From: an uncultured Rickettsiales bacterium
GTDB lineage: Bacteria; Myxococcota_A; UBA796; UBA9615; CAYRNR01
Length of the DNA: 64,000 nucleotides
Direction: 5' to 3'
Assembly (NCBI GenBank): GCA_964425605.1
Contig: CAYRNR010000033.1
Coordinates: forward strand, 31 to 64,030
Shown here: positions 1 to 64,000 of the stretch, piece after piece
Layout of the letters: every line of letters starts with the position of its first letter
How positions within the stretch are numbered: the stretch's first letter is position 1
Made by a program: the position numbers and the translations under genes
Notes under the pieces: generated by a model
What the model was told of the DNA's origin: nothing
Databases searched by the model: none
What the model saw: only the letters and a program-made list of their open reading frames with translations

Positions 1-851
1 CGACCCGGCTGGCCGACGTGATCATTCCCCCCGTGGGCCCCCTCGAGAGCGCCCACTACCCCGTCCTCGAGCTCTCCATGGGGGTCCGCAACGTCGCCCG
101 CTACGCGCCAGCCGTGGTCCCGCCCAGGCCTGGCCGCCCCGACGATTTCCAGATCCTCACGGAGGTGCTCCACCGGGTCCTGAAGCGACGCGGCGGGGTG
201 CACAACCTCTCGGCCGCCGCTGTCGCCGGATTTCGACGCTACGCGGACTCCGAAAGGTTGCTGGCGATGCTGCTGAGGCTGGGACCCCAGGACCTCACCC
301 TCGATGAGGTCAAGGCGGCCGTCCACGGCGTGGATCTCGGGCCCCTGCAACGACGCGGCCCCTCGGTCCTGGGAAACCGCGACCACCGCGTGCACCTCTT
401 CCCGGAGCTGTTCGCCGCGGACCTGGAGCGACTCCGTGGGAGCGTCGCCCCGGACGACGATCACCCCCTGCTGCTCGTGAGCCAACGCACCGTGCGCAGC
501 ATGAACTCCTGGCTGCACAACACACCCTCCCTGGTCCGAGGCAAGCCGCGCTGCACGCTCAAGGTCCATCCCGACGATGCGGAACGCGCAGGCGTGACAG
601 ACGAGCCGCAGGTCCGGCTCGTGTCACGCACCGGCGAGATCGAGGTCCCCCTGGAGATCACCGACACGCTGATGCCGGGCGTCGTGGGCCTGCCGTTCGG
701 GTGGGGCCACCACAGAGAAGGGGCACGCCTGAGCATCGCCGCCGAGCACGCCGCAGCGAGCATCAACGACGTCACCGACGAGCGCCTCTTCGACGCGGTG
801 AGCGGGACCTCGGTCCTCGACGGCGTGCCCGTGCGGCTGGAGCGTATCTGA
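1..851 (+). CDS. molybdopterin-dependent oxidoreductase, C-terminal fragment (5' end outside window)
   Basis: The frame of listed ORF 18..851 stays open to base 3. The C-terminal segment RCTLKVHPDDAERAGV...VRLVSRTGEIEVPLEITDTLMPGVVGLPFGWGH resembles the molybdopterin-dinucleotide-binding barrel of DMSO-reductase-family enzymes. Confidence 0.6.
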   Translation, partial: TRLADVIIPPVGPLESAHYPVLELSMGVRNVARYAPAVVPPRPGRPDDFQILTEVLHRVLKRRGGVHNLSAAAVAGFRRYADSERLLAMLLRLGPQDLTLDEVKAAVHGVDLGPLQRRGPSVLGNRDHRVHLFPELFAADLERLRGSVAPDDDHPLLLVSQRTVRSMNSWLHNTPSLVRGKPRCTLKVHPDDAERAGVTDEPQVRLVSRTGEIEVPLEITDTLMPGVVGLPFGWGHHREGARLSIAAEHAAASINDVTDERLFDAVSGTSVLDGVPVRLERI

Positions 852-924
852 GCGGCGAGTCCGATCGGCGGCTATCATGCACGGGCTCCCGTGTCCCGCT
901 ACCCATCGCCTGGAGACCTGACGC

Positions 925-2097
925 ATGACCACACGGATGATCTGGCTGGCCCTGCTCGCGCTATTCCTGCTCGGCCCCGGCTGCACGGACGTCACCGACG
1001 ACGACGATGACGTTGCGGACGACGACGACACCACGGCGGGAGACGATGACACCACCACGGGAGACGACGACGCCACACCTGGGGACGACGATGATGTCAC
1101 TGCGGACGATGACGACTCCGGCGCGGGGGACGACGACGACGCGACCCCGGCGATCCGCGTGCCCGGCGAGTGGGAGCCCCACGCCGCGACCTGGTTGCAG
1201 TGGCCCGGGCCGTGGGAGCAGAGTATGCGGCCGGCGTTCGCCGACATCATCGACGTGATCCAGGACCACGAGCCGGTCCACCTGCTGACCCCCTCGCAGT
1301 CGGACGAGAACCAGGCGCGCCAGTTCCTCACCCAGCGCGGCGTGCCTGACACGAACATCACGTGGCACCAGATCCTCATCGACAACGCCTGGATGCGGGA
1401 CAACGGCCCCGTCTACGTCACCGACGGCGCCGAGACCTGGATCGCGGACTTCCGCTTCGACGCCTGGGGTGGCAACTTCGGGGGCCACATCCCGTGGCAG
1501 TTCGACGACGACGTCCCCGGCCAGGTCGCCGACTACCTGGGTATCCGCAACGAGGACCACACGGGCTACGTGCTGGAGCGGGGCAACCTGGAGTTCAACG
1601 GCGCGGGCACGCTGGTGCTGAACTGGGACTGCCAGGACGACCGCAACCCCGGCATGTCCGAGGCCGAGCACGAGGCGATCTTGAGCAGCGCATTCGGCCT
1701 GACGCAGGTCGTCTGGGCCTACGGCCACGATCCGTCGGACCTGACCACCGGCCACATCGACGGGAACGCCCGGTTCATCGACACCGACACCATCGCCATC
1801 AGCGAATCCAGCTGGGGCCAGGATATCGAGGATCCCCTGGTGGTCGCGTGCGAGGCCGCAGGCCTGGAGGTGGTCCGTATCCCCTGCCCCGGTTCGACGG
1901 ACTACATGAACTGGCTGGTGGGCAACGGGTTCGTCGCGGCCATGGCCTTTGGCAACGCGAGCGCCGACGCGGACGCGCAGGCGGTGCTGGAGTCCCTCTA
2001 CCCCGGACGCACCGTGTACATGCTCGACGCGGGCACCCTGTGGGCCGGCGGTGGGGGCATCCACTGCGTCACGAACGACCAGCCTGTGCTTCAGTAG
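925..2097 (+). CDS. agmatine deiminase / PAD_porph family lipoprotein with acidic linker
   Basis: Signal peptide plus lipobox (LLGPGC), then a roughly 50-aa D/T/G-rich linker. The body carries AWMRDNGP and a C-terminal GGGIHCVTNDQP catalytic-Cys motif typical of agmatine deiminases. Confidence 0.8.
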   Translation: MTTRMIWLALLALFLLGPGCTDVTDDDDDVADDDDTTAGDDDTTTGDDDATPGDDDDVTADDDDSGAGDDDDATPAIRVPGEWEPHAATWLQWPGPWEQSMRPAFADIIDVIQDHEPVHLLTPSQSDENQARQFLTQRGVPDTNITWHQILIDNAWMRDNGPVYVTDGAETWIADFRFDAWGGNFGGHIPWQFDDDVPGQVADYLGIRNEDHTGYVLERGNLEFNGAGTLVLNWDCQDDRNPGMSEAEHEAILSSAFGLTQVVWAYGHDPSDLTTGHIDGNARFIDTDTIAISESSWGQDIEDPLVVACEAAGLEVVRIPCPGSTDYMNWLVGNGFVAAMAFGNASADADAQAVLESLYPGRTVYMLDAGTLWAGGGGIHCVTNDQPVLQ

Positions 2098-2109
2098 GGG
2101 AGTCTCGGA

Positions 2110-4524
2110 CTAGGGTACGAAGGGGACCGTACCGGCACCCATTCCAGTCACACTCGCTCCGGAGCCCGCCGTACCGGCCACGTTCCCCGAACCGATGAAC
2201 GCGGTGGCGCTGGCATACCCCTCGGCGGTGAACAGGTCACCCGTGTCGAGGCACATGCCTACAGAGGAGCCAGCCAGGTCGGCCGTGGACCACGCGTCGC
2301 CGCTGCCCAGGAGCACGGGCGCCGCTTCCAGCGAGACCAGCGACGAGTCGTAGGACTGGCCGAGGCCGGTGAAGACCTGAGGCGGACGGAAGCCCAGCGG
2401 ACACGAGCCGAGGCCGGAGCCGTCGAAGGCGAAGATGGGCAGTCGGACGTTGCCGAGGGGGCACGAGCCGAGCCCTGTCCCGTCCAGGGTGAATCTCCTC
2501 GCCAGGACCGTCCCCAGCGGACACGAGCCGAGGCCCGTACCATCCAGATCCACGGCGAACTCGGCCTCGTCATCACCGTTCCCGAGCACGGGGCGCGTGA
2601 AAATCACACCCAGCGGACAGGAGCCGAGGCCACTTCCGGTGTCCACGAGGAAGTAGGACTCGACCATCTCGCCGAAGTCCGGGTCCTTCAGCTCCGGCCA
2701 GTGGAACGCCAGGGCCGCGTCTTCGGCCAGCCCGTCCGTCGCCCCGGCCGCGGCCAGCAGGATCTCCAGGGCGTCCGGCGCAAAGAACGCGGTGCGCGGG
2801 TGCGTGCCGATGTTGTCCTTCTTGCAGGTGGCCGCCGTGATGGACCAGGCGTGCGCCATCTCCTGCCCGGAGTCGTCGTAGCGATCGACCTTGGGCGCCT
2901 TGACCTCGCACCGACCGTCACCGCTGGTGCCGCACTTGACGATCTTCTCGCTGGCCCCGCTGAACACCACGTAGACGTCCACGCCGCCGACCAGCTCCCC
3001 GGTCTCGTCGAGCACCGTGATCTCCGCCTTGGGCTCGATCTCGTCGCCGCTGTCTTTGAGGTACGGCATGATCGCGACGTAGTACACGGGCAAGTCGCGG
3101 GCCTTGCCCTCGTCGAACTTCTTGTCGGCCTCGCGGATACGCAGCCGGCCCTGTCCGTTGCCGTCCACCCACTCCGAACCGAGATTGTCGGCGCCGAGCT
3201 GCAACGCGGAGACGGTCTCGTCCGCGCTGGCGCCCGCGGCGAGGAGCCAGCACGCCGCACCGCTGGAGACTGCCGTCGCCTGGCTGGTGCCGGCGTAGAG
3301 CATGTACGCGATCGTGGAGGGGTCGTTCAGGGCGATCGTCTCCGACAGCATGCCGTCTGGGACGCCATTCTCGTCCTCGTCCGCGCCGACGTCGCCACCG
3401 GGAGCGACGAGGTCCACCGAGGGATGGCGGTTGGTGTAGTCCACCTCCTCGACCTTGCCGTCGTCGTCCTTCATCCGCGTCGCGCCGATGGCCACGACCG
3501 CGGTGTGCGCCGCGGGGTAGGTCAGGTAGTCGGCGCCGTCGTTCCCGGCCGCGGCGAGGACGACGATTCCCGAATCCCAGGCGCTCTGAAGGGCCTCGTC
3601 CAGGGCAGGCGACAGCAGATAGCCGGCCTGGAACGACAAGCTCATGTTGATCACGTCCGCGCCGTGGTCGATGGCATGCCAGATGGCGTCCACCAGCGCC
3701 ACCTCGGTGCCGCTGTTGTTCGCGTCGAGCACCTTGATGGGCATCACCGCCACACCCGGAGCGATCCCCTCGACCGTGTCCTGGCCGGCGATCAGCGTGG
3801 CGATGTGGGTGCCGTGCTGGTGGTCGTCGTTGGCGTGTTCGTCGCCGTTGACGAAGTCGTAGGGGGCCACGATCAGGGTGTCGGCCAGGGAGGGCGCCTG
3901 GACGTAGTCACCGAGGGCGTCGCTGTGGTCCTCGTAGGCGACGCCCGTGTCGAGCACCGCCACGACGAGGGTGCCGAAGTCGGGCAGCGTCTCGTCGTCG
4001 TCCTCGTAGACCGGGTGGCCCACGGATTCGAGGTGCCACTGGTAGTCCCGTGGGCAGGATGGGTGGTCGTCGTCGTCCGCTCCGTAGACCAGGCCGACGG
4101 GCATGGCCACGTCCACGCGGGGGTCGCCGCGCAGCTGCCACAGCAGGTCGTCGCGGGTGGTCTGCGAGGGTACGCTCAGCGTCGCGAATCCCGACGCCCC
4201 GGCGGGTCTCACCACCGACCCACCGTACTCGGCCGCCACCTGCTCCGCCGCCGCGCCGTCCACGGTCCGGAGCATCACCTGCTCGCTCGAGTAGGACGGT
4301 TCGTCGGTCGCGCACGACGAGATCAACGCCGAACTCCGCGACCAGCGAGCGGTTTGAGCCGCCCTCAGCCGGGCGTCTTCGGCCACGGTGAGGGTCGCCG
4401 CGCTCTGTGTGTCAGCCGGGTCGTCCAGCGGGTTGGGATTCCAGCCCTCGTGAACCCCGAACTGCCACAGCAACACCGCGGCGGCGAGCAATCCGATGAG
4501 GCCGAGATACCGTCGTTGAATCAT
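2110..4524 (-). CDS. secreted subtilisin-like S8 serine peptidase with C-terminal G-x-GLGSCPLG repeats
   Basis: Catalytic triad motifs VAVLDTGV (Asp), HGTHIATLIAG (His) and GTSQATAVSSGA (Ser). N-terminal signal/TM MIQRRYLGLIGLLAAAVLL starts from the ATG at 4524; the listed ORF starts further upstream. Four Cys-containing repeats sit near the C-terminus. Confidence 0.85.
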   Translation of the reverse strand: MIQRRYLGLIGLLAAAVLLWQFGVHEGWNPNPLDDPADTQSAATLTVAEDARLRAAQTARWSRSSALISSCATDEPSYSSEQVMLRTVDGAAAEQVAAEYGGSVVRPAGASGFATLSVPSQTTRDDLLWQLRGDPRVDVAMPVGLVYGADDDDHPSCPRDYQWHLESVGHPVYEDDDETLPDFGTLVVAVLDTGVAYEDHSDALGDYVQAPSLADTLIVAPYDFVNGDEHANDDHQHGTHIATLIAGQDTVEGIAPGVAVMPIKVLDANNSGTEVALVDAIWHAIDHGADVINMSLSFQAGYLLSPALDEALQSAWDSGIVVLAAAGNDGADYLTYPAAHTAVVAIGATRMKDDDGKVEEVDYTNRHPSVDLVAPGGDVGADEDENGVPDGMLSETIALNDPSTIAYMLYAGTSQATAVSSGAACWLLAAGASADETVSALQLGADNLGSEWVDGNGQGRLRIREADKKFDEGKARDLPVYYVAIMPYLKDSGDEIEPKAEITVLDETGELVGGVDVYVVFSGASEKIVKCGTSGDGRCEVKAPKVDRYDDSGQEMAHAWSITAATCKKDNIGTHPRTAFFAPDALEILLAAAGATDGLAEDAALAFHWPELKDPDFGEMVESYFLVDTGSGLGSCPLGVIFTRPVLGNGDDEAEFAVDLDGTGLGSCPLGTVLARRFTLDGTGLGSCPLGNVRLPIFAFDGSGLGSCPLGFRPPQVFTGLGQSYDSSLVSLEAAPVLLGSGDAWSTADLAGSSVGMCLDTGDLFTAEGYASATAFIGSGNVAGTAGSGASVTGMGAGTVPFVP

Positions 4525-4677
4525 ATCGCCCCCCCGTCGTGGAACACTTCCCGCTCGTATGTACACATTGACACCGATCTGGCAACATCCAAGTGAAAAG
4601 ACGGACAAGGAAGCAAACGTGGAAGCGTGATGGGGTGGGGAACTGTGCGAAGCGCCGGGTCGATGCCCGGTCAGGCC

Positions 4678-6096
4678 TCAGGGCGCGAGGTCGTACAGGC
4701 TCTGCAGCGGCGTGGTCCGGCCCAGCTCGAGGGTGCCATCCCACAGCACCTCCCACACCACGGTCCCATCGGGGAGCACCTCCTTGAGGCGTCCGCCGGA
4801 TCCGTAGTTGTGCAAGGTGTTCCCGTCGGGGAGGCGGTGGACCTCCCCCATCTCCCCGGCGTCCGCACCGAGCCCGATGCCGTAGTTCCACACCTCATGC
4901 AGGATCTCGTTCGGCTCGTCGAGGGAGTACTCCCGGACCACACACTCCTCGCTGTTGCCCGTGGCGTGGGAGGAGGTGAGCAGCGTCCCGGCCTCGGTGT
5001 AGTGGCCTCCGTGTTGCCAGTGGAAGGCCGAGTCGGGTGGATCGAAGGTCCAGGCCCCGGGCATGTGGCCGAAGTGGCGCACCGTCTCACCCGTGGTGTG
5101 GTCGAACTCGACGATGGTCTCGTCCGAGTACAGCGAGATCAGGAACGTGTCGTCGATCTCGTTGTAGAACAAGGTATTGGACTGACAGTAGTTCAGCACA
5201 CCGATCTCGTCGTGGAAATCCTGGCAGGACCATAGGGACTCCTGATCGCTACCGGGCGTGAGCTTCTCCACAGTCTCCATGTATCCCTGGGCAGCGCCCC
5301 ACACCAGCGAACCGTCGGCCAGCTCGACGAAGGGGTGGTGCAACCCCGGCGTGTCGTAGGTCTCGACCACCGAGCCGTCGATCTTCACCCGTTCGATCTG
5401 GGACGCGTCGCCGTTGTCGTACTGGGCCCAGTAGGAGTTGAGATCCACGAGGATATCGGTGCCGTCGTACGACGGCCGCGAGTACAGGGACGTGAACCCC
5501 TGCGAGGTCACGGTCGCCCAGACGAGCCGGGCCTGCCGGTCGATGATCACCGTCCAGCCGCGATTCCAGGAGACCGAGCCGAGGATGTACTCCATCGTCG
5601 GCTCCCACTGAGCCGGATACGACTCGAGCAACGAGGCGACGTACACACCCTCGGGAGCCTCGTCCGTGTGCGCTACGTACTCCTCGCCGGTCCACGCCGC
5701 ATCGCCGCCATCGGCCACGGCCCGGAAGCTCACGTCGTGGTCGTAGGGCACCCCCAGCAGCAGCTCCTCCTGGGGCCCCAGTTCCAGCTCGCGGGTCGGC
5801 GATACGAGCCACTCGTCGTCCACCATGAACTCCAGGTGCACCGCAGCGGTGGTGAGCTGGTCCCAGCTCACCACGATCAACGAGCCGATCGTGTCGTGGA
5901 CTTGCCACTGGACGTTCCCAAGGGGATCGCCGGCCATGGCCGAATCGTCGTCGTCGCCCGTGGCGTCGTCGTCGCCGGAGGTGTCGTCGTCGCCGGAGGT
6001 GTCGTCGTCACCGGAGGTGTCGTCGTCATCGCTGTCCTGACACGCGATGAACAGGGCGCATAGAACCCACAAGACCCACGAAGGAACCTGACGCAT
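4678..6096 (-). CDS. lipoprotein with (TSGDDD)n acidic linker and arylsulfotransferase-like beta-propeller body
   Basis: The ATG at 6096 is preceded by AGGAGAG. Lipobox LFIAC is followed by DDDDTSGDDDTSGDDDTSGDDD. The C-terminal part (WQHGGHYTEAGTLL...HRLPDGNTLHNYGSGG) resembles the ASST family. The functional call is tentative. Confidence 0.5.
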   Translation of the reverse strand: MRQVPSWVLWVLCALFIACQDSDDDDTSGDDDTSGDDDTSGDDDATGDDDDSAMAGDPLGNVQWQVHDTIGSLIVVSWDQLTTAAVHLEFMVDDEWLVSPTRELELGPQEELLLGVPYDHDVSFRAVADGGDAAWTGEEYVAHTDEAPEGVYVASLLESYPAQWEPTMEYILGSVSWNRGWTVIIDRQARLVWATVTSQGFTSLYSRPSYDGTDILVDLNSYWAQYDNGDASQIERVKIDGSVVETYDTPGLHHPFVELADGSLVWGAAQGYMETVEKLTPGSDQESLWSCQDFHDEIGVLNYCQSNTLFYNEIDDTFLISLYSDETIVEFDHTTGETVRHFGHMPGAWTFDPPDSAFHWQHGGHYTEAGTLLTSSHATGNSEECVVREYSLDEPNEILHEVWNYGIGLGADAGEMGEVHRLPDGNTLHNYGSGGRLKEVLPDGTVVWEVLWDGTLELGRTTPLQSLYDLAP

Positions 6097-6178
6097 GGGG
6101 ATCTCTCCTAGCACTACTGAAGGGAGCTTGGCACAACTCCCGTCGGAGTCCCAGGATCGCGACCCGCCCCGCGTGTCC

Positions 6179-7867
6179 TCAGCGAGTCACGGTCAGCTGA
6201 ACGACATCGACCAGGCCGGGGTCTCGCGACGGCGCCCGTACCTCCAGCGTGTAATCGCCCGGGGGCAACTTCACGTCGCACGAATCGGCCAGGCCGGGCC
6301 ACACGGCGTCGCCGCCCGGGCGGGCGACAAAAACCGCCTCGAGCGTCAGGGTCCCCCCGGGCAGCAGGGTCACCCGCCGCCCCTCGGCCAGCGCTAGCTC
6401 GCTGAGCACACAGGACGGCGGCGGGTCCACGGACTTGCCATCCTTCAACACACGACTCGGTGACGACGCCGGGGCTCCCTCGAGCAGGAACAGATCTACT
6501 CGAAGGGCTCCGTCCGTCGTGTTCCGGTACACCAAGGGGAAGCGAACCTCGCCGCCGCTGCGGACTGAAAGTGGCACGATCTCCGCGGTGAGGTCGTCGG
6601 CCGCCGGGAAAGCGCCCACAGCGCTCACGGCGATCCGACAGCGATCCTGTTCGCGAATCGACCCCAGGGTCAGGTCGTGGCCAGCGCAGGGGTCCAGCAA
6701 CCGCCTCGACAGCACGTCCCACAAGGGATTGGGGCCGCGGTCTTTCAACGTCTCGGCGCCCTCCCCCCGCTCCACGGCTGCCCAGTAGGCCCCCCCGAAC
6801 GGCTCGACCCCAAGCTCGTAGTCGAGGCCACCCCAGGAGCCGTCACCGCGGAAGGCGTAGAAGGCCCAGTGCCAGTTCCAGCGCGCCACAACGGTCAACA
6901 GGTCGTCGAGGTAGGCTGCGGCGCCAGCCACCCGGCGGTCGCACCCGAACTCGGACAGGACGATGTGCCTCGAATCGATGTGGTGCCGGCCGGTCCATGC
7001 GGCCACCGAGGCCAGCGCCTCGCGACGCGATCCTTCGGACCAGCCTCCCGGCATCGCTTCGGGGTACTCAAAACGCCCGTTGTTGACCCGATAGGTCACG
7101 TACTCCCAGGGGTCGTAGAAGTGAAACGCGTACAGGACGGCCGGATCATCCACGGGGGAGAGGTTCGAGAGGCCGAAGGGCGAGGCGTAGAAGCCGCCGT
7201 CGAGGAGGATCGGGGTGGTCGCGTCCCCCTGGCGGATGGCCGCCACCATTTCGCGGTTGAACCGGTTCACGTCCGCCAGCGTGCCCTCGATCTCCGCGGA
7301 CCAGCGGTGGAATTCGGCCTCGCCGATCGCGTGCTGCCGTTCGGGGTGCGGCTCGTTGAGGGGGTTGTACGCGACGACCGCCGGATGTCCGTGCAGCGCG
7401 GTGGCCAGCTGAGTCCAGAACGCCAGCGCCTGGTCACGAGACGTCGGCTCGTTCCACAGCCGGTAGTCGTCCTCGTCTCCGTTGAGCTGTCGCCAACGCG
7501 CGCCTGGCAGGGAGAAGCAGGTCAACACGACCCCCACTCCGGCGTCGTGGGCATCGTCCAGGGACCGCCGCAAGGTCTGAAGGTCCTCGGGCACGAGCGT
7601 CTCGAACGCGTCCGCGTCGCCGATGAGGAAGTCGCGATGAGCCGAGGGCCAGGCATCGGGTGCGAGGCGGATGAACTCGATCCCCGCTGCGGCCGCCGCC
7701 TTCCAGTACTCCGGCTCCACCGACTCGTTCTGGCAGTTCGCGCCCTTGTGCTGCCGCGACCACCAGGACATGTCCGGATCCACCGATGTCGGTGTCTCGG
7801 CGGCTGCTCCAACCGCCAGGGTGGACACCAAACCTACCGACGCCAGCAACCAACGAACCGAGGGCAT
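6179..7867 (-). CDS. glycoside hydrolase family 5 (cellulase-like) with C-terminal beta-sandwich-like domain
   Basis: Signal peptide from the ATG at 7867. GH5 acid/base motif YNPLNEPH and nucleophile motif VLSEFGC. Confidence 0.75.
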   Translation of the reverse strand: MPSVRWLLASVGLVSTLAVGAAAETPTSVDPDMSWWSRQHKGANCQNESVEPEYWKAAAAAGIEFIRLAPDAWPSAHRDFLIGDADAFETLVPEDLQTLRRSLDDAHDAGVGVVLTCFSLPGARWRQLNGDEDDYRLWNEPTSRDQALAFWTQLATALHGHPAVVAYNPLNEPHPERQHAIGEAEFHRWSAEIEGTLADVNRFNREMVAAIRQGDATTPILLDGGFYASPFGLSNLSPVDDPAVLYAFHFYDPWEYVTYRVNNGRFEYPEAMPGGWSEGSRREALASVAAWTGRHHIDSRHIVLSEFGCDRRVAGAAAYLDDLLTVVARWNWHWAFYAFRGDGSWGGLDYELGVEPFGGAYWAAVERGEGAETLKDRGPNPLWDVLSRRLLDPCAGHDLTLGSIREQDRCRIAVSAVGAFPAADDLTAEIVPLSVRSGGEVRFPLVYRNTTDGALRVDLFLLEGAPASSPSRVLKDGKSVDPPPSCVLSELALAEGRRVTLLPGGTLTLEAVFVARPGGDAVWPGLADSCDVKLPPGDYTLEVRAPSRDPGLVDVVQLTVTR

Positions 7868-7906
7868 GGATCTCCCCGTGCAGAGCAAGATGCAGACGAT
7901 ACACCC

Positions 7907-8623
7907 CTACGAGCGGGACCGCTTGCGCACGATGGCGCGGCGCGGCGAGGTCGCCGGTCGTGAAGCACGCGGCTTGCGTTTCGGCCTGGGCGGGATCGCC
8001 GGTTGGATCCGAGGGCGCTCCCCGCGCTGCAGCTGTTCGAGGAGGTCCTTGCCGTGGTACCGCGCCTCGGCCGTGGGCTGCTCGAACAGCTCGGTGAGCT
8101 CACGCTGCGCGCGATCGTGATCGCCCAGATACGCCGCGCAGTACGCCAGCTTGCTGCGCTGCCACCCCTTGTCGGGGCCGAATGCCTGGATCCGCGTCAG
8201 TTCGCCGGCGTCCACGGCGTCCACGATGGCACGCACCGACTCATACCGCCTCAACAGGGGCAGGCCGAAGTCCACCACCAGCTGCGCCGCCTCGGCAAAC
8301 TGCGACTCGAACGTCGCCTGCTGGAACGTCGTGAACCAGCGATCCCGTCCATCGGCGAGCGATCCGATTCGCCAGTGACCGTCCATCGACCCCCAATCAG
8401 ACGCCTCGCGATGGGGTGTGACCAGCAGGTGCCAGGAGAGGTTGACGGTGTACCGCTCGGCCCCGAGCCTGTGGTCGAGTTGCAGGTTCACCCCTTGGCG
8501 CAGATCCACGAGGTCCCGATGGGCACTGAAACCCTTCCGCCGGAACCCCAGCGGCGCCAGATCGGTGCGGCAGAAAGCCCCGAACCGCTTCAACAGCTTG
8601 GAGCGCAGCGTGGATTCACCCAT
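7907..8623 (-). CDS. hypothetical protein, DUF4304-like, with basic P/R/K-rich tail
   Basis: The N-terminal pattern KRFGAFCRTDLAPLGFRRKGFSAHR...YTVNLSW resembles DUF4304. It overlaps the upstream gene end by 8 nt. Confidence 0.45.
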   Translation of the reverse strand: MGESTLRSKLLKRFGAFCRTDLAPLGFRRKGFSAHRDLVDLRQGVNLQLDHRLGAERYTVNLSWHLLVTPHREASDWGSMDGHWRIGSLADGRDRWFTTFQQATFESQFAEAAQLVVDFGLPLLRRYESVRAIVDAVDAGELTRIQAFGPDKGWQRSKLAYCAAYLGDHDRAQRELTELFEQPTAEARYHGKDLLEQLQRGERPRIQPAIPPRPKRKPRASRPATSPRRAIVRKRSRS

Positions 8624-10379
8624 CGGACGAGCCCGTTCCAGGTTCCGCGACCCGGTCGAGGATCGTCACCGTACCGTTCGCGCCGTCGACACGTATGCGC
8701 TGTCCCGTCTCGATGACCTTCGTGGCCGGACCGACGTTGACCACCGCAGGGATTCCGAACTCCCTGGCCACGATGCTGCCGTGGCTGAGCAGGCCGCCCT
8801 GGTCCATGACGATGGCCGCGGCGTTGAGGAAGTACGGCGTCCAGCCCGGGTCCGTGAACGGCGCCACCAGGATCTCTCCCGGCCGCACCTGCTCCGTGCC
8901 AGCCCGGAGGATGACCCGCGCCGGACCTGTCGCTGTGCCGGGGTTCACCCCGAAGCCCTTCAGCGTTCGAAGATCGGGATCGACGGCCTCCTCGACACAG
9001 TGGCGGGACGGATCGAACCGCCCCACCACGATCGGAGCCGGCCGCAACGTGAGGTCGCGGTCGTATCGCGCTCGGCGCTCCCGGATGCGCGACAGGGCCT
9101 CGCCGCCCCCGGCGAGCGTGGCCAGCTCGTCGATGGCCAGGAAGAACACGTCGTCGACGTGGTCCGCGGCTCCGCCCGCGAGTGCTCGGCGGCCCAGCTC
9201 CAGCAGCAACCGGCGCACACCGGCGAGCTGGCGGACCAGCTGATTCTTGACGTTCTCGCGGATCGGCGAGCAGGTACGGGCCTTGTGCAGCAGGTACCCG
9301 AACAGCCACCGCTTCAGCGGGTTGCGCAGTCTGGATCGGACCTCCTGTTCGGCGGCTCCCCTCCCCGGGACGAGCCCCTCGAACTGTTCCTGGAAGTCGT
9401 GTGTGTCCATGGCGCCCAGGTAGCTCCGGACCTGGCCGAGGATGTCGTCCGGGGCCTCGGACCAGCGCGGGTTCATCAGCTCGAGCTCGCCACGGGCGTG
9501 GTGCCCGTGCTCGGCCATGAAGCCCTCCCACCCCTGGAGGAAACGATCGCCGCCTGGCTCGCCGTCGAGACGCTCGCACAGATCGACGAATCCCTCTGCG
9601 CCTTCGACCGCCGCCGCCACCGCAGGTTCCTCTCCCGCGACCACCGCGAGCCGCCACAGCGCCAGCCCGGCGTTGGCGTTGGCGTTGTTGCCCAACCCCG
9701 CCAGGCACGCCCCGATCAACGGGTTTGCCCCCTCGCCCAGCCACTTCTTGCCGTTGTCGAACAGGACCTGCTCCCACATCACACCGACGCCCGTGGCCTC
9801 GTAGATCTCGGCGTCCTCGACCATCGTCGAGACGGCGCCAGCGGCTCGTTCGGCGAGCTGTGCATCGGACAGGGCATTCAGATCCACGCCCAGCAGCGCG
9901 CTGGACCGCTCGTGCAGACGCTGAACGATTCTGTCACCCTCCACGGGGCGGTAGGTCAGTAGACGCAGGACGAATCGGGGCATCCGGCGCAACATCCGCG
10001 AGACGCTGAAGTCGAGATCCGGGAGGTCTGCGTCGTCGATCTCGATCGCGTCGAGATCTCCAGCCGCCCCCTGCTGGCCGCCAAAGACCTCGGTCAGGCC
10101 CCGGCCTCGCATCCCGGGGATGCGACGCATCGCCCCCAGGACGGTGTTGAGGTTCGCGTAGGCCCGCCCCCCGACCCGATCGAAGAACGTATGACCCTCG
10201 ACGTTCATCCCCAGGTTCGTCATGAACCCGCTGAACAGCGACTGGATCACCGGCTGCAGCACCGACCAGCTCAGCGGCGTCACCACGTCCGGGAGCACCT
10301 CGGCGGTGTTGACGTTGCTCCACACGACGCGGTCCTGTGCGGACTGCGCCTCCGCGCTGGGGAAGACCAAGCTCGTCAT
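8616..10379 (-). CDS. PEP-utilising enzyme (PEP synthase / phosphotransferase-like, mobile His domain)
   Basis: C-terminal GILVAPFTDPGWTPYFLNAAAIVMDQGGLLSHGSIVAREFGIPAVV is the swivelling phosphohistidine domain. Start taken at the ATG at 10379. Confidence 0.75.
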   Translation of the reverse strand: MTSLVFPSAEAQSAQDRVVWSNVNTAEVLPDVVTPLSWSVLQPVIQSLFSGFMTNLGMNVEGHTFFDRVGGRAYANLNTVLGAMRRIPGMRGRGLTEVFGGQQGAAGDLDAIEIDDADLPDLDFSVSRMLRRMPRFVLRLLTYRPVEGDRIVQRLHERSSALLGVDLNALSDAQLAERAAGAVSTMVEDAEIYEATGVGVMWEQVLFDNGKKWLGEGANPLIGACLAGLGNNANANAGLALWRLAVVAGEEPAVAAAVEGAEGFVDLCERLDGEPGGDRFLQGWEGFMAEHGHHARGELELMNPRWSEAPDDILGQVRSYLGAMDTHDFQEQFEGLVPGRGAAEQEVRSRLRNPLKRWLFGYLLHKARTCSPIRENVKNQLVRQLAGVRRLLLELGRRALAGGAADHVDDVFFLAIDELATLAGGGEALSRIRERRARYDRDLTLRPAPIVVGRFDPSRHCVEEAVDPDLRTLKGFGVNPGTATGPARVILRAGTEQVRPGEILVAPFTDPGWTPYFLNAAAIVMDQGGLLSHGSIVAREFGIPAVVNVGPATKVIETGQRIRVDGANGTVTILDRVAEPGTGSSDG

Positions 10380-10492
10380 GGTGTCTCTCCCCTTGGTGCG
10401 ACGGAGCCCCATCGTTCGAAGTACGTCGTCTATCCCATCCTACACCTCCGGTTGTCGAGACAAGCCACCCCGCGGGGCGATACCCTCGGTTG

Positions 10493-11584
10493 ATGGCCAG
10501 CCGTGCGAAGAGAGCAATCCGAAAGGTCGTCTCCACCTCACGACTCACACGGGGACTCGAGCTGGGCCGTCTGGCCGCGCGGATCGGCACCCGCCAGGCG
10601 CTGATCCGCGGCGGGGCGAACGCCGACGCCAGTCACCACAAGTCGGCCGAGGCGATGCTCGAGGCCCTGGGCCAGATGAGAGGTCTCGCGCTCAAGCTCG
10701 GGCAGATGATCTCCTACGCGGACAACGATCTGCCGGCGCCCTACCGCAAGCTGCTCGCCAGGCTCCAGGCCGACGCGCCCACCATGGACAGCGCGGTCGT
10801 TCGCGAGGTGATCGAGCAGGAGCTGGGCCAGTCACCGGACGCGCTGTTCTCCTCGTTCGAGGACGAGCCGCTGGCGGCTGCCAGCATCGGCCAGGTCCAC
10901 CGGGCCAAGCTCCCGGACGGGCGGGACGTGGTGGTCAAGGTCCAGTTCCCCGGCATCGCCGACGCCATGCGCGCCGACATTCGCAACGGGGCCGTCCTGT
11001 TCGCCTTCGGGCAGCTGGCGTTCCCCAACGTGAAACGTTCGGACCTCCGGGCCGAGATGATGCAGGTCATGCTCGAGGAGTGTGACTACCGGATGGAGGC
11101 CGCCAACCAGCGCGAGTTCGGGGAGATCTGGAAGGATCACCCCGTCGTCACCGTCCCTCGGGTCCACGACGCGTTCTGCTCCGAACGCGTCATCACCACC
11201 GAGTACGTCGCCGGCCGACGCTTTGCCGATTTTGTCTCTCGCGCGCCCCAGTCCGACAAGGACCGCGCGGGCCGCGCGATGCTCGAGTTCATGCTGACCT
11301 CGTTCGTCGGACACGGCCTGTTCAACGGAGATCCACACCCCGGCAACTATCTCTTCCGCGACGACGGCACCGTGGCGTTTCTCGATTTCGGTTGTGTGAA
11401 ACGTGTGGATCAACCGATGCGCGCCGTCTTCTGCGAGTTCGTCGCGTCGACGATCGACGGGGATGCCCAGCGGTTGATGCAGGCCGTCCAGGACCTCGGC
11501 TACGCCCCTCCCGGCTCGCCCATGTCCGCCGGCGAGTGGCTGAAGGTCGAGCAGTACGTGCAGCGGCTCTGGCTCGGCGACTAG
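10493..11584 (+). CDS. ABC1/UbiB (AarF) atypical kinase family protein, terminated by an internal in-frame TAG
   Basis: LKLGQMISY..., AAASIGQVHRAKL, VVVKVQFPG and NGDPHPGNYLFRDDGTVAFLDFGCV are ABC1-family motifs. Start taken at ATG 10493, the first start clear of the divergent upstream gene. Confidence 0.8.
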   Translation: MASRAKRAIRKVVSTSRLTRGLELGRLAARIGTRQALIRGGANADASHHKSAEAMLEALGQMRGLALKLGQMISYADNDLPAPYRKLLARLQADAPTMDSAVVREVIEQELGQSPDALFSSFEDEPLAAASIGQVHRAKLPDGRDVVVKVQFPGIADAMRADIRNGAVLFAFGQLAFPNVKRSDLRAEMMQVMLEECDYRMEAANQREFGEIWKDHPVVTVPRVHDAFCSERVITTEYVAGRRFADFVSRAPQSDKDRAGRAMLEFMLTSFVGHGLFNGDPHPGNYLFRDDGTVAFLDFGCVKRVDQPMRAVFCEFVASTIDGDAQRLMQAVQDLGYAPPGSPMSAGEWLKVEQYVQRLWLGD

Positions 11585-11785
11585 GAGTGGACCTTCGGGG
11601 CCTGGTTCATCCGTGGGTGCTTGGCCCTGCTGCTCAAGAACCCCGAGATGCGCAAGTTCAGCCTGCCCCGCGAGTTCCTGTTCCTCAACCGGCTCTGGTT
11701 TGGACTCTACGCCATCCTCACCGACTTGCGCGCGAGCTCGAATTTCCACGAGATCGTGCGGGAGATACTGCCCTCGCCCCGGTGA
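11585..11785 (+). pseudogene. in-frame continuation of the ABC1 kinase ORF beyond TAG 11582-11584
   Basis: In the same frame immediately after the TAG, the sequence reads EWTFGAWFIRGCLALLLKNPEMRKFSLPREFLFLNRLWFGLYAILTDLRASSNFHEIVREILPSPR*. This is protein-like and looks like the usual ABC1 C-terminal region. Confidence 0.55.
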
Positions 11786-11815
11786 TGGGTGAGATGTGCG
11801 GGTTTGGGGGGGAAT

Positions 11816-11842
11816 CGCTGTGGACATGGCATGTCCACAGCG
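11816..11842 (+). terminator. perfect 13-bp-arm palindrome (cgctgtggacatg-g-catgtccacagcg) downstream of the ABC1 gene
   Basis: Read directly from the sequence. There is no U-tract, so it may be an intrinsic-terminator-like hairpin or a protein binding site. Confidence 0.35.
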
Positions 11843-11860
11843 ACGACGACGAGTACATAC

Positions 11861-11899
11861 GAGGAGAAGAGAAGGGAAGGGAAGGGAAGGGAAGAGGGT
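11861..11899. repeat. polypurine tract containing (GGGAA)x4
   Basis: gaggagaagagaagggaagggaagggaagggaagagggt read directly from the sequence. Confidence 0.8.
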
Positions 11900-11904
11900 A
11901 GACC

Positions 11905-12005
11905 TGAGCGTTTCTTGCGCTGAGCGCAAGTTCCAGGCCGGTCTGGGCGGTAGAGTTGGGTGGTTCTTGTGCTGAGCGCAACTTCAGGCCCAGTCTGCTG
12001 CACAG
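11905..12005. repeat. two tandem units of about 50 nt, each carrying a cttgYgc-tga-gcgcaaS hairpin (REP-like)
   Basis: tttcttgcgctgagcgcaagttccaggccggtctg compared with gttcttgtgctgagcgcaacttcaggcccagtctg. Confidence 0.6.
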
Positions 12006-12070
12006 TGCCACGGTGTTGCGGCGCGAGATAATTGAAGGTGTCGACCCGAGATAAGTCCACTCGAATTCCT

Positions 12071-12098
12071 GTTCAGATAATCCTCACTATGTGAGGTA
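12071..12098. repeat. left copy of the 28-nt direct repeat with CCTCAC-N3-GTGAGG palindrome
   Basis: gttcagataatcctcactatgtgaggta; 26/28 identical to 50151-50178. Confidence 0.9.
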
Positions 12099-12218
12099 TT
12101 TCCTGCAGTGCCATTCATTTTTCGAGCGGTCCGAGCCCATCTCTGCGCGCCTCGGCCGAGGTGAGGAGTGATTCCGATGTGGATGGGGAGCTACGAGGGA
12201 AGAGGGTGGTTCAGGGCG

Positions 12219-12860
12219 TCAGAGACAGCTCGAGCAGTCCCACGACGCCCCGGGGAAGACGAATGGCGAGCCCGGTTCCTCCACCAGTACCAAGACGCCA
12301 GTTGCCAGCTCTCCGGCCGGCTCCAGCAGGTCGGAGATGAGCTGGAGCGCGGTACATGCCGGCGTGTCCCCCTGCCCCCTTGCGGTTGCGGCACCGAAGG
12401 AAGCGACGCTCGAAGCCAGCGGGAGTGCGATGCTCAACGCGTCCGCGACCTCGGCCTTGGCTGCCTCCACGCCTTCCACGTCCTCCGGAGTTCCAGGGAG
12501 TCCCACGCAGGGGCTGGGGTCGATGACCACTGAGTCCGTGTATCCGCTGCAGTCACCCGCCTCGACGGCCTGCTTGATGGGGATGGCGACGTTGCGGGTG
12601 TAGTCGGCGGTTCCCTGCAGGATCACGCCAGCGATGCACTCGTCGAAGTCCTCGGGGGAGGCCAGGAAGGAGACCGCGATCTCCTCGCAGGCGTCCGCCA
12701 CCAGGTCCACGACGGCGTCGGGGTCGATCTGGAACGGCAGGGGATCGTCTCCCGGGGTATCCGGCGGCGTGTGGGTGGGGCAACCGCTCAGCGCCCCCAC
12801 CACCATGAACAGCAAACAGCCAGTCATCAGGGTCATCAGCAGCAGGTTTCGATTCAGCAT
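12219..12860 (-). CDS. Cys-rich lipoprotein at the prophage left end (possible lysogenic-conversion / exclusion gene)
   Basis: The ATG at 12860 has GGAGGA 7 nt upstream. Signal peptide with lipobox (LSGC). It is the last gene after the tail-fibre block. Confidence 0.6.
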   Translation of the reverse strand: MLNRNLLLMTLMTGCLLFMVVGALSGCPTHTPPDTPGDDPLPFQIDPDAVVDLVADACEEIAVSFLASPEDFDECIAGVILQGTADYTRNVAIPIKQAVEAGDCSGYTDSVVIDPSPCVGLPGTPEDVEGVEAAKAEVADALSIALPLASSVASFGAATARGQGDTPACTALQLISDLLEPAGELATGVLVLVEEPGSPFVFPGASWDCSSCL

Positions 12861-12938
12861 GTACAGGTCCTCCATGTGGGTTGCTGGGCTCGCAGACCGC
12901 TATTCCAGCGGCAGTAGAATTCTTCGCAGCTCGTCCTC

Positions 12939-13994
12939 CTAGTACAGCGGAATGCCAGTCAGGACGGCATCGTAGATAGTCACGTCGATCGCGGCGAGGT
13001 GGGGGACGTTGAAGAGCAGCTCCCACCAAATCACATACTCCGAGTCCTGGGTGCTCCAGGGCCGGTCGATTTTCAGGTCTCCCGGATGCGTGCGAGTCCA
13101 TGGAGACTGGGCTTCGAATGCCATCACGGACATGTACTGCATAGTCCGGCGACAGGTGAGGTACCGCTCGTCCGAATCCGCCTCGATGGCGATAAAATCG
13201 CCCACACCACCGCCCTGCCAACTGAGGTGGTTGCGCACGTACCTGGCTGACCCGCTTGAGTCGATGTAAGCGCGGGTATGTGCCTGCGTGGCCGTGGAGG
13301 CCCGGTATGCCCCCTCGAATCGGTTGTTCATCACGTCGGTGAGCACGTCGATCTTGTGCCGAATGGAGAAACCGTGCGCGTCTACAGACGCCATGGGGGC
13401 AGCTTGGTCGAGCTCCCATCGCAGCATCAACTGGGCGGTCTTCTCGGACCCCGAGTCGTTGTCGAGCGCGACATGAATGTAGCTCAACGCGGGGTCGGCG
13501 TTGCCCACGAGTTCCATCGTGTCGAAGGCGGCGTAATCGCCGGCCGCCTCGAGGCCTGACGTCGGGTCGGTGCCGCCTTCGCGCCAGTCGTATGTGACGT
13601 CAGCGCCACCCATCGGGACGCGATAGGCGTTGGAGAAGCCGCCGCCCCCACCGAGGCTGAGCGCGTCGACGGTCTCAGCCAAGGTCTGCACGTCGTCGTC
13701 GGTGACGCTGAGGTTCCCGCTGAACCCGGTCGCGTCCACGTCCACGCCGGCCGCCAGCGTTCCGGACCAGGTGCCCGAGTCGCACCATCTCAGGGTGTCC
13801 GAGGTGGTGTTGTAGTAGGACATGGGCTCTTGGCAGCTGCCGCCGTCGTCCCAGCCCTTGGCCTCGAGGCGCGTGTCGGCCGCGGAATCGTCAGCGAAGT
13901 CCCCGATGAACGTGGGCCACGTCTGCCATGCGGCCGAGGCCGTTGAGGGAATCAGCGCGGCGATGAACGCCAGGATGAAGATGAATCTACGCAT
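12939..13994 (-). CDS. hypothetical protein with Sec-type signal peptide, in tail-fibre position
   Basis: MRRFIFILAFIAALIPSTASA signal. It lies 8 nt downstream of the preceding tail-region gene. No family recognised. Confidence 0.6.
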   Translation of the reverse strand: MRRFIFILAFIAALIPSTASAAWQTWPTFIGDFADDSAADTRLEAKGWDDGGSCQEPMSYYNTTSDTLRWCDSGTWSGTLAAGVDVDATGFSGNLSVTDDDVQTLAETVDALSLGGGGGFSNAYRVPMGGADVTYDWREGGTDPTSGLEAAGDYAAFDTMELVGNADPALSYIHVALDNDSGSEKTAQLMLRWELDQAAPMASVDAHGFSIRHKIDVLTDVMNNRFEGAYRASTATQAHTRAYIDSSGSARYVRNHLSWQGGGVGDFIAIEADSDERYLTCRRTMQYMSVMAFEAQSPWTRTHPGDLKIDRPWSTQDSEYVIWWELLFNVPHLAAIDVTIYDAVLTGIPLY

Positions 13995-14002
13995 GTGAGC
14001 TC

Positions 14003-14203
14003 CTACTGCCCGATGCCGAACGGCATCCAGGTGTTGTTGGCCAACGTCAGCGCCTTGTAGAGCTGGCCGTCGCCGTCCTCGCTGCTGTCTCGGACCTCTT
14101 GTCCGATGCGCTCCGGCGTGAGGTTTTCGTTGGGGTTGCCGTCGTAGTCGTCAGGCTCGAGGTCCTGCTTGTAGAGAAGCGCCGGCTTGGTGATGCGTCC
14201 CAT
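14003..14203 (-). CDS. small hypothetical tail-region protein
   Basis: 66-aa ORF tightly packed in the late operon. Confidence 0.45.
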   Translation of the reverse strand: MGRITKPALLYKQDLEPDDYDGNPNENLTPERIGQEVRDSSEDGDGQLYKALTLANNTWMPFGIGQ

Positions 14204-14206
14204 CGA

Positions 14207-14563
14207 TCAGGCCCCCGCCGCGACGGAACCGTTGAAGACGAAGGCGATGTTGTCGCCGTTGTCGGCCGAGTCGAGGCAACGTCCGTAGAGGCCATCTGGC
14301 GCGCGGTACGCCGGTTCGTAGGCGCCGCCGACGACGTCCACGTCTCCGTTGCCGCTCAGCTCGAACTCTGCCTCGAGGACCAGGTCCTGGAGGCCGGAAT
14401 CGGCGTAGACCTGCAGGGTGACAGTGCCGTCCCCGGCGCCGATGCGTCGAGCGCTGATGCGGCCGAGACGACCGCGGGTTGATGCCGCGTCGGTGGCCGA
14501 GGCAGCGTCGAAGGTCGCCGCCACACCGGTGAACAAGAGCGAGTCGTGCCAGGTCTGTTCCAT
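14207..14563 (-). CDS. hypothetical tail-region protein
   Basis: 118-aa ORF, packed 3 nt from its neighbour. Confidence 0.5.
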   Translation of the reverse strand: MEQTWHDSLLFTGVAATFDAASATDAASTRGRLGRISARRIGAGDGTVTLQVYADSGLQDLVLEAEFELSGNGDVDVVGGAYEPAYRAPDGLYGRCLDSADNGDNIAFVFNGSVAAGA

Positions 14564-14573
14564 GGGTCTCTCC

Positions 14574-15203
14574 TCAGCCGATCAGGGCGGCTTCCCAGCT
14601 CACCTCGAGGGTGCGGAGCTGCAGCTCGGACGTAGCCGCGTCGCAGTCCAGCGTGACCTCGAGCGTGTAGTTGTAGTTGTCGAAGTCCAGCGTCTCCTCG
14701 AACGGCGTGTCGTACTCGTCCGTCCAGGTCGAGGAGCTGTCCGTCACGGTGAGGCTCTGCAGGACGGTACGCGTCGGGGTGGCGTCCAGCGCCTCCCGGA
14801 CGAGTTCGATGGTCATGACGGCGCTGCCGCTGGTGCGCTTGTACCAGGCGCCGATGTTGGTGATCTTCACCGACTTCATGAAGCTGAAGTGACGGTCCAG
14901 CTCGTAGGTGAGGAGCGTTGATGAAAGCGCGGCTGCGCGGACGTGCACGGGTATGGTGTACCGGTCGATCAGGCGGGTGGTGCCATTCGGCGCCAGCGGT
15001 TCGCCCGCCGAGCCGGGCTGGATGCGCAGCGTGCCGGATCGCGTGAGCAGCTCGTCGATGACGTTGTCCTCGGACATCGAGGCCAGGTCGCCCACGGCGT
15101 CGCTGACGGCGATGATGCCGTCCTGAATGGCGTCGAGGTCAGCCGAGGCGACCTGGTCACCAGAGCTGTAGTCGTGGGTTCGTGATTCGTATGCCTTGGC
15201 CAT
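14574..15203 (-). CDS. putative tail fibre / receptor-binding protein N-terminal module
   Basis: It directly follows the gp48-like gene. The N-terminus SSGDQVASADLDAIQDGIIAVSD resembles tail-fibre N-termini. Confidence 0.45.
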   Translation of the reverse strand: MAKAYESRTHDYSSGDQVASADLDAIQDGIIAVSDAVGDLASMSEDNVIDELLTRSGTLRIQPGSAGEPLAPNGTTRLIDRYTIPVHVRAAALSSTLLTYELDRHFSFMKSVKITNIGAWYKRTSGSAVMTIELVREALDATPTRTVLQSLTVTDSSSTWTDEYDTPFEETLDFDNYNYTLEVTLDCDAATSELQLRTLEVSWEAALIG

Positions 15204-15205
15204 GT

Positions 15206-15790
15206 CTATGCTCCCAGGAGGTCCCGATCACACAAGCTGTAGGGGTCGTCGCACTTGAACGTGCCGAAGCACCCGATGCCGGTCGTGTGCCCCGGCTTCA
15301 AGCGATCGATGAGCAGCTGTTCGTCGATGAGGTCCGAGTCCAGGCCGACCGATGCCGCGTCGTCCCGGTCCCACACAACGTAGAAGGTCCACTGCATCTC
15401 GAGGCAGTGCTGGTCGACGAGGCTGCCGGGGTCGTCGCAATGGAAGGCCCGGAACTCCGCGATCGTCACGATCAGCCCGGTGAGGGACTTGAGCTGCGCG
15501 GCAATGTAGGCGGGCTTCATCGTCGGCTGCCGAGTGAACGCCTCTAGTACGGCCGCCTGGCGATCCGACTCGGAGTCACCCGAGGCAGGGTGGAGATCGT
15601 AGATGGTCTCCCAACGGTCCAGAAGAGTGCTGTCGTCCGGGAAACACGCATCCACCGAGAGCGCGACCTGATCGTCCGCCTGGTCGAGGGCCTCAGTCCA
15701 TGCCTTGGCCTCCTCGAGGTGATACGCGTCCTCGTCCCTGGAGTAGGGACCCCAGACGAACAGTTTCTGGAATAGGTCGAATAGCGCCAT
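15206..15790 (-). CDS. Mu gp48-like baseplate/tail protein (DUF2313)
   Basis: Position after baseplate J. Pattern LLDRWETIYDL...AAVLEAF...IAAQLKSLTG is typical of DUF2313. Confidence 0.65.
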   Translation of the reverse strand: MALFDLFQKLFVWGPYSRDEDAYHLEEAKAWTEALDQADDQVALSVDACFPDDSTLLDRWETIYDLHPASGDSESDRQAAVLEAFTRQPTMKPAYIAAQLKSLTGLIVTIAEFRAFHCDDPGSLVDQHCLEMQWTFYVVWDRDDAASVGLDSDLIDEQLLIDRLKPGHTTGIGCFGTFKCDDPYSLCDRDLLGA

Positions 15791-16884
15791 CAGGTGGACG
15801 CATTCACAGTGATGACGCCGGGCATGATCAGCTCAGCGGTGGACGAGTCGAGCGTTGCCGTCACGTCCCCGGCCGGCACGGCCAGAGTGAAGTTTCCGAC
15901 ACCATCGACGCTGTTGATGGCCGTGTGCAGGTCGGCCCAGATGAGCGATACACCTGTCTCAAGTGTGTCGTAGTAGTTCAGGATGGCGAGTTCGATGGGA
16001 TCGTCCAGCGTGGCGACGTCGATGCCTTCGTCGGCGACCAGGTCGTTGATAGTGACGGCCTGTATCTTCGCGTCCGGTGTGACGACCTCGTGGTCGAGGG
16101 TCGTGACCGGCCGCTCCTCATCGAGCTTGTCCTCCACCGACGTGATCAGGGAAGCGCCGGGCAGGGCCAGGTGGCCGTCCACGCCTTCGGTAACGATCGC
16201 CACATCGATCGTCCCGGTACCGCGGCGCTCGGGATGGGTGAAGGCGGCGACGACACCATCGACCGACTCGGCCCACTGTCGCCAGTCCGACTCCGTCCCT
16301 CCTGCAGGGGGATTCTGGATACGGTCCAGGAGCCGAGCCAGCAGCGCCGCCGGAGTCTCCTGGTCGGTTCCGCCGGTGAAGTCCACCAGCGCGTACAGGT
16401 CTTCATCCACGCCCACGGGCGGGGCAGAGAAGGTGAACAGCTCACCCTGCGCCCAGTTGACCGAGACGCCGGTGTCGACGGACACGGCGTCCACGCCGAC
16501 GAACCCGAGGCCCGAGATGGTCTCGGCCTCGCTGGTCTTCCCCTGTTGGCCCTCGGCGTCCACGAACGGCGTGTTGATGGGCACGGCCGCAAAGGGGGTG
16601 CCGGTCACCCATACCTGGCCGTCGCTGATCGTCGGCACCTTGCGGGTGATGCCGTAGACCAAGGCCCAGCGCACCAGGTGGGCGGTGTTGGCCGTGTTCG
16701 GGAACCGTTGGTTGATCGACCAGTCGATGTACTTGGACTGCCCTTCGAGGATGGACGCGAATGCCTCGGCGCGGAGTCGAGCGTCCGATGCTTTCCCGGT
16801 GCTGAGGCCGGAGATGTTGGAGCGCAGCTTCGTCAGCAGCTCCTCACACCAGACGGCGAAGGTCTTGGGGGTCAGATCGGTCAC
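15790..16884 (-). CDS. baseplate J-like protein (Mu gp47)
   Basis: GTG start at 16884 overlaps the upstream stop (GTGA). Size and position match, with J-like sequence (GTESDWRQWAESVDGV...). Confidence 0.7.
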   Translation of the reverse strand: MTDLTPKTFAVWCEELLTKLRSNISGLSTGKASDARLRAEAFASILEGQSKYIDWSINQRFPNTANTAHLVRWALVYGITRKVPTISDGQVWVTGTPFAAVPINTPFVDAEGQQGKTSEAETISGLGFVGVDAVSVDTGVSVNWAQGELFTFSAPPVGVDEDLYALVDFTGGTDQETPAALLARLLDRIQNPPAGGTESDWRQWAESVDGVVAAFTHPERRGTGTIDVAIVTEGVDGHLALPGASLITSVEDKLDEERPVTTLDHEVVTPDAKIQAVTINDLVADEGIDVATLDDPIELAILNYYDTLETGVSLIWADLHTAINSVDGVGNFTLAVPAGDVTATLDSSTAELIMPGVITVNAST

Positions 16885-17240
16885 GGCCCCACCTCCCTGA
16901 AGACCCGGAACACAGCCGTCTCGCTGGGTCCGGTGATCGTGATGTTGAGGACAATGCCGTCGGACTGTGCCTCGGCTTTCGTGACGACCCCGGTGATGGA
17001 GCCGTCGTCGAACAGCGGCTGTAGAGCCTCCCTGACCATCGCTGGCGCACGTGCGGCCGAGCGGATGGGGTCCTTGCGTAGCGTGTGGAGCAGCGACCCG
17101 AAGTTCGCATCGCCGATACGCGTTCCTCGCCGGGTCTCCAGGCACAGGAACACCGGCGTGCTCAGGTCCTCGTCGACCTCGAAGCGGCCGGCCGTGAGCA
17201 CGTAGTCGCGTGTCTCGGGATCGAGGCGGAGGTTCCTCAT
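16881..17240 (-). CDS. Mu gp46-like baseplate protein
   Basis: 119 aa. DPETRDYVLTAGRFEVDEDLSTPV is typical of the GP46 family. Synteny supports the call. Confidence 0.65.
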   Translation of the reverse strand: MRNLRLDPETRDYVLTAGRFEVDEDLSTPVFLCLETRRGTRIGDANFGSLLHTLRKDPIRSAARAPAMVREALQPLFDDGSITGVVTKAEAQSDGIVLNITITGPSETAVFRVFREVGP

Positions 17241-17788
17241 ACCTTCACCGTCCGGGACGTCTCACCGATGGTGACGGTGATAGAGCCAGTGACGGTGCCA
17301 CCGCCGTTGGGTGCCGTGAGGCTGTGCTCGACGTCGCAGCTGTCGCCGGTCCCGGCCACCGAAACGGTGCCGTCATTGAGCACGATGTCGTTGTTGGCCT
17401 TGACGTGAATCTTGCCGTCGCTCTTCAGGTGGACGTATTGGCCGAGGTGGTCGTAGAGCGCGACCTCGCCCTCGCTGAGCACCAGGCGGTATTCGGCATG
17501 CTCGGTGGCGATGATGATCCCCTGGGCGCCGCTCGAACCCACGGGGATCACCACGGCCTCGGCGTCCACGAGGGGGTACGAGCCGAAGCCGTAGTGCTGC
17601 ATCACCCGCGCCGGCCGAGACTGTTCGACGTCGTCGCCGGCACTGAACACGGTCAGCGCTGCCTTGAGACGCGTGCCGTCCAGGAAGGTCTCCACCAGCG
17701 AGATGCGCCCGCGCCGCGACCCCAGGTGCAGGCGGCTCAGCGTGCGTGCGATGCGCTGTTCGATGATGCGGATGGCCTCCCTATCCAT
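17237..17788 (-). CDS. baseplate assembly protein V / spike (Mu gp45)
   Basis: GpV-like OB-fold N-terminus plus a C-terminal beta-helix-like tip. Synteny supports the call. Confidence 0.65.
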   Translation of the reverse strand: MDREAIRIIEQRIARTLSRLHLGSRRGRISLVETFLDGTRLKAALTVFSAGDDVEQSRPARVMQHYGFGSYPLVDAEAVVIPVGSSGAQGIIIATEHAEYRLVLSEGEVALYDHLGQYVHLKSDGKIHVKANNDIVLNDGTVSVAGTGDSCDVEHSLTAPNGGGTVTGSITVTIGETSRTVKV

Positions 17789-18791
17789 CGAAGTACTCCC
17801 CTCGTTGGAGCTTCAGGGAGGTGTAGGTGCCGTCTTTGCGACTCTTCACGAACCGCCGGCCCGTGATGAACATCGTCTCGTTGAGGCCGTTGCACTCGTC
17901 CACGACGTCGATGAGCTGGTTGGGGTTGATCGCGCTGCCGTTGGCGTCGCTGTGGGTGGCGACCCGGTAGCGCGCGATGAGCGCGCGGGCCTTGCGGCGG
18001 GTCATCTCCTCAGTCGCCCGCTTGGTCGCCTCATCCACGCTCTCGACGTCGGAGTCGATCACGATGATCTCGCGCGTGTACGGATAGTTGTCGTCGCTGT
18101 GGGAGCCGGACACCGAGTAGGCGTCGCGATCGTCGTCCCACGACCCCACCACGGTGATTTTCGAGGCGCCTTCCTTGATCGACCGTGTCACCGAGCCGCT
18201 GAGGATGTTGTTGGTGTCCGCAGCGGGCTTGGTGAGCTTGCGCTGCAGCTGTCCAATGGATGTGCCGGTGGTCGAGTACTGGCCGGCGTTGAGCGTGCCA
18301 TCGGGATCGAGCCAGAGCCGCAGGCCGCGTCGCCTCGCTATCCGTTCGATGAACTCCCAACAGCTCTCACCGGGCTCCGCCTTCGCCGAAATGTTGCCCG
18401 TGTCGGTGGTCGTGGGCGGCTTGGTCATCCCCACGTGCTGGGCCACCGTGGTCAGCAGCGCCTGCAGAGTGATCTCGGTGAACGTCCAACCCAGGGGGGC
18501 CGATTCACCAAGTAGCAGGGCCGTTTGGTCACGGCCGCGGAGCGTCAGCAGGCTCTGGGTGCGCGTGTGGTTGGTGATGACGTCGTCGACGTGGCCCGAG
18601 AAGATGGACTCACTACCGAGGAACCCCTCAACCCAGGCCCCCTCGGACACCGTCGCGAGCAGGCCGGCGTCGGCCATGCGGACGGTCACCACCCAGGCTG
18701 CCGCCGGCACGCCGAGTTCGGCGTCGGCCTCGTAGCTCAACCAGTTGGTGAACCGCTGTCCATCTACCACGAGGGCGAGCTCGGTCGTCAT
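17781..18791 (-). CDS. Mu gp44 (P) / late-control-D-like baseplate hub protein
   Basis: 336 aa. Synteny between the DNA-circulation protein and gp45. Confidence 0.65.
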   Translation of the reverse strand: MTTELALVVDGQRFTNWLSYEADAELGVPAAAWVVTVRMADAGLLATVSEGAWVEGFLGSESIFSGHVDDVITNHTRTQSLLTLRGRDQTALLLGESAPLGWTFTEITLQALLTTVAQHVGMTKPPTTTDTGNISAKAEPGESCWEFIERIARRRGLRLWLDPDGTLNAGQYSTTGTSIGQLQRKLTKPAADTNNILSGSVTRSIKEGASKITVVGSWDDDRDAYSVSGSHSDDNYPYTREIIVIDSDVESVDEATKRATEEMTRRKARALIARYRVATHSDANGSAINPNQLIDVVDECNGLNETMFITGRRFVKSRKDGTYTSLKLQRGEYFDG

Positions 18792-19210
18792 CGGTTGTAG
18801 ACCTGCAGCTCGGTCCCCTGTGGGATCGCGTTGGGGTTGGAGATCTCCTCGGGATTGAGGCGCACGATTTCGAGGCCACGGGTGATGTCCTGGTACAGCT
18901 CGAAGGCGATGAGGCCTGCGCTGGTCTCGAAGTCCGGTTGGTAGGTGATGATCTGGCGCAGGTTGGCGGCGACCTTCTCGGCCAGGGACTGCAGCCTGTC
19001 CCCGGCGTAGACCAGGTCGGTGACGGCTGTTGCAGCGTCCACGCCGTACTCGTCGCGCAGCGCGTTGATGGCGTCGTCGAGGTCGCCACGAATGTCAGCC
19101 ACTTCTCGCTCGACATCGTTGAACAGCAGGTCTGCATCCGGGTCCTTGAGGATCTGGATGTAGGCCAGCGTGGACGCGTTGGCGGCCTGGGCGTCGGTCT
19201 TGGCGGTCAT
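18788..19210 (-). CDS. tail protein, C-terminal-half equivalent of Mu gp43 (DNA circulation protein)
   Basis: The ATG at 19210 overlaps the upstream stop (ATGA). Synteny supports the call. Confidence 0.5.
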   Translation of the reverse strand: MTAKTDAQAANASTLAYIQILKDPDADLLFNDVEREVADIRGDLDDAINALRDEYGVDAATAVTDLVYAGDRLQSLAEKVAANLRQIITYQPDFETSAGLIAFELYQDITRGLEIVRLNPEEISNPNAIPQGTELQVYNR

Positions 19211-19656
19211 GGCAGCGCACCAACCGACGACGACGCCGTCGAACACGCGGCCTCAGCCTCGGCGGCGGCGCCGGCCACGCCGGCATCGGTGACGACCAGG
19301 CCGGAGACCTTGAGGTTGTCCTCGACCAGAGTGACCGTGGCCACTGCGCCGTTGAGGATGTTGGTGGAGTGCGAAGGCCGCCACTGCCGGATCCAGACTC
19401 GGTACACCTCGGAAGTCACCGGGTGCGTGAAGGAGACTGCCTCGCCCTTCGCGAACAGCGCATGGAGGGCGTCGTAGGCGGTCCTCCAGAAATCCCCGAC
19501 GAATCCAACCTGGAGGGTGCCACGATAGGGAGCACGACCCGTCGGTTCCTGCTCCGCACCATCGACGCCGTAGAACCGCTTCTCGACGAGATCCCACTCG
19601 TGGCTGTCGCTGATGTCGCTGACCGAGACGTAGAGGTCGTCGAAGAGCGCTTGCAC
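19207..19656 (-). CDS. DNA circulation protein N-terminal domain (Mu gp43-like)
   Basis: FYGVDGAEQEPTGRAPYRGTLQVGFVGDFW..., positioned directly after the tape measure gene. Confidence 0.6.
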   Translation of the reverse strand: MQALFDDLYVSVSDISDSHEWDLVEKRFYGVDGAEQEPTGRAPYRGTLQVGFVGDFWRTAYDALHALFAKGEAVSFTHPVTSEVYRVWIRQWRPSHSTNILNGAVATVTLVEDNLKVSGLVVTDAGVAGAAAEAEAACSTASSSVGALP

Positions 19657-21536
19657 TACGACCTCGAATGCTGGACGGCGAGGTCGTCGAGACTGGCGCC
19701 GTCCACGCCATCGACCTCAACGTCGAGGCGGTCGTCGCGCACGACCATGCTCAAGGACATGTTGATGCGGGCTGCGTTGAGCGCTCCCTTGGAATCCTCG
19801 ATCTCCTCTTGTGAGATGCCTCCGAGCTTCTTGGGCGCCAGCAGATCGGGTACGAGCGTGAGTTGGTTCCACGCGGTACTGCCGGCCCGCTTCGCCCAGC
19901 CCTTCAACCCGCTCTCTCCATCGAATCCAGCAACACGGGAGTGGCCGCTATCGGCGCCGGTGAACAGCGACATCCACCGAGCCATCTGTTTCTGGATGAC
20001 AGCGCCGCCGCCGGTGGGCGCCAGCACGTTGTTGAGAAGCGCGTCTCCAGCTCCCGTGCCAACCTCCCAGCCCGCGTAGCCGGCCATCAGGCTCGTCTGC
20101 AGGCCGGCCTGTCGGAGCCCGGGGCGTGCCGGACGGCCACGGCCGCCGCCACCGACACCCGGCGCCCCGGCCGCGCCTGGTACGGCCCCACCACCCAGCG
20201 CGCCGGGCCAGTTGGTCACGTACACAGGATCGCCCTTGGCCCCACCAACACCACCGAGACCACCAACGCCACCCTTGCCGCCGGCCCCGGCCGCCGTCCC
20301 GCGCATCGCTCTGAACAGCTCGGTACCGAACGTGATCGCCTTGCGGCTCGCGGTCACACCAGCCAGGGCGGTCATCGAGGCCACGATGGCGCGGATGGCC
20401 GCAGGATGCTCGTTGAGGACGCGCAGCAGCTTGGTGAAGCCCTTGAGCTGGCCGCCGGTCCCCATCAAGAGGAACTTCTCGAGCTCGGCACGGGTCGCTC
20501 GTAGCTGCTGGCGGGGCCCGTCCATGTTCCGCTCGAAGTTGTCGCTGAGCAGGGTGCCGGCCTCGGCCCCCTTCTCCAGGTAGCCGTTGAACTGGTCCAG
20601 GTCGCCGCTGACCATCTGGATCCAGTCCCGGGCTTCCTTCTCGTTGAACACGGGCTGGAGCTTGGTGACGTCGCCGCCGGAGGCAGTGGAGATGTCGCGT
20701 ACGATGTCGGCGAAGTCGCGGAACTTCTTCACGCCGGCCTCGTCCACGCCGTCGAAGATGTCCACGCCCAGCTTCTTCTTGAGCTTGTCCGCGTTTTGCA
20801 CCAGCGAGGACATGAACGCGATGGTCGAGGTCGCACCCTTGGCGGCGCCACCACGAGCTTGGTACCCCATCTGAAGGGCGGCGGCGGCCTGGATGGCGGC
20901 CTGGTCGCCCTCCATGCCCAGCGCCTTCATCCCGGCGACGGCCTCCGGGAGGTACTCGCCCATCATCTTCAGCGAGAAGGACCCCGCGTTGGCGATCATG
21001 GCCACGCCGCTGATGGTCTTCTCCATGTCCTCGGGGAGTACACCGGCCGTGGTGTTGAAGAAGTACGCCGTGCGGGCCAGGTCGTTGAGATCTGAGTCGG
21101 TCGCTGTGGCCGTCTGGCCGAGCATCTCCAGCATGCTCATGATGGTGGGGAGGTCCATCCCGGCTTCGACCAGCTCCGAGACGCCACCGAGCAGCTCACC
21201 GCCGAGCTGGCCCGTATCGAGCCCCGAAATCGCCAGAATCTGCCCCTTGAGAGCCTCCATCTCCCCGTCGGTGATCTGCGCGGTGTTGGCGATGGTGCGC
21301 AGCCGGCTGTCGAAGTCCAACATACTGCGGCCGACTGCGCCGCCGCCGATGAGGCCGGCGATGGTGCCCAGTCCGTTGATGCGTTCGGAGAGGAAGGTCA
21401 CCCCACGGCCCGCGCCGCGCATCGAGGCGTTGACGTGGTTGGCGAAGCCGGAGACGGTGCGGCGAGTGCGCTTCAGGCCGGGGCTGAACCGGTCCTTGAA
21501 CCCCAGGAGTATCTCGACTCGGCTTCTCTCCGCCAC
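19656..21536 (-). CDS. tail tape measure protein
   Basis: 626 aa, with a Gly/Ala-rich helical core (QITDGEMEALKGQILAISG...MLGQTATATDSDLNDLA). Synteny supports the call. Confidence 0.8.
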   Translation of the reverse strand: MAERSRVEILLGFKDRFSPGLKRTRRTVSGFANHVNASMRGAGRGVTFLSERINGLGTIAGLIGGGAVGRSMLDFDSRLRTIANTAQITDGEMEALKGQILAISGLDTGQLGGELLGGVSELVEAGMDLPTIMSMLEMLGQTATATDSDLNDLARTAYFFNTTAGVLPEDMEKTISGVAMIANAGSFSLKMMGEYLPEAVAGMKALGMEGDQAAIQAAAALQMGYQARGGAAKGATSTIAFMSSLVQNADKLKKKLGVDIFDGVDEAGVKKFRDFADIVRDISTASGGDVTKLQPVFNEKEARDWIQMVSGDLDQFNGYLEKGAEAGTLLSDNFERNMDGPRQQLRATRAELEKFLLMGTGGQLKGFTKLLRVLNEHPAAIRAIVASMTALAGVTASRKAITFGTELFRAMRGTAAGAGGKGGVGGLGGVGGAKGDPVYVTNWPGALGGGAVPGAAGAPGVGGGGRGRPARPGLRQAGLQTSLMAGYAGWEVGTGAGDALLNNVLAPTGGGAVIQKQMARWMSLFTGADSGHSRVAGFDGESGLKGWAKRAGSTAWNQLTLVPDLLAPKKLGGISQEEIEDSKGALNAARINMSLSMVVRDDRLDVEVDGVDGASLDDLAVQHSRS

Positions 21537-21762
21537 GTGCTACGATCTCTCCATGAGGTTGCTGAACGTCCTGAACGCTGTTTTCTGGGGAGTACTGGCC
21601 GTGGCGTTGCTTCGGGCCTGGCTCCCAGGTTGGGCGTTCGGGCTGTCCCTTCTGTTCCTCGCCGGGGTCCTGTGGCACTCGGTCACGGACTCCCCGGCTT
21701 CTTCTTCTCCGACCTCATCACCTCCCGTCCGATAGCCAGCCAGGCGGCAATCTGCCCCTCCG

Positions 21763-22242
21763 TCAGCTCATTCGCTGGAACGCCGAAGAAGGCTTGGAGC
21801 CCGTCGGCGTATCGCCACGCGAGGAGCTGTCGGAGGGTGGTACTTCCCCCAGCTCGTCGATCTCTTCCTTGGACAGTGAGCCGAGGGGGGGATTGGCCTG
21901 CGCCTGTGAGGCCGCGAACTGGTCCGCCAGCCAGTCAGCCTCCCATGGATTCAGGAACTGCCGGGCTTCCTTGACGTTCGCGCACAGCAGCTCTGAAGGG
22001 TTTTCCGGGTCCACCAGGAAGCGGCAGATCATCTGGTAGGAAAGCTCGGTCTGGTAGATGCCAGCGCCCACTTGCGTGGTCACGTCCACCTTGCGCTTTC
22101 GGCACACCTCGAGGGCGGCCTCCTGGGAGTCCAGCAGCCCGTCACCCATCACCGGAATGATGCCGACATCCATGTCGGCCCGTTTCAGGTGAACGGTGTG
22201 AACGCCCCCCTTGCCCGCAAGCATCTCAGCGAGTCGGCCCAT
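21763..22242 (-). CDS. tail assembly chaperone (frame-0 product); candidate -1 frameshift extension runs to 21683
   Basis: Located between tube and TMP. The -1 frame is open from about 21936 to the stop at 21683-21685 and reads protein-like text. A C7 run (G7 on the plus strand, 21885-21891) lies in the overlap. Confidence 0.6.
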   Translation of the reverse strand: MGRLAEMLAGKGGVHTVHLKRADMDVGIIPVMGDGLLDSQEAALEVCRKRKVDVTTQVGAGIYQTELSYQMICRFLVDPENPSELLCANVKEARQFLNPWEADWLADQFAASQAQANPPLGSLSKEEIDELGEVPPSDSSSRGDTPTGSKPSSAFQRMS

Positions 22243-22254
22243 CTACTTGTCTCC

Positions 22255-22638
22255 TCAGCCGACTCGGCCGCCGCGGAGCATCGTCCAGCTGATGCGCCGG
22301 ACGGTCTCGCCGCTCTCGTTGTTGACGGTGATGTCGTCGCTGTTCACGCCGCAGTTCTGGAACGCGTACTTGGGGCACCCGAGGCGGCGAGGCAGCAGCG
22401 TGACCACGAGGGTCTCAGGCGGAATATCTCCCCAGTCCGGGTACTCCGGCGAGTTGGGGATCTCCACCTCGAGGTCCTGGGCCTTGACCCCCCGGAACAA
22501 GCCCGAGGAGTTGTTGTCGAGACCCACGAACGGCGCGGCCTTGAGGTTGTACTTCCGCGACAACGAGATCCGCGACGTGTCCACGGGCTGCCCGTTGACC
22601 TGGAAAAAGCACTGATCGGTCAGATCGGTGACGGCCAT
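22255..22638 (-). CDS. tail tube protein
   Basis: 127 aa, immediately downstream of the sheath gene. Confidence 0.65.
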   Translation of the reverse strand: MAVTDLTDQCFFQVNGQPVDTSRISLSRKYNLKAAPFVGLDNNSSGLFRGVKAQDLEVEIPNSPEYPDWGDIPPETLVVTLLPRRLGCPKYAFQNCGVNSDDITVNNESGETVRRISWTMLRGGRVG

Positions 22639-22679
22639 GTGTATCCTCCTGGCCGGTCGTCGCCGGCCTCAGCTTCCGG

Positions 22680-24125
22680 CTACGCGGCGTTCGGCTGAGA
22701 CTTCAGCCGGTCCACCCTCGAGTACATCTTGTGCAGACCGGGTACCACCGGCGCCGGGACGCGGGTGTCCATCTGCGTCTCGTCGAACTCGTTGCGCTCG
22801 ACCACCACGCCGCCGACGTTTTCCTCGACCTGGTGGAGGTACTCGATGGTGGCGGCGCCACGCAGTAGCGCGACGAGCTCAAGCTGAGCCACCTCGAGCT
22901 TCTCGTCCGTGAACTTCGCCCGGGGGAACTTGGCCGCGAACATGGCGTCGATCTGCTTGCGCAGCCACTCCAGGACGCGCAGCGTCTGGATGTCGAGCAC
23001 GTCGTCCACAGGGGCGCCGGCATCGTTTTCGGTCTGCGTGCTGATCGTGCGGGTGATCCGCATGCGGTTGCCCGCGCCCAGCTGGATCGGGCCGACGCCG
23101 TTCCACAGCATCGATTCGACCTCGAGCTTGGTGTAGCGGTCGGCGGCCTCGGGGATGTCCAGCCCCTTCAGCTCGGTGTTGTTCAGGGGCATCGCCAGGT
23201 CGGTCTCGGCGGCGAGGGCTCCGGCGTACAAGCCAGCGAGCTCCCACGGCTCGGTCTTGAGCCCCCGGCACACGGTCGGGGCGAAGCGGAAGCTGGTGGA
23301 GAGGTTGTCCGCGAGCGTCGTCGCCGCCGCGATGGTGCCGGTGGTGGCGTAGACCGCAAATCCACCACGCATCTCCAGCGGGCCACCCAGCGTATCCAGA
23401 TGCGTGCTGAGCTTGGCCAGCTCGGTGGCATCCTCGAACCCACCGACAACGATGATGTCGTAGTGCTGCGGCTCGACGACCGCCAGGGCGGTGTCCAGAT
23501 CGGGGTGGGTGAGGCCGCTCGCCATATCGACCACCACCACAGTGATGCCCGTGACGTTGAACAGCTCGTAGCCCAGGTAGATGTCGTTGCCGCAAGGGCC
23601 CTTGTTTTTGGCGGTGACGGTGAGGTCGTCGAGGTTGTCCGCCCAGGTGACGGGCATGTCCCCGTAGGCGGCGGCGCCGGTGGCGACGAGGGCGTCCACG
23701 ATGTCCGCGGCGGTGTCGTCGACCTCGACCACGACGTCGACGTAGCGATTGCCCACCCAGACGCGACACACACCGGCCTTGGTGGCCGTACCGGTGAACT
23801 GGATCTCGCCCGTCGCTGCGACACCCGCGTCAGCGTCATCGAGCGCGATCGCGTCGAGGGTGATGCCCGGGTGCTGGCGGAACTGGGCCTTGATCAGGTT
23901 GGCCAGGACCGAGCCCTGCCCGAAGTAGGTCACGCCCTCGACATCCGACCAGATGTCCTTGAGCGCGGCCTCAGCGATGGTTCCCGACGACGTGCGCTGA
24001 CCGATCGCCAATACCGAAGGGGCGCCCACCTGGATGAGGCCAGCCGCCGAGGCGGCGGTGTTGAGTTCGACGCCACGTTCCGGAGTGCGTCGACCCGAGG
24101 GGATACCGCTGTAGATGACCGTCAT
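22680..24125 (-). CDS. contractile tail sheath protein (Mu gpL-like)
   Basis: 481 aa. Sheath-like C-terminal region (LEWLRKQIDAMFAAKFPRAKF...). Synteny supports the call. Confidence 0.8.
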   Translation of the reverse strand: MTVIYSGIPSGRRTPERGVELNTAASAAGLIQVGAPSVLAIGQRTSSGTIAEAALKDIWSDVEGVTYFGQGSVLANLIKAQFRQHPGITLDAIALDDADAGVAATGEIQFTGTATKAGVCRVWVGNRYVDVVVEVDDTAADIVDALVATGAAAYGDMPVTWADNLDDLTVTAKNKGPCGNDIYLGYELFNVTGITVVVVDMASGLTHPDLDTALAVVEPQHYDIIVVGGFEDATELAKLSTHLDTLGGPLEMRGGFAVYATTGTIAAATTLADNLSTSFRFAPTVCRGLKTEPWELAGLYAGALAAETDLAMPLNNTELKGLDIPEAADRYTKLEVESMLWNGVGPIQLGAGNRMRITRTISTQTENDAGAPVDDVLDIQTLRVLEWLRKQIDAMFAAKFPRAKFTDEKLEVAQLELVALLRGAATIEYLHQVEENVGGVVVERNEFDETQMDTRVPAPVVPGLHKMYSRVDRLKSQPNAA

Positions 24126-24388
24126 GCTTCACCTCCGGCCTTGCGGGCCTCGACGCGCTTCTTGCGGGCGGCTGCCTTGGCCTTGAGGACCTTGGCGGTG
24201 GGGATCTCCGCGAGCTCGCCGTCGCTGATCATGCGGCGGTAGGTTCGGTTGGGCTCGACGCGGCAGGCCTTGTGGGCGTCCTTTGCGGGGTCGCCACAGG
24301 GGATGCGTTCCCGCTTGCGGCCGAGCCGGGGCACCACCAGGCCCGGCTTGGCCAGGACGAAGATGGAGTTGGTCTTGGGGTTCGGCAT
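24122..24388 (-). CDS. Mu gp38-like protein (DUF2635)
   Basis: 88-aa basic protein upstream of the sheath gene. Pattern PGLVVPRLGRKRERIP...EPNRTYRRMISDGEL. Confidence 0.6.
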   Translation of the reverse strand: MPNPKTNSIFVLAKPGLVVPRLGRKRERIPCGDPAKDAHKACRVEPNRTYRRMISDGELAEIPTAKVLKAKAAARKKRVEARKAGGEA

Positions 24389-24984
24389 CAGGTGTCTTCC
24401 TCCAGCTCGGTCACGCCCTCGAGGATGGGCTCCTCTTCGTCGGGCAAGTAGATTCCGTAGTTGACGTCCTCGATCTCGGACAGGCCTGTCTCGTCCAGGA
24501 CGGACCGGGTCTCGAACGCAGTGCGCCAGCGGTACTCGTACACGCTGACGGGGATCTCCTCGGTCAGGGCTTCGAGCACCAGGTCGAAGCCGTTGGGCTT
24601 CAGGTTCCGGCCGCCGGTTGGCGCCCAGCCCAGCAGCCGCGTCCGCACGCGGTCGACGAGCTCGGCCGCGCCGATGTCGTTGCCCTTGCCCACCAGGCGT
24701 GCTTCCTCGCCGTACAGCGAGGACACCGCCACATAGATGGAAAAGCCCAGGTCCACCTTGAGGAGGGTTCCTTCGACGCTGACGCCGATGACCTCTTCGT
24801 TGCTGCTACGAGGGAATAGCCACAGCGCCGGGAAACCCGGCACGACCTCCCCCTCGACCAACTTGGCGAGCTCGCCTCCGAGGACCTTCACTGCCACGCA
24901 TGGGCCCGAGTTGGTCCGGTGGAGCGTGGCGTACAGGCGATCGACCACATCGTCGAGCACGCTCAAGATGGTGGCGTCGCTCAT
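24388..24984 (-). CDS. Mu gp37-like tail completion protein
   Basis: Synteny and size (198 aa). Confidence 0.55.
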   Translation of the reverse strand: MSDATILSVLDDVVDRLYATLHRTNSGPCVAVKVLGGELAKLVEGEVVPGFPALWLFPRSSNEEVIGVSVEGTLLKVDLGFSIYVAVSSLYGEEARLVGKGNDIGAAELVDRVRTRLLGWAPTGGRNLKPNGFDLVLEALTEEIPVSVYEYRWRTAFETRSVLDETGLSEIEDVNYGIYLPDEEEPILEGVTELEEDT

Positions 24985-25559
24985 GACGACTCCCCCAGAT
25001 GCTCGACGGCCTTGCGCTCGGCGAAGGTGACGTCATCGGGTTGGAACAGCAGGTACCGACGGGCGGGGATGTCCACGCTCTTGTACAGCGCGAACAGCGG
25101 CTTGATGTCCTTTTTGCCCACCCGCTTGGCGATGACGCCTGCGTAGTCACCGGATGCATTCTTGGTGATCAAGAAGGTGTTCTTGTAGCGCCTGGCGGAG
25201 GCCCTCACACCAGGCAGGGGGACGGTCAGGTACTTCGCCTTGACGGGCTTGACCGTGCCGCCCAGCTGGTGCAGCCGAGCTCCGCGGTGCGACGTGCCGA
25301 TCTTGAGCAGTCGCCCGCCGCGCACGGCGAAGGTGATGCTACCGGCGAGGCGACCTCGCTGGTACAGCACTCGGCCGCCCCGGTTGGTCTTCTCCCACTT
25401 CTCCGGCCGGCCTCCCTCACGGAAGTTCAGCGGAATCGAGGTCCTGACCATGTGGTGGCCCACGGCCTGGAGCACGGGGTCGAGGTTGCGACCCCGCTTC
25501 TCCAGGTCGGCCAGCCGCTCCTGGAGCTGCCGGTCATCCACGTGGGCGATGACGGTCAT
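24981..25559 (-). CDS. virion morphogenesis protein (Mu gpG family)
   Basis: LDPVLQAVGHHMVRTSIPLNFREGGRPEKWEKT... is typical of the gpG / Phage_tail_S family. Confidence 0.7.
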   Translation of the reverse strand: MTVIAHVDDRQLQERLADLEKRGRNLDPVLQAVGHHMVRTSIPLNFREGGRPEKWEKTNRGGRVLYQRGRLAGSITFAVRGGRLLKIGTSHRGARLHQLGGTVKPVKAKYLTVPLPGVRASARRYKNTFLITKNASGDYAGVIAKRVGKKDIKPLFALYKSVDIPARRYLLFQPDDVTFAERKAVEHLGESS

Positions 25560-25562
25560 CGG

Positions 25563-26000
25563 CTAGAACCCGTCCATCGTGTCGTCGGTGAACCTGCGCT
25601 CCGGAGCGTCCCGGCGAGGCAGGCGGCCAGCGACCATGGACGGGTCGTCCCCGTCGCTGCCCACGGCGCCGGTCTTGGCGATCTCCTTGAGATCCTCCAG
25701 AGCCTTCTCGTAGCCCTCCTGGACTCGCTTCGGGATCACGCTTCGACGCCGACACAGGTAGTGCCAGGCGACGACCACGGTGAGGGTCATCACCCGGGCG
25801 GGAACCGAGGAGAGGGGCACGGAGAGGCCGCCGTGCGATAGCACGGTGTTGACCTCTCCCTCCGCGTCCGAGATCGCGGCGGCGATACGAGTGATGCCGG
25901 CTGCCGTGATGGAGCCGTCGCCCTCGTCGTCGACCAACGCGATGACGTCGGACGCGGTGTGCCGCGCCTCGATGTCCGCCTGGGTGATGTAGTCCCCCAT
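25563..26000 (-). CDS. Mu gp36-like head-tail connector protein (DUF1320)
   Basis: MGDYITQADIEARHT... is a DUF1320-like N-terminus. Synteny supports the call. Confidence 0.65.
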   Translation of the reverse strand: MGDYITQADIEARHTASDVIALVDDEGDGSITAAGITRIAAAISDAEGEVNTVLSHGGLSVPLSSVPARVMTLTVVVAWHYLCRRRSVIPKRVQEGYEKALEDLKEIAKTGAVGSDGDDPSMVAGRLPRRDAPERRFTDDTMDGF

Positions 26001-26021
26001 CGGGTGTCACCTCAGTCCGCG

Positions 26022-26930
26022 CTACGCGGTGCCGTCGCTGCCCCAGATGGAGCGGTAGTCGCCCACGCCGACGGCGTAGGAGCCGCGGACGCCGTACTGG
26101 TACTCGTCGCGGTTCCAGACGTTGTCGCTGTCCTCGTTGAACCGAGCGGCGAACTTCAACGCCTCCTGGATCTGATGCACGAAGGGCGGCATCTCCTTGA
26201 CGGCGAGGAACCAGTAGGCGGGGTTGGAGTGGAGCATGGGCACCACGACGACCTCGGCCTGGCCCTTGCGGACGTTGGTCTCACCGGAGGAGCCGGTGTT
26301 CGCGACGACGATGGCGCGCGCGGCGTCCTCGAGGTCGGGGGGAACGATCAACGCCAGGCTCTCCATGCCTCCCCAGCGATAGCCGTTCTTCTCGTCCTCG
26401 AACGAGTACAGGGCGGCTCGGGCCGCCGCGAAAGAGGTGCCCGCGAGAGCGGCGGTGCCCTTGTTGTTGATGGTTACCGAGGGACGGCCCACGGTGTGGT
26501 TGGTGGCGCACAGGGCCTTGCCGTCGTGGGCCTTGGTGCCGCTGAACGCGTTGTTGAGCAGGCCGCCCATGAGGTACAGGGGGTGCGTCCGGGCGCGGCG
26601 GGCCAGGTTGTCGATCTGGGGTCCGTACAGCGCCGCACGGCCGAGTCGCATGTGCTTGCCCGGAATGGCCAGCGCGACGTCGTAGTCGATGTTGGTGATG
26701 GTCTGCTTGCCCAGCTTGAAGCCGACGACCTTTCGATCGCCCTTGCGCTCCACCGGCATCGCCATCGCTTCGGGGATCGGGTAGTCGACCACGTCCCCCT
26801 TGTCGTTGATCACGACCATCAACTGGAAACCGGGGTGGCTTCCGGAGAGGTCGAACTGCTTGTTGAACCGCGTGTTGATGGCTCGCCCGTAGGTGGCGAA
26901 CGATGCGGCACCAGCGACCTTTGCGCCCAT
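26022..26930 (-). CDS. Mu-like major head subunit (gpT family)
   Basis: 302 aa. gpT-like sequence (PIPEAMAMPVERKGDRKVVGFKL..., NPAYWFLA). Synteny supports the call. Confidence 0.8.
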   Translation of the reverse strand: MGAKVAGAASFATYGRAINTRFNKQFDLSGSHPGFQLMVVINDKGDVVDYPIPEAMAMPVERKGDRKVVGFKLGKQTITNIDYDVALAIPGKHMRLGRAALYGPQIDNLARRARTHPLYLMGGLLNNAFSGTKAHDGKALCATNHTVGRPSVTINNKGTAALAGTSFAAARAALYSFEDEKNGYRWGGMESLALIVPPDLEDAARAIVVANTGSSGETNVRKGQAEVVVVPMLHSNPAYWFLAVKEMPPFVHQIQEALKFAARFNEDSDNVWNRDEYQYGVRGSYAVGVGDYRSIWGSDGTA

Positions 26931-27001
26931 GATTTCTTCCTCCGCTTGCGGGCCCGAAGTACCCGCGTGTTGCTCTCTACTTCAGCTCTCGTCGGCGCCT
27001 A

Positions 27002-27844
27002 TCAGCCGCCGTAGATGGCCAGGACCTTGTACTTGACCGTGTTGGTGACGGTGACCTTGACGTTGGTGGCGTCGTGGGTGCCCTCGTCGATGTCGAAGCT
27101 CGTCCCGGTGGCGTAGTCCGTGGGGACGACGATGACCTGGGTGGGAGTCCCGGCCAGGCCGTGGGCGATGCTCTGCTCGCTGCCGTCTCCGGTCTGCTCG
27201 GTGGAGGCGAAGAAGCTGTTCTTCACCACCACGGGGTTGGCCGCCGCGGGCGTGGGGGCTGCGAGTCCCGCCTTCTCGTCGGCGGTGGGGACCTTGGCGT
27301 CGGCGGCGGCCAGGGCGGCCTGCAGGCCACCGGCCGGGAAGTGGGTCAGCGCGCCCTCGACGTCGATCTCGGTGGCGTCGTGCTTGCTGGTCCCGCCGTC
27401 CAGGTGGGCGTCGGCCAGGCCCTCGATGACGTCCATGTCCGGGTGGATGGCCACCCAGACTCCCTCGGAGTTGACCTCGACGATCACGCCGACGAAGAGC
27501 TCGTTGTTGACCTCGGCCGCGAGGCCCACGGTCATGTTGTCGTACATGTAGACGCGCTTGCCGATGTCAGCCACGGTCAGCGTGGACACCGTCTCGAGGA
27601 GGAAGTCCCCCGCCACGTACCGCTCGATGGACAGGTCGCCGTCCGAGCCGGCGGAGTTGTCCACGTGCTCGTTGCTGATGCCCGCGAACTTGAAGCCCAG
27701 GCCGTCCACACCGTTCACGATGTAACCGTCGCCGTCCCAGGCCAGGAGCTGGGCCGTGTACAGCGTCTCGCCGTCGCCGACCGGACCGCCCCGCTCGATA
27801 CCATCCCGCCTGCTGATCACCTGATCTTCGGTGGTCACCGTCAT
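27002..27844 (-). CDS. putative head decoration / cement protein with C-terminal Ig-like extension
   Basis: Located between the protease-scaffold gene and the major head gene. The N-terminal part is DUF2190-like. Tentative. Confidence 0.45.
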   Translation of the reverse strand: MTVTTEDQVISRRDGIERGGPVGDGETLYTAQLLAWDGDGYIVNGVDGLGFKFAGISNEHVDNSAGSDGDLSIERYVAGDFLLETVSTLTVADIGKRVYMYDNMTVGLAAEVNNELFVGVIVEVNSEGVWVAIHPDMDVIEGLADAHLDGGTSKHDATEIDVEGALTHFPAGGLQAALAAADAKVPTADEKAGLAAPTPAAANPVVVKNSFFASTEQTGDGSEQSIAHGLAGTPTQVIVVPTDYATGTSFDIDEGTHDATNVKVTVTNTVKYKVLAIYGG

Positions 27845-27917
27845 TGCTCTGTCTCCTCAGCTGGGCGGGTCTGGCCCGCTCCGTGGTTCCGCTTCCGCGT
27901 GTGGTTCGACGGCTCGG

Positions 27918-28973
27918 CTACTCGCCGGCCGCGCTGTACTTCTCGAAGTCCTCGTCGCTGAGGCCGAACTCGGCGTTGACGGACTTCTGCTCGTCGTCCA
28001 GCTCGACCGGCTCGCCGTCGTCACCCGTCGCGGCCTCCTTGCGCTCGGCCGGGGGCTTGGCCGCGGGGCCGGGCACGCTCGCCGGCATGCTGGCCAGGAA
28101 CTGCTCGGTCTGCTCGGGGTTGGCCTTGGCCATGGCCAGGGTGCTCTTGTGGAGCTCGGACTCCTTGTCCTTGGGCACCTTGCCGGCGGCGACGGCGCTG
28201 GCCACGATGGACTGGGCGCGCGTCTCCTTGCGGGTGGCCACGGCCTCCTTGATGGCGGTGACGTCCGCGTCCTCGCCCAGGCCGTACTCGGCGCAGATCA
28301 CCTCGCGGAGTTCCGCGTCCACGGGGACGCTGGCCTCGGCGGTGATGTTGAGGCCCGGCTTCTCCGCCCTCATTGCCGCCTCGACAGCTGCGGCCTTGGT
28401 GGAATCACCCTTGAGCTCGGCGATGATGTCCTCGATCTTCATGCTGCTACTCCCTCCAGCCAGCTCAGCAAGAGCGGTGGATGCCCCCCCGAAGAAGGGC
28501 ACGTTGGTACAGGCGAGATGGGTCATGAATGGACCCATCGGTTTCTTGGTCTTGGGATGGTTGACGTTGGGCTTGAACCCGATGGACACGTAGCCGTACT
28601 CGTCAGCCTTGTAGGAGTTGGTGCCCCGCTCGTTCCAGTCCATCTCGCAGGCGTATAGCCCGTCGTCGCGGAACTCGTAGCGCCCCACCGTGCCAAGCCT
28701 CGGCGCGGACAGGAACGGGATGCCAGTGCGGTGCCGCTCGTCGATGGGGGGCCGAAAGGACATCTCCTTGCGGTTGCGCTCCACGGTGGCGGCGAACTCG
28801 GCGTCGATGGTGAACGGCCCGGCGGGGTGGCCCTCGAAACGGCCGGCCGGTGCGACACGCAGTTCGGTTGGGGGCTCCTCACTGCGGGGGATGGAGACCA
28901 CCTCGCACATGACGATGTCGTCGCTACCGCCGAGCGTCGCCAGAATCGTCTCGAGTTCCTCTCGCTTCATCAC
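27918..28973 (-). CDS. Mu gpI-like head maturation protease / scaffold
   Basis: The N-terminal protease-like part (ELRVAPAGRFEGHPAGPFTID...PIDERH) plus an Ala/Glu/Lys-rich helical C-terminal half. Confidence 0.75.
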   Translation of the reverse strand: MMKREELETILATLGGSDDIVMCEVVSIPRSEEPPTELRVAPAGRFEGHPAGPFTIDAEFAATVERNRKEMSFRPPIDERHRTGIPFLSAPRLGTVGRYEFRDDGLYACEMDWNERGTNSYKADEYGYVSIGFKPNVNHPKTKKPMGPFMTHLACTNVPFFGGASTALAELAGGSSSMKIEDIIAELKGDSTKAAAVEAAMRAEKPGLNITAEASVPVDAELREVICAEYGLGEDADVTAIKEAVATRKETRAQSIVASAVAAGKVPKDKESELHKSTLAMAKANPEQTEQFLASMPASVPGPAAKPPAERKEAATGDDGEPVELDDEQKSVNAEFGLSDEDFEKYSAAGE

Positions 28974-31708
28974 ACGCCTCCAGCAATCGCCCGGAGGAGC
29001 TGCTCCACCAGGTCGAGATCAGGTGCCGAGGTCACGCCCAGGGTGCGCAGCACCTCGTCGGCATCGTCGGGGTACAACGCATGCGCCAGGGTCGAGGGCG
29101 ACGCGGCCGAGGCCCCGGCCACCAGGTCGTCCAAGCGGCGCCCCATGGCGCCGAAGACGTGTTCCAGTGCCTGCTTGTGGGCCTCGTCCCGGTCCATACT
29201 GGGATTGAGGTCCAAGGCCGCCTGGAGGCGCTCGGCCTCGAGCACCGTGGGCATGGCCCGCAGCCCGCCCTTGCGGATGGTGGCCATGACACCGCTCACG
29301 CCCGACTCGGTCAGTCGCACCAGGCCGCGCCGGAGCTGGTCCGGGGACACGGCCTCGGACGTCAGCAGCGGGCCGTCGAGGCTCTTGAACAGCCTCGCCG
29401 CCTCGTCGGGGCTGCCCAGGCCGGGGATGGACCCGAACGCCCGAGCCTTGTCCTCGGAGGGGAACTGCCGCAGCACGCGGCCCATGCCCGCCGCAGGCGC
29501 GCTGGGCCAGTCCGGCATCAGGGCGATGTCCTCGCCGCTGGCCACCTGCAAGCCCATGGACTTGACCATGGCCTCGGACAGCTCGATCGGCGTGGAGCGA
29601 CATCCGTGGTGGTTGGGCGGCGTGGCGTAGTTCCAGATCGGGTCGTCCTTCCGGAAGACCTTGCCGTCCATGTCCCTGCAGAATGCCGACGTGTCGTCGT
29701 CGAGGACCGCGTCGTACAGCCAGTACGGCGCCCGCTCCATGCCCTCGGGGGACATCTCCTCGGCGTACCGTGCGGCCATCTGCGACTGGCGGATGGCGTT
29801 CCCGTAGACAAGCTCGGCCCGGTGCTCGGACATCGGCGTGATGCCGTGGGCCTCGAAGATCTCGTCCACCTGGTCGAGCCACTCGGCGAACCCGGTGCCG
29901 TCGTACTCCGCCCGGAACAGCGAGTCCTGGACCTTCTCAACGGCGCGCAGACTCTCGACGCCGGCCAGCGTGAACGCCTTGCCACGGTGCTCGGCCTCGA
30001 GCGCGTAGTACGCCTTGGGCGTCATCCCCTGTCGCAGGGCCATCGCCTGCAGCTCGCCGAGGTTCGGCAGGTTGGGGACGTCGTCCATCGCCACCTCGGC
30101 GGCGATGTCCTCCCCGCGACGGCGGGACGCCTCGTACGTCCGCAAGTACGCCGCCAGCATCCCCCTGAAAAGGGTGTCCTCCAGCTCCGCCCGATTGGAG
30201 CTGAGGACCGGCTTCAACAGGTCTCGGGCCCGCTCGTGATCCTTCGCCTCTCCCACCGCCTGCTTGATGGCGTCTCGGATGGTGCCCCAGGCCGAGTCGG
30301 TGCGCTCCAAGAGAGCCGCGAGCAGCGGGGCCTCGTCCGGCTCAGGCGCCGCAGGTAGCCCGCGCCGCCCCGCCGTCACACCGCCTCCGCCGAGCTCGGC
30401 CTTGACCTCTGGGTCCCCGGCTGGTGGCGGAAGCTGCAGGGGCTGGCTCGCCCGCACCAGGACATCGTCGTCGTCGTGAGGTTCGGGCAGCTGGTAGCGC
30501 TCCTGGATGTACTGCCGCGTCAGCGGGTAGCCCATCTCCTGGAGGTCCTTGTCCCGGCTGACCAGCGCGGCCAGGTCCTCCTCCTCCTCGACGTTGATCA
30601 CGAACCGAGGGGGCGGGACCTCCGCGCCGAAGTTCCACATACACCACGGCGCCAGCAGCTGGTCGGTGATGGTCCCTTGCAGGGAGGTCGCATCCTCCTC
30701 CTTGATCTCCTGCTTGACCGCCCAGTGGACCTCGCCCAGCGACCGCGCACCCTTGTCACCCGACCTCGACGTCAGATTCTGGCCCAGCAGCAGCAGCGCG
30801 TAGGACTCGGCGCCCCAGTCCATCAGGTCCTTGTGGTTGCCGCCGCCCTGTTTCTCCAGGGTCTTGATGACCTCGATGGTCGCGTCATCGGGGATGACCG
30901 CGTACGTGTCGCGGCCCATGCTCTTGACGGCCGCCTCGATGACGTTGATCACCTTCGGGTTGGTACCCGGGCGGTACTTGGCCACCCGCATCGGGATCCC
31001 GAGAATCTCCAGCAGCTGCACCCAGCTCTTCAGCCCGAAGTTTCGGAACAGGTAGATCCACGCCAGGGGCCGGAACAGCCCGCCCCGGTTGATGTCGCCG
31101 GAGAGCGGATTGTGGGTGTGGACGATGAACTTCCCCGGCTGGAGGGGAGCGCCGTCGAGGGGAGCGGTCTCGGTGAGCAGGCGCAGCTCGCTGTGCGTCT
31201 CCTCGTCCACCGTGAACCACTTCTGGTGCCGCCAGGCGAAGCCGATCGGCATGACGCCGTTGGCGGACGTGTGCCAGTCCACCTCGACCGCGGCGTAGCC
31301 CTTGCCCACACCGTCCAGCAGCCACTCGAGGGCCTTGCGGAACTTCCCGTCGAGCCCCTTGAGCATGGCCTCGGCTTCCTCGGCGGCCTGCACCGAGCGG
31401 GCGTTGCTCTCGTCGCCGGGGCTGCAGCTGAACGGCGCGTTGGCCACGGGTCGTATGCGGTCGAGGTACCGGCCGAGGAGCTCGGTGTCCTTCTCGACCA
31501 TGTCCTCGAACAGCTCCATCTGTTCGTAGGCGTCACCGCCAGCAGCGGCGTCGAGGATGGCGATCAGTCGTGCCGGATTGAGCCCCTTGCTGGGGTGCAT
31601 CGAGTCGATGGTGCGGCTGCCGTACCGGCTGGGATCGCCCTGGCGGTTCCTGCCGGGGCGAAGCGGAATGCGCCGCAGACTGGCCCAAACGTCGGCCCAG
31701 ACGCCCAT
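28970..31708 (-). CDS. portal (DUF935, Mu gp29-like) fused to MuF-like minor head protein (gp30-like), plus an unassigned C-terminal extension of about 200 aa
   Basis: A single 912-aa ORF. The N-terminal half is DUF935-like (MELFEDMVEKDTELLGRYLDRIRPV...). The middle matches Phage_Mu_F (YWLYDAVLDDDTSAFCRDMDGKVFRKDDPIW...PPNHHGCRSTPIEL). The start overlaps the TerL stop. Confidence 0.75.
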   Translation of the reverse strand: MGVWADVWASLRRIPLRPGRNRQGDPSRYGSRTIDSMHPSKGLNPARLIAILDAAAGGDAYEQMELFEDMVEKDTELLGRYLDRIRPVANAPFSCSPGDESNARSVQAAEEAEAMLKGLDGKFRKALEWLLDGVGKGYAAVEVDWHTSANGVMPIGFAWRHQKWFTVDEETHSELRLLTETAPLDGAPLQPGKFIVHTHNPLSGDINRGGLFRPLAWIYLFRNFGLKSWVQLLEILGIPMRVAKYRPGTNPKVINVIEAAVKSMGRDTYAVIPDDATIEVIKTLEKQGGGNHKDLMDWGAESYALLLLGQNLTSRSGDKGARSLGEVHWAVKQEIKEEDATSLQGTITDQLLAPWCMWNFGAEVPPPRFVINVEEEEDLAALVSRDKDLQEMGYPLTRQYIQERYQLPEPHDDDDVLVRASQPLQLPPPAGDPEVKAELGGGGVTAGRRGLPAAPEPDEAPLLAALLERTDSAWGTIRDAIKQAVGEAKDHERARDLLKPVLSSNRAELEDTLFRGMLAAYLRTYEASRRRGEDIAAEVAMDDVPNLPNLGELQAMALRQGMTPKAYYALEAEHRGKAFTLAGVESLRAVEKVQDSLFRAEYDGTGFAEWLDQVDEIFEAHGITPMSEHRAELVYGNAIRQSQMAARYAEEMSPEGMERAPYWLYDAVLDDDTSAFCRDMDGKVFRKDDPIWNYATPPNHHGCRSTPIELSEAMVKSMGLQVASGEDIALMPDWPSAPAAGMGRVLRQFPSEDKARAFGSIPGLGSPDEAARLFKSLDGPLLTSEAVSPDQLRRGLVRLTESGVSGVMATIRKGGLRAMPTVLEAERLQAALDLNPSMDRDEAHKQALEHVFGAMGRRLDDLVAGASAASPSTLAHALYPDDADEVLRTLGVTSAPDLDLVEQLLRAIAGGV

Positions 31709-33417
31709 CAGTAGGCCCCCGCCCCAAAGGACATCTCACGGCCCCCACCTCGGTAGGCGAACCGCTGCGTCCCTGTCCTTGCGTGATTTAGGTAGGCGGT
31801 GGCCGTTAAGTCGGGTACGTCCTTCCGCCCCTTGGGCTGTCGAACGAACTGGCGCACAGACGGTTTCATCTCCGGCGTGCTCTTGAACCGGATTTTCCCC
31901 CGGCGAACCGGGTGGCTGATGGACATGATGCGGGTGTCTTTGTCGCCGTCCGGCACGGGGAAGCCGGTGCCGAAGATGCCGTGTACGCCCTCCTCCTTGG
32001 CGATCTTCTCCAGCAGCGGCTGCATCAGCTCCTGGAAGCCCACGTCCTCGAAGCGAGCGGCCTCGCCGATGAGGTCGAACTCGATCATCAGCCGGATGAT
32101 CTCCTTGCAGGTCTCCTCCGGCCGGCGAATGGTCTCGTCGGCGTGGTGGATGAACAGGACGCCGTTGAGTTCGTCCCACTGCTCGACGAGCAGGGCTGGG
32201 CTGTCGGACTTGCTGTTTCGGCCCAGCGCCGGGTCGCACCAGACCGTGGGCTTGGTCAGCGTCCGCCCCTCGAGGTCCGGGTCGTCGAAGTAGGTGTAGT
32301 CCTTGAGGCTGGTGGGGAAGGGCTTGCCTGTCTCGTCCGGCGCCTCCGACAGGTACTCCTTGCCGAACTCGGCCTCGCCCATGTCCTCGCGCATCTCGTA
32401 CAGCTCTGCGAGCGTCCAGCGCGCTTCCCACAGGGCGGTCTCATTGCCCGTGTCGGGGTCGGTGTTGATGGCGCTGAACTTCTTCTTGGCGAACCGCTTG
32501 AACTTCCCCTTGTCGAGCAGCTCAGTGAGCAGCGTGTACGTGGCAAGGACGGTTCCCACCAGGAACAGCCGCCCTGGGCTGGGATCGGTGAGAGGCGCGA
32601 GTCCGCCCATCACCGCACCCTTGAACCACGAAATGACCTTGTCGGTCGTGTCGTTGTTCGCGGCTTGCTCGTCGTCCTCGATATCGTCGCACTTAATTCG
32701 GTCCGGCCGGTGCGGTCCGTGCCGTCGTCCACGGATCTTCTTCTGCCCTCGACCAAACGCGGCCACCTGGCTGGTGCCGCGACGCGCGAGCGCTGGGCCG
32801 AACTCGTCGCGCAGGACGCGCTGGACGTGCTCGACGACCTGATTGAGGTCGCAATCGAAAAGGGCAGCGAGCGCGACGCGGTCGTCGTAGGTCAGCGCCT
32901 CGGCGATCTCCTCGTCGGCGAACACTGGCACCGTCACCTGCTCGCCCGAGGTGATGAACTGCGCGTCGTTCCAGGTGTTGCCGCGGTCGGTCAGGTCGCC
33001 GAAGTCCCGGCGGAAGTGATCGTTGTCCTCGAGCTCATCCTTGATGCCGCCGACGAACTCCGCGGCCGAGTCCTTGGTCGTCGAGATGATCTGCAGGTAC
33101 CAGAACTTGCGGAACGCCAGCTCCCAGAGGCTGTGCGCGAACGTGATCACCGTGGACTTGGCGTGACCACGCGGAGCGGCGACGGCCGCGAACCGCTCGT
33201 TGTCGCAGATATCGATCAGCTCGAGGTGGAAGTCCGGGGACTCCTGCGTGAAGTAGTGCCCCAGGTACGTCCTGAACCACCACCCGATATCCACCCAGCC
33301 GCGAACCCAGCGCACCGCTTGCTTGGCCGGCGAGTCGTCCTCGAACGGAGACGCGCCGAGCCACGCCTGGCGCTCCAGCTTGTCGAGCCGCTTCCACGCC
33401 TGGCGCTCGGTGGTCAC
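31708..33417 (-). CDS. terminase large subunit
   Basis: Walker-A-like APRGHAKST plus a nuclease-like C-terminal half. Synteny supports the call. Confidence 0.8.
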   Translation of the reverse strand: MTTERQAWKRLDKLERQAWLGASPFEDDSPAKQAVRWVRGWVDIGWWFRTYLGHYFTQESPDFHLELIDICDNERFAAVAAPRGHAKSTVITFAHSLWELAFRKFWYLQIISTTKDSAAEFVGGIKDELEDNDHFRRDFGDLTDRGNTWNDAQFITSGEQVTVPVFADEEIAEALTYDDRVALAALFDCDLNQVVEHVQRVLRDEFGPALARRGTSQVAAFGRGQKKIRGRRHGPHRPDRIKCDDIEDDEQAANNDTTDKVISWFKGAVMGGLAPLTDPSPGRLFLVGTVLATYTLLTELLDKGKFKRFAKKKFSAINTDPDTGNETALWEARWTLAELYEMREDMGEAEFGKEYLSEAPDETGKPFPTSLKDYTYFDDPDLEGRTLTKPTVWCDPALGRNSKSDSPALLVEQWDELNGVLFIHHADETIRRPEETCKEIIRLMIEFDLIGEAARFEDVGFQELMQPLLEKIAKEEGVHGIFGTGFPVPDGDKDTRIMSISHPVRRGKIRFKSTPEMKPSVRQFVRQPKGRKDVPDLTATAYLNHARTGTQRFAYRGGGREMSFGAGAY

Positions 33418-33896
33418 TCAGCCACCTCGAGCTTCTTGAACACGAAGCCGGCCATCTCTCGGAGGTGCTCCTTGAACGAGTACAGCACCGAGGGCGCGAA
33501 CTCCTCGAGGTACGCCACGATGGCCTCGATGGTCTCGACCACGATCTCGCGCTTGTCCCGGTCCGAGATGTCCTCACTGTCCTTGCGGTAGAAGCGCTCG
33601 GGGAACATCCGCTCCAGCGAGGCCAGGGCGTGAATCTTCTGGGGGTCGCCGTCCTTGTCCTTCAGGGCGGACCGAACCGCGTTGAGCTTCAGCTCGAAGA
33701 TGGCCGAGCGGTACTCCGTGGAGCTGGCGTTGTGCGCCTTGCGCTCATCCATCCAGTCCTGCTTGCGGCCCTTGCGCTGTAGCGCGGTGACCGTGATGCC
33801 GCTCTTCTCGGCGGCCTCCGCGTACGTACATCCCTCGAGCACCACCAGGTCGTGGGCCTGCTGGTACTGCTCCAGGGAGTACTTGCGGCGGCTCAT
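33414..33896 (-). CDS. terminase small subunit (HTH, Mu gp27-like)
   Basis: N-terminal HTH (EGCTYAEAAEKSGITVTALQRKGRKQDW). It overlaps the TerL start. Confidence 0.6.
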   Translation of the reverse strand: MSRRKYSLEQYQQAHDLVVLEGCTYAEAAEKSGITVTALQRKGRKQDWMDERKAHNASSTEYRSAIFELKLNAVRSALKDKDGDPQKIHALASLERMFPERFYRKDSEDISDRDKREIVVETIEAIVAYLEEFAPSVLYSFKEHLREMAGFVFKKLEVAE

Positions 33897-34234
33897 TCCG
33901 GTCGCCGTCCAACACCCGGAACGGTGGTCGTACCCTCGTACACGTCGATGCCGTCCGGGGTGATGCGGTAGAAGGTGAACCGGGCTTTTGCGACCTGGCG
34001 CCGCTGGCTCTCGATGAGCCCCTTGCGCTCGAGGTATCCGAGGTGCCGGCCGAGGGCGCCGCCCGACAGATCGGTCACCAGCTCGATGGGCTTGCGGATG
34101 ACTCGTTCGGCCAGCCAGTCAGCCTGCTCGTACAGAAGCTGGAGGATGACGACCCGGACGAGCTGAGCCTCCTCGGACAGCGTGTCCACGGTCTTGGGCT
34201 CGTCTTGGGAGGAGCTACGGCGGACTCGTGTCAT
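33893..34234 (-). CDS. winged-helix DNA-binding protein
   Basis: LGRHLGYLERKGLIESQRR...FYRITPDGIDV is a MarR/PadR-like wHTH. Confidence 0.55.
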   Translation of the reverse strand: MTRVRRSSSQDEPKTVDTLSEEAQLVRVVILQLLYEQADWLAERVIRKPIELVTDLSGGALGRHLGYLERKGLIESQRRQVAKARFTFYRITPDGIDVYEGTTTVPGVGRRPE

Positions 34235-34572
34235 CGGCCCATCTCCATCATCTTGAGGATCGTGTTGACGTTGGCGTCGATGCCGCCGACCTTGACGTTG
34301 ATGTCGTCGACCTGGTCTTCAATTCGATCCAGGCGCTTCTCCATGGCGTCTTGGCGCTCGTCGAGCCTCGCAACCTGGAGCTCGACGCTCTTCGCCGCGT
34401 TCCAGTCCTCGTACCTCTCGACCTCGGCCGGAGCCTTGGAGGACTCGACCTTCGTGGTCGTGGTCAGGGTCTTGGTCTTGCTGCGGAACAGGGAGGGGAT
34501 GACACGTGGAGCAACGGCGACGGCGAGCGCCAGGGAAAGCGCGGTGATGGCGATCTCCTGCAAGTACGGCAT
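34231..34572 (-). CDS. N-terminally membrane-anchored coiled-coil protein (first gene of the leftward late operon)
   Basis: Start taken at the ATG at 34572. One TM (IAITALSLALAVAVAP), then coiled coil. Spanin- or holin-accessory-like architecture; the function is unproven. Confidence 0.5.
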   Translation of the reverse strand: MPYLQEIAITALSLALAVAVAPRVIPSLFRSKTKTLTTTTKVESSKAPAEVERYEDWNAAKSVELQVARLDERQDAMEKRLDRIEDQVDDINVKVGGIDANVNTILKMMEMGR

Positions 34573-34718
34573 CAGGAGCGGTTCCCCCCGGAACAATGGG
34601 CAGTGAAGGTAGGCCGGTGGGCGGGTCGCGGGCCCCGCCGGTACCGAACGATGCGTGTCAACAAGAAAGGAGTTCCCATGCCAGCTTCCACCGGCGCCGA
34701 AGCGCCTACTGCATCAGC

Positions 34719-34766
34719 GGGGCGGGATAGGAGTCCAGGTCCCGCGCGAACCTGGACTCCCCGCCC
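34719..34766. promoter_or_regulatory. large imperfect hairpin (11-bp perfect stem ggagtccaggt/acctggactcc, 9-nt loop, extended by GC arms)
   Basis: Read directly from the sequence. It lies between the lysogeny-side genes and the late operon and has no U-tract. Confidence 0.5.
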
Positions 34767-34854
34767 AGAAACTGCACGAGACCGAAGAGGATTGGGTTGC
34801 TTCCGCGGTTCGTGCTGTCAGGACTCAGCCAACCACGGATTCGTGGGGGATGCC

Positions 34855-34903
34855 TTCGCTGTAGACACACTATTTCGCTGTAGACACAGAATCGACAGCG
34901 AAA
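34855..34903. promoter_or_regulatory. two direct 15-nt repeats TTCGCTGTAGACACA (19-nt period) plus one inverted partial copy
   Basis: Identical copies at 34855-34869 and 34874-34888. 34892-34903 is the reverse complement with one mismatch. Confidence 0.6.
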
Positions 34904-34921
34904 CCGCCAGGACGGCGGGGA

Positions 34922-35365
34922 TCAGAAGGGGAAGGAGAGGGCGATCCCGACGATGAGACAGAGTGCGGAGATCGCCGCGACGACGACCTTGGCCACGTGA
35001 CAGGTGGTCACGATGCGGTACGAGGGCGCTTCGGTCTCGAGCTGGGCACCCGCATACTCCTGCAGCTCCATCACGTTCACCAGCCGCCACGCGACGTAGT
35101 AGTTGGCGGTCCGCTGTCCCGCGTCCAAGAGCAACGCCGCAATTGCGGTGGCCATGCCGGCGACAACGAGCGCACGCGACTCGTCCGACAGAGGAAAGCT
35201 CAGCTCGGGCTTGAGGACCAACAGGCCCCAGCTCGTCGCCAGCGCACCGAGCGCAAGGGTCCGGACCGTCTTGCTCAGCTCGGCCGAGGCGTCACCGTGC
35301 ATCTCGTTGGCATCGGCGAACGAGTGCCCTACCCCCTCGGGGGCTTCATGGACCAGCTGTTTCAT
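34922..35365 (-). CDS. multi-pass membrane protein, immunity-region gene
   Basis: 147 aa with 3-4 hydrophobic helices. It lies downstream of, and on the same strand as, the repressor. Confidence 0.6.
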   Translation of the reverse strand: MKQLVHEAPEGVGHSFADANEMHGDASAELSKTVRTLALGALATSWGLLVLKPELSFPLSDESRALVVAGMATAIAALLLDAGQRTANYYVAWRLVNVMELQEYAGAQLETEAPSYRIVTTCHVAKVVVAAISALCLIVGIALSFPF

Positions 35366-35383
35366 CCTGCGCGTCCTTGGGCG

Positions 35384-35575
35384 CTACTGCTGCGCCTTGG
35401 GTGGCTTGACTGAAGACAGCCGCTTCTCGACCTTCTTCTTGCCCTTGCTGAGGCCAGTCGGCAGCTCCCCGAGGATGCTGTCGTCGCGCCGAGGCGACTC
35501 TCGACGGTCCTCATGGATGATCTCACGGTCACGGCTGTCGCCCCTGTCGCGGCGCTGTTGCTTCTTGTCGGTCAT
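35384..35575 (-). CDS. small highly basic/charged protein
   Basis: 63 aa (MTDKKQQRRDRGDSRDREIIHEDRR...). It ends 18 nt before the next gene. Confidence 0.4.
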   Translation of the reverse strand: MTDKKQQRRDRGDSRDREIIHEDRRESPRRDDSILGELPTGLSKGKKKVEKRLSSVKPPKAQQ

Positions 35576-35639
35576 GGTAGCTGAGTCCCCCAGTTCGTAC
35601 GAGTGGTTTTGGGTTCAGTCGGCCCTCTCGCCAAATACG

Positions 35640-35689
35640 AAAACGTTGCGTTTTTCGTTAGCCTTGCCTAATCAAAAACGAAACGTTTT
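35640..35689. promoter_or_regulatory. two perfect AAAACG-N3-CGTTTT palindromes in an AT-rich island (operator/enhancer candidates)
   Basis: 35640-35654 (aaaacgttgcgtttt) and 35675-35689 (aaaacgaaacgtttt), centres 35 bp apart, immediately 3' of the repressor gene. Confidence 0.6.
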
Positions 35690-35701
35690 CGCATTTGACC
35701 G

Positions 35702-36358
35702 TCAGGGCTTCTCCGCCTCGGCGGCCTCCTTCTCGCGACGCGCGCGAACTTCCTTCTTGTACTCCTCCAGTTCCCTGTCGACCTCCTCCTGGTACTCGAT
35801 GGGCACGTCGTCGGGCCGCTTCTCGTTGGCCCGCAAGATCAGGTCGATGAGCCGCTCGATGGCCCAGACGGAGGACTCGTCCTTTCGAGCGAGGAAGTCC
35901 AAGGAGGCTGAGGCAATCACCAAGATGTGTGCGTCGTCGTCGAGGGAGTAGTCATCGAGCTTGAGCTTGGCGTCGAGGTCCAGCAGCTTGGTGACGATCT
36001 CGTGGCCGTCCTTCAGCGCCTTCAACTTCTTCTTCTTCCACACTTCGCCATACGGCGCTCCGATCGTCCCGGCGAAGTCGCGGTCCTTGTCGCTGCCGGA
36101 CATCTTGAGCTTCTGCCAACGGGCCAGCATCGCCGGCCAGGGCTTGTGGCGAGAGCCTGTGAGCACCCAGGTGACGTCCTCGCCACGCTCGGCAAGAGCC
36201 ACCAGCATGGAGTGCGAGGCGGTGCGTTGTCCGCGCTCAACTTGCGAGAGAAACGAACCTGAGACGCCAAGGAGGCCAGCAAACTCCTTACCGTTCATTC
36301 CTCTTTGTTCGCGGATAGTTCGAATCCGCTGCCCCTCATTCTCATCGTGCGAATCCAT
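35702..36358 (-). CDS. phage repressor, XRE-family HTH with C-terminal oligomerisation-like domain
   Basis: IRTIREQRGMNGKEFAGLLGVSGSFLSQVERGQR is an HTH_3-type motif. It is divergent from the early operon. Confidence 0.75.
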   Translation of the reverse strand: MDSHDENEGQRIRTIREQRGMNGKEFAGLLGVSGSFLSQVERGQRTASHSMLVALAERGEDVTWVLTGSRHKPWPAMLARWQKLKMSGSDKDRDFAGTIGAPYGEVWKKKKLKALKDGHEIVTKLLDLDAKLKLDDYSLDDDAHILVIASASLDFLARKDESSVWAIERLIDLILRANEKRPDDVPIEYQEEVDRELEEYKKEVRARREKEAAEAEKP

Positions 36359-36378
36359 GCGCTACACCTTGACCGACT

Positions 36379-36690
36379 ATGAAGCATCTGTCATTGTCAT
36401 TGGACAACGCCATGCAAATCGCAATGCCTCCTCGAGAACTTCGCGCAAATCTCGTCCTCAGAGGCGTCACGATTGCTGGCGTGGCCAGAGACCTCGGCGT
36501 CAGCCGACAGCTCGTAAGTGAGGTCGTGCACCAGAGGCACGTTAATCACCGAGTTCGCCGGGCAGTCGCTAAAGCCGCTGGCCTTACCTATCGGCAGGTG
36601 TGGGGGGAGTCCGATCCCAACCGCACCACCGCAGAAGCAACCCGCCCAGAGACTAGCACGAACGAGGAGAAACTCCGAAATGCCAAGTGA
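36379..36690 (+). CDS. Ner/Cro-like DNA-binding protein (HTH_35-like); start uncertain (36379, 36412 or 36424)
   Basis: PRELRANLVLRGVTIAGVARDLGVSRQLVSEVVHQRHVNHRVRRAVAKAAGLTYRQVWG matches the Ner-family pattern. It is the first gene of the rightward operon. Confidence 0.65.
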   Translation: MKHLSLSLDNAMQIAMPPRELRANLVLRGVTIAGVARDLGVSRQLVSEVVHQRHVNHRVRRAVAKAAGLTYRQVWGESDPNRTTAEATRPETSTNEEKLRNAK

Positions 36691-36997
36691 TCGGTGTGTG
36701 CCTACGATCCCAGCACGCCTTGTGGACCATCCAGACTTCCCGTTGTTCTACGACACACCTGTCGAGACCACGATCATCCGCACGGATTTGAAACTGTGGG
36801 AACTCGATTCGAGCGGTCTGGTGCTCGCCAATTGGTGCTGGCCTCCACGAGATGACAGGGACATTTACGACCGCATCGTCGAAGCTCAGAAGACGGACCA
36901 GCCACACGCGATCGAGATCGTCGATCGAATACCAATCAACAGCCCATTGCATCTGATCAGTCGCATCAATGCGCACACGAGGCGGATCTATGTGTAG
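36680..36997 (+). CDS. hypothetical early protein
   Basis: The ATG at 36680 has GAGGAG about 10 nt upstream. 105 aa. Confidence 0.5.
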   Translation: MPSDRCVPTIPARLVDHPDFPLFYDTPVETTIIRTDLKLWELDSSGLVLANWCWPPRDDRDIYDRIVEAQKTDQPHAIEIVDRIPINSPLHLISRINAHTRRIYV

Positions 36998-37349
36998 CCA
37001 CAAGATCCAGGTCGAGGGCGTGTACCCGGCGGGTATGACGTCCCTCCTCCGCGACCTGCTGGTGGCGACCACGGGTCAGCAGCTGACCGTCGAGGCCGAC
37101 CGCATCGGCCGGCTCGTGTACTCCGGCGATGGCGCGCTGTACGCAACGGAGCTGTCCCACGTCGGACGGGAGAACTCCCAGCTCCACTTCACGGTGACCA
37201 TCCACTACGGCTGCGACCACGTGGTGGCCGTGGACAGGTGGGTCCACATCATGCGGCTGCTCTGCGACGACCTGGTCGTAAACGGCCGCGTACCGCGGTC
37301 TACCTGCAGGTGCCCGAAGGCTTCGGGCAAAGGGGAGTGCCATGCCTGA
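36990..37349 (+). CDS. hypothetical early protein
   Basis: The ATG at 36990 overlaps the preceding stop. 119 aa. Confidence 0.5.
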   Translation: MCSHKIQVEGVYPAGMTSLLRDLLVATTGQQLTVEADRIGRLVYSGDGALYATELSHVGRENSQLHFTVTIHYGCDHVVAVDRWVHIMRLLCDDLVVNGRVPRSTCRCPKASGKGECHA

Positions 37350-37665
37350 TTTGAACTCCTCCATCCAGGACGCGTTCCGCATCCTCGAGATGCTGTGCGG
37401 CGAGACTCACCAGGAGTGGTCCGCGCAGCAGATCGCGTCGAGCCTGAGCCTCTCGCTGGCGAAGGTCCGTGTCGCGCTCCACACCATGCACGACCTGGAC
37501 GTGGTCCAGGGCATCCGAAATCCCACGAACAACCGGATCGAAAGATGGATGGTCGGCCCGCGCATTCCGGCGCTGGCTTTCCGATACCAGCGTGCGCAGA
37601 CCCGCCGCCTCGACGAGATCCGGGAGATGTTGCTGTCGATGAACAACGGAGAGGTGACTCAATGA
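37342..37665 (+). CDS. winged-helix (IclR-N-like) DNA-binding protein
   Basis: IQDAFRILEMLCGETHQEWSAQQIASSLSLSLAKVRVALHTMHDLDVV. Confidence 0.55.
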   Translation: MPDLNSSIQDAFRILEMLCGETHQEWSAQQIASSLSLSLAKVRVALHTMHDLDVVQGIRNPTNNRIERWMVGPRIPALAFRYQRAQTRRLDEIREMLLSMNNGEVTQ

Positions 37666-38804
37666 GCGTACGCGATCTGATCGAACACGACGAAGGCGAG
37701 CTGCTTGACGCCAACGGCGAGCACGTCAGGAAGAACCAGGAGATCCACGACGGCCTGAACGCGCTGGAGCTGGCTCGGAAAGAAGAACGCGAGAAGCTGG
37801 CCTTCTTCAGCGGAGGTCGGGACTTCGACAAGGAGCTGGTCACCGTCGAACTTCAGCAGCACGTGCTCCACGGCACCGTCCATCTGTTCGAGGCCGGCAA
37901 GCGCCTGGTCTGGGCCAAGGAGTGCATGGACCACGGCGAGTGGGCGGGCTGGCTGGAGGAGAACTTCCCCTTCAGCCTGCGAACGGCCCAGCTCTGGATG
38001 CGAGCCGCCTACTGCGTCGCAGCAAACCCACGTCTCCGACCTCTCGCAGAGACGTCTATCGTCAAGGTCGCCGAGCTCGCGCGGTTGTCCGAGCCGGACC
38101 TGGCCGAACTCGAGGAGGACGGCACTCTCCTCGGCCGCGACCTGGACGACCTCGACCGGATGAGTGTGCGCCAGCTCAAGCAGCTCGTGCGCGACGAGAA
38201 GGCCGGCAGCGAGGCCCTCGGCGATGAGCTGAGCCGCCAGGACAAGGAGATCGAACGGCTCAAGGCCCGCGTCACCGAAGCCGAGTACTCACGGTACCAG
38301 GACACCAAGAAGCTCCTCGATGAGATCGCCAAGGCCGAGGCCAAGATGTCGATGGCGTGGGCGTACTGGCGCGGGCTCATGAGCAACCTGGACCTCAGCG
38401 TCCTGCCCCCTGACCTGGTCACCAAGATCCGCCAGTTCAGCACCGCGCAGATCTCCGTTGCGCAGTCCGAGCAGCTTGCGTTCCAGGAGGCGGCCTTCGC
38501 CACCATCAAGGCGGTGGACTCCCAGGCCGCTTCCATCCACGAGGACAGCACCGACGAGATGCCGCCGGAGATGGACGAGGTCATCAGCCGCGTCTTCAAC
38601 GCGAACAACGAGCTGCAGACCATCCAGGAGCTGGCCGCCAAGCGCGCCCTGATCCCGCTGACGGAGGAGCAGGTCGAGACCGCGGTGGAGCGCCTCCTGA
38701 AAGTCGGGCGACTGGTGGAGGAGTTCGACGAGCACGGCGAGCTCCGCTACCAAATCGATCCGGACGAGTGGGACAAGATCTGCCCCCCGGGCCGGCGGTC
38801 GTAG
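37662..38804 (+). CDS. DUF3102-like protein with long coiled-coil C-terminal half
   Basis: The ATG at 37662 overlaps the stop (ATGA). GKRLVWAKECMDHGEWAGWLEENFPFSLRTAQLWMRAA is the DUF3102 signature. Confidence 0.6.
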   Translation: MSVRDLIEHDEGELLDANGEHVRKNQEIHDGLNALELARKEEREKLAFFSGGRDFDKELVTVELQQHVLHGTVHLFEAGKRLVWAKECMDHGEWAGWLEENFPFSLRTAQLWMRAAYCVAANPRLRPLAETSIVKVAELARLSEPDLAELEEDGTLLGRDLDDLDRMSVRQLKQLVRDEKAGSEALGDELSRQDKEIERLKARVTEAEYSRYQDTKKLLDEIAKAEAKMSMAWAYWRGLMSNLDLSVLPPDLVTKIRQFSTAQISVAQSEQLAFQEAAFATIKAVDSQAASIHEDSTDEMPPEMDEVISRVFNANNELQTIQELAAKRALIPLTEEQVETAVERLLKVGRLVEEFDEHGELRYQIDPDEWDKICPPGRRS

Positions 38805-38811
38805 CGGTCCG

Positions 38812-40482
38812 ATGCCGATCACTGACGAGCTGATCGTGGGCCTCGCGGCCAAGCTCGACGCCACCCCCCACGGTGGTCGCGGGCCTGTAGTGCAAGAGAC
38901 AGCGAAGCTGTGGGGCGTGTCCCAGGGCACCCTGTACCGCCACCTCCAGCGCGTCCGGCCGTCCGGCCGGGCCACCCGCTCGGACAAGGGCAAGCGGTCC
39001 CTGCAGAGAGACGCGGTCCGCCTGGCCGCGGAGCTGATGGTCCGCACGCAGACCAAGCGCGGCAAGCTCGTCACGCGCATCGACGAGGCCCTGGGCACAC
39101 TCCAGGAGGTGGGCATCGCCGCCCAGGACTGCTCCCCCAGCACGCTGGCGCGCTACCTGCGCGAGGACCGCATCTCGCCGTGGTTCCTCAAGGCGCCCTC
39201 GGCCGCCATCCAGCGTGTGTCCAACCATCCCAACCACGTCCACGTCGTGGACGCGTCCATCTGCCTGACCTGGTACCTGCGCAAGGACGGCCGCGTGGTG
39301 CAGGTGCCCGACGAGGAGCGGGTCTTCTACAAGAACAAGCCCGAGAACTTCCTCAAGTCCAAGCGCAAGCTGTACCGCTACGTCCTCACCGACCACTGCA
39401 CGCACGCGTTCTATGTCCACTACTACTACTCCACCGGTGAGACCGCCGAGGACCTACTCGACTTCCTGTGGCGGGCGTGGACCCCCAAGGACTGCGGCTA
39501 CTACCCGCTGCACGGCGTCCCCATCATCCTCGCTGGTGACCAGGGTCCTGGCCTGAAGGCCCAGACCAACCGAAACCTGCTCAAGACCCTCGACGTCACC
39601 CCGGACCTGCACATGGCCGGCAACGCCCGGGCCAGCGGCTCGGTCGAGGGCGCGCACTACCACTGGGAGCAGTGGTTCGAGTCCAAGCTGCTGCTGTGCC
39701 CGCCGTCCGACCTGGACGAACTCAACGAGCGCGCCTTCCAGGAGGCCGCGAAGATCAACGCCACCAAGCCCATGAGCCGGCACAAGATGTCGCGCTCCGC
39801 GGCCTGGTCGGCCTGGGCTACCGACGAGCACATCCGTTTCTGCCCGGACCAGGACGTCTTCTTCCACCTGGCCGTGCGCGACGCCGAGACGCGGAAGGTG
39901 AACAACTACGGCCGGATCTCGGTGGCCATGCCCAACGTGGGCAAGACGTGGTTCGAGCTCCGCGGCCCCGTGGTCCCCGGCGAGACCGTCGAGGTCCGCA
40001 TCCACCCCTACGTCCAGCGCCAGGTCCGCGTGTGGAACTCCCAGGACGTGGAGCTCGAGGTCATCCGCCTTGAGAAGGGCGAGCACAAGTTCCTCGAGGG
40101 CGGACGGTCCGGCGGCTTTGCCGGCGAGGAGTACGACCGCCACAGGATGCAGGACGCCGAGCGTATCCGGCGTGCCGCCAAGGAAGAGCCCCTGGAGCTT
40201 CCGGCAGCGGCCGTTTTCCGCAAGCCCGCTGAGGACGTCGAGAACCTCGCGTTCCTGGGCGCACCTCGAGGTGGCCGGCCGGCGCTGCGCGAGCAGGCCG
40301 CACAGACCGCCGTCACCTACATGCGTATCGACGTCAAGGCGCAAGCCATCCAGAAGCTCAACCGGTCTCTAACCCGCGAAGAGAGCCGGCTGATCAACGA
40401 ACACACCCCAGGCCCCATCACCGCCGAGGAGATGGAGGCCCTCATCGAGAAGCTGTCTGCAGAAAAGGTGCAGACGGCGTGA
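38812..40482 (+). CDS. DDE (rve-type) transposase, Mu/Tn552-TniA-like
   Basis: N-terminal HTH (WGVSQGTLYRHLQR). Catalytic candidates are HVVDAS, LAGDQGPG and SVEGAH (D..D..35..E spacing), followed by a beta-barrel-like C-terminal domain. Confidence 0.8.
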   Translation: MPITDELIVGLAAKLDATPHGGRGPVVQETAKLWGVSQGTLYRHLQRVRPSGRATRSDKGKRSLQRDAVRLAAELMVRTQTKRGKLVTRIDEALGTLQEVGIAAQDCSPSTLARYLREDRISPWFLKAPSAAIQRVSNHPNHVHVVDASICLTWYLRKDGRVVQVPDEERVFYKNKPENFLKSKRKLYRYVLTDHCTHAFYVHYYYSTGETAEDLLDFLWRAWTPKDCGYYPLHGVPIILAGDQGPGLKAQTNRNLLKTLDVTPDLHMAGNARASGSVEGAHYHWEQWFESKLLLCPPSDLDELNERAFQEAAKINATKPMSRHKMSRSAAWSAWATDEHIRFCPDQDVFFHLAVRDAETRKVNNYGRISVAMPNVGKTWFELRGPVVPGETVEVRIHPYVQRQVRVWNSQDVELEVIRLEKGEHKFLEGGRSGGFAGEEYDRHRMQDAERIRRAAKEEPLELPAAAVFRKPAEDVENLAFLGAPRGGRPALREQAAQTAVTYMRIDVKAQAIQKLNRSLTREESRLINEHTPGPITAEEMEALIEKLSAEKVQTA

Positions 40483-40492
40483 GGAGGAACCC

Positions 40493-41629
40493 TTGTCCGC
40501 CCGGAAACAACCCCGCAAGGCCAAGCGTCTTTGGCTGGAGACCGGCCACAGCGTAGCGAAGCTGGCCAGGCTGCTCGGCTACCGCGGTCCCCACCACGTC
40601 CGCGACGTCCTCAACGCCCGCTACGCGTCGGTCAGCGACGCCACGCGCACCCGCATCGAGAACATCTTCACACGCTACGACATCCCCATCGAGGGGATGT
40701 GGGATCTCGACGACCAGGTCGCCCCCTCGCAGCCCCAGAGCGCGCAGCGCTGCCACGCCATCGCCAACACCAATCCCGACGACGACGCCCAGGAGAAACC
40801 CGTGCGAATCCCCACCCGCGAACAGCTGTCCCTGCAGACGCTCAAGCACTTCGGCCTCGAGGCCGACCCGTTCGACGACATCCCGATCGTCCAGTCCTGG
40901 GATGACCAGATCCGCCAGTACCTGCGAGCGAGCATCCAGCGCGCGGTGCAGGCCAAGGACATTCTGGCCGTCTACGGTGGCGTCGGCTCCGGCAAGTCCA
41001 CCATGCTGCGCCAGCTGCTGCTGAGCCTCGGGGACCGCCAGGTCGCCGTGTGCGCTCCGGCGGCGGTGAACCGCAAGCGGCTCACCGACTCCCACCTCGT
41101 CAGCGCTCTCCTGCGCGACTTGGGCACCGACGACCCGGGGTACTCAATGGCCGCCGAGAAGCGCTCCCAGGTCCTGCGCGAGCAGCTCGAGAAGCTCAAC
41201 GCCAACGGCGTGCTGCCGGTGCTGGTGATCGACGAGGCCCACGACCTCAGCGACCAGGCCCTCGTCGCCCTCAAGCGCATCTGGGACAGCTACACCATCT
41301 ACCGACTGCTCAGCATCGTCCTGGTGGGCCAGGAGTCCATCGAGAAGCGCCTGCGCCACAACCTCGCCCTGCAGGAGTTCGCCGGGCGGTGCCACATGTT
41401 CCGCCTGCCGGAGCTCGAGCCGGCGGACGCCTACAACTACGTCGCCCACCGCTTCAAGGTGACCGGCGGTGACGCCGCCAAGGTCTTCGCCGAGGACGCC
41501 TTCAAGGGCTTCAGCTCCGGCGTCCCGATGTACCCCCTGTGGATCAACGCCATCGCCGTCCGCGCCATGCGACTCGCCCAGGACATGGGCGACGAGCTCG
41601 TCACCACCGACCACATCAACCGCGCCTGA
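40493..41629 (+). CDS. AAA+ ATPase transposition partner (MuB / TniB / ExeA-like)
   Basis: TTG start 5 nt after GAGGAGG. Walker A GGVGSGKST and Walker B VLVIDEAHDL. Confidence 0.75.
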   Translation: MSARKQPRKAKRLWLETGHSVAKLARLLGYRGPHHVRDVLNARYASVSDATRTRIENIFTRYDIPIEGMWDLDDQVAPSQPQSAQRCHAIANTNPDDDAQEKPVRIPTREQLSLQTLKHFGLEADPFDDIPIVQSWDDQIRQYLRASIQRAVQAKDILAVYGGVGSGKSTMLRQLLLSLGDRQVAVCAPAAVNRKRLTDSHLVSALLRDLGTDDPGYSMAAEKRSQVLREQLEKLNANGVLPVLVIDEAHDLSDQALVALKRIWDSYTIYRLLSIVLVGQESIEKRLRHNLALQEFAGRCHMFRLPELEPADAYNYVAHRFKVTGGDAAKVFAEDAFKGFSSGVPMYPLWINAIAVRAMRLAQDMGDELVTTDHINRA

Positions 41630-41639
41630 GGAGGAACCC

Positions 41640-42104
41640 GTGTCCAAGACCATCACCATCGACGACCTGATGAGCAAGCTGGCCATCGCCGAGGCCGAGG
41701 TGCTCCGCGCCAGGGCTGAGGCCGACCGCAAGGTCCAGGAGATCAAGCAGCAGCTCAAGGACCAGACGGCCGAGGACCGCAAGACCATCGGCCGGCTGAA
41801 GCGCCAGCTGAAGGGCCGGGCCAAGAAGGCCTACGAGGCCGGCACCTCCCACCACAAGACCGCGCACGGGACCGTGGCCGTACGCCGCAATCCGCCCAAG
41901 CTCGAGGTCGCGGACGAGCAGGGCACCCTCCGTCTGCTGCGTGCGGCCGGGCGCACCGACCTCATCCGCATGTACGAGGAGCCCGACCTCGACGCCATGG
42001 CCGGCGAGGACGACACGTTCCTCATGTCGGTGGGGATCACCCGCAAGCAGGGCACCACCATCAACATCATCGTCGAGCACGTGATGACGCCGAGGGCGGT
42101 CTGA
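41640..42104 (+). CDS. Gam-like host-nuclease inhibitor
   Basis: GTG start behind an identical GAGGAGGAACCC cassette. N-terminal coiled coil plus a Gam-like C-terminal part (HGTVAVRRNPPKLEV...). Confidence 0.6.
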   Translation: MSKTITIDDLMSKLAIAEAEVLRARAEADRKVQEIKQQLKDQTAEDRKTIGRLKRQLKGRAKKAYEAGTSHHKTAHGTVAVRRNPPKLEVADEQGTLRLLRAAGRTDLIRMYEEPDLDAMAGEDDTFLMSVGITRKQGTTINIIVEHVMTPRAV

Positions 42105-42328
42105 TGCAGCGGGTGCGCGGCGATCAGTGCGCGTGCGGCCAGCCAGCCCTGTCCACTGGGCGGTGCCGCTCCTGCGCAGCACGCCTGGCCAACGAAACCC
42201 GGCGCGAGAACGCCCGGGCCCGAGCCGTCCAGGACCTCGAGCTGCTCGAGGAGCATCTGCGCGGCCTCAAGGCCCAGGTCCAGGCCGGGCTGGATCGCGT
42301 CGTCCAGGTCCGGGAGGCGCTCCGATGA
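42104..42328 (+). CDS. small CxC...CxxC protein with coiled coil
   Basis: 74 aa. The start overlaps the preceding stop. Confidence 0.45.
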   Translation: MQRVRGDQCACGQPALSTGRCRSCAARLANETRRENARARAVQDLELLEEHLRGLKAQVQAGLDRVVQVREALR

Positions 42329-43017
42329 ACGCCCCCCTGCCGAAGAAGCAGTGGGTGAGCGTCACCCGCCGCATCTGGGGTCTGGCCGGCCGGATCCAGA
42401 AGTCGTCTGGGGTGGACAAGGAGGACCTGGTCCGCACCCACGTTCGCAGCGTGTACGGCAAGGCGAGCCTCAAGGAGCTCACACCCGCCCAGCTCGGTGA
42501 GCTGGCCATGTGGTTGTCGCGCCAAGCTGACGGTCTGCCCCAGGCGCCCAAGGGCAAAGCGAAGCCGAAGAAGGCCTCGAAGCCGCGCAAGGTCGATCCC
42601 CGGATGGCCGACGACGACTACGCCGCAGGCGCCAAGCCCAGGCCCACCGCGCACATCACCATCACCGAGGAGCAGCGCAATGCGCTGGACCTCTTGCGCG
42701 CCGGCCTGGGCTGGGACCTCAAGCGGTACCGGGGCTTCTGCAAGCGTCAGGTCGGTTTCGCCTGGCCGCAATCTCGCCGCCAGGCCGTGTCCGTCCACGA
42801 GGGCATGGAGGCCATGCTCAAGCGCGAGTGGCCGGCTCAGCGCCAGTCCGACGTGTTCCGGCTCCTGACTACCTACCGCCCCCAGCTCACCGACTGGGAG
42901 CGCGGCTTCCTCGCGAATGTCGAGGAACGCGCGCGCGCGGGAGAGCTGCACTTCAGCCAGATCGCCAAGCTCGCCGAGATCTACCGCAAGCGGGTGGAGA
43001 CCAACGATGAACGCTAG
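42325..43017 (+). CDS. Mu gp16 / GemA-like protein (DUF1018)
   Basis: VRSVYGKASLKELTPAQLGELAMWL... is typical of DUF1018. Confidence 0.6.
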   Translation: MNAPLPKKQWVSVTRRIWGLAGRIQKSSGVDKEDLVRTHVRSVYGKASLKELTPAQLGELAMWLSRQADGLPQAPKGKAKPKKASKPRKVDPRMADDDYAAGAKPRPTAHITITEEQRNALDLLRAGLGWDLKRYRGFCKRQVGFAWPQSRRQAVSVHEGMEAMLKREWPAQRQSDVFRLLTTYRPQLTDWERGFLANVEERARAGELHFSQIAKLAEIYRKRVETNDER

Positions 43018-43354
43018 CCCCTGGCTCACCCCGGCCGACGTGGCCAAGGCCGCCGGCACGTCCGACCGCCGTGTCCAGCAGTGGTGCGAGGAGGGTCAGG
43101 TCCGCGCGATCCGCATCCGCTCGCTGTGGCGCATCTCTGGCGAGTCCGTGGGCATGGACGCGCCGTTCCTGCCCGCCAGGGGATCGTTCCGGGTGGCGGA
43201 GGTCGCCCGCTGGCTGCGGATCTCCCGCAAGACCGTCTACCGACTCATCACCGCCCAGGACCTCGAGACCATCGAGGTCAGAAACCAACAACGCATCCCG
43301 CGCGCCGCCGTCGAGCTGTTCATCGAACGGGCGTGGGGGGAGGAGCCTACATGA
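43007..43354 (+). CDS. DNA-binding protein with two excisionase/MerR-type HTH_17 repeats
   Basis: WLTPADVAKAAGTSDRRVQQWCEEGQVRAIRI and FRVAEVARWLRISRKTVYRLITAQDLETIEV. Confidence 0.6.
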   Translation: MNASPWLTPADVAKAAGTSDRRVQQWCEEGQVRAIRIRSLWRISGESVGMDAPFLPARGSFRVAEVARWLRISRKTVYRLITAQDLETIEVRNQQRIPRAAVELFIERAWGEEPT

Positions 43355-44115
43355 ACAAGTCCACCACACGCCTGGCCATGGCCCTGACCAACCGAGGCGT
43401 CAACGTCATCAACATCAGCGGGGACCTGCCGCAGGTGAGCGAATACGGCACTCGCGCCCCGGCGGACATCCGCGGCCTGGTCGTCCATCACACCGCCAGC
43501 CGACAGACCGAGCCCTCCCTCGGGTACGCCCGCAAGATCGCCCTCGACCAGATCAACCGCGGCGCCCCCGGCATCCAGTACACACTCGCCGTGGACGATG
43601 AGGGCCAGCTGTTCATCCTCCACGACCTGGTCGTCGCGCCCTGGAGCCACGGTTCGACGAGGCTGCCCGGCGACGAGAACGCGATGTTCATGTCGGTCGT
43701 CTTCTTCGGCGACTTCTGGGATCGCGAGAACCAGACAGGCATCCACCCGCACCCGTCGCAGATGTTCACGCTGCGCAAGCTCGTCGAGGTGTGCCTCAAC
43801 ATCTGGGACTGGAACCCCGCGGTCTCCATCCTCGGGCACCGTGCGCTCACCGCGACCGTGTGCCCTGGCCAGAAGCTGTCCTTGATGCTGAGAGGCTACC
43901 GCAACCCCGAGGGCCCGCCGCTCGAACGCATTGAGGATCGCCAGCAGGCGCTGTGGTTGCTCCGTCACTACAAGGGCGCCATCGACGGCATCTGGGGATC
44001 GAAGTCGGAGGCCGCTCTCGAGGCGTTCCAGAGCTTCCTGAATCCCATGCTGTCGGAGTGGGACGAGGACACCGATCGCGAGCTTCGCACTGCGCTCGCT
44101 CGGGACCTGCGCTGA
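43351..44115 (+). CDS. N-acetylmuramoyl-L-alanine amidase (Amidase_2/PGRP) with PG_binding_1 domain; endolysin
   Basis: GLVVHHTAS...YTLAVDDEGQLFIL...GHRALTATVCPG, plus C-terminal LLRHYKGAIDGIWGSKSEAALEAFQ. Confidence 0.8.
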   Translation: MNKSTTRLAMALTNRGVNVINISGDLPQVSEYGTRAPADIRGLVVHHTASRQTEPSLGYARKIALDQINRGAPGIQYTLAVDDEGQLFILHDLVVAPWSHGSTRLPGDENAMFMSVVFFGDFWDRENQTGIHPHPSQMFTLRKLVEVCLNIWDWNPAVSILGHRALTATVCPGQKLSLMLRGYRNPEGPPLERIEDRQQALWLLRHYKGAIDGIWGSKSEAALEAFQSFLNPMLSEWDEDTDRELRTALARDLR

Positions 44116-44516
44116 TGGGTGCCTGCACAGCGACACCCAGCGGCGTGGATCCGCCCAGCAAGATGCACATGCGCCGCGCCTTCCGGCTCCAGAAGCGCCT
44201 CGAGAGGATCGGCGGCTCCTGGTCTACCTGCCGCGTGATGCGGCTCGACAACCCCAGCCAGACCGCCTGCGACGTGGACTGGGCGGGGCCCGGCTTCTAC
44301 TTCCTGCGCCCCGGGTGCCTCGCCTACGAGATGCTCGCCCCGCGCATCGCCCGCGCTCACCGCGAGGTCACGCGGCTTCAACGCGAAAACGGCTACCGCC
44401 GCATCCCCGGCCCCGCGGCCGAGGAGGCCAAGGAGCTGTTCCACGAAGTGGGCAAGGCCGTCTTGCCCGAGCTGATTCGGGGGCTCTTCAGGGCCGTGCT
44501 GGGAGGTGGGCGATGA
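44115..44516 (+). CDS. hypothetical protein
   Basis: 133 aa. The start overlaps the amidase stop. Confidence 0.5.
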   Translation: MGACTATPSGVDPPSKMHMRRAFRLQKRLERIGGSWSTCRVMRLDNPSQTACDVDWAGPGFYFLRPGCLAYEMLAPRIARAHREVTRLQRENGYRRIPGPAAEEAKELFHEVGKAVLPELIRGLFRAVLGGGR

Positions 44517-44743
44517 GCAAGCGACCGTGGTGGAAGCCACCGTTGATCAGCGGCGACGACTTCATTGACGACAGTCTCGATGACGTTGAGGTGCCCATGT
44601 CTGATTTCCGCTGCAAGGAGTGTCACAGCACCGGCGACTGTCCGGAGTGCAACGACCTGGCGGTCTCGAACTGCTCCACCTGCAACGGCACCGGCCGCTG
44701 CCCCCACTGCAACAGCGACAGCACGGCCGTGGCGCTCCGATGA
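44513..44743 (+). CDS. DnaJ-type zinc-finger (CxxCxGxG-like) small protein
   Basis: CKECHSTGDCPECN...CSTCNGTGRCPHCN. Confidence 0.55.
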   Translation: MSKRPWWKPPLISGDDFIDDSLDDVEVPMSDFRCKECHSTGDCPECNDLAVSNCSTCNGTGRCPHCNSDSTAVALR

Positions 44744-45321
44744 AGGTCGGCACCAAGAGCGTCCTTTTCGGGATCCACCACTGGTGGTGGCACTTCTACT
44801 TCTGCGTCCGCGCGTGGCGCTGGCTGTACGGCCGTTGGCCGCGCCTCAGCGAGGGCGTGGCCATCTTCCTGCACGACTTCGGTCTCATCGGCTGCGACAG
44901 CCTCACCAGCTCCGACGCGTCCAACCACCCGCTCCGTGTTCAGAGTCTGGTGCACGTGCTCGCTGGATATCGCGCGGGACACCTGGTCCTTCAGCACTCC
45001 AGGGGCTGCTGCAGCCAGTGGGGCATGAGCCCCTCGATGCTGTGCTGGGCAGGGCTCCTGGCCGAGGCTCTGTGGCTGGAGGAGTCGCCGCAGACGTTCC
45101 TGAACCGCGCCGGCCGGTCCGGCGAGCTTGAGGAGTTCCGCGAGATCTCGCATGCCACCCGCGTCTGGCCTCTCGCCAGCACCGACACGGACTGGGCGAA
45201 GGATCTGGCGGAGTTCCTCCGCTCGGAGGCCATCCTCGGGGCACGTAGCGCCCTGCTGAGCACGGAAGCCAGGCAGGCCCGCCTCAAGCTCGAGCTCGAG
45301 CTCGAGCGAGGTGCGGTGTGA
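44740..45321 (+). CDS. hypothetical protein
   Basis: 193 aa with a Trp-rich N-terminus. The start overlaps the preceding stop. Confidence 0.5.
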   Translation: MKVGTKSVLFGIHHWWWHFYFCVRAWRWLYGRWPRLSEGVAIFLHDFGLIGCDSLTSSDASNHPLRVQSLVHVLAGYRAGHLVLQHSRGCCSQWGMSPSMLCWAGLLAEALWLEESPQTFLNRAGRSGELEEFREISHATRVWPLASTDTDWAKDLAEFLRSEAILGARSALLSTEARQARLKLELELERGAV

Positions 45322-45542
45322 GACCACCCGCCGACGTCCTCGCCGAGGAGATCTCCGCGCTCCAGATCCACCTCGACCAGGTCGGGATCGAGCTGAAGGA
45401 GCTGCTCGTCCACGCCGCCGACGCCGGCCTGGTCGCCGACGAACTCGCCGGCCGCATGTGCGAGTCGGCCGCCCAACGCCTCAAATCCCTGCACGAAGTC
45501 GTCACGGCTCTGCACAACCTCAACTCCCAGGAGATCCCATGA
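45318..45542 (+). CDS. hypothetical helical protein
   Basis: 74 aa. The GTG start overlaps the preceding stop. Confidence 0.4.
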   Translation: MRPPADVLAEEISALQIHLDQVGIELKELLVHAADAGLVADELAGRMCESAAQRLKSLHEVVTALHNLNSQEIP

Positions 45543-45838
45543 CCGACCCGAAGATCCCGAAACCCGGCCTGCAGTCGTTCAAGCTCGACCGCGTGGGCAA
45601 CGGCTGGCTGCTCGAGGCCGAGTTCCTCGGCCCGGACAAGACCGAGTTCACCGGTGGGAACAGCCCCACTCTCGTGCACCTGCGCGAGATCTACGCCTAC
45701 TGGAACAACGTCTGCCACCGGCTGGCCATGCTCATCCAGCTCAAGGCCGGCGATGACCCTGGGGGAGCCACCGAAGAGAACGGCGACTCCTGGACCAGGC
45801 GGGCTCAGGAGGAAGGGGGTGATGCCGATGCCGGTTAA
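45539..45838 (+). CDS. hypothetical protein
   Basis: ATG preceded by AGGAGA. 99 aa. Confidence 0.5.
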   Translation: MTDPKIPKPGLQSFKLDRVGNGWLLEAEFLGPDKTEFTGGNSPTLVHLREIYAYWNNVCHRLAMLIQLKAGDDPGGATEENGDSWTRRAQEEGGDADAG

Positions 45839-46172
45839 CGACAAGCTCAGCCAAGGGGGCCGCAAGTTCACGATGGCCTACTCGGCGTTGTGGCTGCTCG
45901 GCGGCCTCACGCTGGTGCTGTTCCTTGCCCTGGTCATCAGCCACCAGTACTCGCTCGCCTCGACGCTGGGACAGACCTGCATCGGCGCGATCTCCGGCCT
46001 CCTCGGCATCTACTTCAGCTCTCAGGCCTACGTAGACAAGAAGGTCAAGCACACCCACAACCACTTCCCGACCGCGCTGACCGCCGTCACCGAACTCAGG
46101 GCCGCTGAGCCCGTCGTGAAGATCGACGATCTCGACCAGCCCATCGTCGAGCATCCGGAGCCGACGCGATGA
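45822..46172 (+). CDS. two-TM membrane protein (holin candidate)
   Basis: Helices ALWLLGGLTLVLFLALVI and CIGAISGLLGIYFSS, with a charged C-terminus. Confidence 0.5.
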   Translation: MPMPVNDKLSQGGRKFTMAYSALWLLGGLTLVLFLALVISHQYSLASTLGQTCIGAISGLLGIYFSSQAYVDKKVKHTHNHFPTALTAVTELRAAEPVVKIDDLDQPIVEHPEPTR

Positions 46173-46423
46173 AGCTGCTCGGTTGGCTGTGGGACTTCAT
46201 CACCTGGCCGGTTGCCGCGGTCCAGCACCGAGAACAGCAGCGGGTCGAGGAGTACGCCGAGCTGGCCCTGAACCAATGGTGGCGCTCCAAGCGGGGCAAG
46301 CCGCCCTCACCCGCCCACGTGATGGTCAGCGCCGCCGAGGTCGCCCGCGAGGAGTGCGAACGCGAGGGGCGCGAACTGCCCCTGGCCGCCGCCGCTGTCT
46401 TCGACGAGCTCGAGCACCGCTGA
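46169..46423 (+). CDS. hypothetical protein with hydrophobic N-terminus
   Basis: 84 aa. The start overlaps the preceding stop. Confidence 0.45.
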   Translation: MKLLGWLWDFITWPVAAVQHREQQRVEEYAELALNQWWRSKRGKPPSPAHVMVSAAEVAREECEREGRELPLAAAAVFDELEHR

Positions 46424-46449
46424 AATCCCGAACACGAAAGGACTGACCG

Positions 46450-46956
46450 ATGAGTATCAAGGACCATATCGACCGCATGACGCTCCCTCGGGGCGAGCTG
46501 CTCGAGACCGAGAATGCGTACTGGAAATCGAGCAACCGGCTCTCGAATCTTCGCGTCAAGTACCGCCAGCTGGACGCTGGAGGCCTAGCGGCCATCCGCC
46601 AGTACCTGACCAAGAGCGTCAAGCGCGCGGTGCGCAAGGCGGTCAAGGAACACCTATCCCCCGGGCCGTTCATGTGGTCGGTGGGCAGCGTCGTGAAGCT
46701 GGAACCAAGACGGCTCGGCCCGCGCCCTGGCGAGGGGCCCGGTGGCTTCGTGTGCTCGGACGCGGTGCATCACCTCGAGGTCGAGATCAAGGTAGTCCTC
46801 GTGTGTCCCCACAAGGACAGCGAGGACCGATCTGTCGTTCCGAACGAGCAGACCGTCCTCAAGCTCACGAAGCCATGCGCTGACTGGGATGAGCTTCGGC
46901 AATTCGCCGCGAAGGCCCGCGAGATGGCGGCGGCGTTCATCGCAGTCCAAGCGTAG
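46450..46956 (+). CDS. hypothetical protein
   Basis: 168-aa ORF in the operon. Confidence 0.5.
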   Translation: MSIKDHIDRMTLPRGELLETENAYWKSSNRLSNLRVKYRQLDAGGLAAIRQYLTKSVKRAVRKAVKEHLSPGPFMWSVGSVVKLEPRRLGPRPGEGPGGFVCSDAVHHLEVEIKVVLVCPHKDSEDRSVVPNEQTVLKLTKPCADWDELRQFAAKAREMAAAFIAVQA

Positions 46957-47030
46957 GCCCGCTGTGACCTTCTCCCCCCTGAGCCGTTCCATGAACACGC
47001 CCAACGACCCGCCCCGCGACGGATGGCGAC

Positions 47031-47786
47031 ATGGGGGGACTCGACGATGCGGCAGCCGCGATGCTGCCGTCCCCGGCGTACCGCGACGACCTGGTCGAGC
47101 TGTACAACACCGACTGCCTGCAGGTGCTCCCGCACCTCACGGCCGACACCTTCGACGTGATGGTCACCGACCCGCCCTACGGGATCGCTCTGGCCGGCTC
47201 CAAGAACGGCATGTTCAAGCGCTGGGGCCGGCCGGGGCAGATGCTCGAGGGCGACGAGGACACCGAGCTCGGCCAGGCGGTCATCAACCACGTCCGGGAT
47301 CGCCTCAATCGCCCGGTGGCGGCCTTCGCCAGCCCGAAGGCGCCCTGGGCAGGGCCGTGGCGTTCCCTGCTCGCCTGGGACAAGGGGCCGGCCGTGGGCT
47401 GTGGCGGCGACATGAGGCGCTGCTGGAAACAGACCTGGGAGCTAATCCAGGTCGGCGCCAACGGCCCCCTCAACGGCAAACGGCACAGCGGCGTCATCAC
47501 CTGCTGGACGACCTCGCACAACTACCGCTACCACCCCACCCAGAAGCCCCTGCGGCTCCTGGCCTACCTCATCGACAAGCTCACCCAGCCCGGCGACGTC
47601 ATCCTCGACCCCTTCGCCGGCTCCGGCACCACCCTCGTCGCCGCCAGGCTCCTCGGCCGCCGAGCCGACGGCCTCGAGGTCGACAAGACCTTCTGTGCGG
47701 CTGCCGCCGCGCGACTCTCCGGCCAGATCGCCGAGCCTCCCGAGAAGACGCCCGCGCCCTGGCCGGTTCCGCTGCCCGAACTCTGA
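47031..47786 (+). CDS. beta-class DNA methyltransferase (N6_N4_Mtase; DPPY, so probably N6-adenine), no partner nuclease
   Basis: Motif IV VMVTDPPYG precedes motif I VILDPFAGSGTT. HPTQKPLRL is also present. Confidence 0.8.
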   Translation: MGGLDDAAAAMLPSPAYRDDLVELYNTDCLQVLPHLTADTFDVMVTDPPYGIALAGSKNGMFKRWGRPGQMLEGDEDTELGQAVINHVRDRLNRPVAAFASPKAPWAGPWRSLLAWDKGPAVGCGGDMRRCWKQTWELIQVGANGPLNGKRHSGVITCWTTSHNYRYHPTQKPLRLLAYLIDKLTQPGDVILDPFAGSGTTLVAARLLGRRADGLEVDKTFCAAAAARLSGQIAEPPEKTPAPWPVPLPEL

Positions 47787-47809
47787 ACTCAAACCCCAAC
47801 GGAGGACCC

Positions 47810-48052
47810 GTGACCTTCGACTTCATCAGCGTGCGCGACGAGATCGAGCGTCTCATCGAGCGCCACCACCGCCTGTATCGCTACATCTACCCGCCCGAGT
47901 CATGTGACGGCTGCCCAAAGTTTGGACTTGGTGCTCCCGTCGTCGAGACCACGTGGGATGCCGAGATCAAGGACTGCAGGCGGAGGGCCGACGCTCTGTG
48001 GGAACAGCTCCAGGAGCACTGCAACCAACCACTGCAAGGAGACCCGCGATGA
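47810..48052 (+). CDS. hypothetical protein
   Basis: The GTG at 47810 follows GGAGGA. 80 aa. The rest of listed ORF 46889..48052 is judged spurious. Confidence 0.45.
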   Translation: MTFDFISVRDEIERLIERHHRLYRYIYPPESCDGCPKFGLGAPVVETTWDAEIKDCRRRADALWEQLQEHCNQPLQGDPR

Positions 48053-48561
48053 ATACCCGCTCAGACGTGTGTCCCGGCTGCCTCGAATGCGAAGGCGAAG
48101 ATCACCACTGGGCCCAGTACCTGGAGGAAGCCGACGAGAACCCAGATCACCCAGCCGCCCAGGCCGGCCTGGTGATCTGGGAGGTGTGCAAGCACTGCGA
48201 CGCCTGGCGCGATCCCGAGGATGGTGAGGACGCGGACGACGTTGACGACTACATCGACGACGGCGAAGAGGACGTTCAAGACCTTCGACCTGGTGTCTGG
48301 TGGCTCTGGAACGCAACGGTCGGCTTGCTGGATGGCCATCCGGCCATCGTCGAGGTCACAGCGAAGGGCGACCAGTACGAGATCGATGTGATGTTCACCG
48401 ACGAGGAGTTCAAGACGCTGCTGTCACGGCTGACCATCTACCGCGACAACTCCGAACTCGCGCGTTGTGCGGACGGCTACGGCCCCAGAGGGGTCGAAGC
48501 AATGCTCGCGGACACGATCGCGGAAGCGATGGGTTGGACTGGGGCTGGGGATAGGCCATGA
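48049..48561 (+). CDS. acidic protein with N-terminal CxxC...CxxC zinc-ribbon-like motif
   Basis: CPGCLECEGEDHHW...CKHCDAW, followed by an acidic stretch. Confidence 0.5.
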   Translation: MNTRSDVCPGCLECEGEDHHWAQYLEEADENPDHPAAQAGLVIWEVCKHCDAWRDPEDGEDADDVDDYIDDGEEDVQDLRPGVWWLWNATVGLLDGHPAIVEVTAKGDQYEIDVMFTDEEFKTLLSRLTIYRDNSELARCADGYGPRGVEAMLADTIAEAMGWTGAGDRP

Positions 48562-49121
48562 CCGTCATCGCGGCGGCTCTTGACTCCACGGGTGCCTACA
48601 TCGCCAGCGACTCGGTCGGCACCAGCGACAACGGCCTCGTCGTCGAGCACGGTGAGAAGCTGGTGGTGCTACCCAACAACACCGTCGCCGGCTTCTCTGG
48701 GGCCTACGTGTTCGAGCAGTGGATCCGGCGGGAGTTCGCCGAAGCCATCAGGGTGACCGAGGTTCAACCTGAGGGCGCCCGGTGGCGTGATTTCGTCGAG
48801 GACGGCGTTGAGGACTGGCGCCGCCACGCTCGGTCAGAGGGACACGGCACACCGGACGAAGAAGGCGTCCTCATCGTACCCGGCTTCGCTCTCATCGTCT
48901 CACCCGCCGAGATCCTGTACGTCCAATCGGACGGCTCCGTCCTTCCGGTTGCGCACGGCTACAACGCCATCGGCTCCGGCGCCAAGGTCGCCCTCGGCTC
49001 TCTTCACTCGACCACTAGGTGGAGGAGCGCCGAGAGGCGCGTCATGGCTGCTGTCTACGCCGCCTGCGAGCATGACAACGGGTGCGGCGGGCACGTCCAC
49101 GTAAGGAGGGCGCTGCGATGA
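48558..49121 (+). CDS. HslV/proteasome-beta-like Ntn hydrolase
   Basis: M-T-VIAAALD N-terminus (Thr2 as candidate nucleophile), Lys in GEKLVVL, AGFSGAY, NAIGSGAKVALGSL. It aligns by eye along the whole length with E. coli HslV. Confidence 0.65.
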   Translation: MTVIAAALDSTGAYIASDSVGTSDNGLVVEHGEKLVVLPNNTVAGFSGAYVFEQWIRREFAEAIRVTEVQPEGARWRDFVEDGVEDWRRHARSEGHGTPDEEGVLIVPGFALIVSPAEILYVQSDGSVLPVAHGYNAIGSGAKVALGSLHSTTRWRSAERRVMAAVYAACEHDNGCGGHVHVRRALR

Positions 49122-49369
49122 TCGACACCTCCATCGCCTACGAGATCTGCTACGTCCCCAACGAGCCTACCAAGTGGGGCTACCACCTACTCGGCCGCGT
49201 CGGCCGCCGGCTCGACCTGGTCTCGATCAACAACAGGCCGGCGAGGTTCAGCTCGTCCAAGCTGGCCGGCCTCGCGCTCAAGTCCATCGTCACCCAGGAC
49301 GACCAGGTGCTATCCGGCGTCGTGACCAGACGGTTCGCGGGGTGGTCGGGCAAGGAGGCTTCCGCATGA
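49118..49369 (+). CDS. hypothetical protein
   Basis: The ATG follows AAGGAGG. 83 aa. Confidence 0.5.
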   Translation: MIDTSIAYEICYVPNEPTKWGYHLLGRVGRRLDLVSINNRPARFSSSKLAGLALKSIVTQDDQVLSGVVTRRFAGWSGKEASA

Positions 49370-49845
49370 GAGTACTCACCTTGATTCGTCCGTGGGACCA
49401 GGCCCTCATTCACCTCAGCAAAGACGTCGAGAACCGCCGAATCGCGTTCCCCGAGAAGCTGCTCGGCGAGGACATCGCCATCCACGCTGGGCAGAAGTGG
49501 GACGTCGAAGGGGCTGTCCTCATCGAGCAGCTGACAGGGGTCGTCTACAAGCCCTCGGACTGCACGCCTGGCGTCATCACCGGGGTGGTTCGTCTGATTG
49601 GGCTCCTGAGGCAGAACCTGTGGGGGCAGGCCGACATCGTGCTTTCGACGGACGAGGAACTAGACCGAGTCGCCTACACCGGGACGACGTCTCCCTGGTT
49701 CGGAGGTCCGTATGGGTGGGTTCGCGGTAACCCCAGGCCACTGAAGCGACCAGTGCCGTGGCGCGGCCGTCAGGGGCTCCAGCGGCTCGACGCGGACACG
49801 CACCGCCAGGTGATCGAGGCCCTGGAGGTGACAGAAGATGCGTGA
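49366..49845 (+). CDS. ASCH (PUA-like) domain protein
   Basis: LTLIRPWDQALIHLSKDVENRR is the ASCH N-terminal motif. Confidence 0.6.
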   Translation: MRVLTLIRPWDQALIHLSKDVENRRIAFPEKLLGEDIAIHAGQKWDVEGAVLIEQLTGVVYKPSDCTPGVITGVVRLIGLLRQNLWGQADIVLSTDEELDRVAYTGTTSPWFGGPYGWVRGNPRPLKRPVPWRGRQGLQRLDADTHRQVIEALEVTEDA

Positions 49846-50068
49846 GTACATGGAGCTCCAACGAGAGTTGTTCCTCACAGAGGCGGAAGCCAAAGCTGTC
49901 GTCGAGATCGTCAAGTACGCCAACGAGGTGGAGTGGTATGGGTTGCGGGACCGGCTCTACCAGGAGGGGCATGATCCCAGGGTGGTGATGTCCGGCATTC
50001 AGAAACTCGCCGGCCGGGCCGGCCAGGACGACCCGCTCGAGGACACCTGCTACAACCGGACAAGCTGA
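49838..50068 (+). CDS. hypothetical protein (last gene before the right repeat)
   Basis: 76-aa ORF. Confidence 0.45.
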   Translation: MREYMELQRELFLTEAEAKAVVEIVKYANEVEWYGLRDRLYQEGHDPRVVMSGIQKLAGRAGQDDPLEDTCYNRTS

Positions 50069-50150
50069 CTCGCTGCGACTAGCACCCAACTCGCCGTTTC
50101 CTAGCCATCCCCCTGTACCCAAAGTACGCATCCCGCCCACCCTCAGAGCA

Positions 50151-50178
50151 GTTCAGATAATCCTCACTGTGTGAGGTT
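50151..50178. repeat. right copy of the 28-nt direct repeat
   Basis: gttcagataatcctcactgtgtgaggtt. Confidence 0.9.
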
Positions 50179-50242
50179 TTCTGCGTCTCGTGCATGTGAA
50201 GTCGATGCGTTTCACACCAAACCTCCCGGCGCGCTGAGGGAT

Positions 50243-51391
50243 TTATCTCGGATCACCCCCCCCAGTTACCTCGGGTCGACACACCGGCCCTCCACCAAAC
50301 CACCCGCTCCCCCACACCGCGCCCATCCCCACCAGCACCACCATCGCCAGTCCACCCACCCACATCCACCCCCGCGACCGCGTACTCGCCGGGGTCACGG
50401 GAGGCGCCGCGTCCGCTCGCGTCACCACCGTCTCCATCTTGCGCGTGGTCTCCGGCGGGGTCGCTGTCTCGAGGTCGTCCGATCCCAGCGACTGCTCGCG
50501 GATCGGAGCCAGCAGCCCGACGAGCTCGGCGAGGCGCGCCTGCCCCTGCTCCAGGTCCAGGGCCAGCGGCGCGAGAGCCTTACGCATCTCTTCCGCGTCG
50601 GTAAACCGTCCGCCGGCGTCCGGGGCGAGCGCGCGCTCCAGCACGGGCCAGAGGCCATCGGGGACCTCTCCGGGATCGAGCCGACCGAGCGCGCCGGTCC
50701 GTGCCGCCTCGAGGGTCTCGATCTCACCGCCGGCCTCGAGGGGCCGCCGACCGGTGAGGAGCTCCACGAGGACCAGCGCCGTGGCGTACAGATCGCACCG
50801 GGGACCGACGGCCTCCCCGCGGGCCTGCTCGGGGCTCATGTACGCGAGCTTGCCCTTGAGCCCGCCCCGGGACTCGTGCAGCGAGGTGCGCGCGACACCG
50901 AAGTCCGTGAGGCGGACGCGGCCGTCGTGGCCGATCATCACGTTTGAGGGGCTGACGTCCCGGTGGACGACGCCGAGAGCGTCGCCGTCTTCGCCGCGGG
51001 CCCGGTGGGCGTGATGTAGCGCGGCGAGGACCTCTCGAGCCACGTGGGCGGCTAGCCGGGGCGGGACATGGACACCCGCACTCGCGGCCGCTGCCAGCAG
51101 CTGGGCCAGATCGCAGCCATCCACGCGCTCCATGACCAGGAAGTAGTCGTCCTCGACGCGCCCGAGCTCCAGCACCTGCACGACGTTGGGGTGGTCGAGG
51201 CGCACGGTGAGCATGGCCTCGCGGACCAGCATCTGCACGAAGGGGGCTCGCCGGGTGAGGTGGGGGTGGATGCGCTTGATCACCACGGGTTTGCGGAAGC
51301 CGTGTTCACCCCGCGCGAAGCCGCCGTAGACCACGGCCATGCCACCGCGACCGATCTCCTCGGTGAGGCAGTAGCGACCGAGCGTCTCCAT
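50243..51391 (-). CDS. Hanks-type Ser/Thr protein kinase with C-terminal TM anchor
   Basis: GRGGMAVVY, VIKRI, HRDVSPSNVM, DFG and SPEQ motifs. The start at 51391 overlaps the upstream stop. The listed 833-aa ORF is a composite. Confidence 0.85.
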   Translation of the reverse strand: METLGRYCLTEEIGRGGMAVVYGGFARGEHGFRKPVVIKRIHPHLTRRAPFVQMLVREAMLTVRLDHPNVVQVLELGRVEDDYFLVMERVDGCDLAQLLAAAASAGVHVPPRLAAHVAREVLAALHHAHRARGEDGDALGVVHRDVSPSNVMIGHDGRVRLTDFGVARTSLHESRGGLKGKLAYMSPEQARGEAVGPRCDLYATALVLVELLTGRRPLEAGGEIETLEAARTGALGRLDPGEVPDGLWPVLERALAPDAGGRFTDAEEMRKALAPLALDLEQGQARLAELVGLLAPIREQSLGSDDLETATPPETTRKMETVVTRADAAPPVTPASTRSRGWMWVGGLAMVVLVGMGAVWGSGWFGGGPVCRPEVTGGGDPR

Positions 51392-52476
51392 CAGCCCTCG
51401 CCCGCGCTCCCGTCGGAGGCTCCGCTGGTGACGCTGCGGGCGTGGTCGACGATCTTGGAGAACGAGATCTGGTCGACCCACAGGAAGAACAGCCCGAAGG
51501 CGAAGATGATGGACGTCTGGGTGACGTGGCAGACCACCGCGTAGGCCGCGCCCGAGTCCTTGTCCACGTTCAGCAGCGCCAGGCCGCCGATGATGAACGC
51601 CTCGAACACACCGGCGAACAGCGGCGGCGCAGGCAGCATCACGCCCACCACCAGGACCACCAGCAGCACCAGCCCCCCCAGCAGGCCGATGTGGTCGAAG
51701 TGGAACGCCTTGCACAGGGACCACATGCACAGCACGTTGAGGAACCAGATGAAGACGCTGTGGGTGACCATGGACAGGGCGAAGCGCGCGTCCTTCATGG
51801 TGCGGACGCCGTCGAGGAAAGACTGCATCATCCCCGCGACCTTGTGCGCCAGCCCCTTGTGCACGATCCCCACCACGGAATCCGTCCAGCGCACCGCACG
51901 GTCCTGGAGCACCAGGAACGCGAGCAGGCACCCCACGAAGGGTATGGTCGTGAACCCGATGGCCTTCTGGCCGTCGGCCACGAAGTTCATCTCGATCCCA
52001 CCGATGACGATGGCCTCGGGCAGGTCGGCGAAGATCACCGCCACGTAGAACATCAGGGCCAGGAAGAGGATGTCGATGGTGCGCTCGACCACCACCGAGT
52101 ACATGGACGCGCCGAACGGGGCGTCTGCGCGCTCGTGCAGGAGATACGGCCGCGCGAACTCGCCGAGCCTGAACGGCAGCGCCTGGATGGCGAGGAAGCC
52201 CACCGAGTTGATGCTGAACACCTGGCGGAACGAGACGGGGTGGACCTTGTTCACGATGCGGCCCCACCGCCAGGCCCGGCTGGCGTGCAGAGCGAGGAAC
52301 GACACGAAGCAGACCAGCCACCACAACTTGTCGACATCGCGGATGGCGCCGAGGAAGCGGTCCATGTCCACGTCGTGGAAGATGAGCACGAGCAGCCCGA
52401 TCCCGAGGCCGAAGCTGAACACCAGCTTCACCCACCTGAACCAGCCGCCACCCTTCTTGCCCTCGGCCCCGGTCAC
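51391..52476 (-). CDS. LPG_synthase_TM / UPF0104 flippase-like integral membrane protein
   Basis: About 8 TM helices with WRW..I motif (RAWRWGRIV). The GTG at 52476 overlaps the upstream stop (GTGA). Confidence 0.65.
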   Translation of the reverse strand: MTGAEGKKGGGWFRWVKLVFSFGLGIGLLVLIFHDVDMDRFLGAIRDVDKLWWLVCFVSFLALHASRAWRWGRIVNKVHPVSFRQVFSINSVGFLAIQALPFRLGEFARPYLLHERADAPFGASMYSVVVERTIDILFLALMFYVAVIFADLPEAIVIGGIEMNFVADGQKAIGFTTIPFVGCLLAFLVLQDRAVRWTDSVVGIVHKGLAHKVAGMMQSFLDGVRTMKDARFALSMVTHSVFIWFLNVLCMWSLCKAFHFDHIGLLGGLVLLVVLVVGVMLPAPPLFAGVFEAFIIGGLALLNVDKDSGAAYAVVCHVTQTSIIFAFGLFFLWVDQISFSKIVDHARSVTSGASDGSAGEG

Positions 52477-54368
52477 CGTGTCTGCTCCCCTCTGTCCGAA
52501 CCGCTGCGCCGGCGCCGCAAGCTCCAAACAAGCAGCAGGACCGGAGCGACCGAGGCGCCCTGCGCGGGGGCCGCGCGACATCCACGGCCGCCGAGCATGT
52601 CCTCGCGCGGGTCCGTACTCTCCAGGTACTCGTCGATATTCGCCACGCCGTCAAGGTCGGGATCGTCCAGGGAGTCGTCGACGGCCGTGTCCAGGAAGTG
52701 TGTCCACTCCCAGAGATCGGCCATCTCGTCCCCGTCCACGTCACGCGGGAGCCGGATATCGAGCTCGAAGGCGGCGCCCTCGGCGACGTGAATCACCTGT
52801 GCGTCCGCCAGCCGTCGCTCGCCGCCGCTGTACCAGGTGACCCATCCAGGATCGTCGAAACAGTAGCGGTAGGGCTCCGCCTGGAGTGTATAGGACCCCG
52901 GCACCAGCGGAGCCAGTCGGTATGACCCGTCCTCCTCGCTGGTGGCGAGCCTGGAGGGCAGCTCTGGATCGTCGGGCAGCGCCGTGACGTAGATCCGGTC
53001 CAGCGGGCGCCCCGACTCCCGTTCCCACACGTGCCCCTCGATCACCGCGGCCGTGGGCAGCGCCCGCGCGCCCAGGTCCAGGATCTCGCCCTGGACCACG
53101 TCGAACAGGTCGGCGTCGTTGCTCGACGAGCAGACACCATCGCCGCAGAGGTATCCAGCGAGCACGGTATCCTCGTTCGGGTCCACGTGGATCCGGTAGG
53201 AACCGCTGGCCAGGGTCCCGACGGAGAAGGAGCCGTCGACGTCCGTGTCCGCGCTCGCGTCGGCGCCCTCGCCCTCCGGGTAGGCGCGCACGGAGACGTC
53301 GTACAGCGGGTCGCCGAGGCCCGTCACGCTCCCTGCGACGACCCCCTGGGTTCCGAGGGCCACGTCCACGCCCGTCGTGACGCCGTCCTCGTCCACCGCC
53401 ACGGCGTCGGTCACCGCCGTGGCCAGCCCCTCACTGGAGACCTCGAGGGTGTACGACCCCGGCGAAAGCCCCGACAGGGTGTAGGTCCCGTCGAACCCCA
53501 GCGTCGCCGTGGCCTGGATCCACGACTGCTGATCGTGGCGAGCGTAGACGCCGCCGACGGTCAACGGCGCACCCTCGAGGTCCGTCGCCGTCCCCTCGAT
53601 GGTGGCGCCTGCGGGGATCACCATGTCCCAGCCATCGAGCACCTGGCCACGCAACGCCGTCACCGGCTCGGCCTCGTCGGCCGTGTACCCGGCCGGGTAG
53701 TAGACCACCGGGCGACCCGACACGGTCACCTTGAGCTCGTAGTTGCCCGGCACCGGCGTGGGGTCGTCGCTGCTGACGATGGCCGAGTCCAGGCCCACCA
53801 CGGTGTATCGGCCATCCACGGCCGTGTAGACGGTGGGGTCGATGTTGGAGTTGTAGTAGTCGAGGCCGCGCACGTCGATGCGGGCCCCCTCGACGGGGTC
53901 TCCGGTCGAGCCGTCGGTGACGATCCCGCTGATGGTCCCGCCGCGCGGCAGGTTGAAGTCGATGCCGTCCGCGTACCGATCGTCGCGCAGGTCCAGCAAG
54001 GTCCCGCTGCAGTAGAAGTACATGTCGGCGTAGTACGCGCCGATGAAGTCCTGCCCGTCCAGGGGCCATGCCTTGAGCCGGTGGAAGTCCGCGGGCAGGC
54101 CCATGGCGTGGTAGGCGCCGTCCGCGTCGGTGGTGAAGATCTCGTAGTGGGCCTGGACGTCGAACACCACCACGGACATGCCAGCGATGGACTCGCCGTC
54201 GGGGTACGAGACCACACGGCCCTCCACGTGGCTCGCGCCGCCCGGGTCCACCTGTCGGTTCCCGGGCCACGTCGCTCCCTCGATGACCTCCTCGTCCGCG
54301 CACCCTGGCGACGCGAGGACAAACCACGCGACGACGAGCCAGGCAGTGGAGGCTGGGCTGGATCTCAC
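52473..54368 (-). CDS. lipoprotein with repeated carboxypeptidase-regulatory-like domains and MYXO-CTERM-like tail
   Basis: Lipobox LASPGC. Repeated G.V.D..G.P..GA.V units. DxDxDG-type calcium-like motifs, then GC-RAAPAQGASVAPVLLLVWSLRRRR. Confidence 0.7.
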   Translation of the reverse strand: MRSSPASTAWLVVAWFVLASPGCADEEVIEGATWPGNRQVDPGGASHVEGRVVSYPDGESIAGMSVVVFDVQAHYEIFTTDADGAYHAMGLPADFHRLKAWPLDGQDFIGAYYADMYFYCSGTLLDLRDDRYADGIDFNLPRGGTISGIVTDGSTGDPVEGARIDVRGLDYYNSNIDPTVYTAVDGRYTVVGLDSAIVSSDDPTPVPGNYELKVTVSGRPVVYYPAGYTADEAEPVTALRGQVLDGWDMVIPAGATIEGTATDLEGAPLTVGGVYARHDQQSWIQATATLGFDGTYTLSGLSPGSYTLEVSSEGLATAVTDAVAVDEDGVTTGVDVALGTQGVVAGSVTGLGDPLYDVSVRAYPEGEGADASADTDVDGSFSVGTLASGSYRIHVDPNEDTVLAGYLCGDGVCSSSNDADLFDVVQGEILDLGARALPTAAVIEGHVWERESGRPLDRIYVTALPDDPELPSRLATSEEDGSYRLAPLVPGSYTLQAEPYRYCFDDPGWVTWYSGGERRLADAQVIHVAEGAAFELDIRLPRDVDGDEMADLWEWTHFLDTAVDDSLDDPDLDGVANIDEYLESTDPREDMLGGRGCRAAPAQGASVAPVLLLVWSLRRRRSGSDRGEQTR

Positions 54369-55579
54369 GGGGCGGGCGCCTTGTCCGCGGTCCCCTGCTC
54401 CCGGTCCAGCTGCTCGTCCACCCGCTCGGCCAGGGCGATGGCGAAGCGGTAGGCGAGCGTGATGCTGCCGCGGCTGAGCAACTTGATGCGATCGCGGCCG
54501 GTGTGCACCGGGGTCGCCGGGCGCCCCGACCGCAGCCCCTTGAGGGTGATGGCCGGGTAGCGGTGCCGAGACGCCACGCCCGCGTCGCTCAGACCGAGCA
54601 ACAACATCGGCCGTACCTGCTTGTAGTCCTCCTCCCGAGCCAGCGCCGCCGCGAGCCCGGGCAGGAGCGGGTGGTAGGTCTCACGCGAAGGGGTCTTCTC
54701 GCCCACGGCGAAGCAGATCCGCCCTGCGCCGACGTCGTCGATGTTCACCACGAAGGTGTTCTCGGGCGGCAGCGTCCGACCGAAGGTCTTGAGGAACGCC
54801 TCGACACCGCCGCAGTCCGCCTCACGGCTACCCGTCACGAGGAAACACGGCTCCGCGTGCTGGAGGGGGTGGCTGGCGAAGTACTCGGCAAGCGCCGCCA
54901 GCACGGCCAGGCCCGATCCGTTGTCGTTGGCGCCCCGGGCGGGTCGCGGAAGGCTCCAGTCCATCGACAGCAGGGTCACCACCGCGAACAGGACCACCGG
55001 GATCATCAGCAGTACGTCGAGGACCTCGAGGTGGATGCCCGGAAATCGAAGGGCGATCAGCGCGACCTGGATCCACCCTACCTCCAGGGCCAGCCGCATC
55101 GGGTGCACCTTGGTCGTGCTGTCCGCGCCCTGGAAGAACCGCCCCAGCCAGCGGTTGTGGATCAATCCCCGGCGCGCCACGTCGCCGTGGGCGACGAAGA
55201 GGATGCGGGGGATGTCCTCGTCCTTGCCCGCCATCCTGCGGGCGATGAGGTTGCTGGAGATACCCTTGGGTAGCAACCACCGGAACATCCGCCGGCGGTA
55301 CGCGGCCTCCCCGTGCAGCGACAGGATCGTCAACAGGGTCAGCACCAGCCCCGCCTTGGGGTTGGTCACGCCCCACAGCCCCCCCAGCACCAGACAGAAG
55401 CTGTGGATGGCCCACACGAGCCCAGGGTTGAGATGGCAGACACACCCCTCGACCCGCGCCTGGTAGCCCAGGCGGTTGAGGAGCCCAGCCAGCGCCTCCT
55501 GGCTCGCCCGCTCGCCACGCCCTCCGGCGGTGCGGTCGCCGAACTGCCTCAACTGCTCGATGAACGGCCGCGCTTCCAC
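54365..55579 (-). CDS. membrane-embedded M28-family metallopeptidase
   Basis: FVAHGDV and RGANDNGSGLAVL M28 motifs, interrupted by TM helices. Confidence 0.7.
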   Translation of the reverse strand: MEARPFIEQLRQFGDRTAGGRGERASQEALAGLLNRLGYQARVEGCVCHLNPGLVWAIHSFCLVLGGLWGVTNPKAGLVLTLLTILSLHGEAAYRRRMFRWLLPKGISSNLIARRMAGKDEDIPRILFVAHGDVARRGLIHNRWLGRFFQGADSTTKVHPMRLALEVGWIQVALIALRFPGIHLEVLDVLLMIPVVLFAVVTLLSMDWSLPRPARGANDNGSGLAVLAALAEYFASHPLQHAEPCFLVTGSREADCGGVEAFLKTFGRTLPPENTFVVNIDDVGAGRICFAVGEKTPSRETYHPLLPGLAAALAREEDYKQVRPMLLLGLSDAGVASRHRYPAITLKGLRSGRPATPVHTGRDRIKLLSRGSITLAYRFAIALAERVDEQLDREQGTADKAPAP

Positions 55580-55667
55580 CGTACCCTCGCTGTGATTGGA
55601 TGGCTGTCACTGTAGCACGGGCGAGCGCGACAGGCGCACGAGGTGGTGTGTTGGGTACAATCCGCAC

Positions 55668-56954
55668 ATGAGCGGAGTCGGGGAACACATCACATTCGAG
55701 GCCGCCGGGCGGAGGTTCGTGTTCGTGGTGGCGTCGTCGGCCCTGTTCGAGGTGGACGGGGAGCTCGACGACGCCGTCTGGACTCAGCTGGCCTCGGTCG
55801 GAGCGACACGAAGGACGCGGGACCCCGCGCCGGACGACGGCACGCTGGCCACCCTGGTGCTGCAGCTGCGGAGGTCGTGTAACCTCAGGTGCGCCTACTG
55901 CTACTGCGATCCCGAACCGGGCGACGGAGCGCCAGACCGTATGTCCGCGGAGACGGCCCGCGCGGCGGTGGACCTCTTGTTCGCCCACCTGCCCCCTCGG
56001 GGGCCCGCCGGCATCACCTTCTTCGGGGGAGAACCGTTGCTGGAGCTCCCCCTGCTGCGCGCCACGGCCACCCACGCGCTACAGCGAGCCGCGGAGCTCG
56101 ACCGGGAGGTCACCTTCTCCCTGACCACCAACGGCACCACCGTGACCGAGGAGGCGGCGGATCTTCTGGCGGAGATCGGCGCGCGGGTCACCGTCAGCAT
56201 CGACGGCGACCGCGAGCTCCACGACCACTACCGCGTCTTCGCCGACGGCACGGGCTCGTACGACGCAGTGAAGGCCGGCGTGAGGCTCCTCGAGCGGGGA
56301 CTCCGCCCCAGCGCCCGGGCGACACTCACGGCCGACTCGCCCGATCCAGTACCCGTGGTGGACCACCTGCTCGGCCTGGGCTTCGAGTCCGTGGGGGTGT
56401 CCGTCGCGGACGTGGCGGATCCATCGCTGGCTCCGGCCGACGCGGCGCTGGAGTTGATCGAAGCTGGGATGGAGACCCTGGCCGATCGCTACCTGGACCA
56501 GGCGCTGGCCGGCCGTCACCTGGGATTCGCCAACCTCGACGGCTTGCTGCGCACGCTGCACCGCGGGATGAACCGGGACTACCCGTGCGGCGCAGGGCTA
56601 CGGCTCGCGTGCTGCGACACGGACGGGACGCTCTACGCGTGCCATCGTCTGGCAGGGCGCGCCGCGTACGCCGTGGGGACCCTCGACGGGGGCCTGAACC
56701 GCCGCGACCGGCTGCGCGACCTGAGCCTCCGCGCGCGCACCGGCTGCCACAGCTGCTGGGCGCGGCACCTGTGCGGCGGCGGCTGCCACCACGCCCGACT
56801 CGTCGCGGGGCGCGACGTGGAACAGTTGCAGGTGTGTGCCTGGCTGCGGCGATGGATGCTCAAGGGCCTGCAGGTGTACGCGGAGCTGGTGGTGAGAGGG
56901 ACGCCGTTCCTGGCGGAATTCGTCGATCCTGCACCGCCGTGCGCGGTAGAGTAG
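55668..56954 (+). CDS. qhpD: radical SAM / SPASM peptide-modifying enzyme, QhpD-like
   Basis: CNLRCAYC (CxxxCxxC). C-terminal SPASM cysteines (CGAG...CC...C..., CHSCWARHLCGGGCHH). Followed 17 nt later by the Cys-rich peptide gene. Confidence 0.75.
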   Translation: MSGVGEHITFEAAGRRFVFVVASSALFEVDGELDDAVWTQLASVGATRRTRDPAPDDGTLATLVLQLRRSCNLRCAYCYCDPEPGDGAPDRMSAETARAAVDLLFAHLPPRGPAGITFFGGEPLLELPLLRATATHALQRAAELDREVTFSLTTNGTTVTEEAADLLAEIGARVTVSIDGDRELHDHYRVFADGTGSYDAVKAGVRLLERGLRPSARATLTADSPDPVPVVDHLLGLGFESVGVSVADVADPSLAPADAALELIEAGMETLADRYLDQALAGRHLGFANLDGLLRTLHRGMNRDYPCGAGLRLACCDTDGTLYACHRLAGRAAYAVGTLDGGLNRRDRLRDLSLRARTGCHSCWARHLCGGGCHHARLVAGRDVEQLQVCAWLRRWMLKGLQVYAELVVRGTPFLAEFVDPAPPCAVE

Positions 56955-56971
56955 CGGCGCGGAGGCGAGCG

Positions 56972-57262
56972 ATGGCCAAGGGAATCCGACCGATCAACCT
57001 CAAGGCCCACCTGCTCATGCGGCGAGGCGACGTCCAGGGGTGCGCATTCAGCGAATGCTCCTCCACGTTCGCGCCCGGCTGGGAGGTGGGCGAGTTCGGG
57101 GATCCGGACCCCTGTCCCTGGAAGTTCGACCTGGAGCTGTGCTGGGCCACCTGCTACTGGACCGGCCAGGTACCCGACATGTACATGTACCCCGACTGGC
57201 TCGGCGCCTGCGCGAACATCAACCTCGACTGGCGCAACCTGTGCACCATCCCGGACAACTGA
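56972..57262 (+). CDS. qhpC: 96-aa Cys/Trp/Asp-rich peptide, QhpC (QHNDH gamma subunit)-like precursor
   Basis: GGAGG 6 nt before the ATG. Seven Cys and six Trp. The Cys-to-Glu/Asp and Cys-to-Trp spacings match the QhpC cross-link pattern (see findings). Only the last 96 codons of listed ORF 55889..57262 are real. Confidence 0.65.
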   Translation: MAKGIRPINLKAHLLMRRGDVQGCAFSECSSTFAPGWEVGEFGDPDPCPWKFDLELCWATCYWTGQVPDMYMYPDWLGACANINLDWRNLCTIPDN

Positions 57263-57264
57263 CC

Positions 57265-58266
57265 ATGCGCTGCCTCCTGCTCCTCCTCGCCCTGGTGGCG
57301 GTCACTCCGGCCCACGCGGAGAACGCCTGGGTGGCGTCCACGTCCATCCGGATCATCGACCTGGACTCCGGCGCGCTGGTGGGGAGCACCACCGTCGCGG
57401 CCGATCAGGTGATCCGCGAGATCGCCTTCGACGACAGCGGCGCGCGCGCCTTCGTGGCGTCCATGGGCGGTCTGTTCGTCGTGGACACGGCGTCCCTGGG
57501 CGTGCTGGAGCGGATCAGCGACCGGCCCACCTGCTCGGTGGACTTCCGCGATGGCACCCTCGCAGCGCTCCACCTGAAGCCCGCGGGCGACGGGCTCGCC
57601 GAGCGGGATCAGGGGATCCCGTCCACGGTGACCCTGGCCCTGTACGACGCGGCCACCGGCGCAACGCTGGCGCAGGCCGAGGTGCACGGCCGACCGCTGC
57701 GGGTCCGCGCCACCGCAGATCGCCTCTTCGTGCTCGACTCCAACGAGGCGGTCCTGACGGTGTTCGACCGGGCCGCGTCGCGGATGGGAGAGGTGGATCT
57801 GGCTCCGGACGCAGAAGACGGGCAGGCGTTCCTGTGCGCCGATCTGAGCCTGTCCGGCGAAGGCACCCTCGCCGTGGCGCGCAGTTCGTCGGCGGGTTCG
57901 GCCGTCGTGATGGTGTGGCCCGCCGACGCCGTGGCCGACTCCAGGGTGTCCGTGGTGGACGTCGGGGCCGAGCACCGCGTCCGCGGCGCCGCGTTCGCGA
58001 TGGATTCCGAGCACGTGTACGCCACGGCCATGGGCCACGTCGCGCGCCTGTCGACGAGCGCCCCGGCGGCCACCTGGCAGCACGTCGGGCACCGCTTCGC
58101 CGCGGTGGAGACCTCCCCCAGCGGGGCGTACGTCGTGATGGCCACGCCGATCTTCGACGAGCAGCGCGGCACGGGCGGTGTGCTGGTGGCCGACGCCGAG
58201 GGCCGGACCCTGCGGGTGATCGAGCTGGTGGACATCTCCCCCTACACCCTCGCCGTCCAGCCGTGA
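57265..58266 (+). CDS. qhpB: secreted beta-propeller protein, QhpB (beta subunit)-like
   Basis: Signal peptide MRCLLLLLALVAVTPAHA. Repeated beta-strand blade-like units. Its position directly after the peptide gene matches qhpDCB order. Confidence 0.55.
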   Translation: MRCLLLLLALVAVTPAHAENAWVASTSIRIIDLDSGALVGSTTVAADQVIREIAFDDSGARAFVASMGGLFVVDTASLGVLERISDRPTCSVDFRDGTLAALHLKPAGDGLAERDQGIPSTVTLALYDAATGATLAQAEVHGRPLRVRATADRLFVLDSNEAVLTVFDRAASRMGEVDLAPDAEDGQAFLCADLSLSGEGTLAVARSSSAGSAVVMVWPADAVADSRVSVVDVGAEHRVRGAAFAMDSEHVYATAMGHVARLSTSAPAATWQHVGHRFAAVETSPSGAYVVMATPIFDEQRGTGGVLVADAEGRTLRVIELVDISPYTLAVQP

Positions 58267-59120
58267 CCGCGACGGCAGGCTTCACCGTCTCCGCCCGCGG
58301 TGATCGCCCCCTGGCCCAGCGCGCCCACCTCCCCGACTGGCTCCGCTCCGCGCGGCGCTCCCACCTGCGGATCGGCTCGTCCCTGTGCCACCGCCGGATG
58401 CCCGACGCCGCGGCCCTGGAGCGTGCGATCGGTCGGTCACGCGACGCGGGGCTGGGCCTGGAGGTGGCGACACCAGTCGTGGGTGACGTCGCCCTGGAGG
58501 CGCTCACACGGCTGCTGCTGCAGCTGGCCGAGGAGGCACCCGACGCCGAGGTCGCCGTCAACGATTGGGGAGTCCTGCGGGTCCTGATCCGCCGGGGTCG
58601 CTCCCTGCGCATCGTCGCCGGGCGACTCCTCCACCGACAGATGCGCGATCCCCGCCTGGTGACCCTGGAGCCCCGGGATCTGGGCCACGACGACTGGCCG
58701 GAGGCCTGGCGCTGGGGGTCTTCGTCCTCCCCTGCGTGGCGGGAGTTCGCCTCGGCCTGCGGCATGACCCGCTTCGAGATGGACTGGGCCCGTCCCGGTC
58801 CCGGGCCGACCCCGCCGACGGGGCTGGACGCCTCGATCCACCTCCCCTTCACGCTGGTGGGGCTGGGCAGGACGTGCCTCGACCACGGTCCCGCGGGACC
58901 GGCGGACGGGTACGGCGGTGACGAGCCCTGCGGCCAGGCCTGCACCGGGAGGCCTCGCGGGGTCGTGGAGTCGAGCTCCGCGGCGGGATCCGTGGAGCTG
59001 CTGCGGGAGGGACGCGCCGAGCTGGTTCGCCAGCCGCCCGAGGAGCTGGAGCGGGCCCGGACGTGGCTGGTCACACCGCCGCGGGGCACACGCGTGATCG
59101 TCGCCGGCGAGGGGGACTGA
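58263..59120 (+). CDS. U32-family Fe-S protein, UbiV-like
   Basis: The GTG overlaps the preceding stop. GSSLCHRR, VAVNDWGVLRVL, IVAGRLLH and the C-x17-C-x3-C cluster align by eye with E. coli UbiV. Confidence 0.6.
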   Translation: MTATAGFTVSARGDRPLAQRAHLPDWLRSARRSHLRIGSSLCHRRMPDAAALERAIGRSRDAGLGLEVATPVVGDVALEALTRLLLQLAEEAPDAEVAVNDWGVLRVLIRRGRSLRIVAGRLLHRQMRDPRLVTLEPRDLGHDDWPEAWRWGSSSSPAWREFASACGMTRFEMDWARPGPGPTPPTGLDASIHLPFTLVGLGRTCLDHGPAGPADGYGGDEPCGQACTGRPRGVVESSSAAGSVELLREGRAELVRQPPEELERARTWLVTPPRGTRVIVAGEGD

Positions 59121-59121
59121 C

Positions 59122-60084
59122 GTGGATCTGCTCGCGCCCCTCTCCGCTGCCGAGGAGGTCGAGCCCCTGGTCCGGGCCGGCGCCACGGACCTGTACTGTG
59201 GCCTGTTCGACCGGGGCTGGGCGCGGCGCTGGGGGCTGGGGAGCTGGCCCAACCGTCGCGGGCCCGGGCCGGCGAATCTGGGCGATCTGGAGGAGCTGGA
59301 ACGAACAGGTCAGGAGGCGGCCGCAGCGGGAGTCCGGCTCCACCTGGTGCTCAACTCGCCGCTGCTGGGCGACGAGCAGGAGGCCGCCGTGCTCGCCCTC
59401 GCCCGGACGGCCGTGGAGGAGCTGGGGGTCCACGGGCTGATCGTCGCCAACCCGGGCCTGTTGCGTCCCCTCGCCGACACCGGCGCCCTGGTCACGGCCA
59501 GCACCCTGTGTACGGTGCGCAACGCCGAGGCCGCGCTGTTGCTGGCCGACCTGGGCGCTCATCGTATCGTGCTCAGCCGACAGCTGGCCCTGGCGGAGAT
59601 GCGCACCATCCGCGACAGGACGCCCGGGCTGGAGCTGGAGGCGTTCGTGCTCAACGACGCGTGCGTCTTCGAGGAGGGCAGCTGCTTCACCGCTCACGCG
59701 CTGCCGGGCTGGGGCGGAACGTACTGCCTGGGTGATCGTCGGGTGCTCGAGGAGTCCGACGCCTGGGCGCGTCACCGGGCGTGGACCGACGCCCTGGGGG
59801 CCCGCGGCTTCTCCGCGGCGGGCCTCCCCCGCGGGCCGTGTGGCCTGTGCGCGCTGCCCGCGCTGGCGGACATGGGGATCGACGGCGTCAAGGTCGTCGG
59901 CCGGGAGGCGCACCCGTACAGGAAGGTCCGGTCGGTCCAGATGGTGCGTCACGTGCTAGACGGCCTCGACGCGGGCGGCCCCGAAGAGGCCTCCTCGCGC
60001 GCCCTGGCGCTGCGAGACGACGCGGGCGGCTGCCGCTCGGGCCTCTCGTGTCTGTACCCGGAGGCTCGCCGCTTCGATGAGTGA
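59122..60084 (+). CDS. U32-family protein, UbiU-like
   Basis: N-terminal LLAPLS..E..PLVRAGATDLYCG. EAFVLNDACVFEEGSC matches the E-x-F...C-x4-G-x-C part of the U32 signature. GPCGLC is also present. Confidence 0.7.
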   Translation: MDLLAPLSAAEEVEPLVRAGATDLYCGLFDRGWARRWGLGSWPNRRGPGPANLGDLEELERTGQEAAAAGVRLHLVLNSPLLGDEQEAAVLALARTAVEELGVHGLIVANPGLLRPLADTGALVTASTLCTVRNAEAALLLADLGAHRIVLSRQLALAEMRTIRDRTPGLELEAFVLNDACVFEEGSCFTAHALPGWGGTYCLGDRRVLEESDAWARHRAWTDALGARGFSAAGLPRGPCGLCALPALADMGIDGVKVVGREAHPYRKVRSVQMVRHVLDGLDAGGPEEASSRALALRDDAGGCRSGLSCLYPEARRFDE

Positions 60085-61819
60085 GTCGTCCCCCTCCCGC
60101 TGGCACGAGCTGCTCCGCGTTCTGAGCTGGCTGCGGCCCCACTGGCGGGTCCAGGTGGGGCTGCTGGGGCTCATGGCGCTGGGCACTGGGCTCTCCCTGG
60201 CCTACCCCTGGCTGCTCAAGCTGGTGTTCGACCAGGTCTTCGCCCGCGACCGCTACGAGCTGCTGCCCTGGCTCGCGGCGGGCATCGCAGCGTCCGCCGT
60301 GGCCGGCGCCGCGTTGAGCGCCCTCGCCTCGTGGCATCAGGCGCGCCTCGCCGTGACCGTGCTCCTCGAGCTGCGGACCGCCCTGTTCGACCGGCTCCAG
60401 CGGTTGAGCCTGGACTACGTCCAGCGGGCCCGGCTGGGGGACCTGCTCAGCCGCCTCGGCGGGGACCTCAACGAGGTGCAGACGGTCGCGACGTCCACCG
60501 TCATCCCGCTGGCGGGCGCGCTGCTGAACCTGACGGGTTCGGTGGTCCTGCTGGCCTGGATCTCCCCCACCCTGCTCGGCGTGGCGCTGCTCTTCGCGCC
60601 CGCGGCGTGGGCCCTGGTGCGCCTGTTCCGCCCCCGCGTCGAGGCGCGGGCGCTTCAGGTTCGCGAGCGCAACGCCGACCTGGGCAGTCAGATGGTGGAG
60701 AGCCTCCAGGAGGCGCGGTTCGTGCGCGCCAGCGGCACCGCCGATCTCGAGGTGTCGCGGTTCGCGGCCCTCAACCGCGCCCTGGCGACGAGCGTGCTCG
60801 GCTTCCAGAAGCTCTCCCTGGCGTATGGAGGCACAGGGCAGGTGCTCGTGGCGATCAACGGGCTGGCCATCTTGCTCGTGGGAGCCGCGCTGGTGCGCCA
60901 GGAGATGCTCACCGTGGGCGATCTCGTGGCGTTCGCGCTGTATCAGGCCCGACTGTTCGGTCCGGTGCGGGGCCTGACCGCCATGGCCCTCGGCCTCCAC
61001 CGCGCGCGCGCCTCGGTGAGGCGCGTATTCGAGGTCCTGGACGAGGACCTCCCCGCGGCCCCTTCCGGCGGCGGCAAGGCGCTGGACGCTCTCGAGGGGC
61101 GCGTGGAGCTTCAGCATGTGGGCTTCGCCTACGATCCGGGGCACCCCGTGCTCGAGGGCGTCTCGTTCATCGTCCCGCCCGGGCGCTCCCTCGCCGTGGT
61201 GGGGCCTTCGGGGGTGGGCAAGAGCACGCTGGTAGACCTCCTGCTGGGCCTGCGCCAACCGACGGCGGGAACGGTGAAGATCGACGGACACCCCCTCGAG
61301 ACCCTGGATCCGGGGTCGTTCCTCCCTCGCATGGCCCTGGTGAGCCAGCGCCCCGCGGTCTGGTCGGACACCTGGCGCGCGAACCTGCTCTACGGCATCG
61401 AGCCACGCGACGACCGCGAAGTGTGGGAGGCGCTGCAGCAGGTGGGCCTGCTGTCGTTCGTCGAACGCCAGGGCCTCGACGCCCACGTGGGTCAGCGGGG
61501 GGCACGCCTCAGCGAGGGGCAACGCCAGCGCCTCGGCCTGGCGCGCGCGCTGCTGCGGAGGCCCGCCGTGCTGGTGCTGGACGAGGTCACCGCCGGCCTC
61601 GACTGGGAGGCGGATCGGCTGGTCGGCGACCTGCTGGCGTCGCTGGACGGCCGCGTGACGCGCATCCTGGTCACCCACCGCCTCTCCCTGTCCGCCATCG
61701 CCGACGAGGTGGTGGTGCTCCAGGAGGGTCAGGTCGTGCAGCGTGGCGACCACGCCGCGCTCAAGGCGGCGCCGGGACTCTACCGGGATCTGCTGCGACG
61801 GCAGGTGGATGTCGGCTGA
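60077..61819 (+). CDS. ABC exporter (fused TMD-NBD), QhpF-like
   Basis: Six-TM N-terminal half. Walker A GPSGVGKST, signature LSEGQRQR, Walker B VLVLDE. Confidence 0.8.
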   Translation: MSESSPSRWHELLRVLSWLRPHWRVQVGLLGLMALGTGLSLAYPWLLKLVFDQVFARDRYELLPWLAAGIAASAVAGAALSALASWHQARLAVTVLLELRTALFDRLQRLSLDYVQRARLGDLLSRLGGDLNEVQTVATSTVIPLAGALLNLTGSVVLLAWISPTLLGVALLFAPAAWALVRLFRPRVEARALQVRERNADLGSQMVESLQEARFVRASGTADLEVSRFAALNRALATSVLGFQKLSLAYGGTGQVLVAINGLAILLVGAALVRQEMLTVGDLVAFALYQARLFGPVRGLTAMALGLHRARASVRRVFEVLDEDLPAAPSGGGKALDALEGRVELQHVGFAYDPGHPVLEGVSFIVPPGRSLAVVGPSGVGKSTLVDLLLGLRQPTAGTVKIDGHPLETLDPGSFLPRMALVSQRPAVWSDTWRANLLYGIEPRDDREVWEALQQVGLLSFVERQGLDAHVGQRGARLSEGQRQRLGLARALLRRPAVLVLDEVTAGLDWEADRLVGDLLASLDGRVTRILVTHRLSLSAIADEVVVLQEGQVVQRGDHAALKAAPGLYRDLLRRQVDVG

Positions 61820-62546
61820 CCTCCCCCTCGTCGCCGTGCTGGACTCGGGTGTGAACCCTCGCCATCCGCACCTGACCCACGTGACCCTCGAGGGATTCGC
61901 CGCACCGGACGACTCCGGCGATCTGGACGAGGCGGCTCCCCCCTGCGACGTCCACGGTCACGGAACCGCCGTGACCGCGGCGGTGTTCCGGCGCGTCCAG
62001 CGCGGGCGCCTCCTCGGCATCCGCGTCCTCGACGCCAGGCTGGCGGGTCACCATCAACTCCTCGCGGACGCCATCTCTCTGGCCGCGAGGCGGGGCGCCC
62101 GCCTGATCAACGTGTCGATGGGCACCTCCGACGAAGCGGCACGACCGCGACTGGCCGAGGCCGTCCGGTTCGCCCAAGCGGGTGGTGCCATCGTGGTCGC
62201 CGCCGTGCCTCCGGTCGGGTGTGGCTGGCCAGCAGACCTACCCGGCGTCCTCGGCGCGGTGGCGGATCCCGCGTGCCCGCCGGACCGGGCATACCCGGTG
62301 GATCCCGACCGAGGCTTGCCCGCCGCGCCCGAATGCGCTTTGCTCCGGTATCGGGCCCACTCCGACGCCATCCCCCCCGGCGGGGCCGCTCGGCGCGGGA
62401 ACCTCGGCGGCAGCAGCCTGGCCGCCGGTCACCTGACCGGCCTGGTCGCGGCGCTGCTCACGCGCGAGCCCCAGCTGGATCTCACGGGGATACTCCAGAG
62501 ACTGGGCCCGGAGACGGAAGGAGGGTGTCCATGGGACGACGTCTAG
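61809..62546 (+). CDS. small subtilisin-like S8 serine peptidase, QhpE-like
   Basis: VAVLDSGV (Asp), HGHGTAV (His), GGSSLAAGHLTG (Ser). No signal peptide. About 245 aa. Confidence 0.7.
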   Translation: MSADLPLVAVLDSGVNPRHPHLTHVTLEGFAAPDDSGDLDEAAPPCDVHGHGTAVTAAVFRRVQRGRLLGIRVLDARLAGHHQLLADAISLAARRGARLINVSMGTSDEAARPRLAEAVRFAQAGGAIVVAAVPPVGCGWPADLPGVLGAVADPACPPDRAYPVDPDRGLPAAPECALLRYRAHSDAIPPGGAARRGNLGGSSLAAGHLTGLVAALLTREPQLDLTGILQRLGPETEGGCPWDDV

Positions 62547-64000
62547 CCGCCGCGCTGGTGGCGCTGCTGATGACCGCAGCCACCCCGACCGCGCACGCCA
62601 ATCAGGGCGACATCATGGGGATCGGCGCGGCCGCCATGGGCCGCGGGGGCGGCGGGGTGGCCATCGCCGACGATGTCTTCGCGCTCTACTACAACCCAGC
62701 GGGTATGGCCCAGCTCGAGCGCGGTGCCTTCGCCTTTGGCGCCCACGGCGGTCATATGCGGCTCCAGGGCTTCCCGCCCATCGCCTGGGACGCCAACAAC
62801 GACGGCGTCATCAACCCCGAGAACCCCTACGACCGCTGGGTCGTCGAGGACTACGACTACGACGATCCCAGCGGCTTCCACGCCGGGCTGGTCAAGAGCT
62901 ACACCAAGTGGTTGCGCATGGGCCTGTGCCTGACCCTGCCGTGGAAGCGGATCATCGCCGTACAGCAGGAGGATCCGTACCTCCCCTACTACGTCCGCTG
63001 GAAGAACCGCCCCCAGCGGCTGAGCCTGTACGCCGGCGCCTCCATCCAGCCCGTGGACGGGCTGGCCTTCGGCGTGAGCGTCGCCATCCTGGCGCGCTGC
63101 AAGCTGGTGCTGGACTTCCAGATCGACGCCACGGTGGACGACTCGCAGCTCCAGGACGATCCCGAGGAGTCCCTGAACCTGGACCTGATCGTCAACCCAC
63201 AATACATCGAGCTCGACGTGCGCCCCGCGTTCGCGCCCATCCTCGGCTTCCGGCTGGACATGAAGCTGGTGCACGAGTCCCTGGCCGGCTGGACCTGGGG
63301 CGTGACCTACCGCCACCCCATCGACCTGCTCATCGAACCCACCATCCTGGGCCTGGACCTCTACGGGCGGGCGGAGGATCTGGGCTCGCTGGAGTCGATC
63401 ATCGTCCCGCTCCAGGCGCAGATCTATTTCTCCATCCTCGACTACTTCACGCCGCGGCAGCTCGCGCTGGGGACCGCGCTGCGCAAGGAGTTCTTCACGG
63501 CGTACGTGGACCTGACGTGGAACCAGTGGTCCAAGGCCGCGCCCTCGGTGGGTCGCATCGACGAGTCCGCCACAGAGGTCAAGATCGGGCTGGTGGACAT
63601 GGACCCGCGGGTGATCAACGCGCGGGAGATCGATCCCCTCGAGTGGAGGGACACCTGGGTGTTCCGCGCCGGCTTCGAGATCACCCCCAAACCCAAGCAC
63701 ATCGGCGGCAAGTTCGAGGAGATCGGCGTCGTGTTCCGCGGGGGGTATGCCTACGACCCCACCTGGATACCCGAACAGACCCGCATGACGAACTTCATGG
63801 ACTCGGACCATCACCTGGTGTCCTTCGGCACCGGCGTGCGCGTGGGCGACCCCTTCGGTGTGATCGAGGGGCCCATCAGCCTCGACGTGTTCCTTCAGCT
63901 GCAGAAGATGGTCTCCCGTACCCACACGAAGGACGGCGACCTGGTCGAAGACGGCACCGTGCCCGCCGGGTATCCCCTGGCCGGCGAGATCACCACCGAC
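62531..64000 (+). CDS. FadL/TodX/OMPP1-family outer-membrane transport protein (3' end outside window; absent from the ORF track)
   Basis: Own translation: MGRRLAAALVALLMTAATPTAHANQGDIMGIGAAAMGRGGGGVAIADDVFALYYNPAGMAQL... stays open to the window end. The signal peptide and the GA.AMGRGG...A..YNPAG motif are typical of the family. AGGAGGG precedes the ATG, and the start overlaps the S8 gene by 16 nt. Confidence 0.65.
   Translation, partial: MGRRLAAALVALLMTAATPTAHANQGDIMGIGAAAMGRGGGGVAIADDVFALYYNPAGMAQLERGAFAFGAHGGHMRLQGFPPIAWDANNDGVINPENPYDRWVVEDYDYDDPSGFHAGLVKSYTKWLRMGLCLTLPWKRIIAVQQEDPYLPYYVRWKNRPQRLSLYAGASIQPVDGLAFGVSVAILARCKLVLDFQIDATVDDSQLQDDPEESLNLDLIVNPQYIELDVRPAFAPILGFRLDMKLVHESLAGWTWGVTYRHPIDLLIEPTILGLDLYGRAEDLGSLESIIVPLQAQIYFSILDYFTPRQLALGTALRKEFFTAYVDLTWNQWSKAAPSVGRIDESATEVKIGLVDMDPRVINAREIDPLEWRDTWVFRAGFEITPKPKHIGGKFEEIGVVFRGGYAYDPTWIPEQTRMTNFMDSDHHLVSFGTGVRVGDPFGVIEGPISLDVFLQLQKMVSRTHTKDGDLVEDGTVPAGYPLAGEITTD

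Follow-up and report, generated by a model that had tools for sequence, protein, structure and literature searches.

Palindromic 28-nt direct repeats near the ends of a BcepMu/B3-type transposable prophage from an uncultured, high-GC bacterium

Why should a phage that moves by transposition carry direct repeats on both sides of its genes, as integrase prophages do, whose attL and attR sites are likewise direct repeats of tens of bases around the prophage genes? The question is raised by a 38.3-kb prophage (12014-50283) in the window analysed here, a stretch of 64,000 nt that represents contig C33 of a 475-contig, 9.78-Mb metagenome-assembled genome of 68% G+C. The first-pass annotation of this DNA offered three explanations for the repeats, namely (a) palindromic binding sites of the transposase at the phage ends, (b) an att-like core used by an unrecognised site-specific mechanism, or (c) a repeated host element that was present before the phage.

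A transposable prophage and its pair of 28-nt repeats

From a repressor/Ner switch at its centre, the prophage reads its late genes leftward and its early genes rightward. The late operon (12219-34596, minus strand) encodes Mu-type tail, baseplate and sheath proteins, a tape measure, a gpT capsid protein, the Mu I protease, a portal-MuF fusion and a terminase, with Pfam matches to Mu Gp36, Gp37, Gp45, GP46, Gp48, Baseplate_J, Mu-like_gpT, Mu-like_Pro, Portal_Mu and Phage_Mu_F. At the switch, a candidate XRE-type HTH repressor (35702-36358, minus strand; HTH_31 and HTH_3) adjoins the first gene of the early operon (36379-36690, plus strand), which encodes a small Ner-like HTH protein with a weak HTH_35 match and a homologue of the same assignment in the related phage L059. 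The early operon also contains a DDE (rve) transposase of the B3/BcepMu gp09 type (38812-40482, plus strand), identified from a Pfam rve match (E 6e-5, 23.7 bits, below the 32.6-bit cut-off) and from tblastn alignments to the transposases of B3, PM105 and BcepMu, the closest isolated phages by this protein (31-34% identity over 66-81% of the protein, E 1e-40 to 1e-49). It is followed by a MuB/TniB-like AAA+ ATPase (40493-41629, plus strand; AAA_22, E 6e-20, with a weak TniB match) and by Gam and GemA-like genes (41469-43017, plus strand; Phage_Mu_Gam, E 1.6e-16, the GemA match being weak), and the operon further encodes an amidase and a DNA methylase. As the first-pass annotation had noted, no tyrosine or serine recombinase is encoded on the contig, either in six-frame searches with PF00589 (Phage_integrase) and PF00239 (Resolvase) or in Pfam scans of all plausible open reading frames; six-frame searches of the whole genome return many matches elsewhere.

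BcepMu and B3 resemble this prophage in encoding an rve-type transposase, a MuB-like ATPase, Gam and GemA, and in directing the early operon outward to one end and the late operon to the other; the early operon of PM105 also runs outward. The 38.3-kb element is an ordinary transposable prophage of the BcepMu/B3 type, found here in an uncultured high-GC lineage, unlike BcepMu from Burkholderia and B3 from Pseudomonas, and it extends this phage group to a bacterium with a genome of roughly 10 Mb.

Several further features of the phage genome were recorded. Immediately 5′ of the transposase gene lies a gene for a DUF3102 protein (37395-38804), which occupies the same place in L059, L060, G243 and G377 and could encode an accessory factor for DNA binding or transposition in this phage group. 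Besides the repressor and the Ner-like protein, small HTH proteins are assigned to 33893-34234 and 37342-37665. The Portal_Mu and Phage_Mu_F domains are fused in a single 912-aa open reading frame (28970-31708, minus strand), while in Mu the two domains are on separate genes; the G243 prophage matches this frame over residues 25-728, and the fusion is apparently common to both. Upstream of the late operon, the gap at 34855-34890 contains the ~15-nt sequence TTCGCTGTAGACACA twice in direct orientation, about 19 nt apart, as a candidate late-activator site or late promoter element. Just 3′ of the repressor gene (35630-35700) lie the AT-rich, operator-like palindromes ACGAAAACGTTGCGTTTTTCGT and AAAAACGAAACGTTTTCG, and the motif TTTTTCGA is also present near the late-side end (12118-12125) and in the relatives G410 and L069.

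The two copies of the repeat, GTTCAGATAATCCTCACT[A/G]TGTGAGGT[A/T], lie on the plus strand at 12071-12098 and 50151-50178 and are identical at 26 of 28 positions. The expected number of such matches was 0 (≤3 mismatches, 100 shuffles), and the pair is real and beyond chance. Similarity extends to 12106 and 50184, reaching 91.7% over 36 nt with two 1-nt gaps. Each copy contains the palindrome CCTCAC-N3-GTGAGG, with TAT in the loop on the left (12082-12096) and TGT on the right (50162-50176), where it begins 94 nt past the last early gene and is followed by TTTTCTG. This core is nested within a longer imperfect palindrome, the arms of which read CAGAtAAtCCTCAC and CAGAaAA-CCTCAC, and the two mismatches between the copies fall in the loop and directly 3′ of the stem, sparing the stem itself. 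Coordinates, identity, orientation and nested symmetry thus agree with what the first-pass annotation had described.

A scan of the whole 9.78-Mb assembly, tolerating up to 6 mismatches, revealed no third copy of the 28-mer, and the core CCTCAC-N3-GTGAGG is confined to the same two copies. An exact scan of public genome, viral and metagenome contig collections with the 23-mer pattern CAGATAATCCTCACNNNGTGAGG gave 0 matches. With two copies in 9.78 Mb, a dispersed host repeat of the REP or MITE kind is ruled out as the identity of the 28-mer, and with it the proposal that the phage had inserted beside or into a pre-existing host repeat. The presence of the element at both ends also makes a pac signal unlikely.

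Termini of the prophage and its host flanks

Terminal sequences of the BcepMu/B3 kind were located outside both repeats. On the late-gene side, a terminal inverted repeat occupies 12014-12058 (plus strand, 5′-TGTTGCGGCGCGAGATAATTGAAGGTGTCGACCCGAGATAAGTCC); its counterpart on the early-gene side occupies 50239-50283 (minus strand) and reads TGTGTCGACCCGAGGTAACTGGGGGGGGTGATCCGAGATAAATCC as the reverse complement. The two align without gaps at 32 of 45 positions, a score that 200 random scans of equal size did not reach (maximum 29 of 45), and the outer end is 5′-TG on both sides (TG at 12014-12015, CA at 50282-50283). Two CGAG(A/G)TAA boxes are present in each end, one 12-14 and the other 35-37 nt in from the terminus: L1 (GAGATAA, 12025-12031, plus strand, nt 12-18) and L2 (GAGATAA, 12048-12054, plus strand, nt 35-41) on the left, and R2 (TTATCTC, 50243-50249, nt 35-41) and R1 (TTACCTC, 50266-50272, nt 12-18) on the right. 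The hexamer AGATAA is very rare in this genome, with 116 copies in 9.78 Mb counting both strands, and every one of the five in the 64-kb window is at the phage borders (plus strand at 12026, 12049, 12075 and 50155; minus strand at 50243-50248). A sixth box reads AGGTAA (minus strand, 50266-50271). BcepMu and B3 likewise begin with TG, and at both of their ends G(C/T)G(A/C)GATA(A/T) boxes lie in the register observed here, nt 12-14 and 35-37. This register is therefore common to phages of Burkholderia, of Pseudomonas and of the present lineage, and provides a rule for locating the termini of such prophages in metagenomes.

Between R1 and R2, on the early side only, the present prophage has a C8 tract (50256-50263, plus strand), a difference from BcepMu and B3. 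Counterparts of C8 and C7 occur at the contig ends of L059 and L060, and the tract could act as a spacer or a pac-related signal, or be prone to slippage.

Because of the terminal inverted repeat, the box register, the contig ends and junctions of related phages, and host-side limits near 12000 and ~50303, we infer that the termini lie at 12014 and 50283, within about 2 nt. A previous guess of 12038/50282, based on a 17-nt inverted match, was dropped after comparison with BcepMu, B3 and the IMG/VR contig G410. The convincing TG...CA termini that had been missed in the first-pass annotation are thus present at these positions, with boxes in the BcepMu/B3 register. They place the 28-mers at nt 58-85 from the left, late-side terminus and nt 106-133 from the right, early-side terminus: the repeats are subterminal and are not the ends of the element. 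The description of the repeats as exactly enclosing the phage genes holds in that all phage open reading frames (12219-50068) lie between the two copies, but the element itself ends about 57 and about 105 nt further out. A transposing phage with att-like direct repeats has ordinary ends, and the apparent contradiction is removed.

Related phages provide independent views of such ends. L059 and L060, with transposases 50% identical to that of the prophage, are represented by contigs that include the early-side end only and that stop 20-21 nt past a C7/C8 run matching 50256-50263, the L060 contig terminating in ...GGAACA. Their terminal boxes are unlike those of the present prophage. The 37.4-kb contig G410 includes the late-side end but breaks off about 1.2 kb before the early-side end is reached, and no relative with both ends was found. 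A further phage, with a baseplate J protein 60% identical to that of the prophage, was recovered in two samples (L074/L076; IMG/VR 3300017987_000192 and 3300017989_000454), and its host flanks differ up to the base before 5′-TGTGTTGC, outside a subterminal hairpin. The divergence of these flanks is direct evidence that the phage group moves by TG termini. Insertion at differing host sites is observed in this relative, while the present phage is found as one copy. The end boxes of L074/L076 are of a CGAAAC type and not of the AGATAA type, and the hairpin, GTTGCT-N8-AGCAAC, lies at nt 46-65. In three prophages from the same phylum (G002, G243 and G377; transposases 36-42% identical), the same divergent gene layout is present and no recognisable end repeats were detected.

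No target-site duplication of at least 5 nt was found for any choice of termini within 12005-12041 and 50276-50299, and the bases flanking the inferred termini are CACGG and CCGGC; the first-pass annotation had also seen no short matching duplication, and this was borne out for all plausible terminus pairs. The two host flanks are not syntenic partners, as their orthologues are on different contigs in 5 of 5 family-level genomes with both flanks, and an empty site could not be reconstructed from any of these five. The mismatch of the flanks reflects either a rearrangement after insertion or a metagenome contig that joins the junctions of different insertions, and rearrangement is a frequent outcome of Mu-type replicative transposition. 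Because the flanks are non-syntenic, by rearrangement or by chimeric assembly, the missing duplication may be hidden. Phage KS10 also lacks a target-site duplication (PMC2628397).

The left flank comprises an ABC1 kinase gene and REP-like repeats, of which two tandem units (GGTAGAC..TTTCTTGCGCTGAGCGCAAGTTC..AGTCTGG) occupy 11815-12000 and end just outside the left terminus (~12000); this repeat is present in many copies in G001, a genome of the same genus, and in several copies in the genome analysed here. On the right, homology of a kinase gene to a same-genus genome reaches down to ~50303. Within 50243-50345, this Ser/Thr kinase gene (minus strand) is truncated by the right end of the phage about 20 codons past its transmembrane helix, its last 13 codons and stop (50243-50245) being phage end sequence, while the same-genus homologue has about 165 additional C-terminal residues. 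The sole homologue of the missing C-terminal domain is encoded on contig C124, behind a (GEVE)n repeat. Second, diverged copies of the flanks are also present in the bin: C162 begins 62 nt from the phage terminus and matches 50345-64000 at 85.5% identity, and the region 966-10390 has its counterpart in C86, at 78-85%. Together, C162, C86 and C124 suggest either two related genomes binned together or large duplications.

The 28-nt repeats as putative third elements of the ends

We favour, with a probability of about 0.6, the reading that the 28-mers are subterminal cis-elements of the transposition ends and putative protein-binding sites in the end complex. L1, L2, R1 and R2 would be the sites of the transposase, and the 28-mer would be a third element at each end, in which an AGATAAT box is fused to the two-fold symmetric site CCTCAC-N3-GTGAGG. 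It would be bound, in dimeric form, by the transposase or by another DNA-binding protein of the phage with an accessory role, which may help to build or regulate the end complex. Of the options put forward in the first-pass annotation, that of end-binding sites is nearest to the evidence, with the amendment that the repeats lie inside the terminal sites, as a third element of each end.

This arrangement accounts for the orientation of the repeats. The AGATAAT box of the left copy is oriented as L1 and L2, and that of the right copy is inverted relative to R1 and R2; with inversion of the third element confined to one end, the copies read as direct repeats, and a transposing phage bracketed by direct repeats poses no paradox. 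Similar geometry is found in better-known phages. BcepMu has an inverted third box, GAGATAT, 123-125 nt from its early-side terminus, close to the inverted box of the present prophage at 128. Mu has three subsites per end, of which the innermost right-end site is inverted and so forms a direct repeat of the left-end sites: in the Mu sequence, R3, which lies 56-77 nt from the right end, shows a direct-orientation match to L1, L2 and L3. R3 is also said to be inverted in the 1984 account by Craigie et al. The comparison has bounds, as Mu has a MuA-type transposase and unrelated site sequences, its sites are monomeric and not palindromes, and its R3 lies at 56-77 nt from the terminus as against 106-133 nt for the right copy here. 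In Mu, L3 and R3 are accessory (PMC3145075).

The near-identity and length of the 28-mers are not accounted for by the third-site analogy alone. The direct match between the two copies scores 24, as compared with 8-10 in Mu, B3, PM105 and BcepMu, values that fall within the null ranges of those phages. Unlike BcepMu, B3 and PM105, which have no significant end-to-end direct repeat, this prophage has third elements that are 26/28 identical and contain a 6+6-bp palindrome. Such a long palindromic third element is a modest lead on accessory end sites outside Mu.

Evidence for recognition by a protein comes from L059 and L060, each of which has one half-site (GATACCTCACTGTGT and GAAATTTCCTCACATCG, respectively) at the same distance from the early terminus. 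The retention of half-sites without a palindromic partner points to protein recognition, which it would fit better than an RNA hairpin, as judged from sequence comparison. When scored with a weight matrix derived from the four terminal boxes, the 28-mers do not rise above background, and the AGATAA(T) core is all that they have in common with those boxes; because the matrix misses the 28-mers, the protein at these sites may differ from the transposase domain that reads L1, L2, R1 and R2. Taken further, the 28-mers could be not transposase sites at all but operators of a separate conserved phage protein, bound as a dimer to GAWA-CCTCAC half-sites at both ends, a proposal to which we give a rather slim chance. 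Such a protein could pair the ends in a fixed geometry or turn transposition and read-through on and off. If true, the proposal would account for the stronger conservation of the half-site from phage to phage, relative to the transposase boxes, and would add a previously undescribed end-regulatory layer in BcepMu/B3-type phages.

Transcriptional, site-specific and neutral explanations

A purely transcriptional role, in which the 28-mers are matched intrinsic terminators or insulators facing the same direction, is unlikely but is the chief competitor of the end-complex reading. The right copy would end early-operon transcription ahead of R2 and R1, and the left copy would keep host transcripts from entering the late operon in antisense. 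Read on the opposite strand, the palindrome with AUUAUCU behind it could terminate both the late operon and transcripts that arrive from the host kinase gene. The 28-mers are the sole terminator-like matches in their intergenic regions, with a 6-bp stem, a 3-nt loop and a T-rich tail, and both pass a loose intrinsic-terminator scan on the plus strand, which reports about 24 such sites in the window, mostly within genes. Folding of the extended hairpins yields -13 to -15 kcal/mol, and the z-scores lie between -2.0 and -2.9 on 3 of 4 strands; the two mismatches are in the loop and just past the stem. Comparative data lend further support: in B3, the corresponding place, 116-138 nt from the early-side terminus, is occupied by a strong terminator hairpin of 8 bp with a TTTCTTT tail, and unrelated 6-bp hairpins, also followed by T-rich tails, occur in L059 and L069 at positions matching those of the 28-mers. 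Directly repeated terminators have moreover been placed at both ends of engineered mini-Mu units against read-through (PMC3145075). Those rho-independent terminators also have the same orientation inside each end, but they are strong, whereas the hairpins here are weak, natural and fused to an AGATAAT box.

Against a terminator stand the short stem of 6 bp, the poor tails (TATTTCC on the left) and the hairpin of G410, which has no T tail on either strand. The CCTCAC half-site is kept in L059 and L060 with no partner to pair with, and the conserved GTTCAGATAAT flank, with its rare, end-specific AGATAA box, would be left unexplained. In addition, the left copy lies inside L1 and L2 and cannot shield them from incoming transcription. 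A terminator role and the binding of a protein in the end complex are compatible with each other.

The proposal that the 28-mers are attL/attR-like cores of a site-specific system with an unrecognised recombinase draws on their direct orientation, their length of 28 nt, their palindromic core and their position around all phage genes. Against it, the contig encodes no tyrosine or serine recombinase by the six-frame and Pfam searches, the repeats are internal to BcepMu/B3-type TG...CA ends, with phage-type sequence continuing 57 and 105 nt beyond them, and no attB-like copy was detected in relatives or public collections. The host junction of L074/L076, furthermore, falls at the TG terminus. 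The att-like option raised in the first-pass annotation thus finds no support, and we regard it as extremely improbable.

Finally, the near-identity of the copies could be a neutral by-product of a recent duplication or gene conversion between the ends, which would leave the 28-mer with no role of its own, or, in a variant, of insertion beside a host repeat. The 28-mers, at 26/28, are far more alike than the functional terminal boxes (32/45), and comparable repeats are not significant in B3, PM105 and BcepMu. We nevertheless consider it improbable, given that half-sites are kept in phages with 50% transposase identity, that the rest of the host genome is free of the 28-mer, and that the mismatches between the two copies avoid the stem.

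What the first reader, a model, noticed from the sequence alone, without database searches (positions are those of the whole stretch)
55668..62546. qhp-like tryptophylquinone peptide maturation cluster in an atypical configuration
The gene order is: radical SAM/SPASM enzyme, 96-aa Cys/Trp-rich peptide, secreted beta-propeller, two U32 proteins, ABC exporter, small subtilisin-like protease. All are on one strand with overlapping or near-overlapping junctions. This reproduces the D-C-B...F-E core of the quinohemoprotein amine dehydrogenase operon (qhpADCBEFGR of Paracoccus/Pseudomonas). In that operon QhpD makes Cys-to-Asp/Glu thioethers in the gamma peptide QhpC, QhpE removes the leader, QhpF exports, and QhpB is the propeller subunit. 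Two canonical parts are missing here (QhpA, QhpG) and two non-canonical genes are inserted. That suggests a variant quinoprotein system rather than a standard QHNDH.
Basis: partly seen in the sequence, partly recalled or inferred. Interest (0 to 1): 0.8.

Follow-up and report, generated by a model that had tools for sequence, protein, structure and literature searches.

The report
Heme-less tryptophylquinone enzyme cluster with U32 hydroxylases
This operon encodes a stripped-down relative of quinohemoprotein amine dehydrogenase. The oxygen-dependent flavoenzyme that normally builds its tryptophan-derived quinone cofactor is missing, and a pair of iron-sulfur "U32" proteins sits in its place, which points to an undescribed oxygen-independent way of making the cofactor.

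Summary
Seven co-directional, overlapping or near-abutting genes (55668-62546, + strand) encode: a QhpD-like radical SAM/SPASM enzyme, a QhpC-like 96-aa peptide, a secreted 7-bladed propeller, two U32-type proteins, an ABC exporter and a QhpE-like S8 protease. An eighth coupled gene, a FadL-like outer-membrane protein, runs off the window end.

The peptide keeps every residue that forms the three thioethers and the cysteine tryptophylquinone (CTQ). No QhpA (no CXXCH anywhere in 64 kb) and no QhpG is present.

The two inserted genes resemble the UbiU/UbiV iron-sulfur hydroxylase pair, and each has four invariant Cys. The pair is not an accident of this genome:
- Of 38 metagenome loci that carry this U32b type and have enough upstream flank, 35 also carry the gamma peptide.
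- Geobacter argillaceus has a complete qhpA-D-C-B-U32-U32-F-E operon.
- Four canonical proteobacterial loci carry QhpG and no U32. A QhpG profile gave no significant hit in any U32-bearing locus.

Best reading: the U32 pair replaces QhpG as an O2-independent tryptophan dihydroxylase. The window's lineage has also lost the heme subunit, leaving a two-subunit CTQ quinoprotein. All of this rests on genomic inference. I found no paper linking U32 proteins to CTQ.

The parts
55668..56954 (+). QhpD-like radical SAM/SPASM peptide maturase (428 aa). Predicted to make the three Cys-to-Asp/Glu thioethers in the gamma peptide.
   Evidence: Best NCBIfam hit is TIGR03906 quino_hemo_SAM (E 7.7e-88, 295 bits, below the equivalog cutoff of 453). 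PF04055 also matches. The sequence contains a CNLRCAYC (CX3CX2C) motif and a Cys-rich C-terminus. The gene lies directly upstream of the gamma gene in all related loci.
56972..57262 (+). QhpC-like gamma-subunit precursor (96 aa): a leader of about 24 aa plus a core that carries the CTQ site.
   Evidence: NF037958 QH_gamma scores 53.2 bits (cutoff 50) and PF08992 scores 45.1 (cutoff 25). It aligns to PDB chains 1jmx_G and 1jju_C (E 9e-12 and 2.6e-9), with the equivalents of Cys7, Glu16, Cys27, Asp33, Cys37, Cys41, Trp43 and Asp49 all conserved (numbering from my own knowledge of the 1JJU structure). These residues are invariant in 9 lineage sequences and 37 metagenome sequences. Two extra Cys near the C-terminus are invariant in the window type.
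57265..58266 (+). Secreted 7-bladed beta-propeller (333 aa, Sec signal ending ...TPAHA/ENAW). Divergent counterpart of the QhpB beta subunit.
   Evidence: No Pfam or NCBIfam hit. The AF2 model has pLDDT 91.9. Its top Foldseek PDB hit is 1jju_B (QHNDH beta, E 9e-13, TM 0.71), but other 7-bladed propellers score about equally. hhalign of the window-type profile against the QhpB profile from U32-type qhp operons gives probability 99.1%, E 7.8e-19, over 304 columns. It occupies the same operon position and has nearly the same length as QhpB (333 vs 337 aa).
58263..59120 (+). U32a (285 aa): a divergent, UbiV-like partner subunit of the U32 Fe-S hydroxylase pair.
   Evidence: No Pfam or NCBIfam hit. 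Four Cys (C42, C205, C223, C227; CXnCX17CX3C) are invariant across 22 diverse homologues; compare UbiV's CXnCX12CX3C (PMC6747719). The AF2 model has pLDDT 83.8, and its top PDB hit is the U32 peptidase 5d88 (E 2.3e-4, TM about 0.4). hhalign to U32b gives E 3.5e-4 over 80 columns. Family members always lie next to a PF01136 gene.
59122..60084 (+). U32b (320 aa): a UbiU-like U32 family Fe-S protein. Proposed catalytic partner for O2-independent hydroxylation of the gamma-peptide Trp.
   Evidence: PF01136 Peptidase_U32 matches at E 1.1e-30, 107 bits. The best NCBIfam hits are UbiU (54 bits) and TrhP (51 bits), both far below the equivalog cutoffs. Invariant C181-X6-C188-X13-C202-X37-C240 resembles UbiU's CX6CX16CX38C. 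Loci found with this subtype's motifs carry gamma in 35 of the 38 with enough flank.
60077..61819 (+). ABC half-transporter (580 aa). QhpF-like exporter of the modified gamma peptide.
   Evidence: PF00664 plus PF00005, and MsbA/TAP-like NCBIfam hits. It has no N-terminal peptidase domain. The same position is occupied in Geobacter and in most metagenome loci. It is absent in three relatives (L008, L010, L013).
61809..62546 (+). Small subtilisin-like S8 protease (245 aa). QhpE-like leader peptidase.
   Evidence: Best NCBIfam hit is NF049966 QhpE (E 8.8e-36, 123 bits, cutoff 165). PF00082 also matches.
62531..64000 (+). FadL/TodX-family outer-membrane channel. The first 490 of about 504 aa are present; the gene is cut by the window end. 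It is translationally coupled to the operon. Proposed to take up a hydrophobic substrate.
   Evidence: It overlaps the S8 stop codon by 16 nt and is 92% identical to the full-length L004 protein, which hits PF03349 Toluene_X at 40 bits (cutoff 29.7). It is present downstream in all window-lineage loci and in the marine relatives L026 and L029.

Best explanation
The cluster is an operon for a two-subunit, heme-less cysteine-tryptophylquinone (CTQ) quinoprotein together with its maturation machinery.

Proposed steps (inferred unless marked):
1. The 96-aa QhpC-like precursor is bound through its conserved leader (I-R/K-P-x-N-x-K-A). The QhpD-like radical SAM/SPASM enzyme crosslinks it into three Cys-to-Glu/Asp thioethers. 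The sequence shows that all donor and acceptor residues are conserved.
2. A cytoplasmic heterodimer of two [4Fe-4S] U32 proteins (U32a is UbiV-like, U32b is UbiU-like) hydroxylates the CTQ-precursor Trp at two ring positions without O2. Prephenate is the probable oxygen donor, as proposed for UbiU/V. The pair thereby takes the place of the FAD/O2-dependent peptidyl-tryptophan dihydroxylase QhpG, which is absent.
3. The S8 protease removes the leader and the ABC transporter exports the peptide.
4. In the periplasm the peptide assembles with the Sec-exported 7-bladed propeller, a divergent QhpB. No di-heme alpha subunit (QhpA) is encoded in the cluster. Electrons from the quinone would therefore go to a separate, unidentified acceptor, as in methylamine dehydrogenase.
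5. The coupled FadL-like outer-membrane channel probably admits a hydrophobic amine substrate.
For: Gene content, order and coupling.

Gamma peptide. It passes the curated QH_gamma cutoffs. All crosslink residues and the CTQ Trp are conserved against the PDB gamma chains and across 46 sequences.

U32 pair.
- Each protein has four invariant Cys in UbiV-like and UbiU-like spacing (against PMC6747719).
- U32b is PF01136.
- The top structural hit of the U32a model is the only solved U32 structure, 5d88.
- U32a-family genes are always adjacent to a PF01136 gene.

Link between the pair and qhp.
- Of 80 metagenome loci recovered with qhp-type U32b motifs, 35/38 with at least 3.2 kb upstream carry gamma, and 33/34 with at least 4.8 kb upstream carry the radical SAM gene. 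All components are on the same strand.
- Geobacter argillaceus carries qhpA(TIGR03908 above cutoff)-D-C-B-U32a-U32b-ABC-S8, followed by an aldehyde:ferredoxin oxidoreductase.

Mutual exclusion with QhpG.
- Four canonical plasmid-borne qhp loci each carry a QhpG-like flavoprotein. One was verified against PDB 7ctq 'peptidyl tryptophan dihydroxylase' (E 2e-43). None carries a U32 gene.
- A QhpG profile hit only those four loci, among 106 sources totalling 1.18 Mb.
- U32a and U32b profiles hit 90 and 102 loci, but none of the four canonical ones.

Established knowledge. QhpG needs O2 and is essential for CTQ (PMC7876137). U32 proteins are linked to O2-independent aromatic hydroxylation with prephenate as the O donor (PMC6747719, PMC10990095, PMC11574389).

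Absence of QhpA. There is no homologue and no CXXCH in a coding frame in the window, and no homologue in any window-type locus.

Propeller-QhpB homology.
Against: - No biochemistry exists for any step here, and direct hydroxylase activity has not been shown in vitro for any U32 protein.
- U32a's membership of the U32 fold rests on weak scores: TM about 0.4, and hhalign probability 37% to U32b.
- Only 64 kb of this genome is visible, so qhpA or qhpG could lie elsewhere.
- The mutual-exclusion sample holds only four canonical loci, all from Pseudomonadota plasmids.
- The U32b loci were retrieved with motifs taken from qhp-type U32b, so they form one clade rather than an unbiased sample.
- In canonical QHNDH, QhpA has been credited with a part in final CTQ formation (Chem Soc Rev table). 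How the Cys-Trp bond and the quinone would form without QhpA is unexplained.
- No electron acceptor, aldehyde dehydrogenase or regulator was found in the window.
- The propeller scores about as well against generic YVTN propellers as against QhpB.
Confidence: 0.6

Rival explanations
1. The U32 pair belongs to the gamma-peptide maturation system but does something other than Trp dihydroxylation. Examples: a different hydroxylation or oxidation (for instance involving the extra Cys or another aromatic residue), formation of the Cys-Trp bond, or a chaperone or proteolytic role. The quinone oxygens would then come from a QhpG-like enzyme encoded elsewhere, or from a periplasmic oxidant.
For: Only context links the pair to the peptide. 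The family name 'peptidase U32' reflects reported protease activity in a few members. The window-type gamma has two additional invariant Cys. Only 64 kb of the genome was searched.
Against: A dedicated S8 leader protease is already present. Both U32 proteins keep Fe-S-type four-Cys motifs, which are typical of the hydroxylase subfamilies. QhpG is missing from every U32-type locus and present in every canonical locus examined, which is what substitution predicts. The Geobacter-type gamma lacks the second extra Cys yet keeps the U32 pair.
Confidence: 0.2
2. This is an ordinary quinohemoprotein amine dehydrogenase whose qhpA (and possibly qhpG) genes simply lie elsewhere in the genome, that is, a split operon.
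For: Published work says that the arrangement of qhp genes varies between species (PMC7876137). The rest of the genome cannot be searched with these tools. L081 shows that U32-type clusters can be split.
Against: None of about 15 window-type loci has QhpA within 8-10 kb, including distant marine relatives at about 43% U32b identity. Among Geobacter-type loci, 19 of the 28 with at least 7 kb upstream flank have QhpA immediately upstream. The window-type propeller has diverged beyond the reach of the NCBIfam QH_beta model, and the gamma peptide has gained two invariant Cys. Both are as expected if the alpha-subunit contact were lost. No CXXCH motif occurs in a coding frame in 64 kb.
Confidence: 0.15
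3. The cluster makes an exported, thioether-crosslinked peptide natural product (a ranthipeptide-like RiPP), not an enzyme subunit. The propeller would be an unrelated periplasmic protein.
For: The radical SAM enzyme also scores well to the PapB ranthipeptide maturase (255 bits). The leader peptide, protease and ABC exporter follow the usual logic of RiPP clusters.
Against: The peptide passes the QH_gamma equivalog cutoff and keeps the CTQ Trp and Cys. The propeller gene is separated from the peptide gene by 2 nt, is conserved in every locus, and is homologous to QhpB. The peptide is 72-98% identical across relatives, while the flanking proteins are 43-80% identical, which fits a structural or catalytic subunit.
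Confidence: 0.05

Closest known systems
Quinohemoprotein amine dehydrogenase (QHNDH) qhpADCBEFGR operon of Paracoccus denitrificans / Pseudomonas putida (PDB 1JJU, 1JMX; PMC7876137)
   Same: It shares the gamma peptide with the same three Cys-Asp/Glu crosslink positions and the CTQ Cys/Trp. It shares a QhpD-type radical SAM/SPASM maturase, a 7-bladed propeller directly after the gamma gene, a small S8 leader protease and an ABC exporter. The leader peptide motif is also shared.
   Different: There is no di-heme alpha subunit QhpA and no flavoprotein QhpG. No AraC regulator or aldehyde dehydrogenase lies nearby. Two U32 Fe-S genes are inserted between the propeller and the exporter. The propeller is too diverged for the QH_beta model. 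The gamma peptide has two additional invariant Cys. A FadL-like outer-membrane gene is appended.
UbiU-UbiV, the O2-independent hydroxylase pair of anaerobic ubiquinone biosynthesis (PMC6747719, PMC10990095), and the single-protein U32 RNA hydroxylases TrhP and RlhA
   Same: Two adjacent genes are present, one a clear PF01136 protein and one more divergent. Each has four conserved Cys with UbiU-like (CX6CX13CX37C) or UbiV-like (CXnCX17CX3C) spacing. The predicted job is hydroxylation of an aromatic ring at more than one position without O2.
   Different: They are not orthologues: 54 bits against a 440-bit UbiU cutoff, and U32a gets no UbiV hit. No UbiT/SCP2 partner is present. The gene order is V-like then U-like. 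The proposed substrate is a tryptophan side chain in a crosslinked peptide. That would be a new substrate class, since known U32 substrates are prenylated phenols and RNA bases (PMC11574389).
Geobacter-type qhp operon found here (Geobacter argillaceus VLLN01000015.1, locus L014, and about 19 metagenome loci)
   Same: The D-C-B-U32a-U32b-F-E order is identical, and all seven proteins are homologous.
   Different: The Geobacter type keeps QhpA upstream (TIGR03908 above cutoff) and has a recognisable QhpB (QH_beta, 84 bits). It often has a downstream aldehyde:ferredoxin oxidoreductase. It lacks the FadL-like gene and the second extra Cys.
Methylamine dehydrogenase / aromatic amine dehydrogenase (TTQ enzymes)
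   Same: The architecture would be similar: a 7-bladed propeller heavy subunit plus a small crosslinked quinone-bearing subunit, no built-in heme, and electrons passed to a separate soluble carrier.
   Different: The cofactor differs (TTQ, made by the di-heme MauG). The small subunit is not homologous. No mau genes are present. This is an analogy only.

Membership tests
QHNDH (qhp) system | Gamma subunit QhpC with Cys7, Cys27 and Cys41 paired to Glu16, Asp33 and Asp49, plus the Cys37-Trp43 CTQ site | tested here: met
   NF037958 scores 53.2 against cutoff 50, and PF08992 scores 45.1 against 25. The residue-by-residue alignment to 1jmx_G and 1jju_C conserves all eight positions. They are invariant in 46 related sequences.
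QHNDH (qhp) system | QhpD radical SAM/SPASM maturase adjacent to qhpC | tested here: inconclusive
   The best-scoring family is TIGR03906 (295 bits), but that is below the equivalog cutoff of 453. The Geobacter operon that includes QhpA is also below cutoff (352 bits). Adjacency to the gamma gene holds in 33/34 loci.
QHNDH (qhp) system | Beta subunit QhpB, a 7-bladed propeller | tested here: inconclusive
   There is no TIGR03907 hit. The confident model is a 7-bladed propeller and its top PDB hit is 1jju_B, but TM 0.71 is matched by unrelated propellers. The profile-profile match to the QhpB of U32-type operons gives probability 99.1%, E 7.8e-19. This supports homology and a positional equivalent. 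Complex formation was not tested.
QHNDH (qhp) system | Di-heme cytochrome c alpha subunit QhpA (the 'hemo' in the name) | tested here: not met
   tblastn with Geobacter QhpA finds nothing in the window or in any window-type locus. No CXXCH motif occurs in a coding-like frame of the 64-kb window. QhpA is absent from L023, L026-L028 and L034 despite at least 7 kb of upstream flank. The rest of the genome cannot be tested.
QHNDH (qhp) system | FAD-dependent peptidyl-tryptophan dihydroxylase QhpG | tested here: not met
   A QhpG profile was built from four canonical loci, one of them verified against PDB 7ctq. It gives no significant hit in the window or in any U32-type locus (best E 0.0047, in a non-qhp locus). 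The rest of the genome cannot be tested.
QHNDH (qhp) system | QhpE leader protease and QhpF ABC exporter | tested here: met
   The S8 protein scores best to NF049966 QhpE (123 bits, under the 165 cutoff). The Geobacter protein scores 131 bits. An ABC half-transporter is adjacent. Assignment of the exporter rests on position only.
U32 Fe-S hydroxylases (UbiU/UbiV, TrhP, RlhA) | Peptidase_U32 (PF01136) domain | tested here: met
   U32b scores 107 bits. U32a has no Pfam hit. Its model's top PDB hit is the U32 structure 5d88 (E 2.3e-4, probability 1.00, TM about 0.4), and hhalign to U32b gives E 3.5e-4. So the feature is met for U32b and only weakly supported for U32a.
U32 Fe-S hydroxylases (UbiU/UbiV, TrhP, RlhA) | Four conserved Cys that ligate a [4Fe-4S] cluster | tested here: met
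   In U32a, C42, C205, C223 and C227 are invariant in 22 sequences. In U32b, C181, C188, C202 and C240 are invariant in 11 sequences. The spacing is comparable to the published UbiV and UbiU motifs. Cluster binding itself cannot be tested here.
U32 Fe-S hydroxylases (UbiU/UbiV, TrhP, RlhA) | Orthology to UbiU/UbiV (ubiquinone pathway) | tested here: not met
   The UbiU equivalog model gives 54 bits against a cutoff of 440. U32a gets no UbiV hit. The pair resembles UbiU/V in organisation but is not a member of those equivalogs.
U32 Fe-S hydroxylases (UbiU/UbiV, TrhP, RlhA) | O2-independent, prephenate-dependent hydroxylation activity | not testable with these tools
   This needs anaerobic reconstitution or 18O-shikimate labelling.

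The most novel reading that the evidence does not exclude
A clade of two-subunit U32 iron-sulfur oxidases acts on a protein substrate. It would install the two oxygens of cysteine tryptophylquinone without O2, giving anaerobes an oxygen-independent route to a protein-derived quinone cofactor. In the window's lineage the enzyme has also shed its cytochrome subunit, which would make it a new heme-less gamma-beta CTQ dehydrogenase with its own outer-membrane uptake channel.
Probability: 0.5. Interest if true: 0.85.

Novelty: new variant of a known kind. Interest (0 to 1): 0.75.

Why it matters
All described routes to tryptophan-derived quinone cofactors use O2 or peroxide: QhpG, LodB/GoxB and MauG. 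Yet QHNDH operates during anaerobic growth of denitrifiers (the title of Schmitt et al. 2019, seen), and a complete qhp operon sits in Geobacter argillaceus, which to my knowledge is a strict anaerobe.

A U32 pair that replaces QhpG would explain how anaerobes build CTQ. It would also give the poorly understood U32 "oxidases" their first protein substrate. That substrate is soluble and can be followed by mass spectrometry, which suits the in vitro assay the field still lacks (PMC10990095).

Separately, the alpha-less version would be a new minimal quinoprotein architecture, with unknown substrate and unknown redox partner.

The U32a partner family is large (2271 clusters at 50% identity) and has no Pfam model, so it is an annotation gap.

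Tried and rejected
1. Direct sequence tests of the propeller gave nothing useful. NCBIfam and Pfam had no hit. phmmer against PDB found nothing. The A1 profile against PDB hit the YVTN protein 1l0q, not QhpB. hhalign against the single Geobacter QhpB gave E 0.0065, probability 6%. Only deeper profiles on both sides gave a clear signal.

2. Exact-sequence look-ups of the window's own propeller found no record, so I could not obtain the source contig's annotation or accession.

3. Taxonomy is unresolved. The seven related genomes are titled 'uncultured Rickettsiales bacterium'. That label looks doubtful to me at 68-75% GC.

4. U32a profiles against PDB by sequence gave only noise.

5. The promoter and terminator scan of the 88-bp divergent region upstream of the operon found nothing.

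6. Bulk Pfam and NCBIfam scans of 81 unassigned flanking ORFs from 16 long loci showed no recurrent flavin monooxygenase, cytochrome or cupredoxin. Only the top 25 families are listed in that mode, so I followed up with the dedicated QhpG profile.

7. Schmitt et al. 2019 (PMC6657600), on anaerobic QHNDH in Aromatoleum, is not held.

8. I considered and rejected two readings. A sulfatase-maturase reading of the radical SAM enzyme fails on score (85 vs 295 bits). A protease reading of the U32 pair is unlikely because a dedicated S8 protease is present and the Fe-S Cys motifs are conserved.

Full report
**1. What is in the sequence**

Between 55668 and the window end lie eight co-directional + strand genes. 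Each has the coding signature of this 67-74% GC genome, with GC3 of 0.83-0.93. The first seven are:

| Gene | Coordinates |
|---|---|
| radical SAM/SPASM enzyme | 55668-56954 |
| 96-aa peptide | 56972-57262 |
| propeller with a Sec signal | 57265-58266 |
| U32a | 58263-59120 |
| U32b | 59122-60084 |
| ABC half-transporter | 60077-61819 |
| S8 protease | 61809-62546 |

The junctions are gaps of 17, 2 and 1 nt or overlaps of 4, 8 and 11 nt.

However, a FadL/TodX-like outer-membrane protein gene starts at 62531, overlaps the S8 stop by 16 nt, and runs off the window.

Upstream, an M28 peptidase gene is transcribed divergently. The rest of the window holds Mu-like prophage genes and housekeeping genes. 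It has no cytochrome c motif and no QhpA homologue.

**2. Family assignments**

- The radical SAM enzyme scores best to QhpD (TIGR03906, 295 bits) and far above sulfatase maturase (85 bits). It falls below the equivalog cutoff of 453.
- The peptide passes the curated gamma-subunit cutoffs (NF037958, 53.2 vs 50; PF08992, 45.1 vs 25). It aligns with the crystallised gamma chains 1jmx_G and 1jju_C. Every residue of the three thioethers (Cys7-Glu16, Cys27-Asp33, Cys41-Asp49) and of CTQ (Cys37, Trp43) is conserved (the residue numbering is from my knowledge of 1JJU).
- The S8 protease scores best to QhpE (123 bits, cutoff 165).
- U32b is a clear PF01136 protein whose nearest curated families are UbiU and TrhP, at non-orthologous scores.
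- The propeller and U32a have no Pfam or NCBIfam hit.

**3. The propeller**

Twenty-three homologues exist in the 5.8-billion-protein collection. An AlphaFold model built on them is confident (pLDDT 91.9) and is a 7-bladed propeller.

Its top Foldseek hit in the PDB is the QHNDH beta subunit 1jju_B (E 9e-13, TM 0.71; 337 vs 333 residues). Unrelated 7-bladed propellers reach the same TM-score, so the fold alone does not decide the question. Single-sequence and shallow profile comparisons with QhpB failed.

A deeper comparison succeeded. I used a 29-sequence window-type profile and a 36-sequence profile of the QhpB proteins from the qhpA-containing U32-type operons. These QhpB proteins hit NCBIfam QH_beta. 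The result was probability 99.1%, E 7.8e-19, over 304 co-linear columns.

Taken with the identical operon position, this makes the propeller a strongly diverged QhpB counterpart.

**4. The two inserted genes form a UbiU/UbiV-like pair**

U32b keeps C181-X6-C188-X13-C202-X37-C240 invariant. U32a keeps C42...C205-X17-C223-X3-C227 invariant, including in distant homologues.

The published ligand motifs are CX6CX16CX38C for UbiU and CXnCX12CX3C for UbiV. In UbiV the first Cys lies far upstream, as it does here (PMC6747719).

The U32a model (pLDDT 83.8) has the only solved U32 structure, 5d88, as its top PDB hit. The scores are weak: E 2.3e-4, TM about 0.4. hhalign between the U32a and U32b alignments gives E 3.5e-4 over 80 columns.

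The U32a family is large and has no Pfam model: 2271 clusters at 50% identity with E <= 1e-3. In every context I inspected it lies beside a PF01136 gene. These contexts were Desulfobacterium, Bathyarchaeia, a multi-radical-SAM cluster, and others. It therefore behaves as the second subunit of a two-component U32 enzyme.

**5. The pair is tied to qhp, not to this genome**

All eight distinct window-lineage loci keep the order radical SAM - gamma - propeller - U32a - U32b. The most distant one (43% propeller identity) lacks the exporter and the protease.

A distant U32a homologue led to Geobacter argillaceus. Its operon reads: QhpA (TIGR03908 above cutoff), QhpD-like, gamma (112 bits), QhpB-like, U32a, U32b, ABC, S8. 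An aldehyde:ferredoxin oxidoreductase follows.

A metagenome scan with qhp-type U32b motifs returned 80 loci. I annotated them with phmmer and counted:

| Component | Loci with enough flank | Loci carrying it |
|---|---|---|
| gamma | 38 (>= 3.2 kb upstream) | 35 |
| radical SAM | 34 (>= 4.8 kb upstream) | 33 |
| ABC | 46 (>= 2 kb downstream) | 42 |
| QhpA | 28 (>= 7 kb upstream) | 19 |

All components are on the same strand.

Two architectures emerge:
- A Geobacter type with QhpA, spanning GC 0.46-0.72.
- A window type without QhpA. It has the window-type propeller, a gamma peptide with two extra invariant Cys, and usually the FadL-like gene (L023, L026-L029, L034; for gamma).

**6. QhpG and the U32 pair exclude each other in the sample**

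I took four canonical qhp loci from proteobacterial plasmids: Paracoccus pantotrophus, Pseudomonas nitroreducens, Cupriavidus basilensis and Leisingera caerulea. Each has a flavoprotein gene beside the qhp genes. The annotations are 'NAD(P)-binding protein', 'FAD-dependent monooxygenase' (twice) and 'tryptophan 7-halogenase'. None has a U32 gene. The Paracoccus protein matches PDB 7ctq 'peptidyl tryptophan dihydroxylase' at E 2e-43.

I built a profile from the four flavoproteins and searched all 106 held sequences (1.18 Mb, six frames). It hit only the four canonical loci. The next best hit was E 0.0047, in a non-qhp locus. Conversely, the U32a and U32b profiles hit 90 and 102 loci but none of the four canonical ones.

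**7. Mechanistic reading**

QhpG is the FAD- and O2-dependent enzyme that adds both oxygens to the CTQ-precursor Trp of crosslinked QhpC, and it is essential for active QHNDH (PMC7876137).

U32 proteins are currently viewed as Fe-S enzymes for O2-independent hydroxylation of aromatic rings. UbiU/V act at three ring positions and take the oxygen from prephenate. Known substrates are ubiquinone precursors and RNA bases only (PMC6747719, PMC10990095, PMC11574389).

The simplest account of sections 4-6 is that the U32 pair is the oxygen-independent substitute for QhpG. I put this at about 0.6. That the pair takes part in gamma maturation in some way I put at about 0.8. The remaining steps follow the canonical pathway by homology.

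Without QhpA, the window-type product would be a gamma-beta quinoprotein that passes electrons to a separate carrier, an organisation analogous to methylamine dehydrogenase. Neither the carrier nor the substrate is identified. The coupled FadL-like channel hints at a hydrophobic substrate. Canonical QhpA has been listed as contributing to CTQ formation. How CTQ would form without QhpA is unexplained.

**8. Novelty**

Full-text searches returned nothing relevant for these combinations: U32 with tryptophylquinone, QHNDH with U32, 'peptidase U32' with radical SAM/RiPP/hydroxylation, and tryptophylquinone with 'O2-independent'.

A 2025 review of protein-derived cofactors lists only QhpG and QhpA for CTQ in QHNDH. 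NCBIfam release 20 has no model for either U32 subtype.

I therefore class the finding as a new variant of a known system. Within it sits a potentially important sub-finding that is more general than this window.

**9. Limits**

- Everything beyond gene content is inference from sequence and context.
- Only 64 kb of the genome is visible.
- The canonical comparison set is small, and the U32b-anchored set is clade-biased.
- The fold assignment of U32a is weak.
- The organism is not identified. The record titles read 'uncultured Rickettsiales', which looks doubtful to me at this GC content.

Noticed in passing
window, roughly 12000-42000 (ORFs not mapped individually): A set of Mu-like prophage genes is present: Portal_Mu, Mu-like gpT major head, Mu F, Gam, Gp36/37/45/48, tail sheath, minor tail protein and a DNA methylase (aggregate Pfam scan). 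This looks like a Mu-type prophage upstream of the qhp-like operon.
   Followed up: no
L016:10913-12028 and L027:6644-7975: In some alpha-less relatives, a ChaN/Tiki-like 'Cofac_haem_bdg' (PF04187) gene is inserted between U32a and U32b (E 5e-37 and 3.5e-35). A heme-binding protein inside a cluster that has lost the heme subunit is suggestive, but I cannot explain it.
   Followed up: partly
L063:1800-2858 and L100:1929-2858: Two loci intermediate between the window type and the Geobacter type have a secreted protein of about 300 aa directly upstream of the radical SAM gene. It has no CXXCH motif. It gives a weak hit to QhpA domain IV (PF09100, 23.4 bits, cutoff 25). It may be a heme-less remnant of the alpha subunit. 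These loci also carry an extra propeller-like ORF of about 400 aa between QhpB and U32a.
   Followed up: partly
L018:1-10921: A U32 plus U32a-like pair lies at the end of a cluster with at least three radical SAM genes and several unannotated ORFs, and no gamma peptide was detected. This could be another peptide-modification system that uses a U32 pair.
   Followed up: no
L014:14269-16002 and L071:11372-13093: In Geobacter-type operons an aldehyde:ferredoxin oxidoreductase (AFOR_N/AFOR_C) follows the S8 gene directly. That position is taken by the NAD-dependent aldehyde dehydrogenase in the aerobic canonical loci. This fits an anaerobic amine-to-acid pathway.
   Followed up: partly
window 50243-55579 (- strand) and the matching flanks of L001, L004, L016, L023, L026, L029: The divergently transcribed neighbours are conserved even in distant marine relatives of the window type: an M28 peptidase, a CarboxypepD_reg-repeat protein and an LPG_synthase_TM protein. 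Downstream genes are conserved too: a trypsin-like protease, a TPR+Zincin_1 protein and a metallo-beta-lactamase-fold protein. I cannot tell whether this reflects function or only shared ancestry.
   Followed up: partly
L007-L013 (record titles): All seven species-representative genomes with the window-type propeller are MAGs titled 'uncultured Rickettsiales bacterium', yet the loci have 68-75% GC. The taxonomic label looks wrong to me, and the true lineage is unknown.
   Followed up: no
L019:5985-7822, L020:6036-7798, L021:5903-7819: The U32a-like family (about 265 aa, no Pfam model, 2271 clusters at 50% identity) pairs with PF01136 genes in Desulfobacterota, Bathyarchaeia and other lineages. 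Neighbouring genes there include benzoyl-CoA-reductase/2-hydroxyacyl-CoA-dehydratase-like genes, FAD_binding_4/CCG genes, or radical SAM genes. This is a widespread, unannotated two-subunit U32 enzyme class.
   Followed up: partly
L081:5367-11511 and L080:7044-9038: There are exceptions to the pattern. L081 has the radical SAM gene followed directly by U32a-U32b-ABC-S8, with no gamma or propeller gene between them. L080 (GC 0.41) has the U32 pair with no qhp genes within 8 kb.
   Followed up: partly

Follow-up and report, generated by a model that had tools for sequence, protein, structure and literature searches.

A QhpC-like precursor peptide in a haem-less gene cluster with a U32 Fe-S protein pair as candidate tryptophan hydroxylase

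What does a gene cluster produce when it encodes a QhpC-like peptide together with homologues of QhpD, QhpE and QhpF, and lacks both the di-haem subunit QhpA and QhpG? This question is raised by a 96-aa precursor encoded at 56972-57262 on the forward strand of the window, as the whole 64-kb stretch of DNA analysed here is called. In canonical QhpC, the small quinone-bearing gamma subunit of bacterial quinohaemoprotein amine dehydrogenase (QHNDH), the cross-links are Cys7-Glu16, Cys27-Asp33 and Cys41-Asp49, and Cys37-Trp43 forms cysteine tryptophylquinone (CTQ); the roles of QhpD, QhpE, QhpF and QhpG in canonical systems are likewise described (PMC7876137; PMC8172795). A first-pass annotation of the peptide had given this map correctly for Paracoccus denitrificans, and had missed the absence of QhpA and QhpG and the presence of a U32 Fe-S protein pair instead. 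In canonical systems, tryptophan is hydroxylated by QhpG, an FAD- and O2-dependent enzyme. The reading favoured here, to which we give a probability of roughly 0.55, is that the cluster encodes a haem-less QHNDH-like quinoprotein and that the U32 pair performs the tryptophan hydroxylation, a step that we infer.

That the ORF at 56972-57262 is a genuine coding sequence is shown by its third-position GC content, which in frame is 0.90-0.92 throughout. It is preceded by a GGAGG Shine-Dalgarno motif 8 nt 5' of the ATG, its stop codon lies 2 nt ahead of the next gene start, and its translation is exactly the one annotated before, 96 aa plus stop. A longer ORF at 55889-57262 (457 aa), which holds the peptide in frame, was rejected as a high-GC artefact; according to third-position GC, coding in this frame begins only at about 56970. 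Sequence comparison shows a genuine relationship of the peptide to QhpC, with a likeness far above chance, and its earlier interpretation as a QhpC-like precursor holds. It belongs to the same family (PF08992, NF037958) as QhpC of P. denitrificans (1JJU chain C) and Pseudomonas putida (1JMX chain G), matching PF08992 with 45.1 bits (E 1e-11; cut-off 25) and the QH_gamma model NF037958 with 53.2 bits (E 2.3e-14), which barely exceeds the cut-off of 50. Among PDB gamma chains, residues 25-93 align with 1jmx_G (E 9e-12) and 1jju_C (E 2.6e-9).

Alignment to QhpC had been proposed as the check on the spacing of Cys, acidic residues and Trp, and these positions do correspond. C29, E38, C48 and D53 map onto C7, E16, C27 and D33 of 1jju_C, and C57, C61, W63 and D69 onto C37, C41, W43 and D49, so that the equivalents of the four Cys, Glu16, Asp33, Asp49 and Trp43 are all kept. 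None of the eight residues varies among 23 relatives or in another alignment that includes canonical QhpC. The predicted thioethers are C29-E38, C48-D53 and C61-D69, with C57 and W63 as the predicted CTQ pair. For C48, the first-pass annotation had left the choice between D53 and E55, within one residue of the expected distance. The predicted partner is D53 and not E55, since D53 is invariant and E55 variable in the alignments of relatives; the C-X4-D ring that this gives has one residue fewer than the second ring of QhpC. A further difference is the 'WW' ahead of the ring in QhpC, which is 'YW' here. The canonical QhpE cleavage site lies six residues ahead of the first cross-linked Cys; when transferred to the peptide it falls after residue 22, in line with the leader of about 22 aa suggested earlier. 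The inferred leader thus comprises residues 1-22 (56972-57037, forward strand) and the core residues 23-96. It contains the conserved N..KA motif and is shorter than the 28-residue leader of QhpC.

The C-terminal part of the peptide had been described as a tail of about 27 residues with extra Cys and no counterpart in QhpC. The extra cysteines are real, whereas a counterpart does exist: residues 70-93 align with canonical QhpC, and W76, D86 and W87 fall on canonical W57, D67 and W68. The only extra Cys are C80 (canonical A61) and C91 (canonical Q72). According to a family survey, Cys at the position of C80 is common across the QhpC family, and only C91, in an 'LC..PD' C-terminus, is specific to the clade. 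Because Cys often occurs at position 80 without C91, a C80-C91 disulfide is not the general role of C80. In the peptide itself, C80 and C91 may be joined in a disulfide or may each close a further thioether, C80-X5-D86 and C91-X3-D95; in the latter case, the peptide might hold up to five thioether rings.

The neighbouring genes encode a maturation line in nearly the same order as in the qhpADCBEFG operon (D-C-B...F-E), with homologues of QhpD, QhpE and QhpF and, by fold, QhpB. Upstream of the peptide gene, a radical SAM/SPASM protein is encoded at 55596..56954 on the forward strand, with its true start likely at the ATG at 55668 (M25). TIGR03906 is its best model (295 bits; cut-off 453), followed by that of the ranthipeptide maturase PapB (255 bits). 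It has 33% identity to QhpD (E 1e-62) and keeps all Fe-S motifs: CX3CX2C spans C95-C102, and the SPASM cysteines coincide with those of QhpD in the alignment. By these sequence criteria, the radical SAM enzyme that had been noted next to the peptide is a homologue of QhpD, though not a curated equivalog. Downstream on the forward strand, a QhpF-like ABC exporter (60077..61819) consists of fused transmembrane and nucleotide-binding domains (ABC_membrane and ABC_tran) without a peptidase domain, and has 34% identity to QhpF of Ps. nitroreducens (E 1e-73). It is followed by a QhpE-like leader protease of the subtilisin family (S8; 61743..62546, forward strand), whose true start is likely the ATG at 61809. 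This protease has NF049966 QH_SP as its best model (123 bits; cut-off 165) and 31% identity to QhpE (E 5e-8), with an aligned Asp/His/Ser triad. Identity to QhpC, QhpD, QhpE and QhpF is only 31-37% overall, and QH_gamma is the sole curated equivalog model in the cluster that is matched above its cut-off.

Directly behind the peptide gene, in the position of qhpB, lies the gene for a secreted seven-bladed YVTN-type β-propeller of 333 aa (57265..58266, forward strand), about the size of the qhpB product. Its signal peptide is MRCLLLLLALVAVTPAHA, with E as the next residue. Comparison with QhpB by blastp and phmmer was not significant, and the likeness emerges only from profile and fold comparison. 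The AF2 model (pLDDT 91.6) retrieved 1jju_B as the first Foldseek match in the PDB (E 1.8e-12, TM 0.70) and 1jmx_B at rank 14; the family profile matched 1jju_B with an E value of 1.5e-9. TIGR03907 QH_beta is matched by 18 of the 26 family members alongside other YVTN propellers, and the propeller of the window itself has no match to this model. In the syntenic loci, the propeller gene always follows the peptide gene. On the basis of the modelled fold, the propeller is probably the counterpart of the QHNDH beta subunit QhpB.

Two further neighbours recur around the cluster. A FadL/TodX-type outer-membrane channel (62543..64000, forward strand; PF03349, 32 bits, cut-off 29.7), which runs off the end of the window, is kept downstream of the cluster at many loci; a hydrophobic substrate may enter through it. 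On the other side, a divergently transcribed M28-family peptidase (54365..55579, reverse strand; PF04389) is conserved in at least 20 loci; its N-terminal half is hydrophobic, and a membrane location was judged by eye. No tRNA or Rfam features were found in the 64-kb window.

A further deviation from the qhp operon, besides the absence of QhpA and QhpG, is a pair of genes for Fe-S proteins between the propeller and exporter genes. The second of these encodes a cytoplasmic, UbiU-like protein of the peptidase U32 family (320 aa; 59122..60084, forward strand) which matches PF01136 with 107 bits. The UbiU and TrhP models of NCBIfam score only 54 bits (cut-off 440) and 51 bits (cut-off 534), respectively. 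As these scores are far below the cut-offs, the protein represents a separate subfamily, and by the NCBIfam models it falls outside the UbiU, TrhP and RlhA equivalog groups. Comparison with E. coli UbiU by hhalign gave a probability of 99.2%. Its cysteines C181-X6-C188-X13-C202-X37-C240, as well as C243, C304 and C310, are all invariant. Of these, C181 and C188 correspond to C169 and C176 of UbiU, whose cysteine motif served as the reference (PMC6747719).

The first gene of the pair encodes a probable divergent U32 relative, a UbiV-like Fe-S protein of 285 aa with a TIM-barrel-like fold (58263..59120, forward strand; the gene call equals P0058). On its own it has no Pfam or NCBIfam match, its profile matches nothing among PDB sequences, and PF01136 is matched by one of 18 family members. 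The family alignment shows four invariant cysteines, C42-Xn-C205-X17-C223-X3-C227. In hhalign comparisons, the protein matched the neighbouring U32 family with 88% probability, and C42 fell on C39 of E. coli UbiV in a weak match (E 0.019). Its AF2 model has a pLDDT of 69.5, and Foldseek ranks the U32 peptidase 5d88 fourth, again weakly (E 4e-3). The protein is thus tied weakly to U32 and UbiV by hhalign, its Cys motif and the Foldseek match.

The pair resembles UbiU-UbiV (E. coli YhbU/YhbV) in that two adjacent genes encode cytoplasmic products, a clear U32 TIM-barrel protein with CX6CX(13-16)CX(37-38)C and a putative divergent partner with CXnCX(12-17)CX3C. It differs in its V-then-U gene order, in the lack of a UbiT/SCP2 partner and, on the UbiU side, in belonging to a separate subfamily with the extra invariant C243, C304 and C310. 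UbiU and UbiV hydroxylate ubiquinone precursors without O2, with prephenate as the oxygen donor. The proposed target of the pair, a peptidyl tryptophan, is a different substrate, but would also offer an sp2 C-H of an electron-rich aromatic ring. The known hydroxylases that modify aromatic and heteroaromatic rings without O2 are U32 proteins, namely UbiU/V, TrhP and RlhA (PMC10990095; PMC6747719). By analogy with these enzymes, the U32 protein is a candidate O2-independent hydroxylase for W63. In the literature, no paper was found that joins U32 with tryptophylquinone or QHNDH, and a search combining peptidase U32, radical SAM and RiPP returned only unrelated work. Most U32 subfamilies are, to our knowledge, without a known function, and the chemistry tied to the family so far is confined to O2-free hydroxylation of aromatic rings, in which prephenate supplies the oxygen.

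Is the association between the U32 pair and the peptide strict enough to suggest a role in its maturation? The V and U32 genes lie between the propeller and exporter genes in 22 species-level genome loci. When an independent metagenome collection was searched from the U32 side, the same cluster was found in 17/17 informative loci, and in this set the U32 subfamily occurs only in this kind of cluster. From the peptide side, five loci (L016, L020 and L036-L038) encode peptide, propeller, exporter and protease without the U32 pair, which is therefore not obligatory; in L016 and L020, a secreted Cys-rich protein of 235-249 aa takes its position. These five loci still keep the Trp and Cys of CTQ, which is consistent with a reading that we consider unlikely, though it deserves to be taken seriously: the peptide would be a QHNDH-like gamma subunit, but the pair would not hydroxylate W63. 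Its target might instead be another residue or molecule, or it might work as a peptidase or in electron transfer, and W63 would then be oxidised by some other enzyme or autocatalytically in the periplasm. Two further points speak for this reading: we know of no U32 enzyme with a demonstrated protein substrate, and U32 proteins still await in vitro reconstitution of a direct hydroxylase activity (PMC10990095). Against it stand the strict co-occurrence seen from the U32 side and the location of the pair inside the operon between subunit and export genes. In addition, a single step of the maturation has no enzyme assigned to it, and this step hydroxylates an aromatic ring, which is the sole chemistry so far connected with U32 proteins. 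As Myxococcota use menaquinone, a role of the pair in ubiquinone formation is unlikely.

The absence of QhpA and QhpG was assessed over several ranges. In the 64-kb window, tblastn with two canonical sets of QhpA, QhpB and QhpG sequences gave no match to QhpA or QhpG at E<=1, and a CXXCH scan found no coding ORF with this motif. In the syntenic loci, no match to QhpA or QhpG was obtained within +/-10 kb in genomes (E<=1e-5) or +/-7 kb in metagenomes (E<=1e-4), and none of the genome and metagenome loci (about 30) contains a CXXCH ORF. As a positive control, the QhpA search found QhpA in locus L046. A weak QhpG match occurred only in L034, a locus of unrelated architecture, and a weak match to QhpA domain IV only in Acidobacteriota-type loci. 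A CarboxypepD_reg multi-domain protein (52473-54368, reverse strand) was considered as a haem-less remnant of QhpA and rejected, as it matches no QhpA domain family. At least 30 species-level genomes carry the system. These are MAGs, for the most part marine and of Myxococcota type, and qhpA or qhpG could sit elsewhere on the chromosome. Many of the source samples are marine; some of this seawater may be oxic, and there is no evident special need for an O2-independent route.

These results bear on a quite unlikely alternative, in which the cluster belongs to an ordinary QHNDH with a split operon, qhpA and QhpG being encoded elsewhere and the U32 pair being a bystander or accessory. The peptide does exceed the cut-off of the curated QH_gamma equivalog. 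In agreement with this, NCBI applies the name 'quinohemoprotein amine dehydrogenase subunit gamma' to the representative of the 90%-identity cluster that holds the peptide. Moreover, gene order and arrangement of qhp operons vary (PMC7876137), and the inspection covered 64 kb of the source genome and +/-10 kb of the others. However, neither a QhpA or QhpG homologue nor a CXXCH ORF was found in these 64 kb or in the roughly 30 syntenic loci, and a bystander role fits poorly with a U32 subfamily confined to this cluster. The homologues of QhpD, QhpE and QhpB, in addition, score far below their equivalog cut-offs, which marks the whole system as divergent. In another alternative, which is very improbable, the product is a secreted ranthipeptide-type RiPP on a QhpC-like scaffold rather than an enzyme subunit: the radical SAM enzyme would make its thioethers, protease and ABC exporter would process and export it, and the propeller would be unrelated or serve as an immunity or receptor protein. 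In its favour, radical SAM/SPASM enzyme, protease and ABC exporter form the standard RiPP layout, PapB is the second-best radical SAM model and the C-terminal C91-X3-D95 is reminiscent of freyrasin with its CX3D units (PMC8172795). Against it, invariance extends beyond the thioether pairs to the Trp and Cys of the cofactor and to the catalytic Asp, the 74-residue core can be aligned over its whole length with an enzyme subunit of solved structure, and the peptide gene is always trailed by the gene of a secreted propeller that finds its best match by structure in the QHNDH beta subunit.

For a periplasmic haem-less quinoprotein, with the peptide as the precursor of its gamma-like, cofactor-bearing subunit, the following sequence of events can be proposed. 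By homology to canonical systems, the leader of about 22 residues would dock the peptide on the QhpD-like radical SAM/SPASM enzyme, which would form three Cys-S-to-methylene thioethers, C29-E38, C48-D53 and C61-D69. While the peptide is still cytoplasmic, the indole ring of W63 would be hydroxylated; gene association and family chemistry suggest that this could be done without O2 by the [4Fe-4S] pair of UbiV-like and UbiU-like U32 proteins. The QhpE-like S8 protease would then cut off the leader and the QhpF-like ABC exporter carry the cross-linked core to the periplasm, both again by homology. There, the core would bind the Sec-exported seven-bladed propeller, the putative QhpB counterpart, and C57 would join the oxidised W63 to give cysteine tryptophylquinone. 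D53 (canonical Asp33) would be the catalytic base of the complex, which would oxidise a primary amine; the substrate is possibly hydrophobic and may enter via the adjacent FadL/TodX-type channel, and electrons would pass to an acceptor encoded outside the cluster. In its complete form, a two-subunit haem-less CTQ enzyme with a cofactor built without O2 and a UbiU/UbiV-like pair that hydroxylates a peptidyl tryptophan, this proposal is tentative, and we would not bet on all of its parts being right together.

Such an enzyme would have partial parallels in known systems. LodA and GoxA are CTQ oxidases, likewise without a haem subunit, and depend on a dedicated enzyme for the first tryptophan hydroxylation, LodB or GoxB. 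In contrast to the system described here, the CTQ of LodA lies in one large polypeptide, without a thioether-caged small subunit, radical SAM enzyme, leader or exporter, and the hydroxylase of LodA/GoxA is an O2-dependent flavoprotein. Ranthipeptides such as freyrasin (PapA/PapB) share a homologous maturase, thioethers between Cys and Asp/Glu side chains and, possibly, the C-terminal CX3D, but they are short repeat peptides without a quinone cofactor or a propeller partner.

For the QHNDH family, the cluster suggests that the catalytic core of gamma and beta subunit can exist without the haem subunit. Which electron acceptor and which substrate such a core would use are the questions that follow. 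The label 'quinohemoprotein amine dehydrogenase subunit gamma' accordingly overstates what the locus encodes. The conserved cluster retains the whole QhpC maturation line, with U32 members replacing the O2-dependent hydroxylase, and the peptide offers an uncharacterised U32 subfamily a concrete candidate substrate that is soluble and genetically encoded. All characterised tryptophan hydroxylations leading to tryptophylquinones that we are aware of, namely those by QhpG, LodB/GoxB and MauG, depend on O2 or H2O2. If the proposed role of the pair is true, the peptide would be the first protein substrate of the U32 hydroxylase family, and its maturation would be the first to yield a protein-derived quinone cofactor independently of O2.

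The translation of 56972-57262 (+) in the first-pass annotation was borne out exactly, with 96 codons followed by a stop. This ORF is a real gene and not a chance reading frame of GC-rich DNA (67% GC in the window), since a GGAGG lies 8 nt 5' of its ATG, the following gene begins 2 nt past its stop, and third-position GC in its frame rises to 0.90-0.92 across the ORF, the flanking genes being coded in the other two frames. A 457-aa ORF in the same frame was rejected as an artefact. The peptide scores 45.1 bits against Pfam PF08992 (QH-AmDH_gamma; cut-off 25, E 1e-11) and 53.2 bits against NCBIfam NF037958 (QH_gamma; cut-off 50). In a search of all PDB sequences, its sole matches were the gamma chains from both quinohaemoprotein amine dehydrogenases (QHNDH) of solved structure, 1jmx_G (E 9e-12) and 1jju_C (E 2.6e-9), with residues 25-93 aligned. 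Clustered at 90% identity, it falls under a representative (MDP7113485.1) that NCBI calls 'quinohemoprotein amine dehydrogenase subunit gamma [Myxococcota bacterium]'. Family membership is already covered by automatic annotation, and the peptide alone is an ordinary, though divergent, member of the QhpC family.

The QhpC cross-link map given in the first-pass annotation is correct: canonical cysteine tryptophylquinone (CTQ) is built from Cys37 and Trp43, and thioethers connect Cys7-Glu16, Cys27-Asp33 and Cys41-Asp49 (PMC8172795; PMC7876137). Alignment to 1jju_C places C29, E38, C48, D53, C57, C61, W63 and D69 of the peptide on C7, E16, C27, D33, C37, C41, W43 and D49, respectively. None of these eight residues varies among 23 relatives (alignment A1) or in a broader alignment (A7), which adds the canonical QhpC of Paracoccus and Pseudomonas as well as remoter relatives. 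For C48, both D53 and E55 had been considered as partners; D53 is the acceptor because it is invariant and E55 is not, and the resulting ring is one residue shorter than in canonical QhpC. The canonical leader comprises 28 residues and is cleaved six residues ahead of the first cross-linked Cys (PMC7876137). Transferred to the peptide, this cut falls after residue 22, in line with the leader of about 22 aa proposed earlier, and the leader motif residues N9 and A12 are common to canonical QhpC (A7).

The peptide gene lies in a cluster that was compared with the annotated canonical operons of Paracoccus pantotrophus pPAN2 (L046) and Pseudomonas nitroreducens (L047). It is preceded by a gene for a radical SAM (rSAM)/SPASM enzyme (55596-56954, +, likely start 55668), whose best model is QhpD (TIGR03906, 295 bits, cut-off 453) and which is 33% identical to QhpD (E 1e-62), with the CX3CX2C motif and all SPASM cysteines aligned. 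Downstream follow genes for a secreted 333-aa propeller (57265-58266, +), a 285-aa protein without a family match (V; 58263-59120, +), a peptidase-U32 protein (59122-60084, +), an ABC exporter with 34% identity to QhpF (60077-61819, +; E 1e-73), and a subtilase (61743-62546, +, likely start 61809) with QhpE as best model (123 bits, cut-off 165) and an aligned catalytic triad. A FadL/TodX-type outer-membrane channel is encoded from 62543 (+) past the window end, and its conservation hints at a hydrophobic substrate. Divergently encoded upstream are an M28 peptidase whose N-terminal half is hydrophobic (54365-55579, -) and a 631-aa protein (52473-54368, -) with five CarboxypepD_reg domains, a signal resembling that of lipoproteins and a C-terminal tail that is hydrophobic and rich in Arg; both are kept as divergent neighbours in at least 20 loci.

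The 333-aa protein carries a typical Sec signal peptide and has no significant match to QhpB by blastp or phmmer. A profile of 26 homologues retrieves YVTN-type propellers including 1jju_B (E 1.5e-9), and 18 of the 26 match TIGR03907 (QH_beta) among other propeller models. Its AlphaFold2 model (pLDDT 91.6) has seven blades, and the best match among 350,542 PDB chains is the QHNDH beta subunit 1jju_B (E 1.8e-12, TM 0.70), with a small margin over other seven-bladed propellers and 1jmx_B at rank 14. Together with position, size and secretion, the profile and model matches make it the probable QhpB counterpart.

Neither QhpA, the di-haem subunit, nor QhpG, the Trp hydroxylase, gave a tblastn match to canonical queries in the entire window, even at E<=1, and no coding ORF of the 64 kb contains a CXXCH haem-c motif. 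The comparison comprised 39 species-level genome loci that encode relatives of the peptide, 4 loci obtained by exact protein look-up and 18 metagenome loci. About 30 share the order M28(-) / rSAM / peptide / propeller / V / U32 / ABC / S8 / OMP, and no QhpA match, QhpG match or CXXCH ORF was found in their flanks (+/-10 kb for genome and look-up loci, +/-7 kb for metagenome loci). As a positive control, QhpA of the Paracoccus operon was picked up by the CXXCH scan. Therefore, within the window and the locus flanks, the 'haemo' part of the quinohaemoprotein is not encoded with the system.

In canonical maturation, QhpD first installs the three thioethers while the leader is still attached; in a QhpC-D-G complex, QhpG next uses FAD and O2 to dihydroxylate Trp43; the leader is removed by QhpE, and the peptide is exported by QhpF (PMC7876137). 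In comparison, the cluster has a homologue for every step but the hydroxylation. Oxygen-independent hydroxylation of (hetero)aromatic rings has been linked to U32 proteins only: UbiU-UbiV performs three ring hydroxylations with prephenate as oxygen donor, TrhP and RlhA act on uridine C5 and cytidine C5, respectively, and the majority of U32 subfamilies are uncharacterised (PMC10990095; PMC6747719).

The 320-aa U32 protein matches PF01136 with 107 bits and E. coli UbiU with an hhalign probability of 99.2%. Its invariant cysteines (C181-X6-C188-X13-C202-X37-C240) parallel the UbiU [4Fe-4S] motif CX6CX16CX38C (PMC6747719), C181 and C188 aligning with UbiU C169 and C176. Since its scores are far under the UbiU and TrhP equivalog cut-offs, it represents a separate U32 subfamily. 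Protein V, encoded directly upstream, has four invariant cysteines (C42-Xn-C205-X17-C223-X3-C227), resembling the UbiV motif CXnCX12CX3C with its far-upstream first Cys (PMC6747719); C42 is placed weakly on UbiV C39 by hhalign (E 0.019). The hhalign probability of V with the neighbouring U32 family is 88%, PF01136 is touched by one of 18 V homologues, and the AlphaFold2 model (pLDDT 69.5) is TIM-barrel-like, with U32 peptidase 5d88 among the top Foldseek matches (E 4e-3). The assignment as UbiU-like is solid for the 320-aa protein, and that of V as UbiV-like is moderate.

Within the genome set, 22 loci have the pair between their propeller and exporter genes, and one more, the truncated locus L019, has V only. 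Variable inserts separate the two genes in some loci, either a Ser/Thr kinase of about 1050 aa (L055:3816-6974, L058:1452-4610, L021:10758-14012, minus strand) or a 340-430-aa protein with the motif 'LLGEKHDN.DHHRLQA' (L054:5680-6978, L028:4691-5716), judged by eye to be ChaN-like. Starting from U32 instead, a search of a second, independent collection yielded 18 loci, one of them a weak partial match. All 17 informative loci have V upstream and/or ABC/S8 downstream, so the subfamily seems to exist only in the peptide cluster; in all six with enough upstream flank, rSAM, QhpC-like peptide and propeller are also present. The converse fails, as the related loci L016, L020 and L036-L038 (the last three Eisenbacteria) have no pair. 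At its position, L016 (1524-2273) and L020 (11393-12100) encode a secreted protein of 235-249 aa, rich in Cys and Asp and without a Pfam match, possibly an alternative maturation or partner protein.

The most economical reading, from gene association and chemical analogy, is that the cluster-specific U32 pair would replace QhpG and hydroxylate W63. By homology, C57 and W63 would be linked, the peptide would associate with the propeller, and amines would be oxidised with D53 as base. That the pair serves another role is a less probable alternative, supported by the loci lacking it. That the operon is canonical but split, with qhpA and qhpG located elsewhere in the genome, is unlikely, given that all parts of the system are divergent and the U32 pair is specific to the cluster. 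A pure RiPP natural product is likewise unlikely in view of the invariant cofactor residues and the encoded QhpB-like partner. No paper linking U32 proteins to tryptophylquinone or QHNDH, or describing a haem-less, QhpG-less qhp-like cluster, was found, with subscription journals incompletely covered.

The last ~27 residues had been described as lacking a QhpC counterpart, which does not hold: residues 70-93 match canonical 50-74 of 1jju_C, W76 corresponding to W57 and D86-W87 to D67-W68. Only two cysteines are extra, C80 (canonical A61) and C91 (canonical Q72); C80 is found in every sequence of the clade and C91 in 22 of 23 (A1). Among 1.84 billion representative proteins, a profile search found just 54 clusters of the QhpC family. 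Many have a Cys at the C80 position but lack C91, ending in '...KCAAATKDWR..DLVFP', so C80 does not generally depend on C91 as disulfide partner; the 'LC..PD' C-terminus with C91 is confined to relatives of the window peptide. Two readings remain for this clade, a C80-C91 disulfide or two further thioethers, C80-X5-D86, whose ring would be as large as that of canonical Cys27-Asp33, and C91-X3-D95, which would match freyrasin in ring size (PMC8172795). A fifth Cys at the C80 position is also found in many canonical-looking QhpC proteins (P0073, P0075, P0078, P0084-P0092 and others), in a C-X5-D arrangement whose Asp is the family-invariant one before the conserved 'DW', and is absent from the two structurally studied proteins. 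Across much of the family, it may form a fourth thioether or be a free thiol.

The window also harbours a Mu-like prophage (~14000-42000) encoding a minor tail protein (19659-21539, -), a tail sheath (22683-24128, -), a Mu portal-Mu F fusion (28973-31735, -), a 593-aa ORF without a Pfam match at the MuA position (38701-40479, +) and, after it, a MuB-like AAA_22 ATPase (40394-41626, +). Many records of related MAGs (among loci L007-L017 and others) are labelled 'uncultured Rickettsiales bacterium'. They are GC-rich (63% in L016, 67% in the window), and the peptide's cluster representative is assigned to Myxococcota; these titles look unreliable.

Other architectures were found around QhpC-like peptides. 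In Acidobacteriota-type loci, a tandemly duplicated unit encodes, in this order, a 295-aa protein that weakly matches QhpA domain IV, the peptide, a 352-aa protein and an FG-GAP protein of ~790 aa. L001, on a 3.5-Mb contig of an Acidobacteriota MAG, carries these units at 9072-13787 and 14178-18896; there, the weak domain IV match is to PF09100 (E 0.002), the ~790-aa protein is of the FG-GAP/InhA-MAM type, and no rSAM gene lies inside either unit. The related loci L031, L041 and L045 have an rSAM gene just upstream of one peptide copy. Another subclade, with peptides containing 'ACHPC[YF]WSAQ[VI]PD', encodes penta-haem cytochromes (546-640 aa, 5 x CXXCH; L032:4817-6559, L035:4783-6423, L042:4743-6665) 3-5 kb upstream of the QhpD-like and QhpC-like genes, which may be a separate electron-acceptor solution replacing QhpA. 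In P0097 (557 aa) and P0101 (518 aa), an N-terminus resembling the QhpC leader and first ring ('ECS..YAPGMEVG...') is fused to a longer polypeptide. Evidently, the QhpC scaffold serves more enzyme formats than the single one studied.
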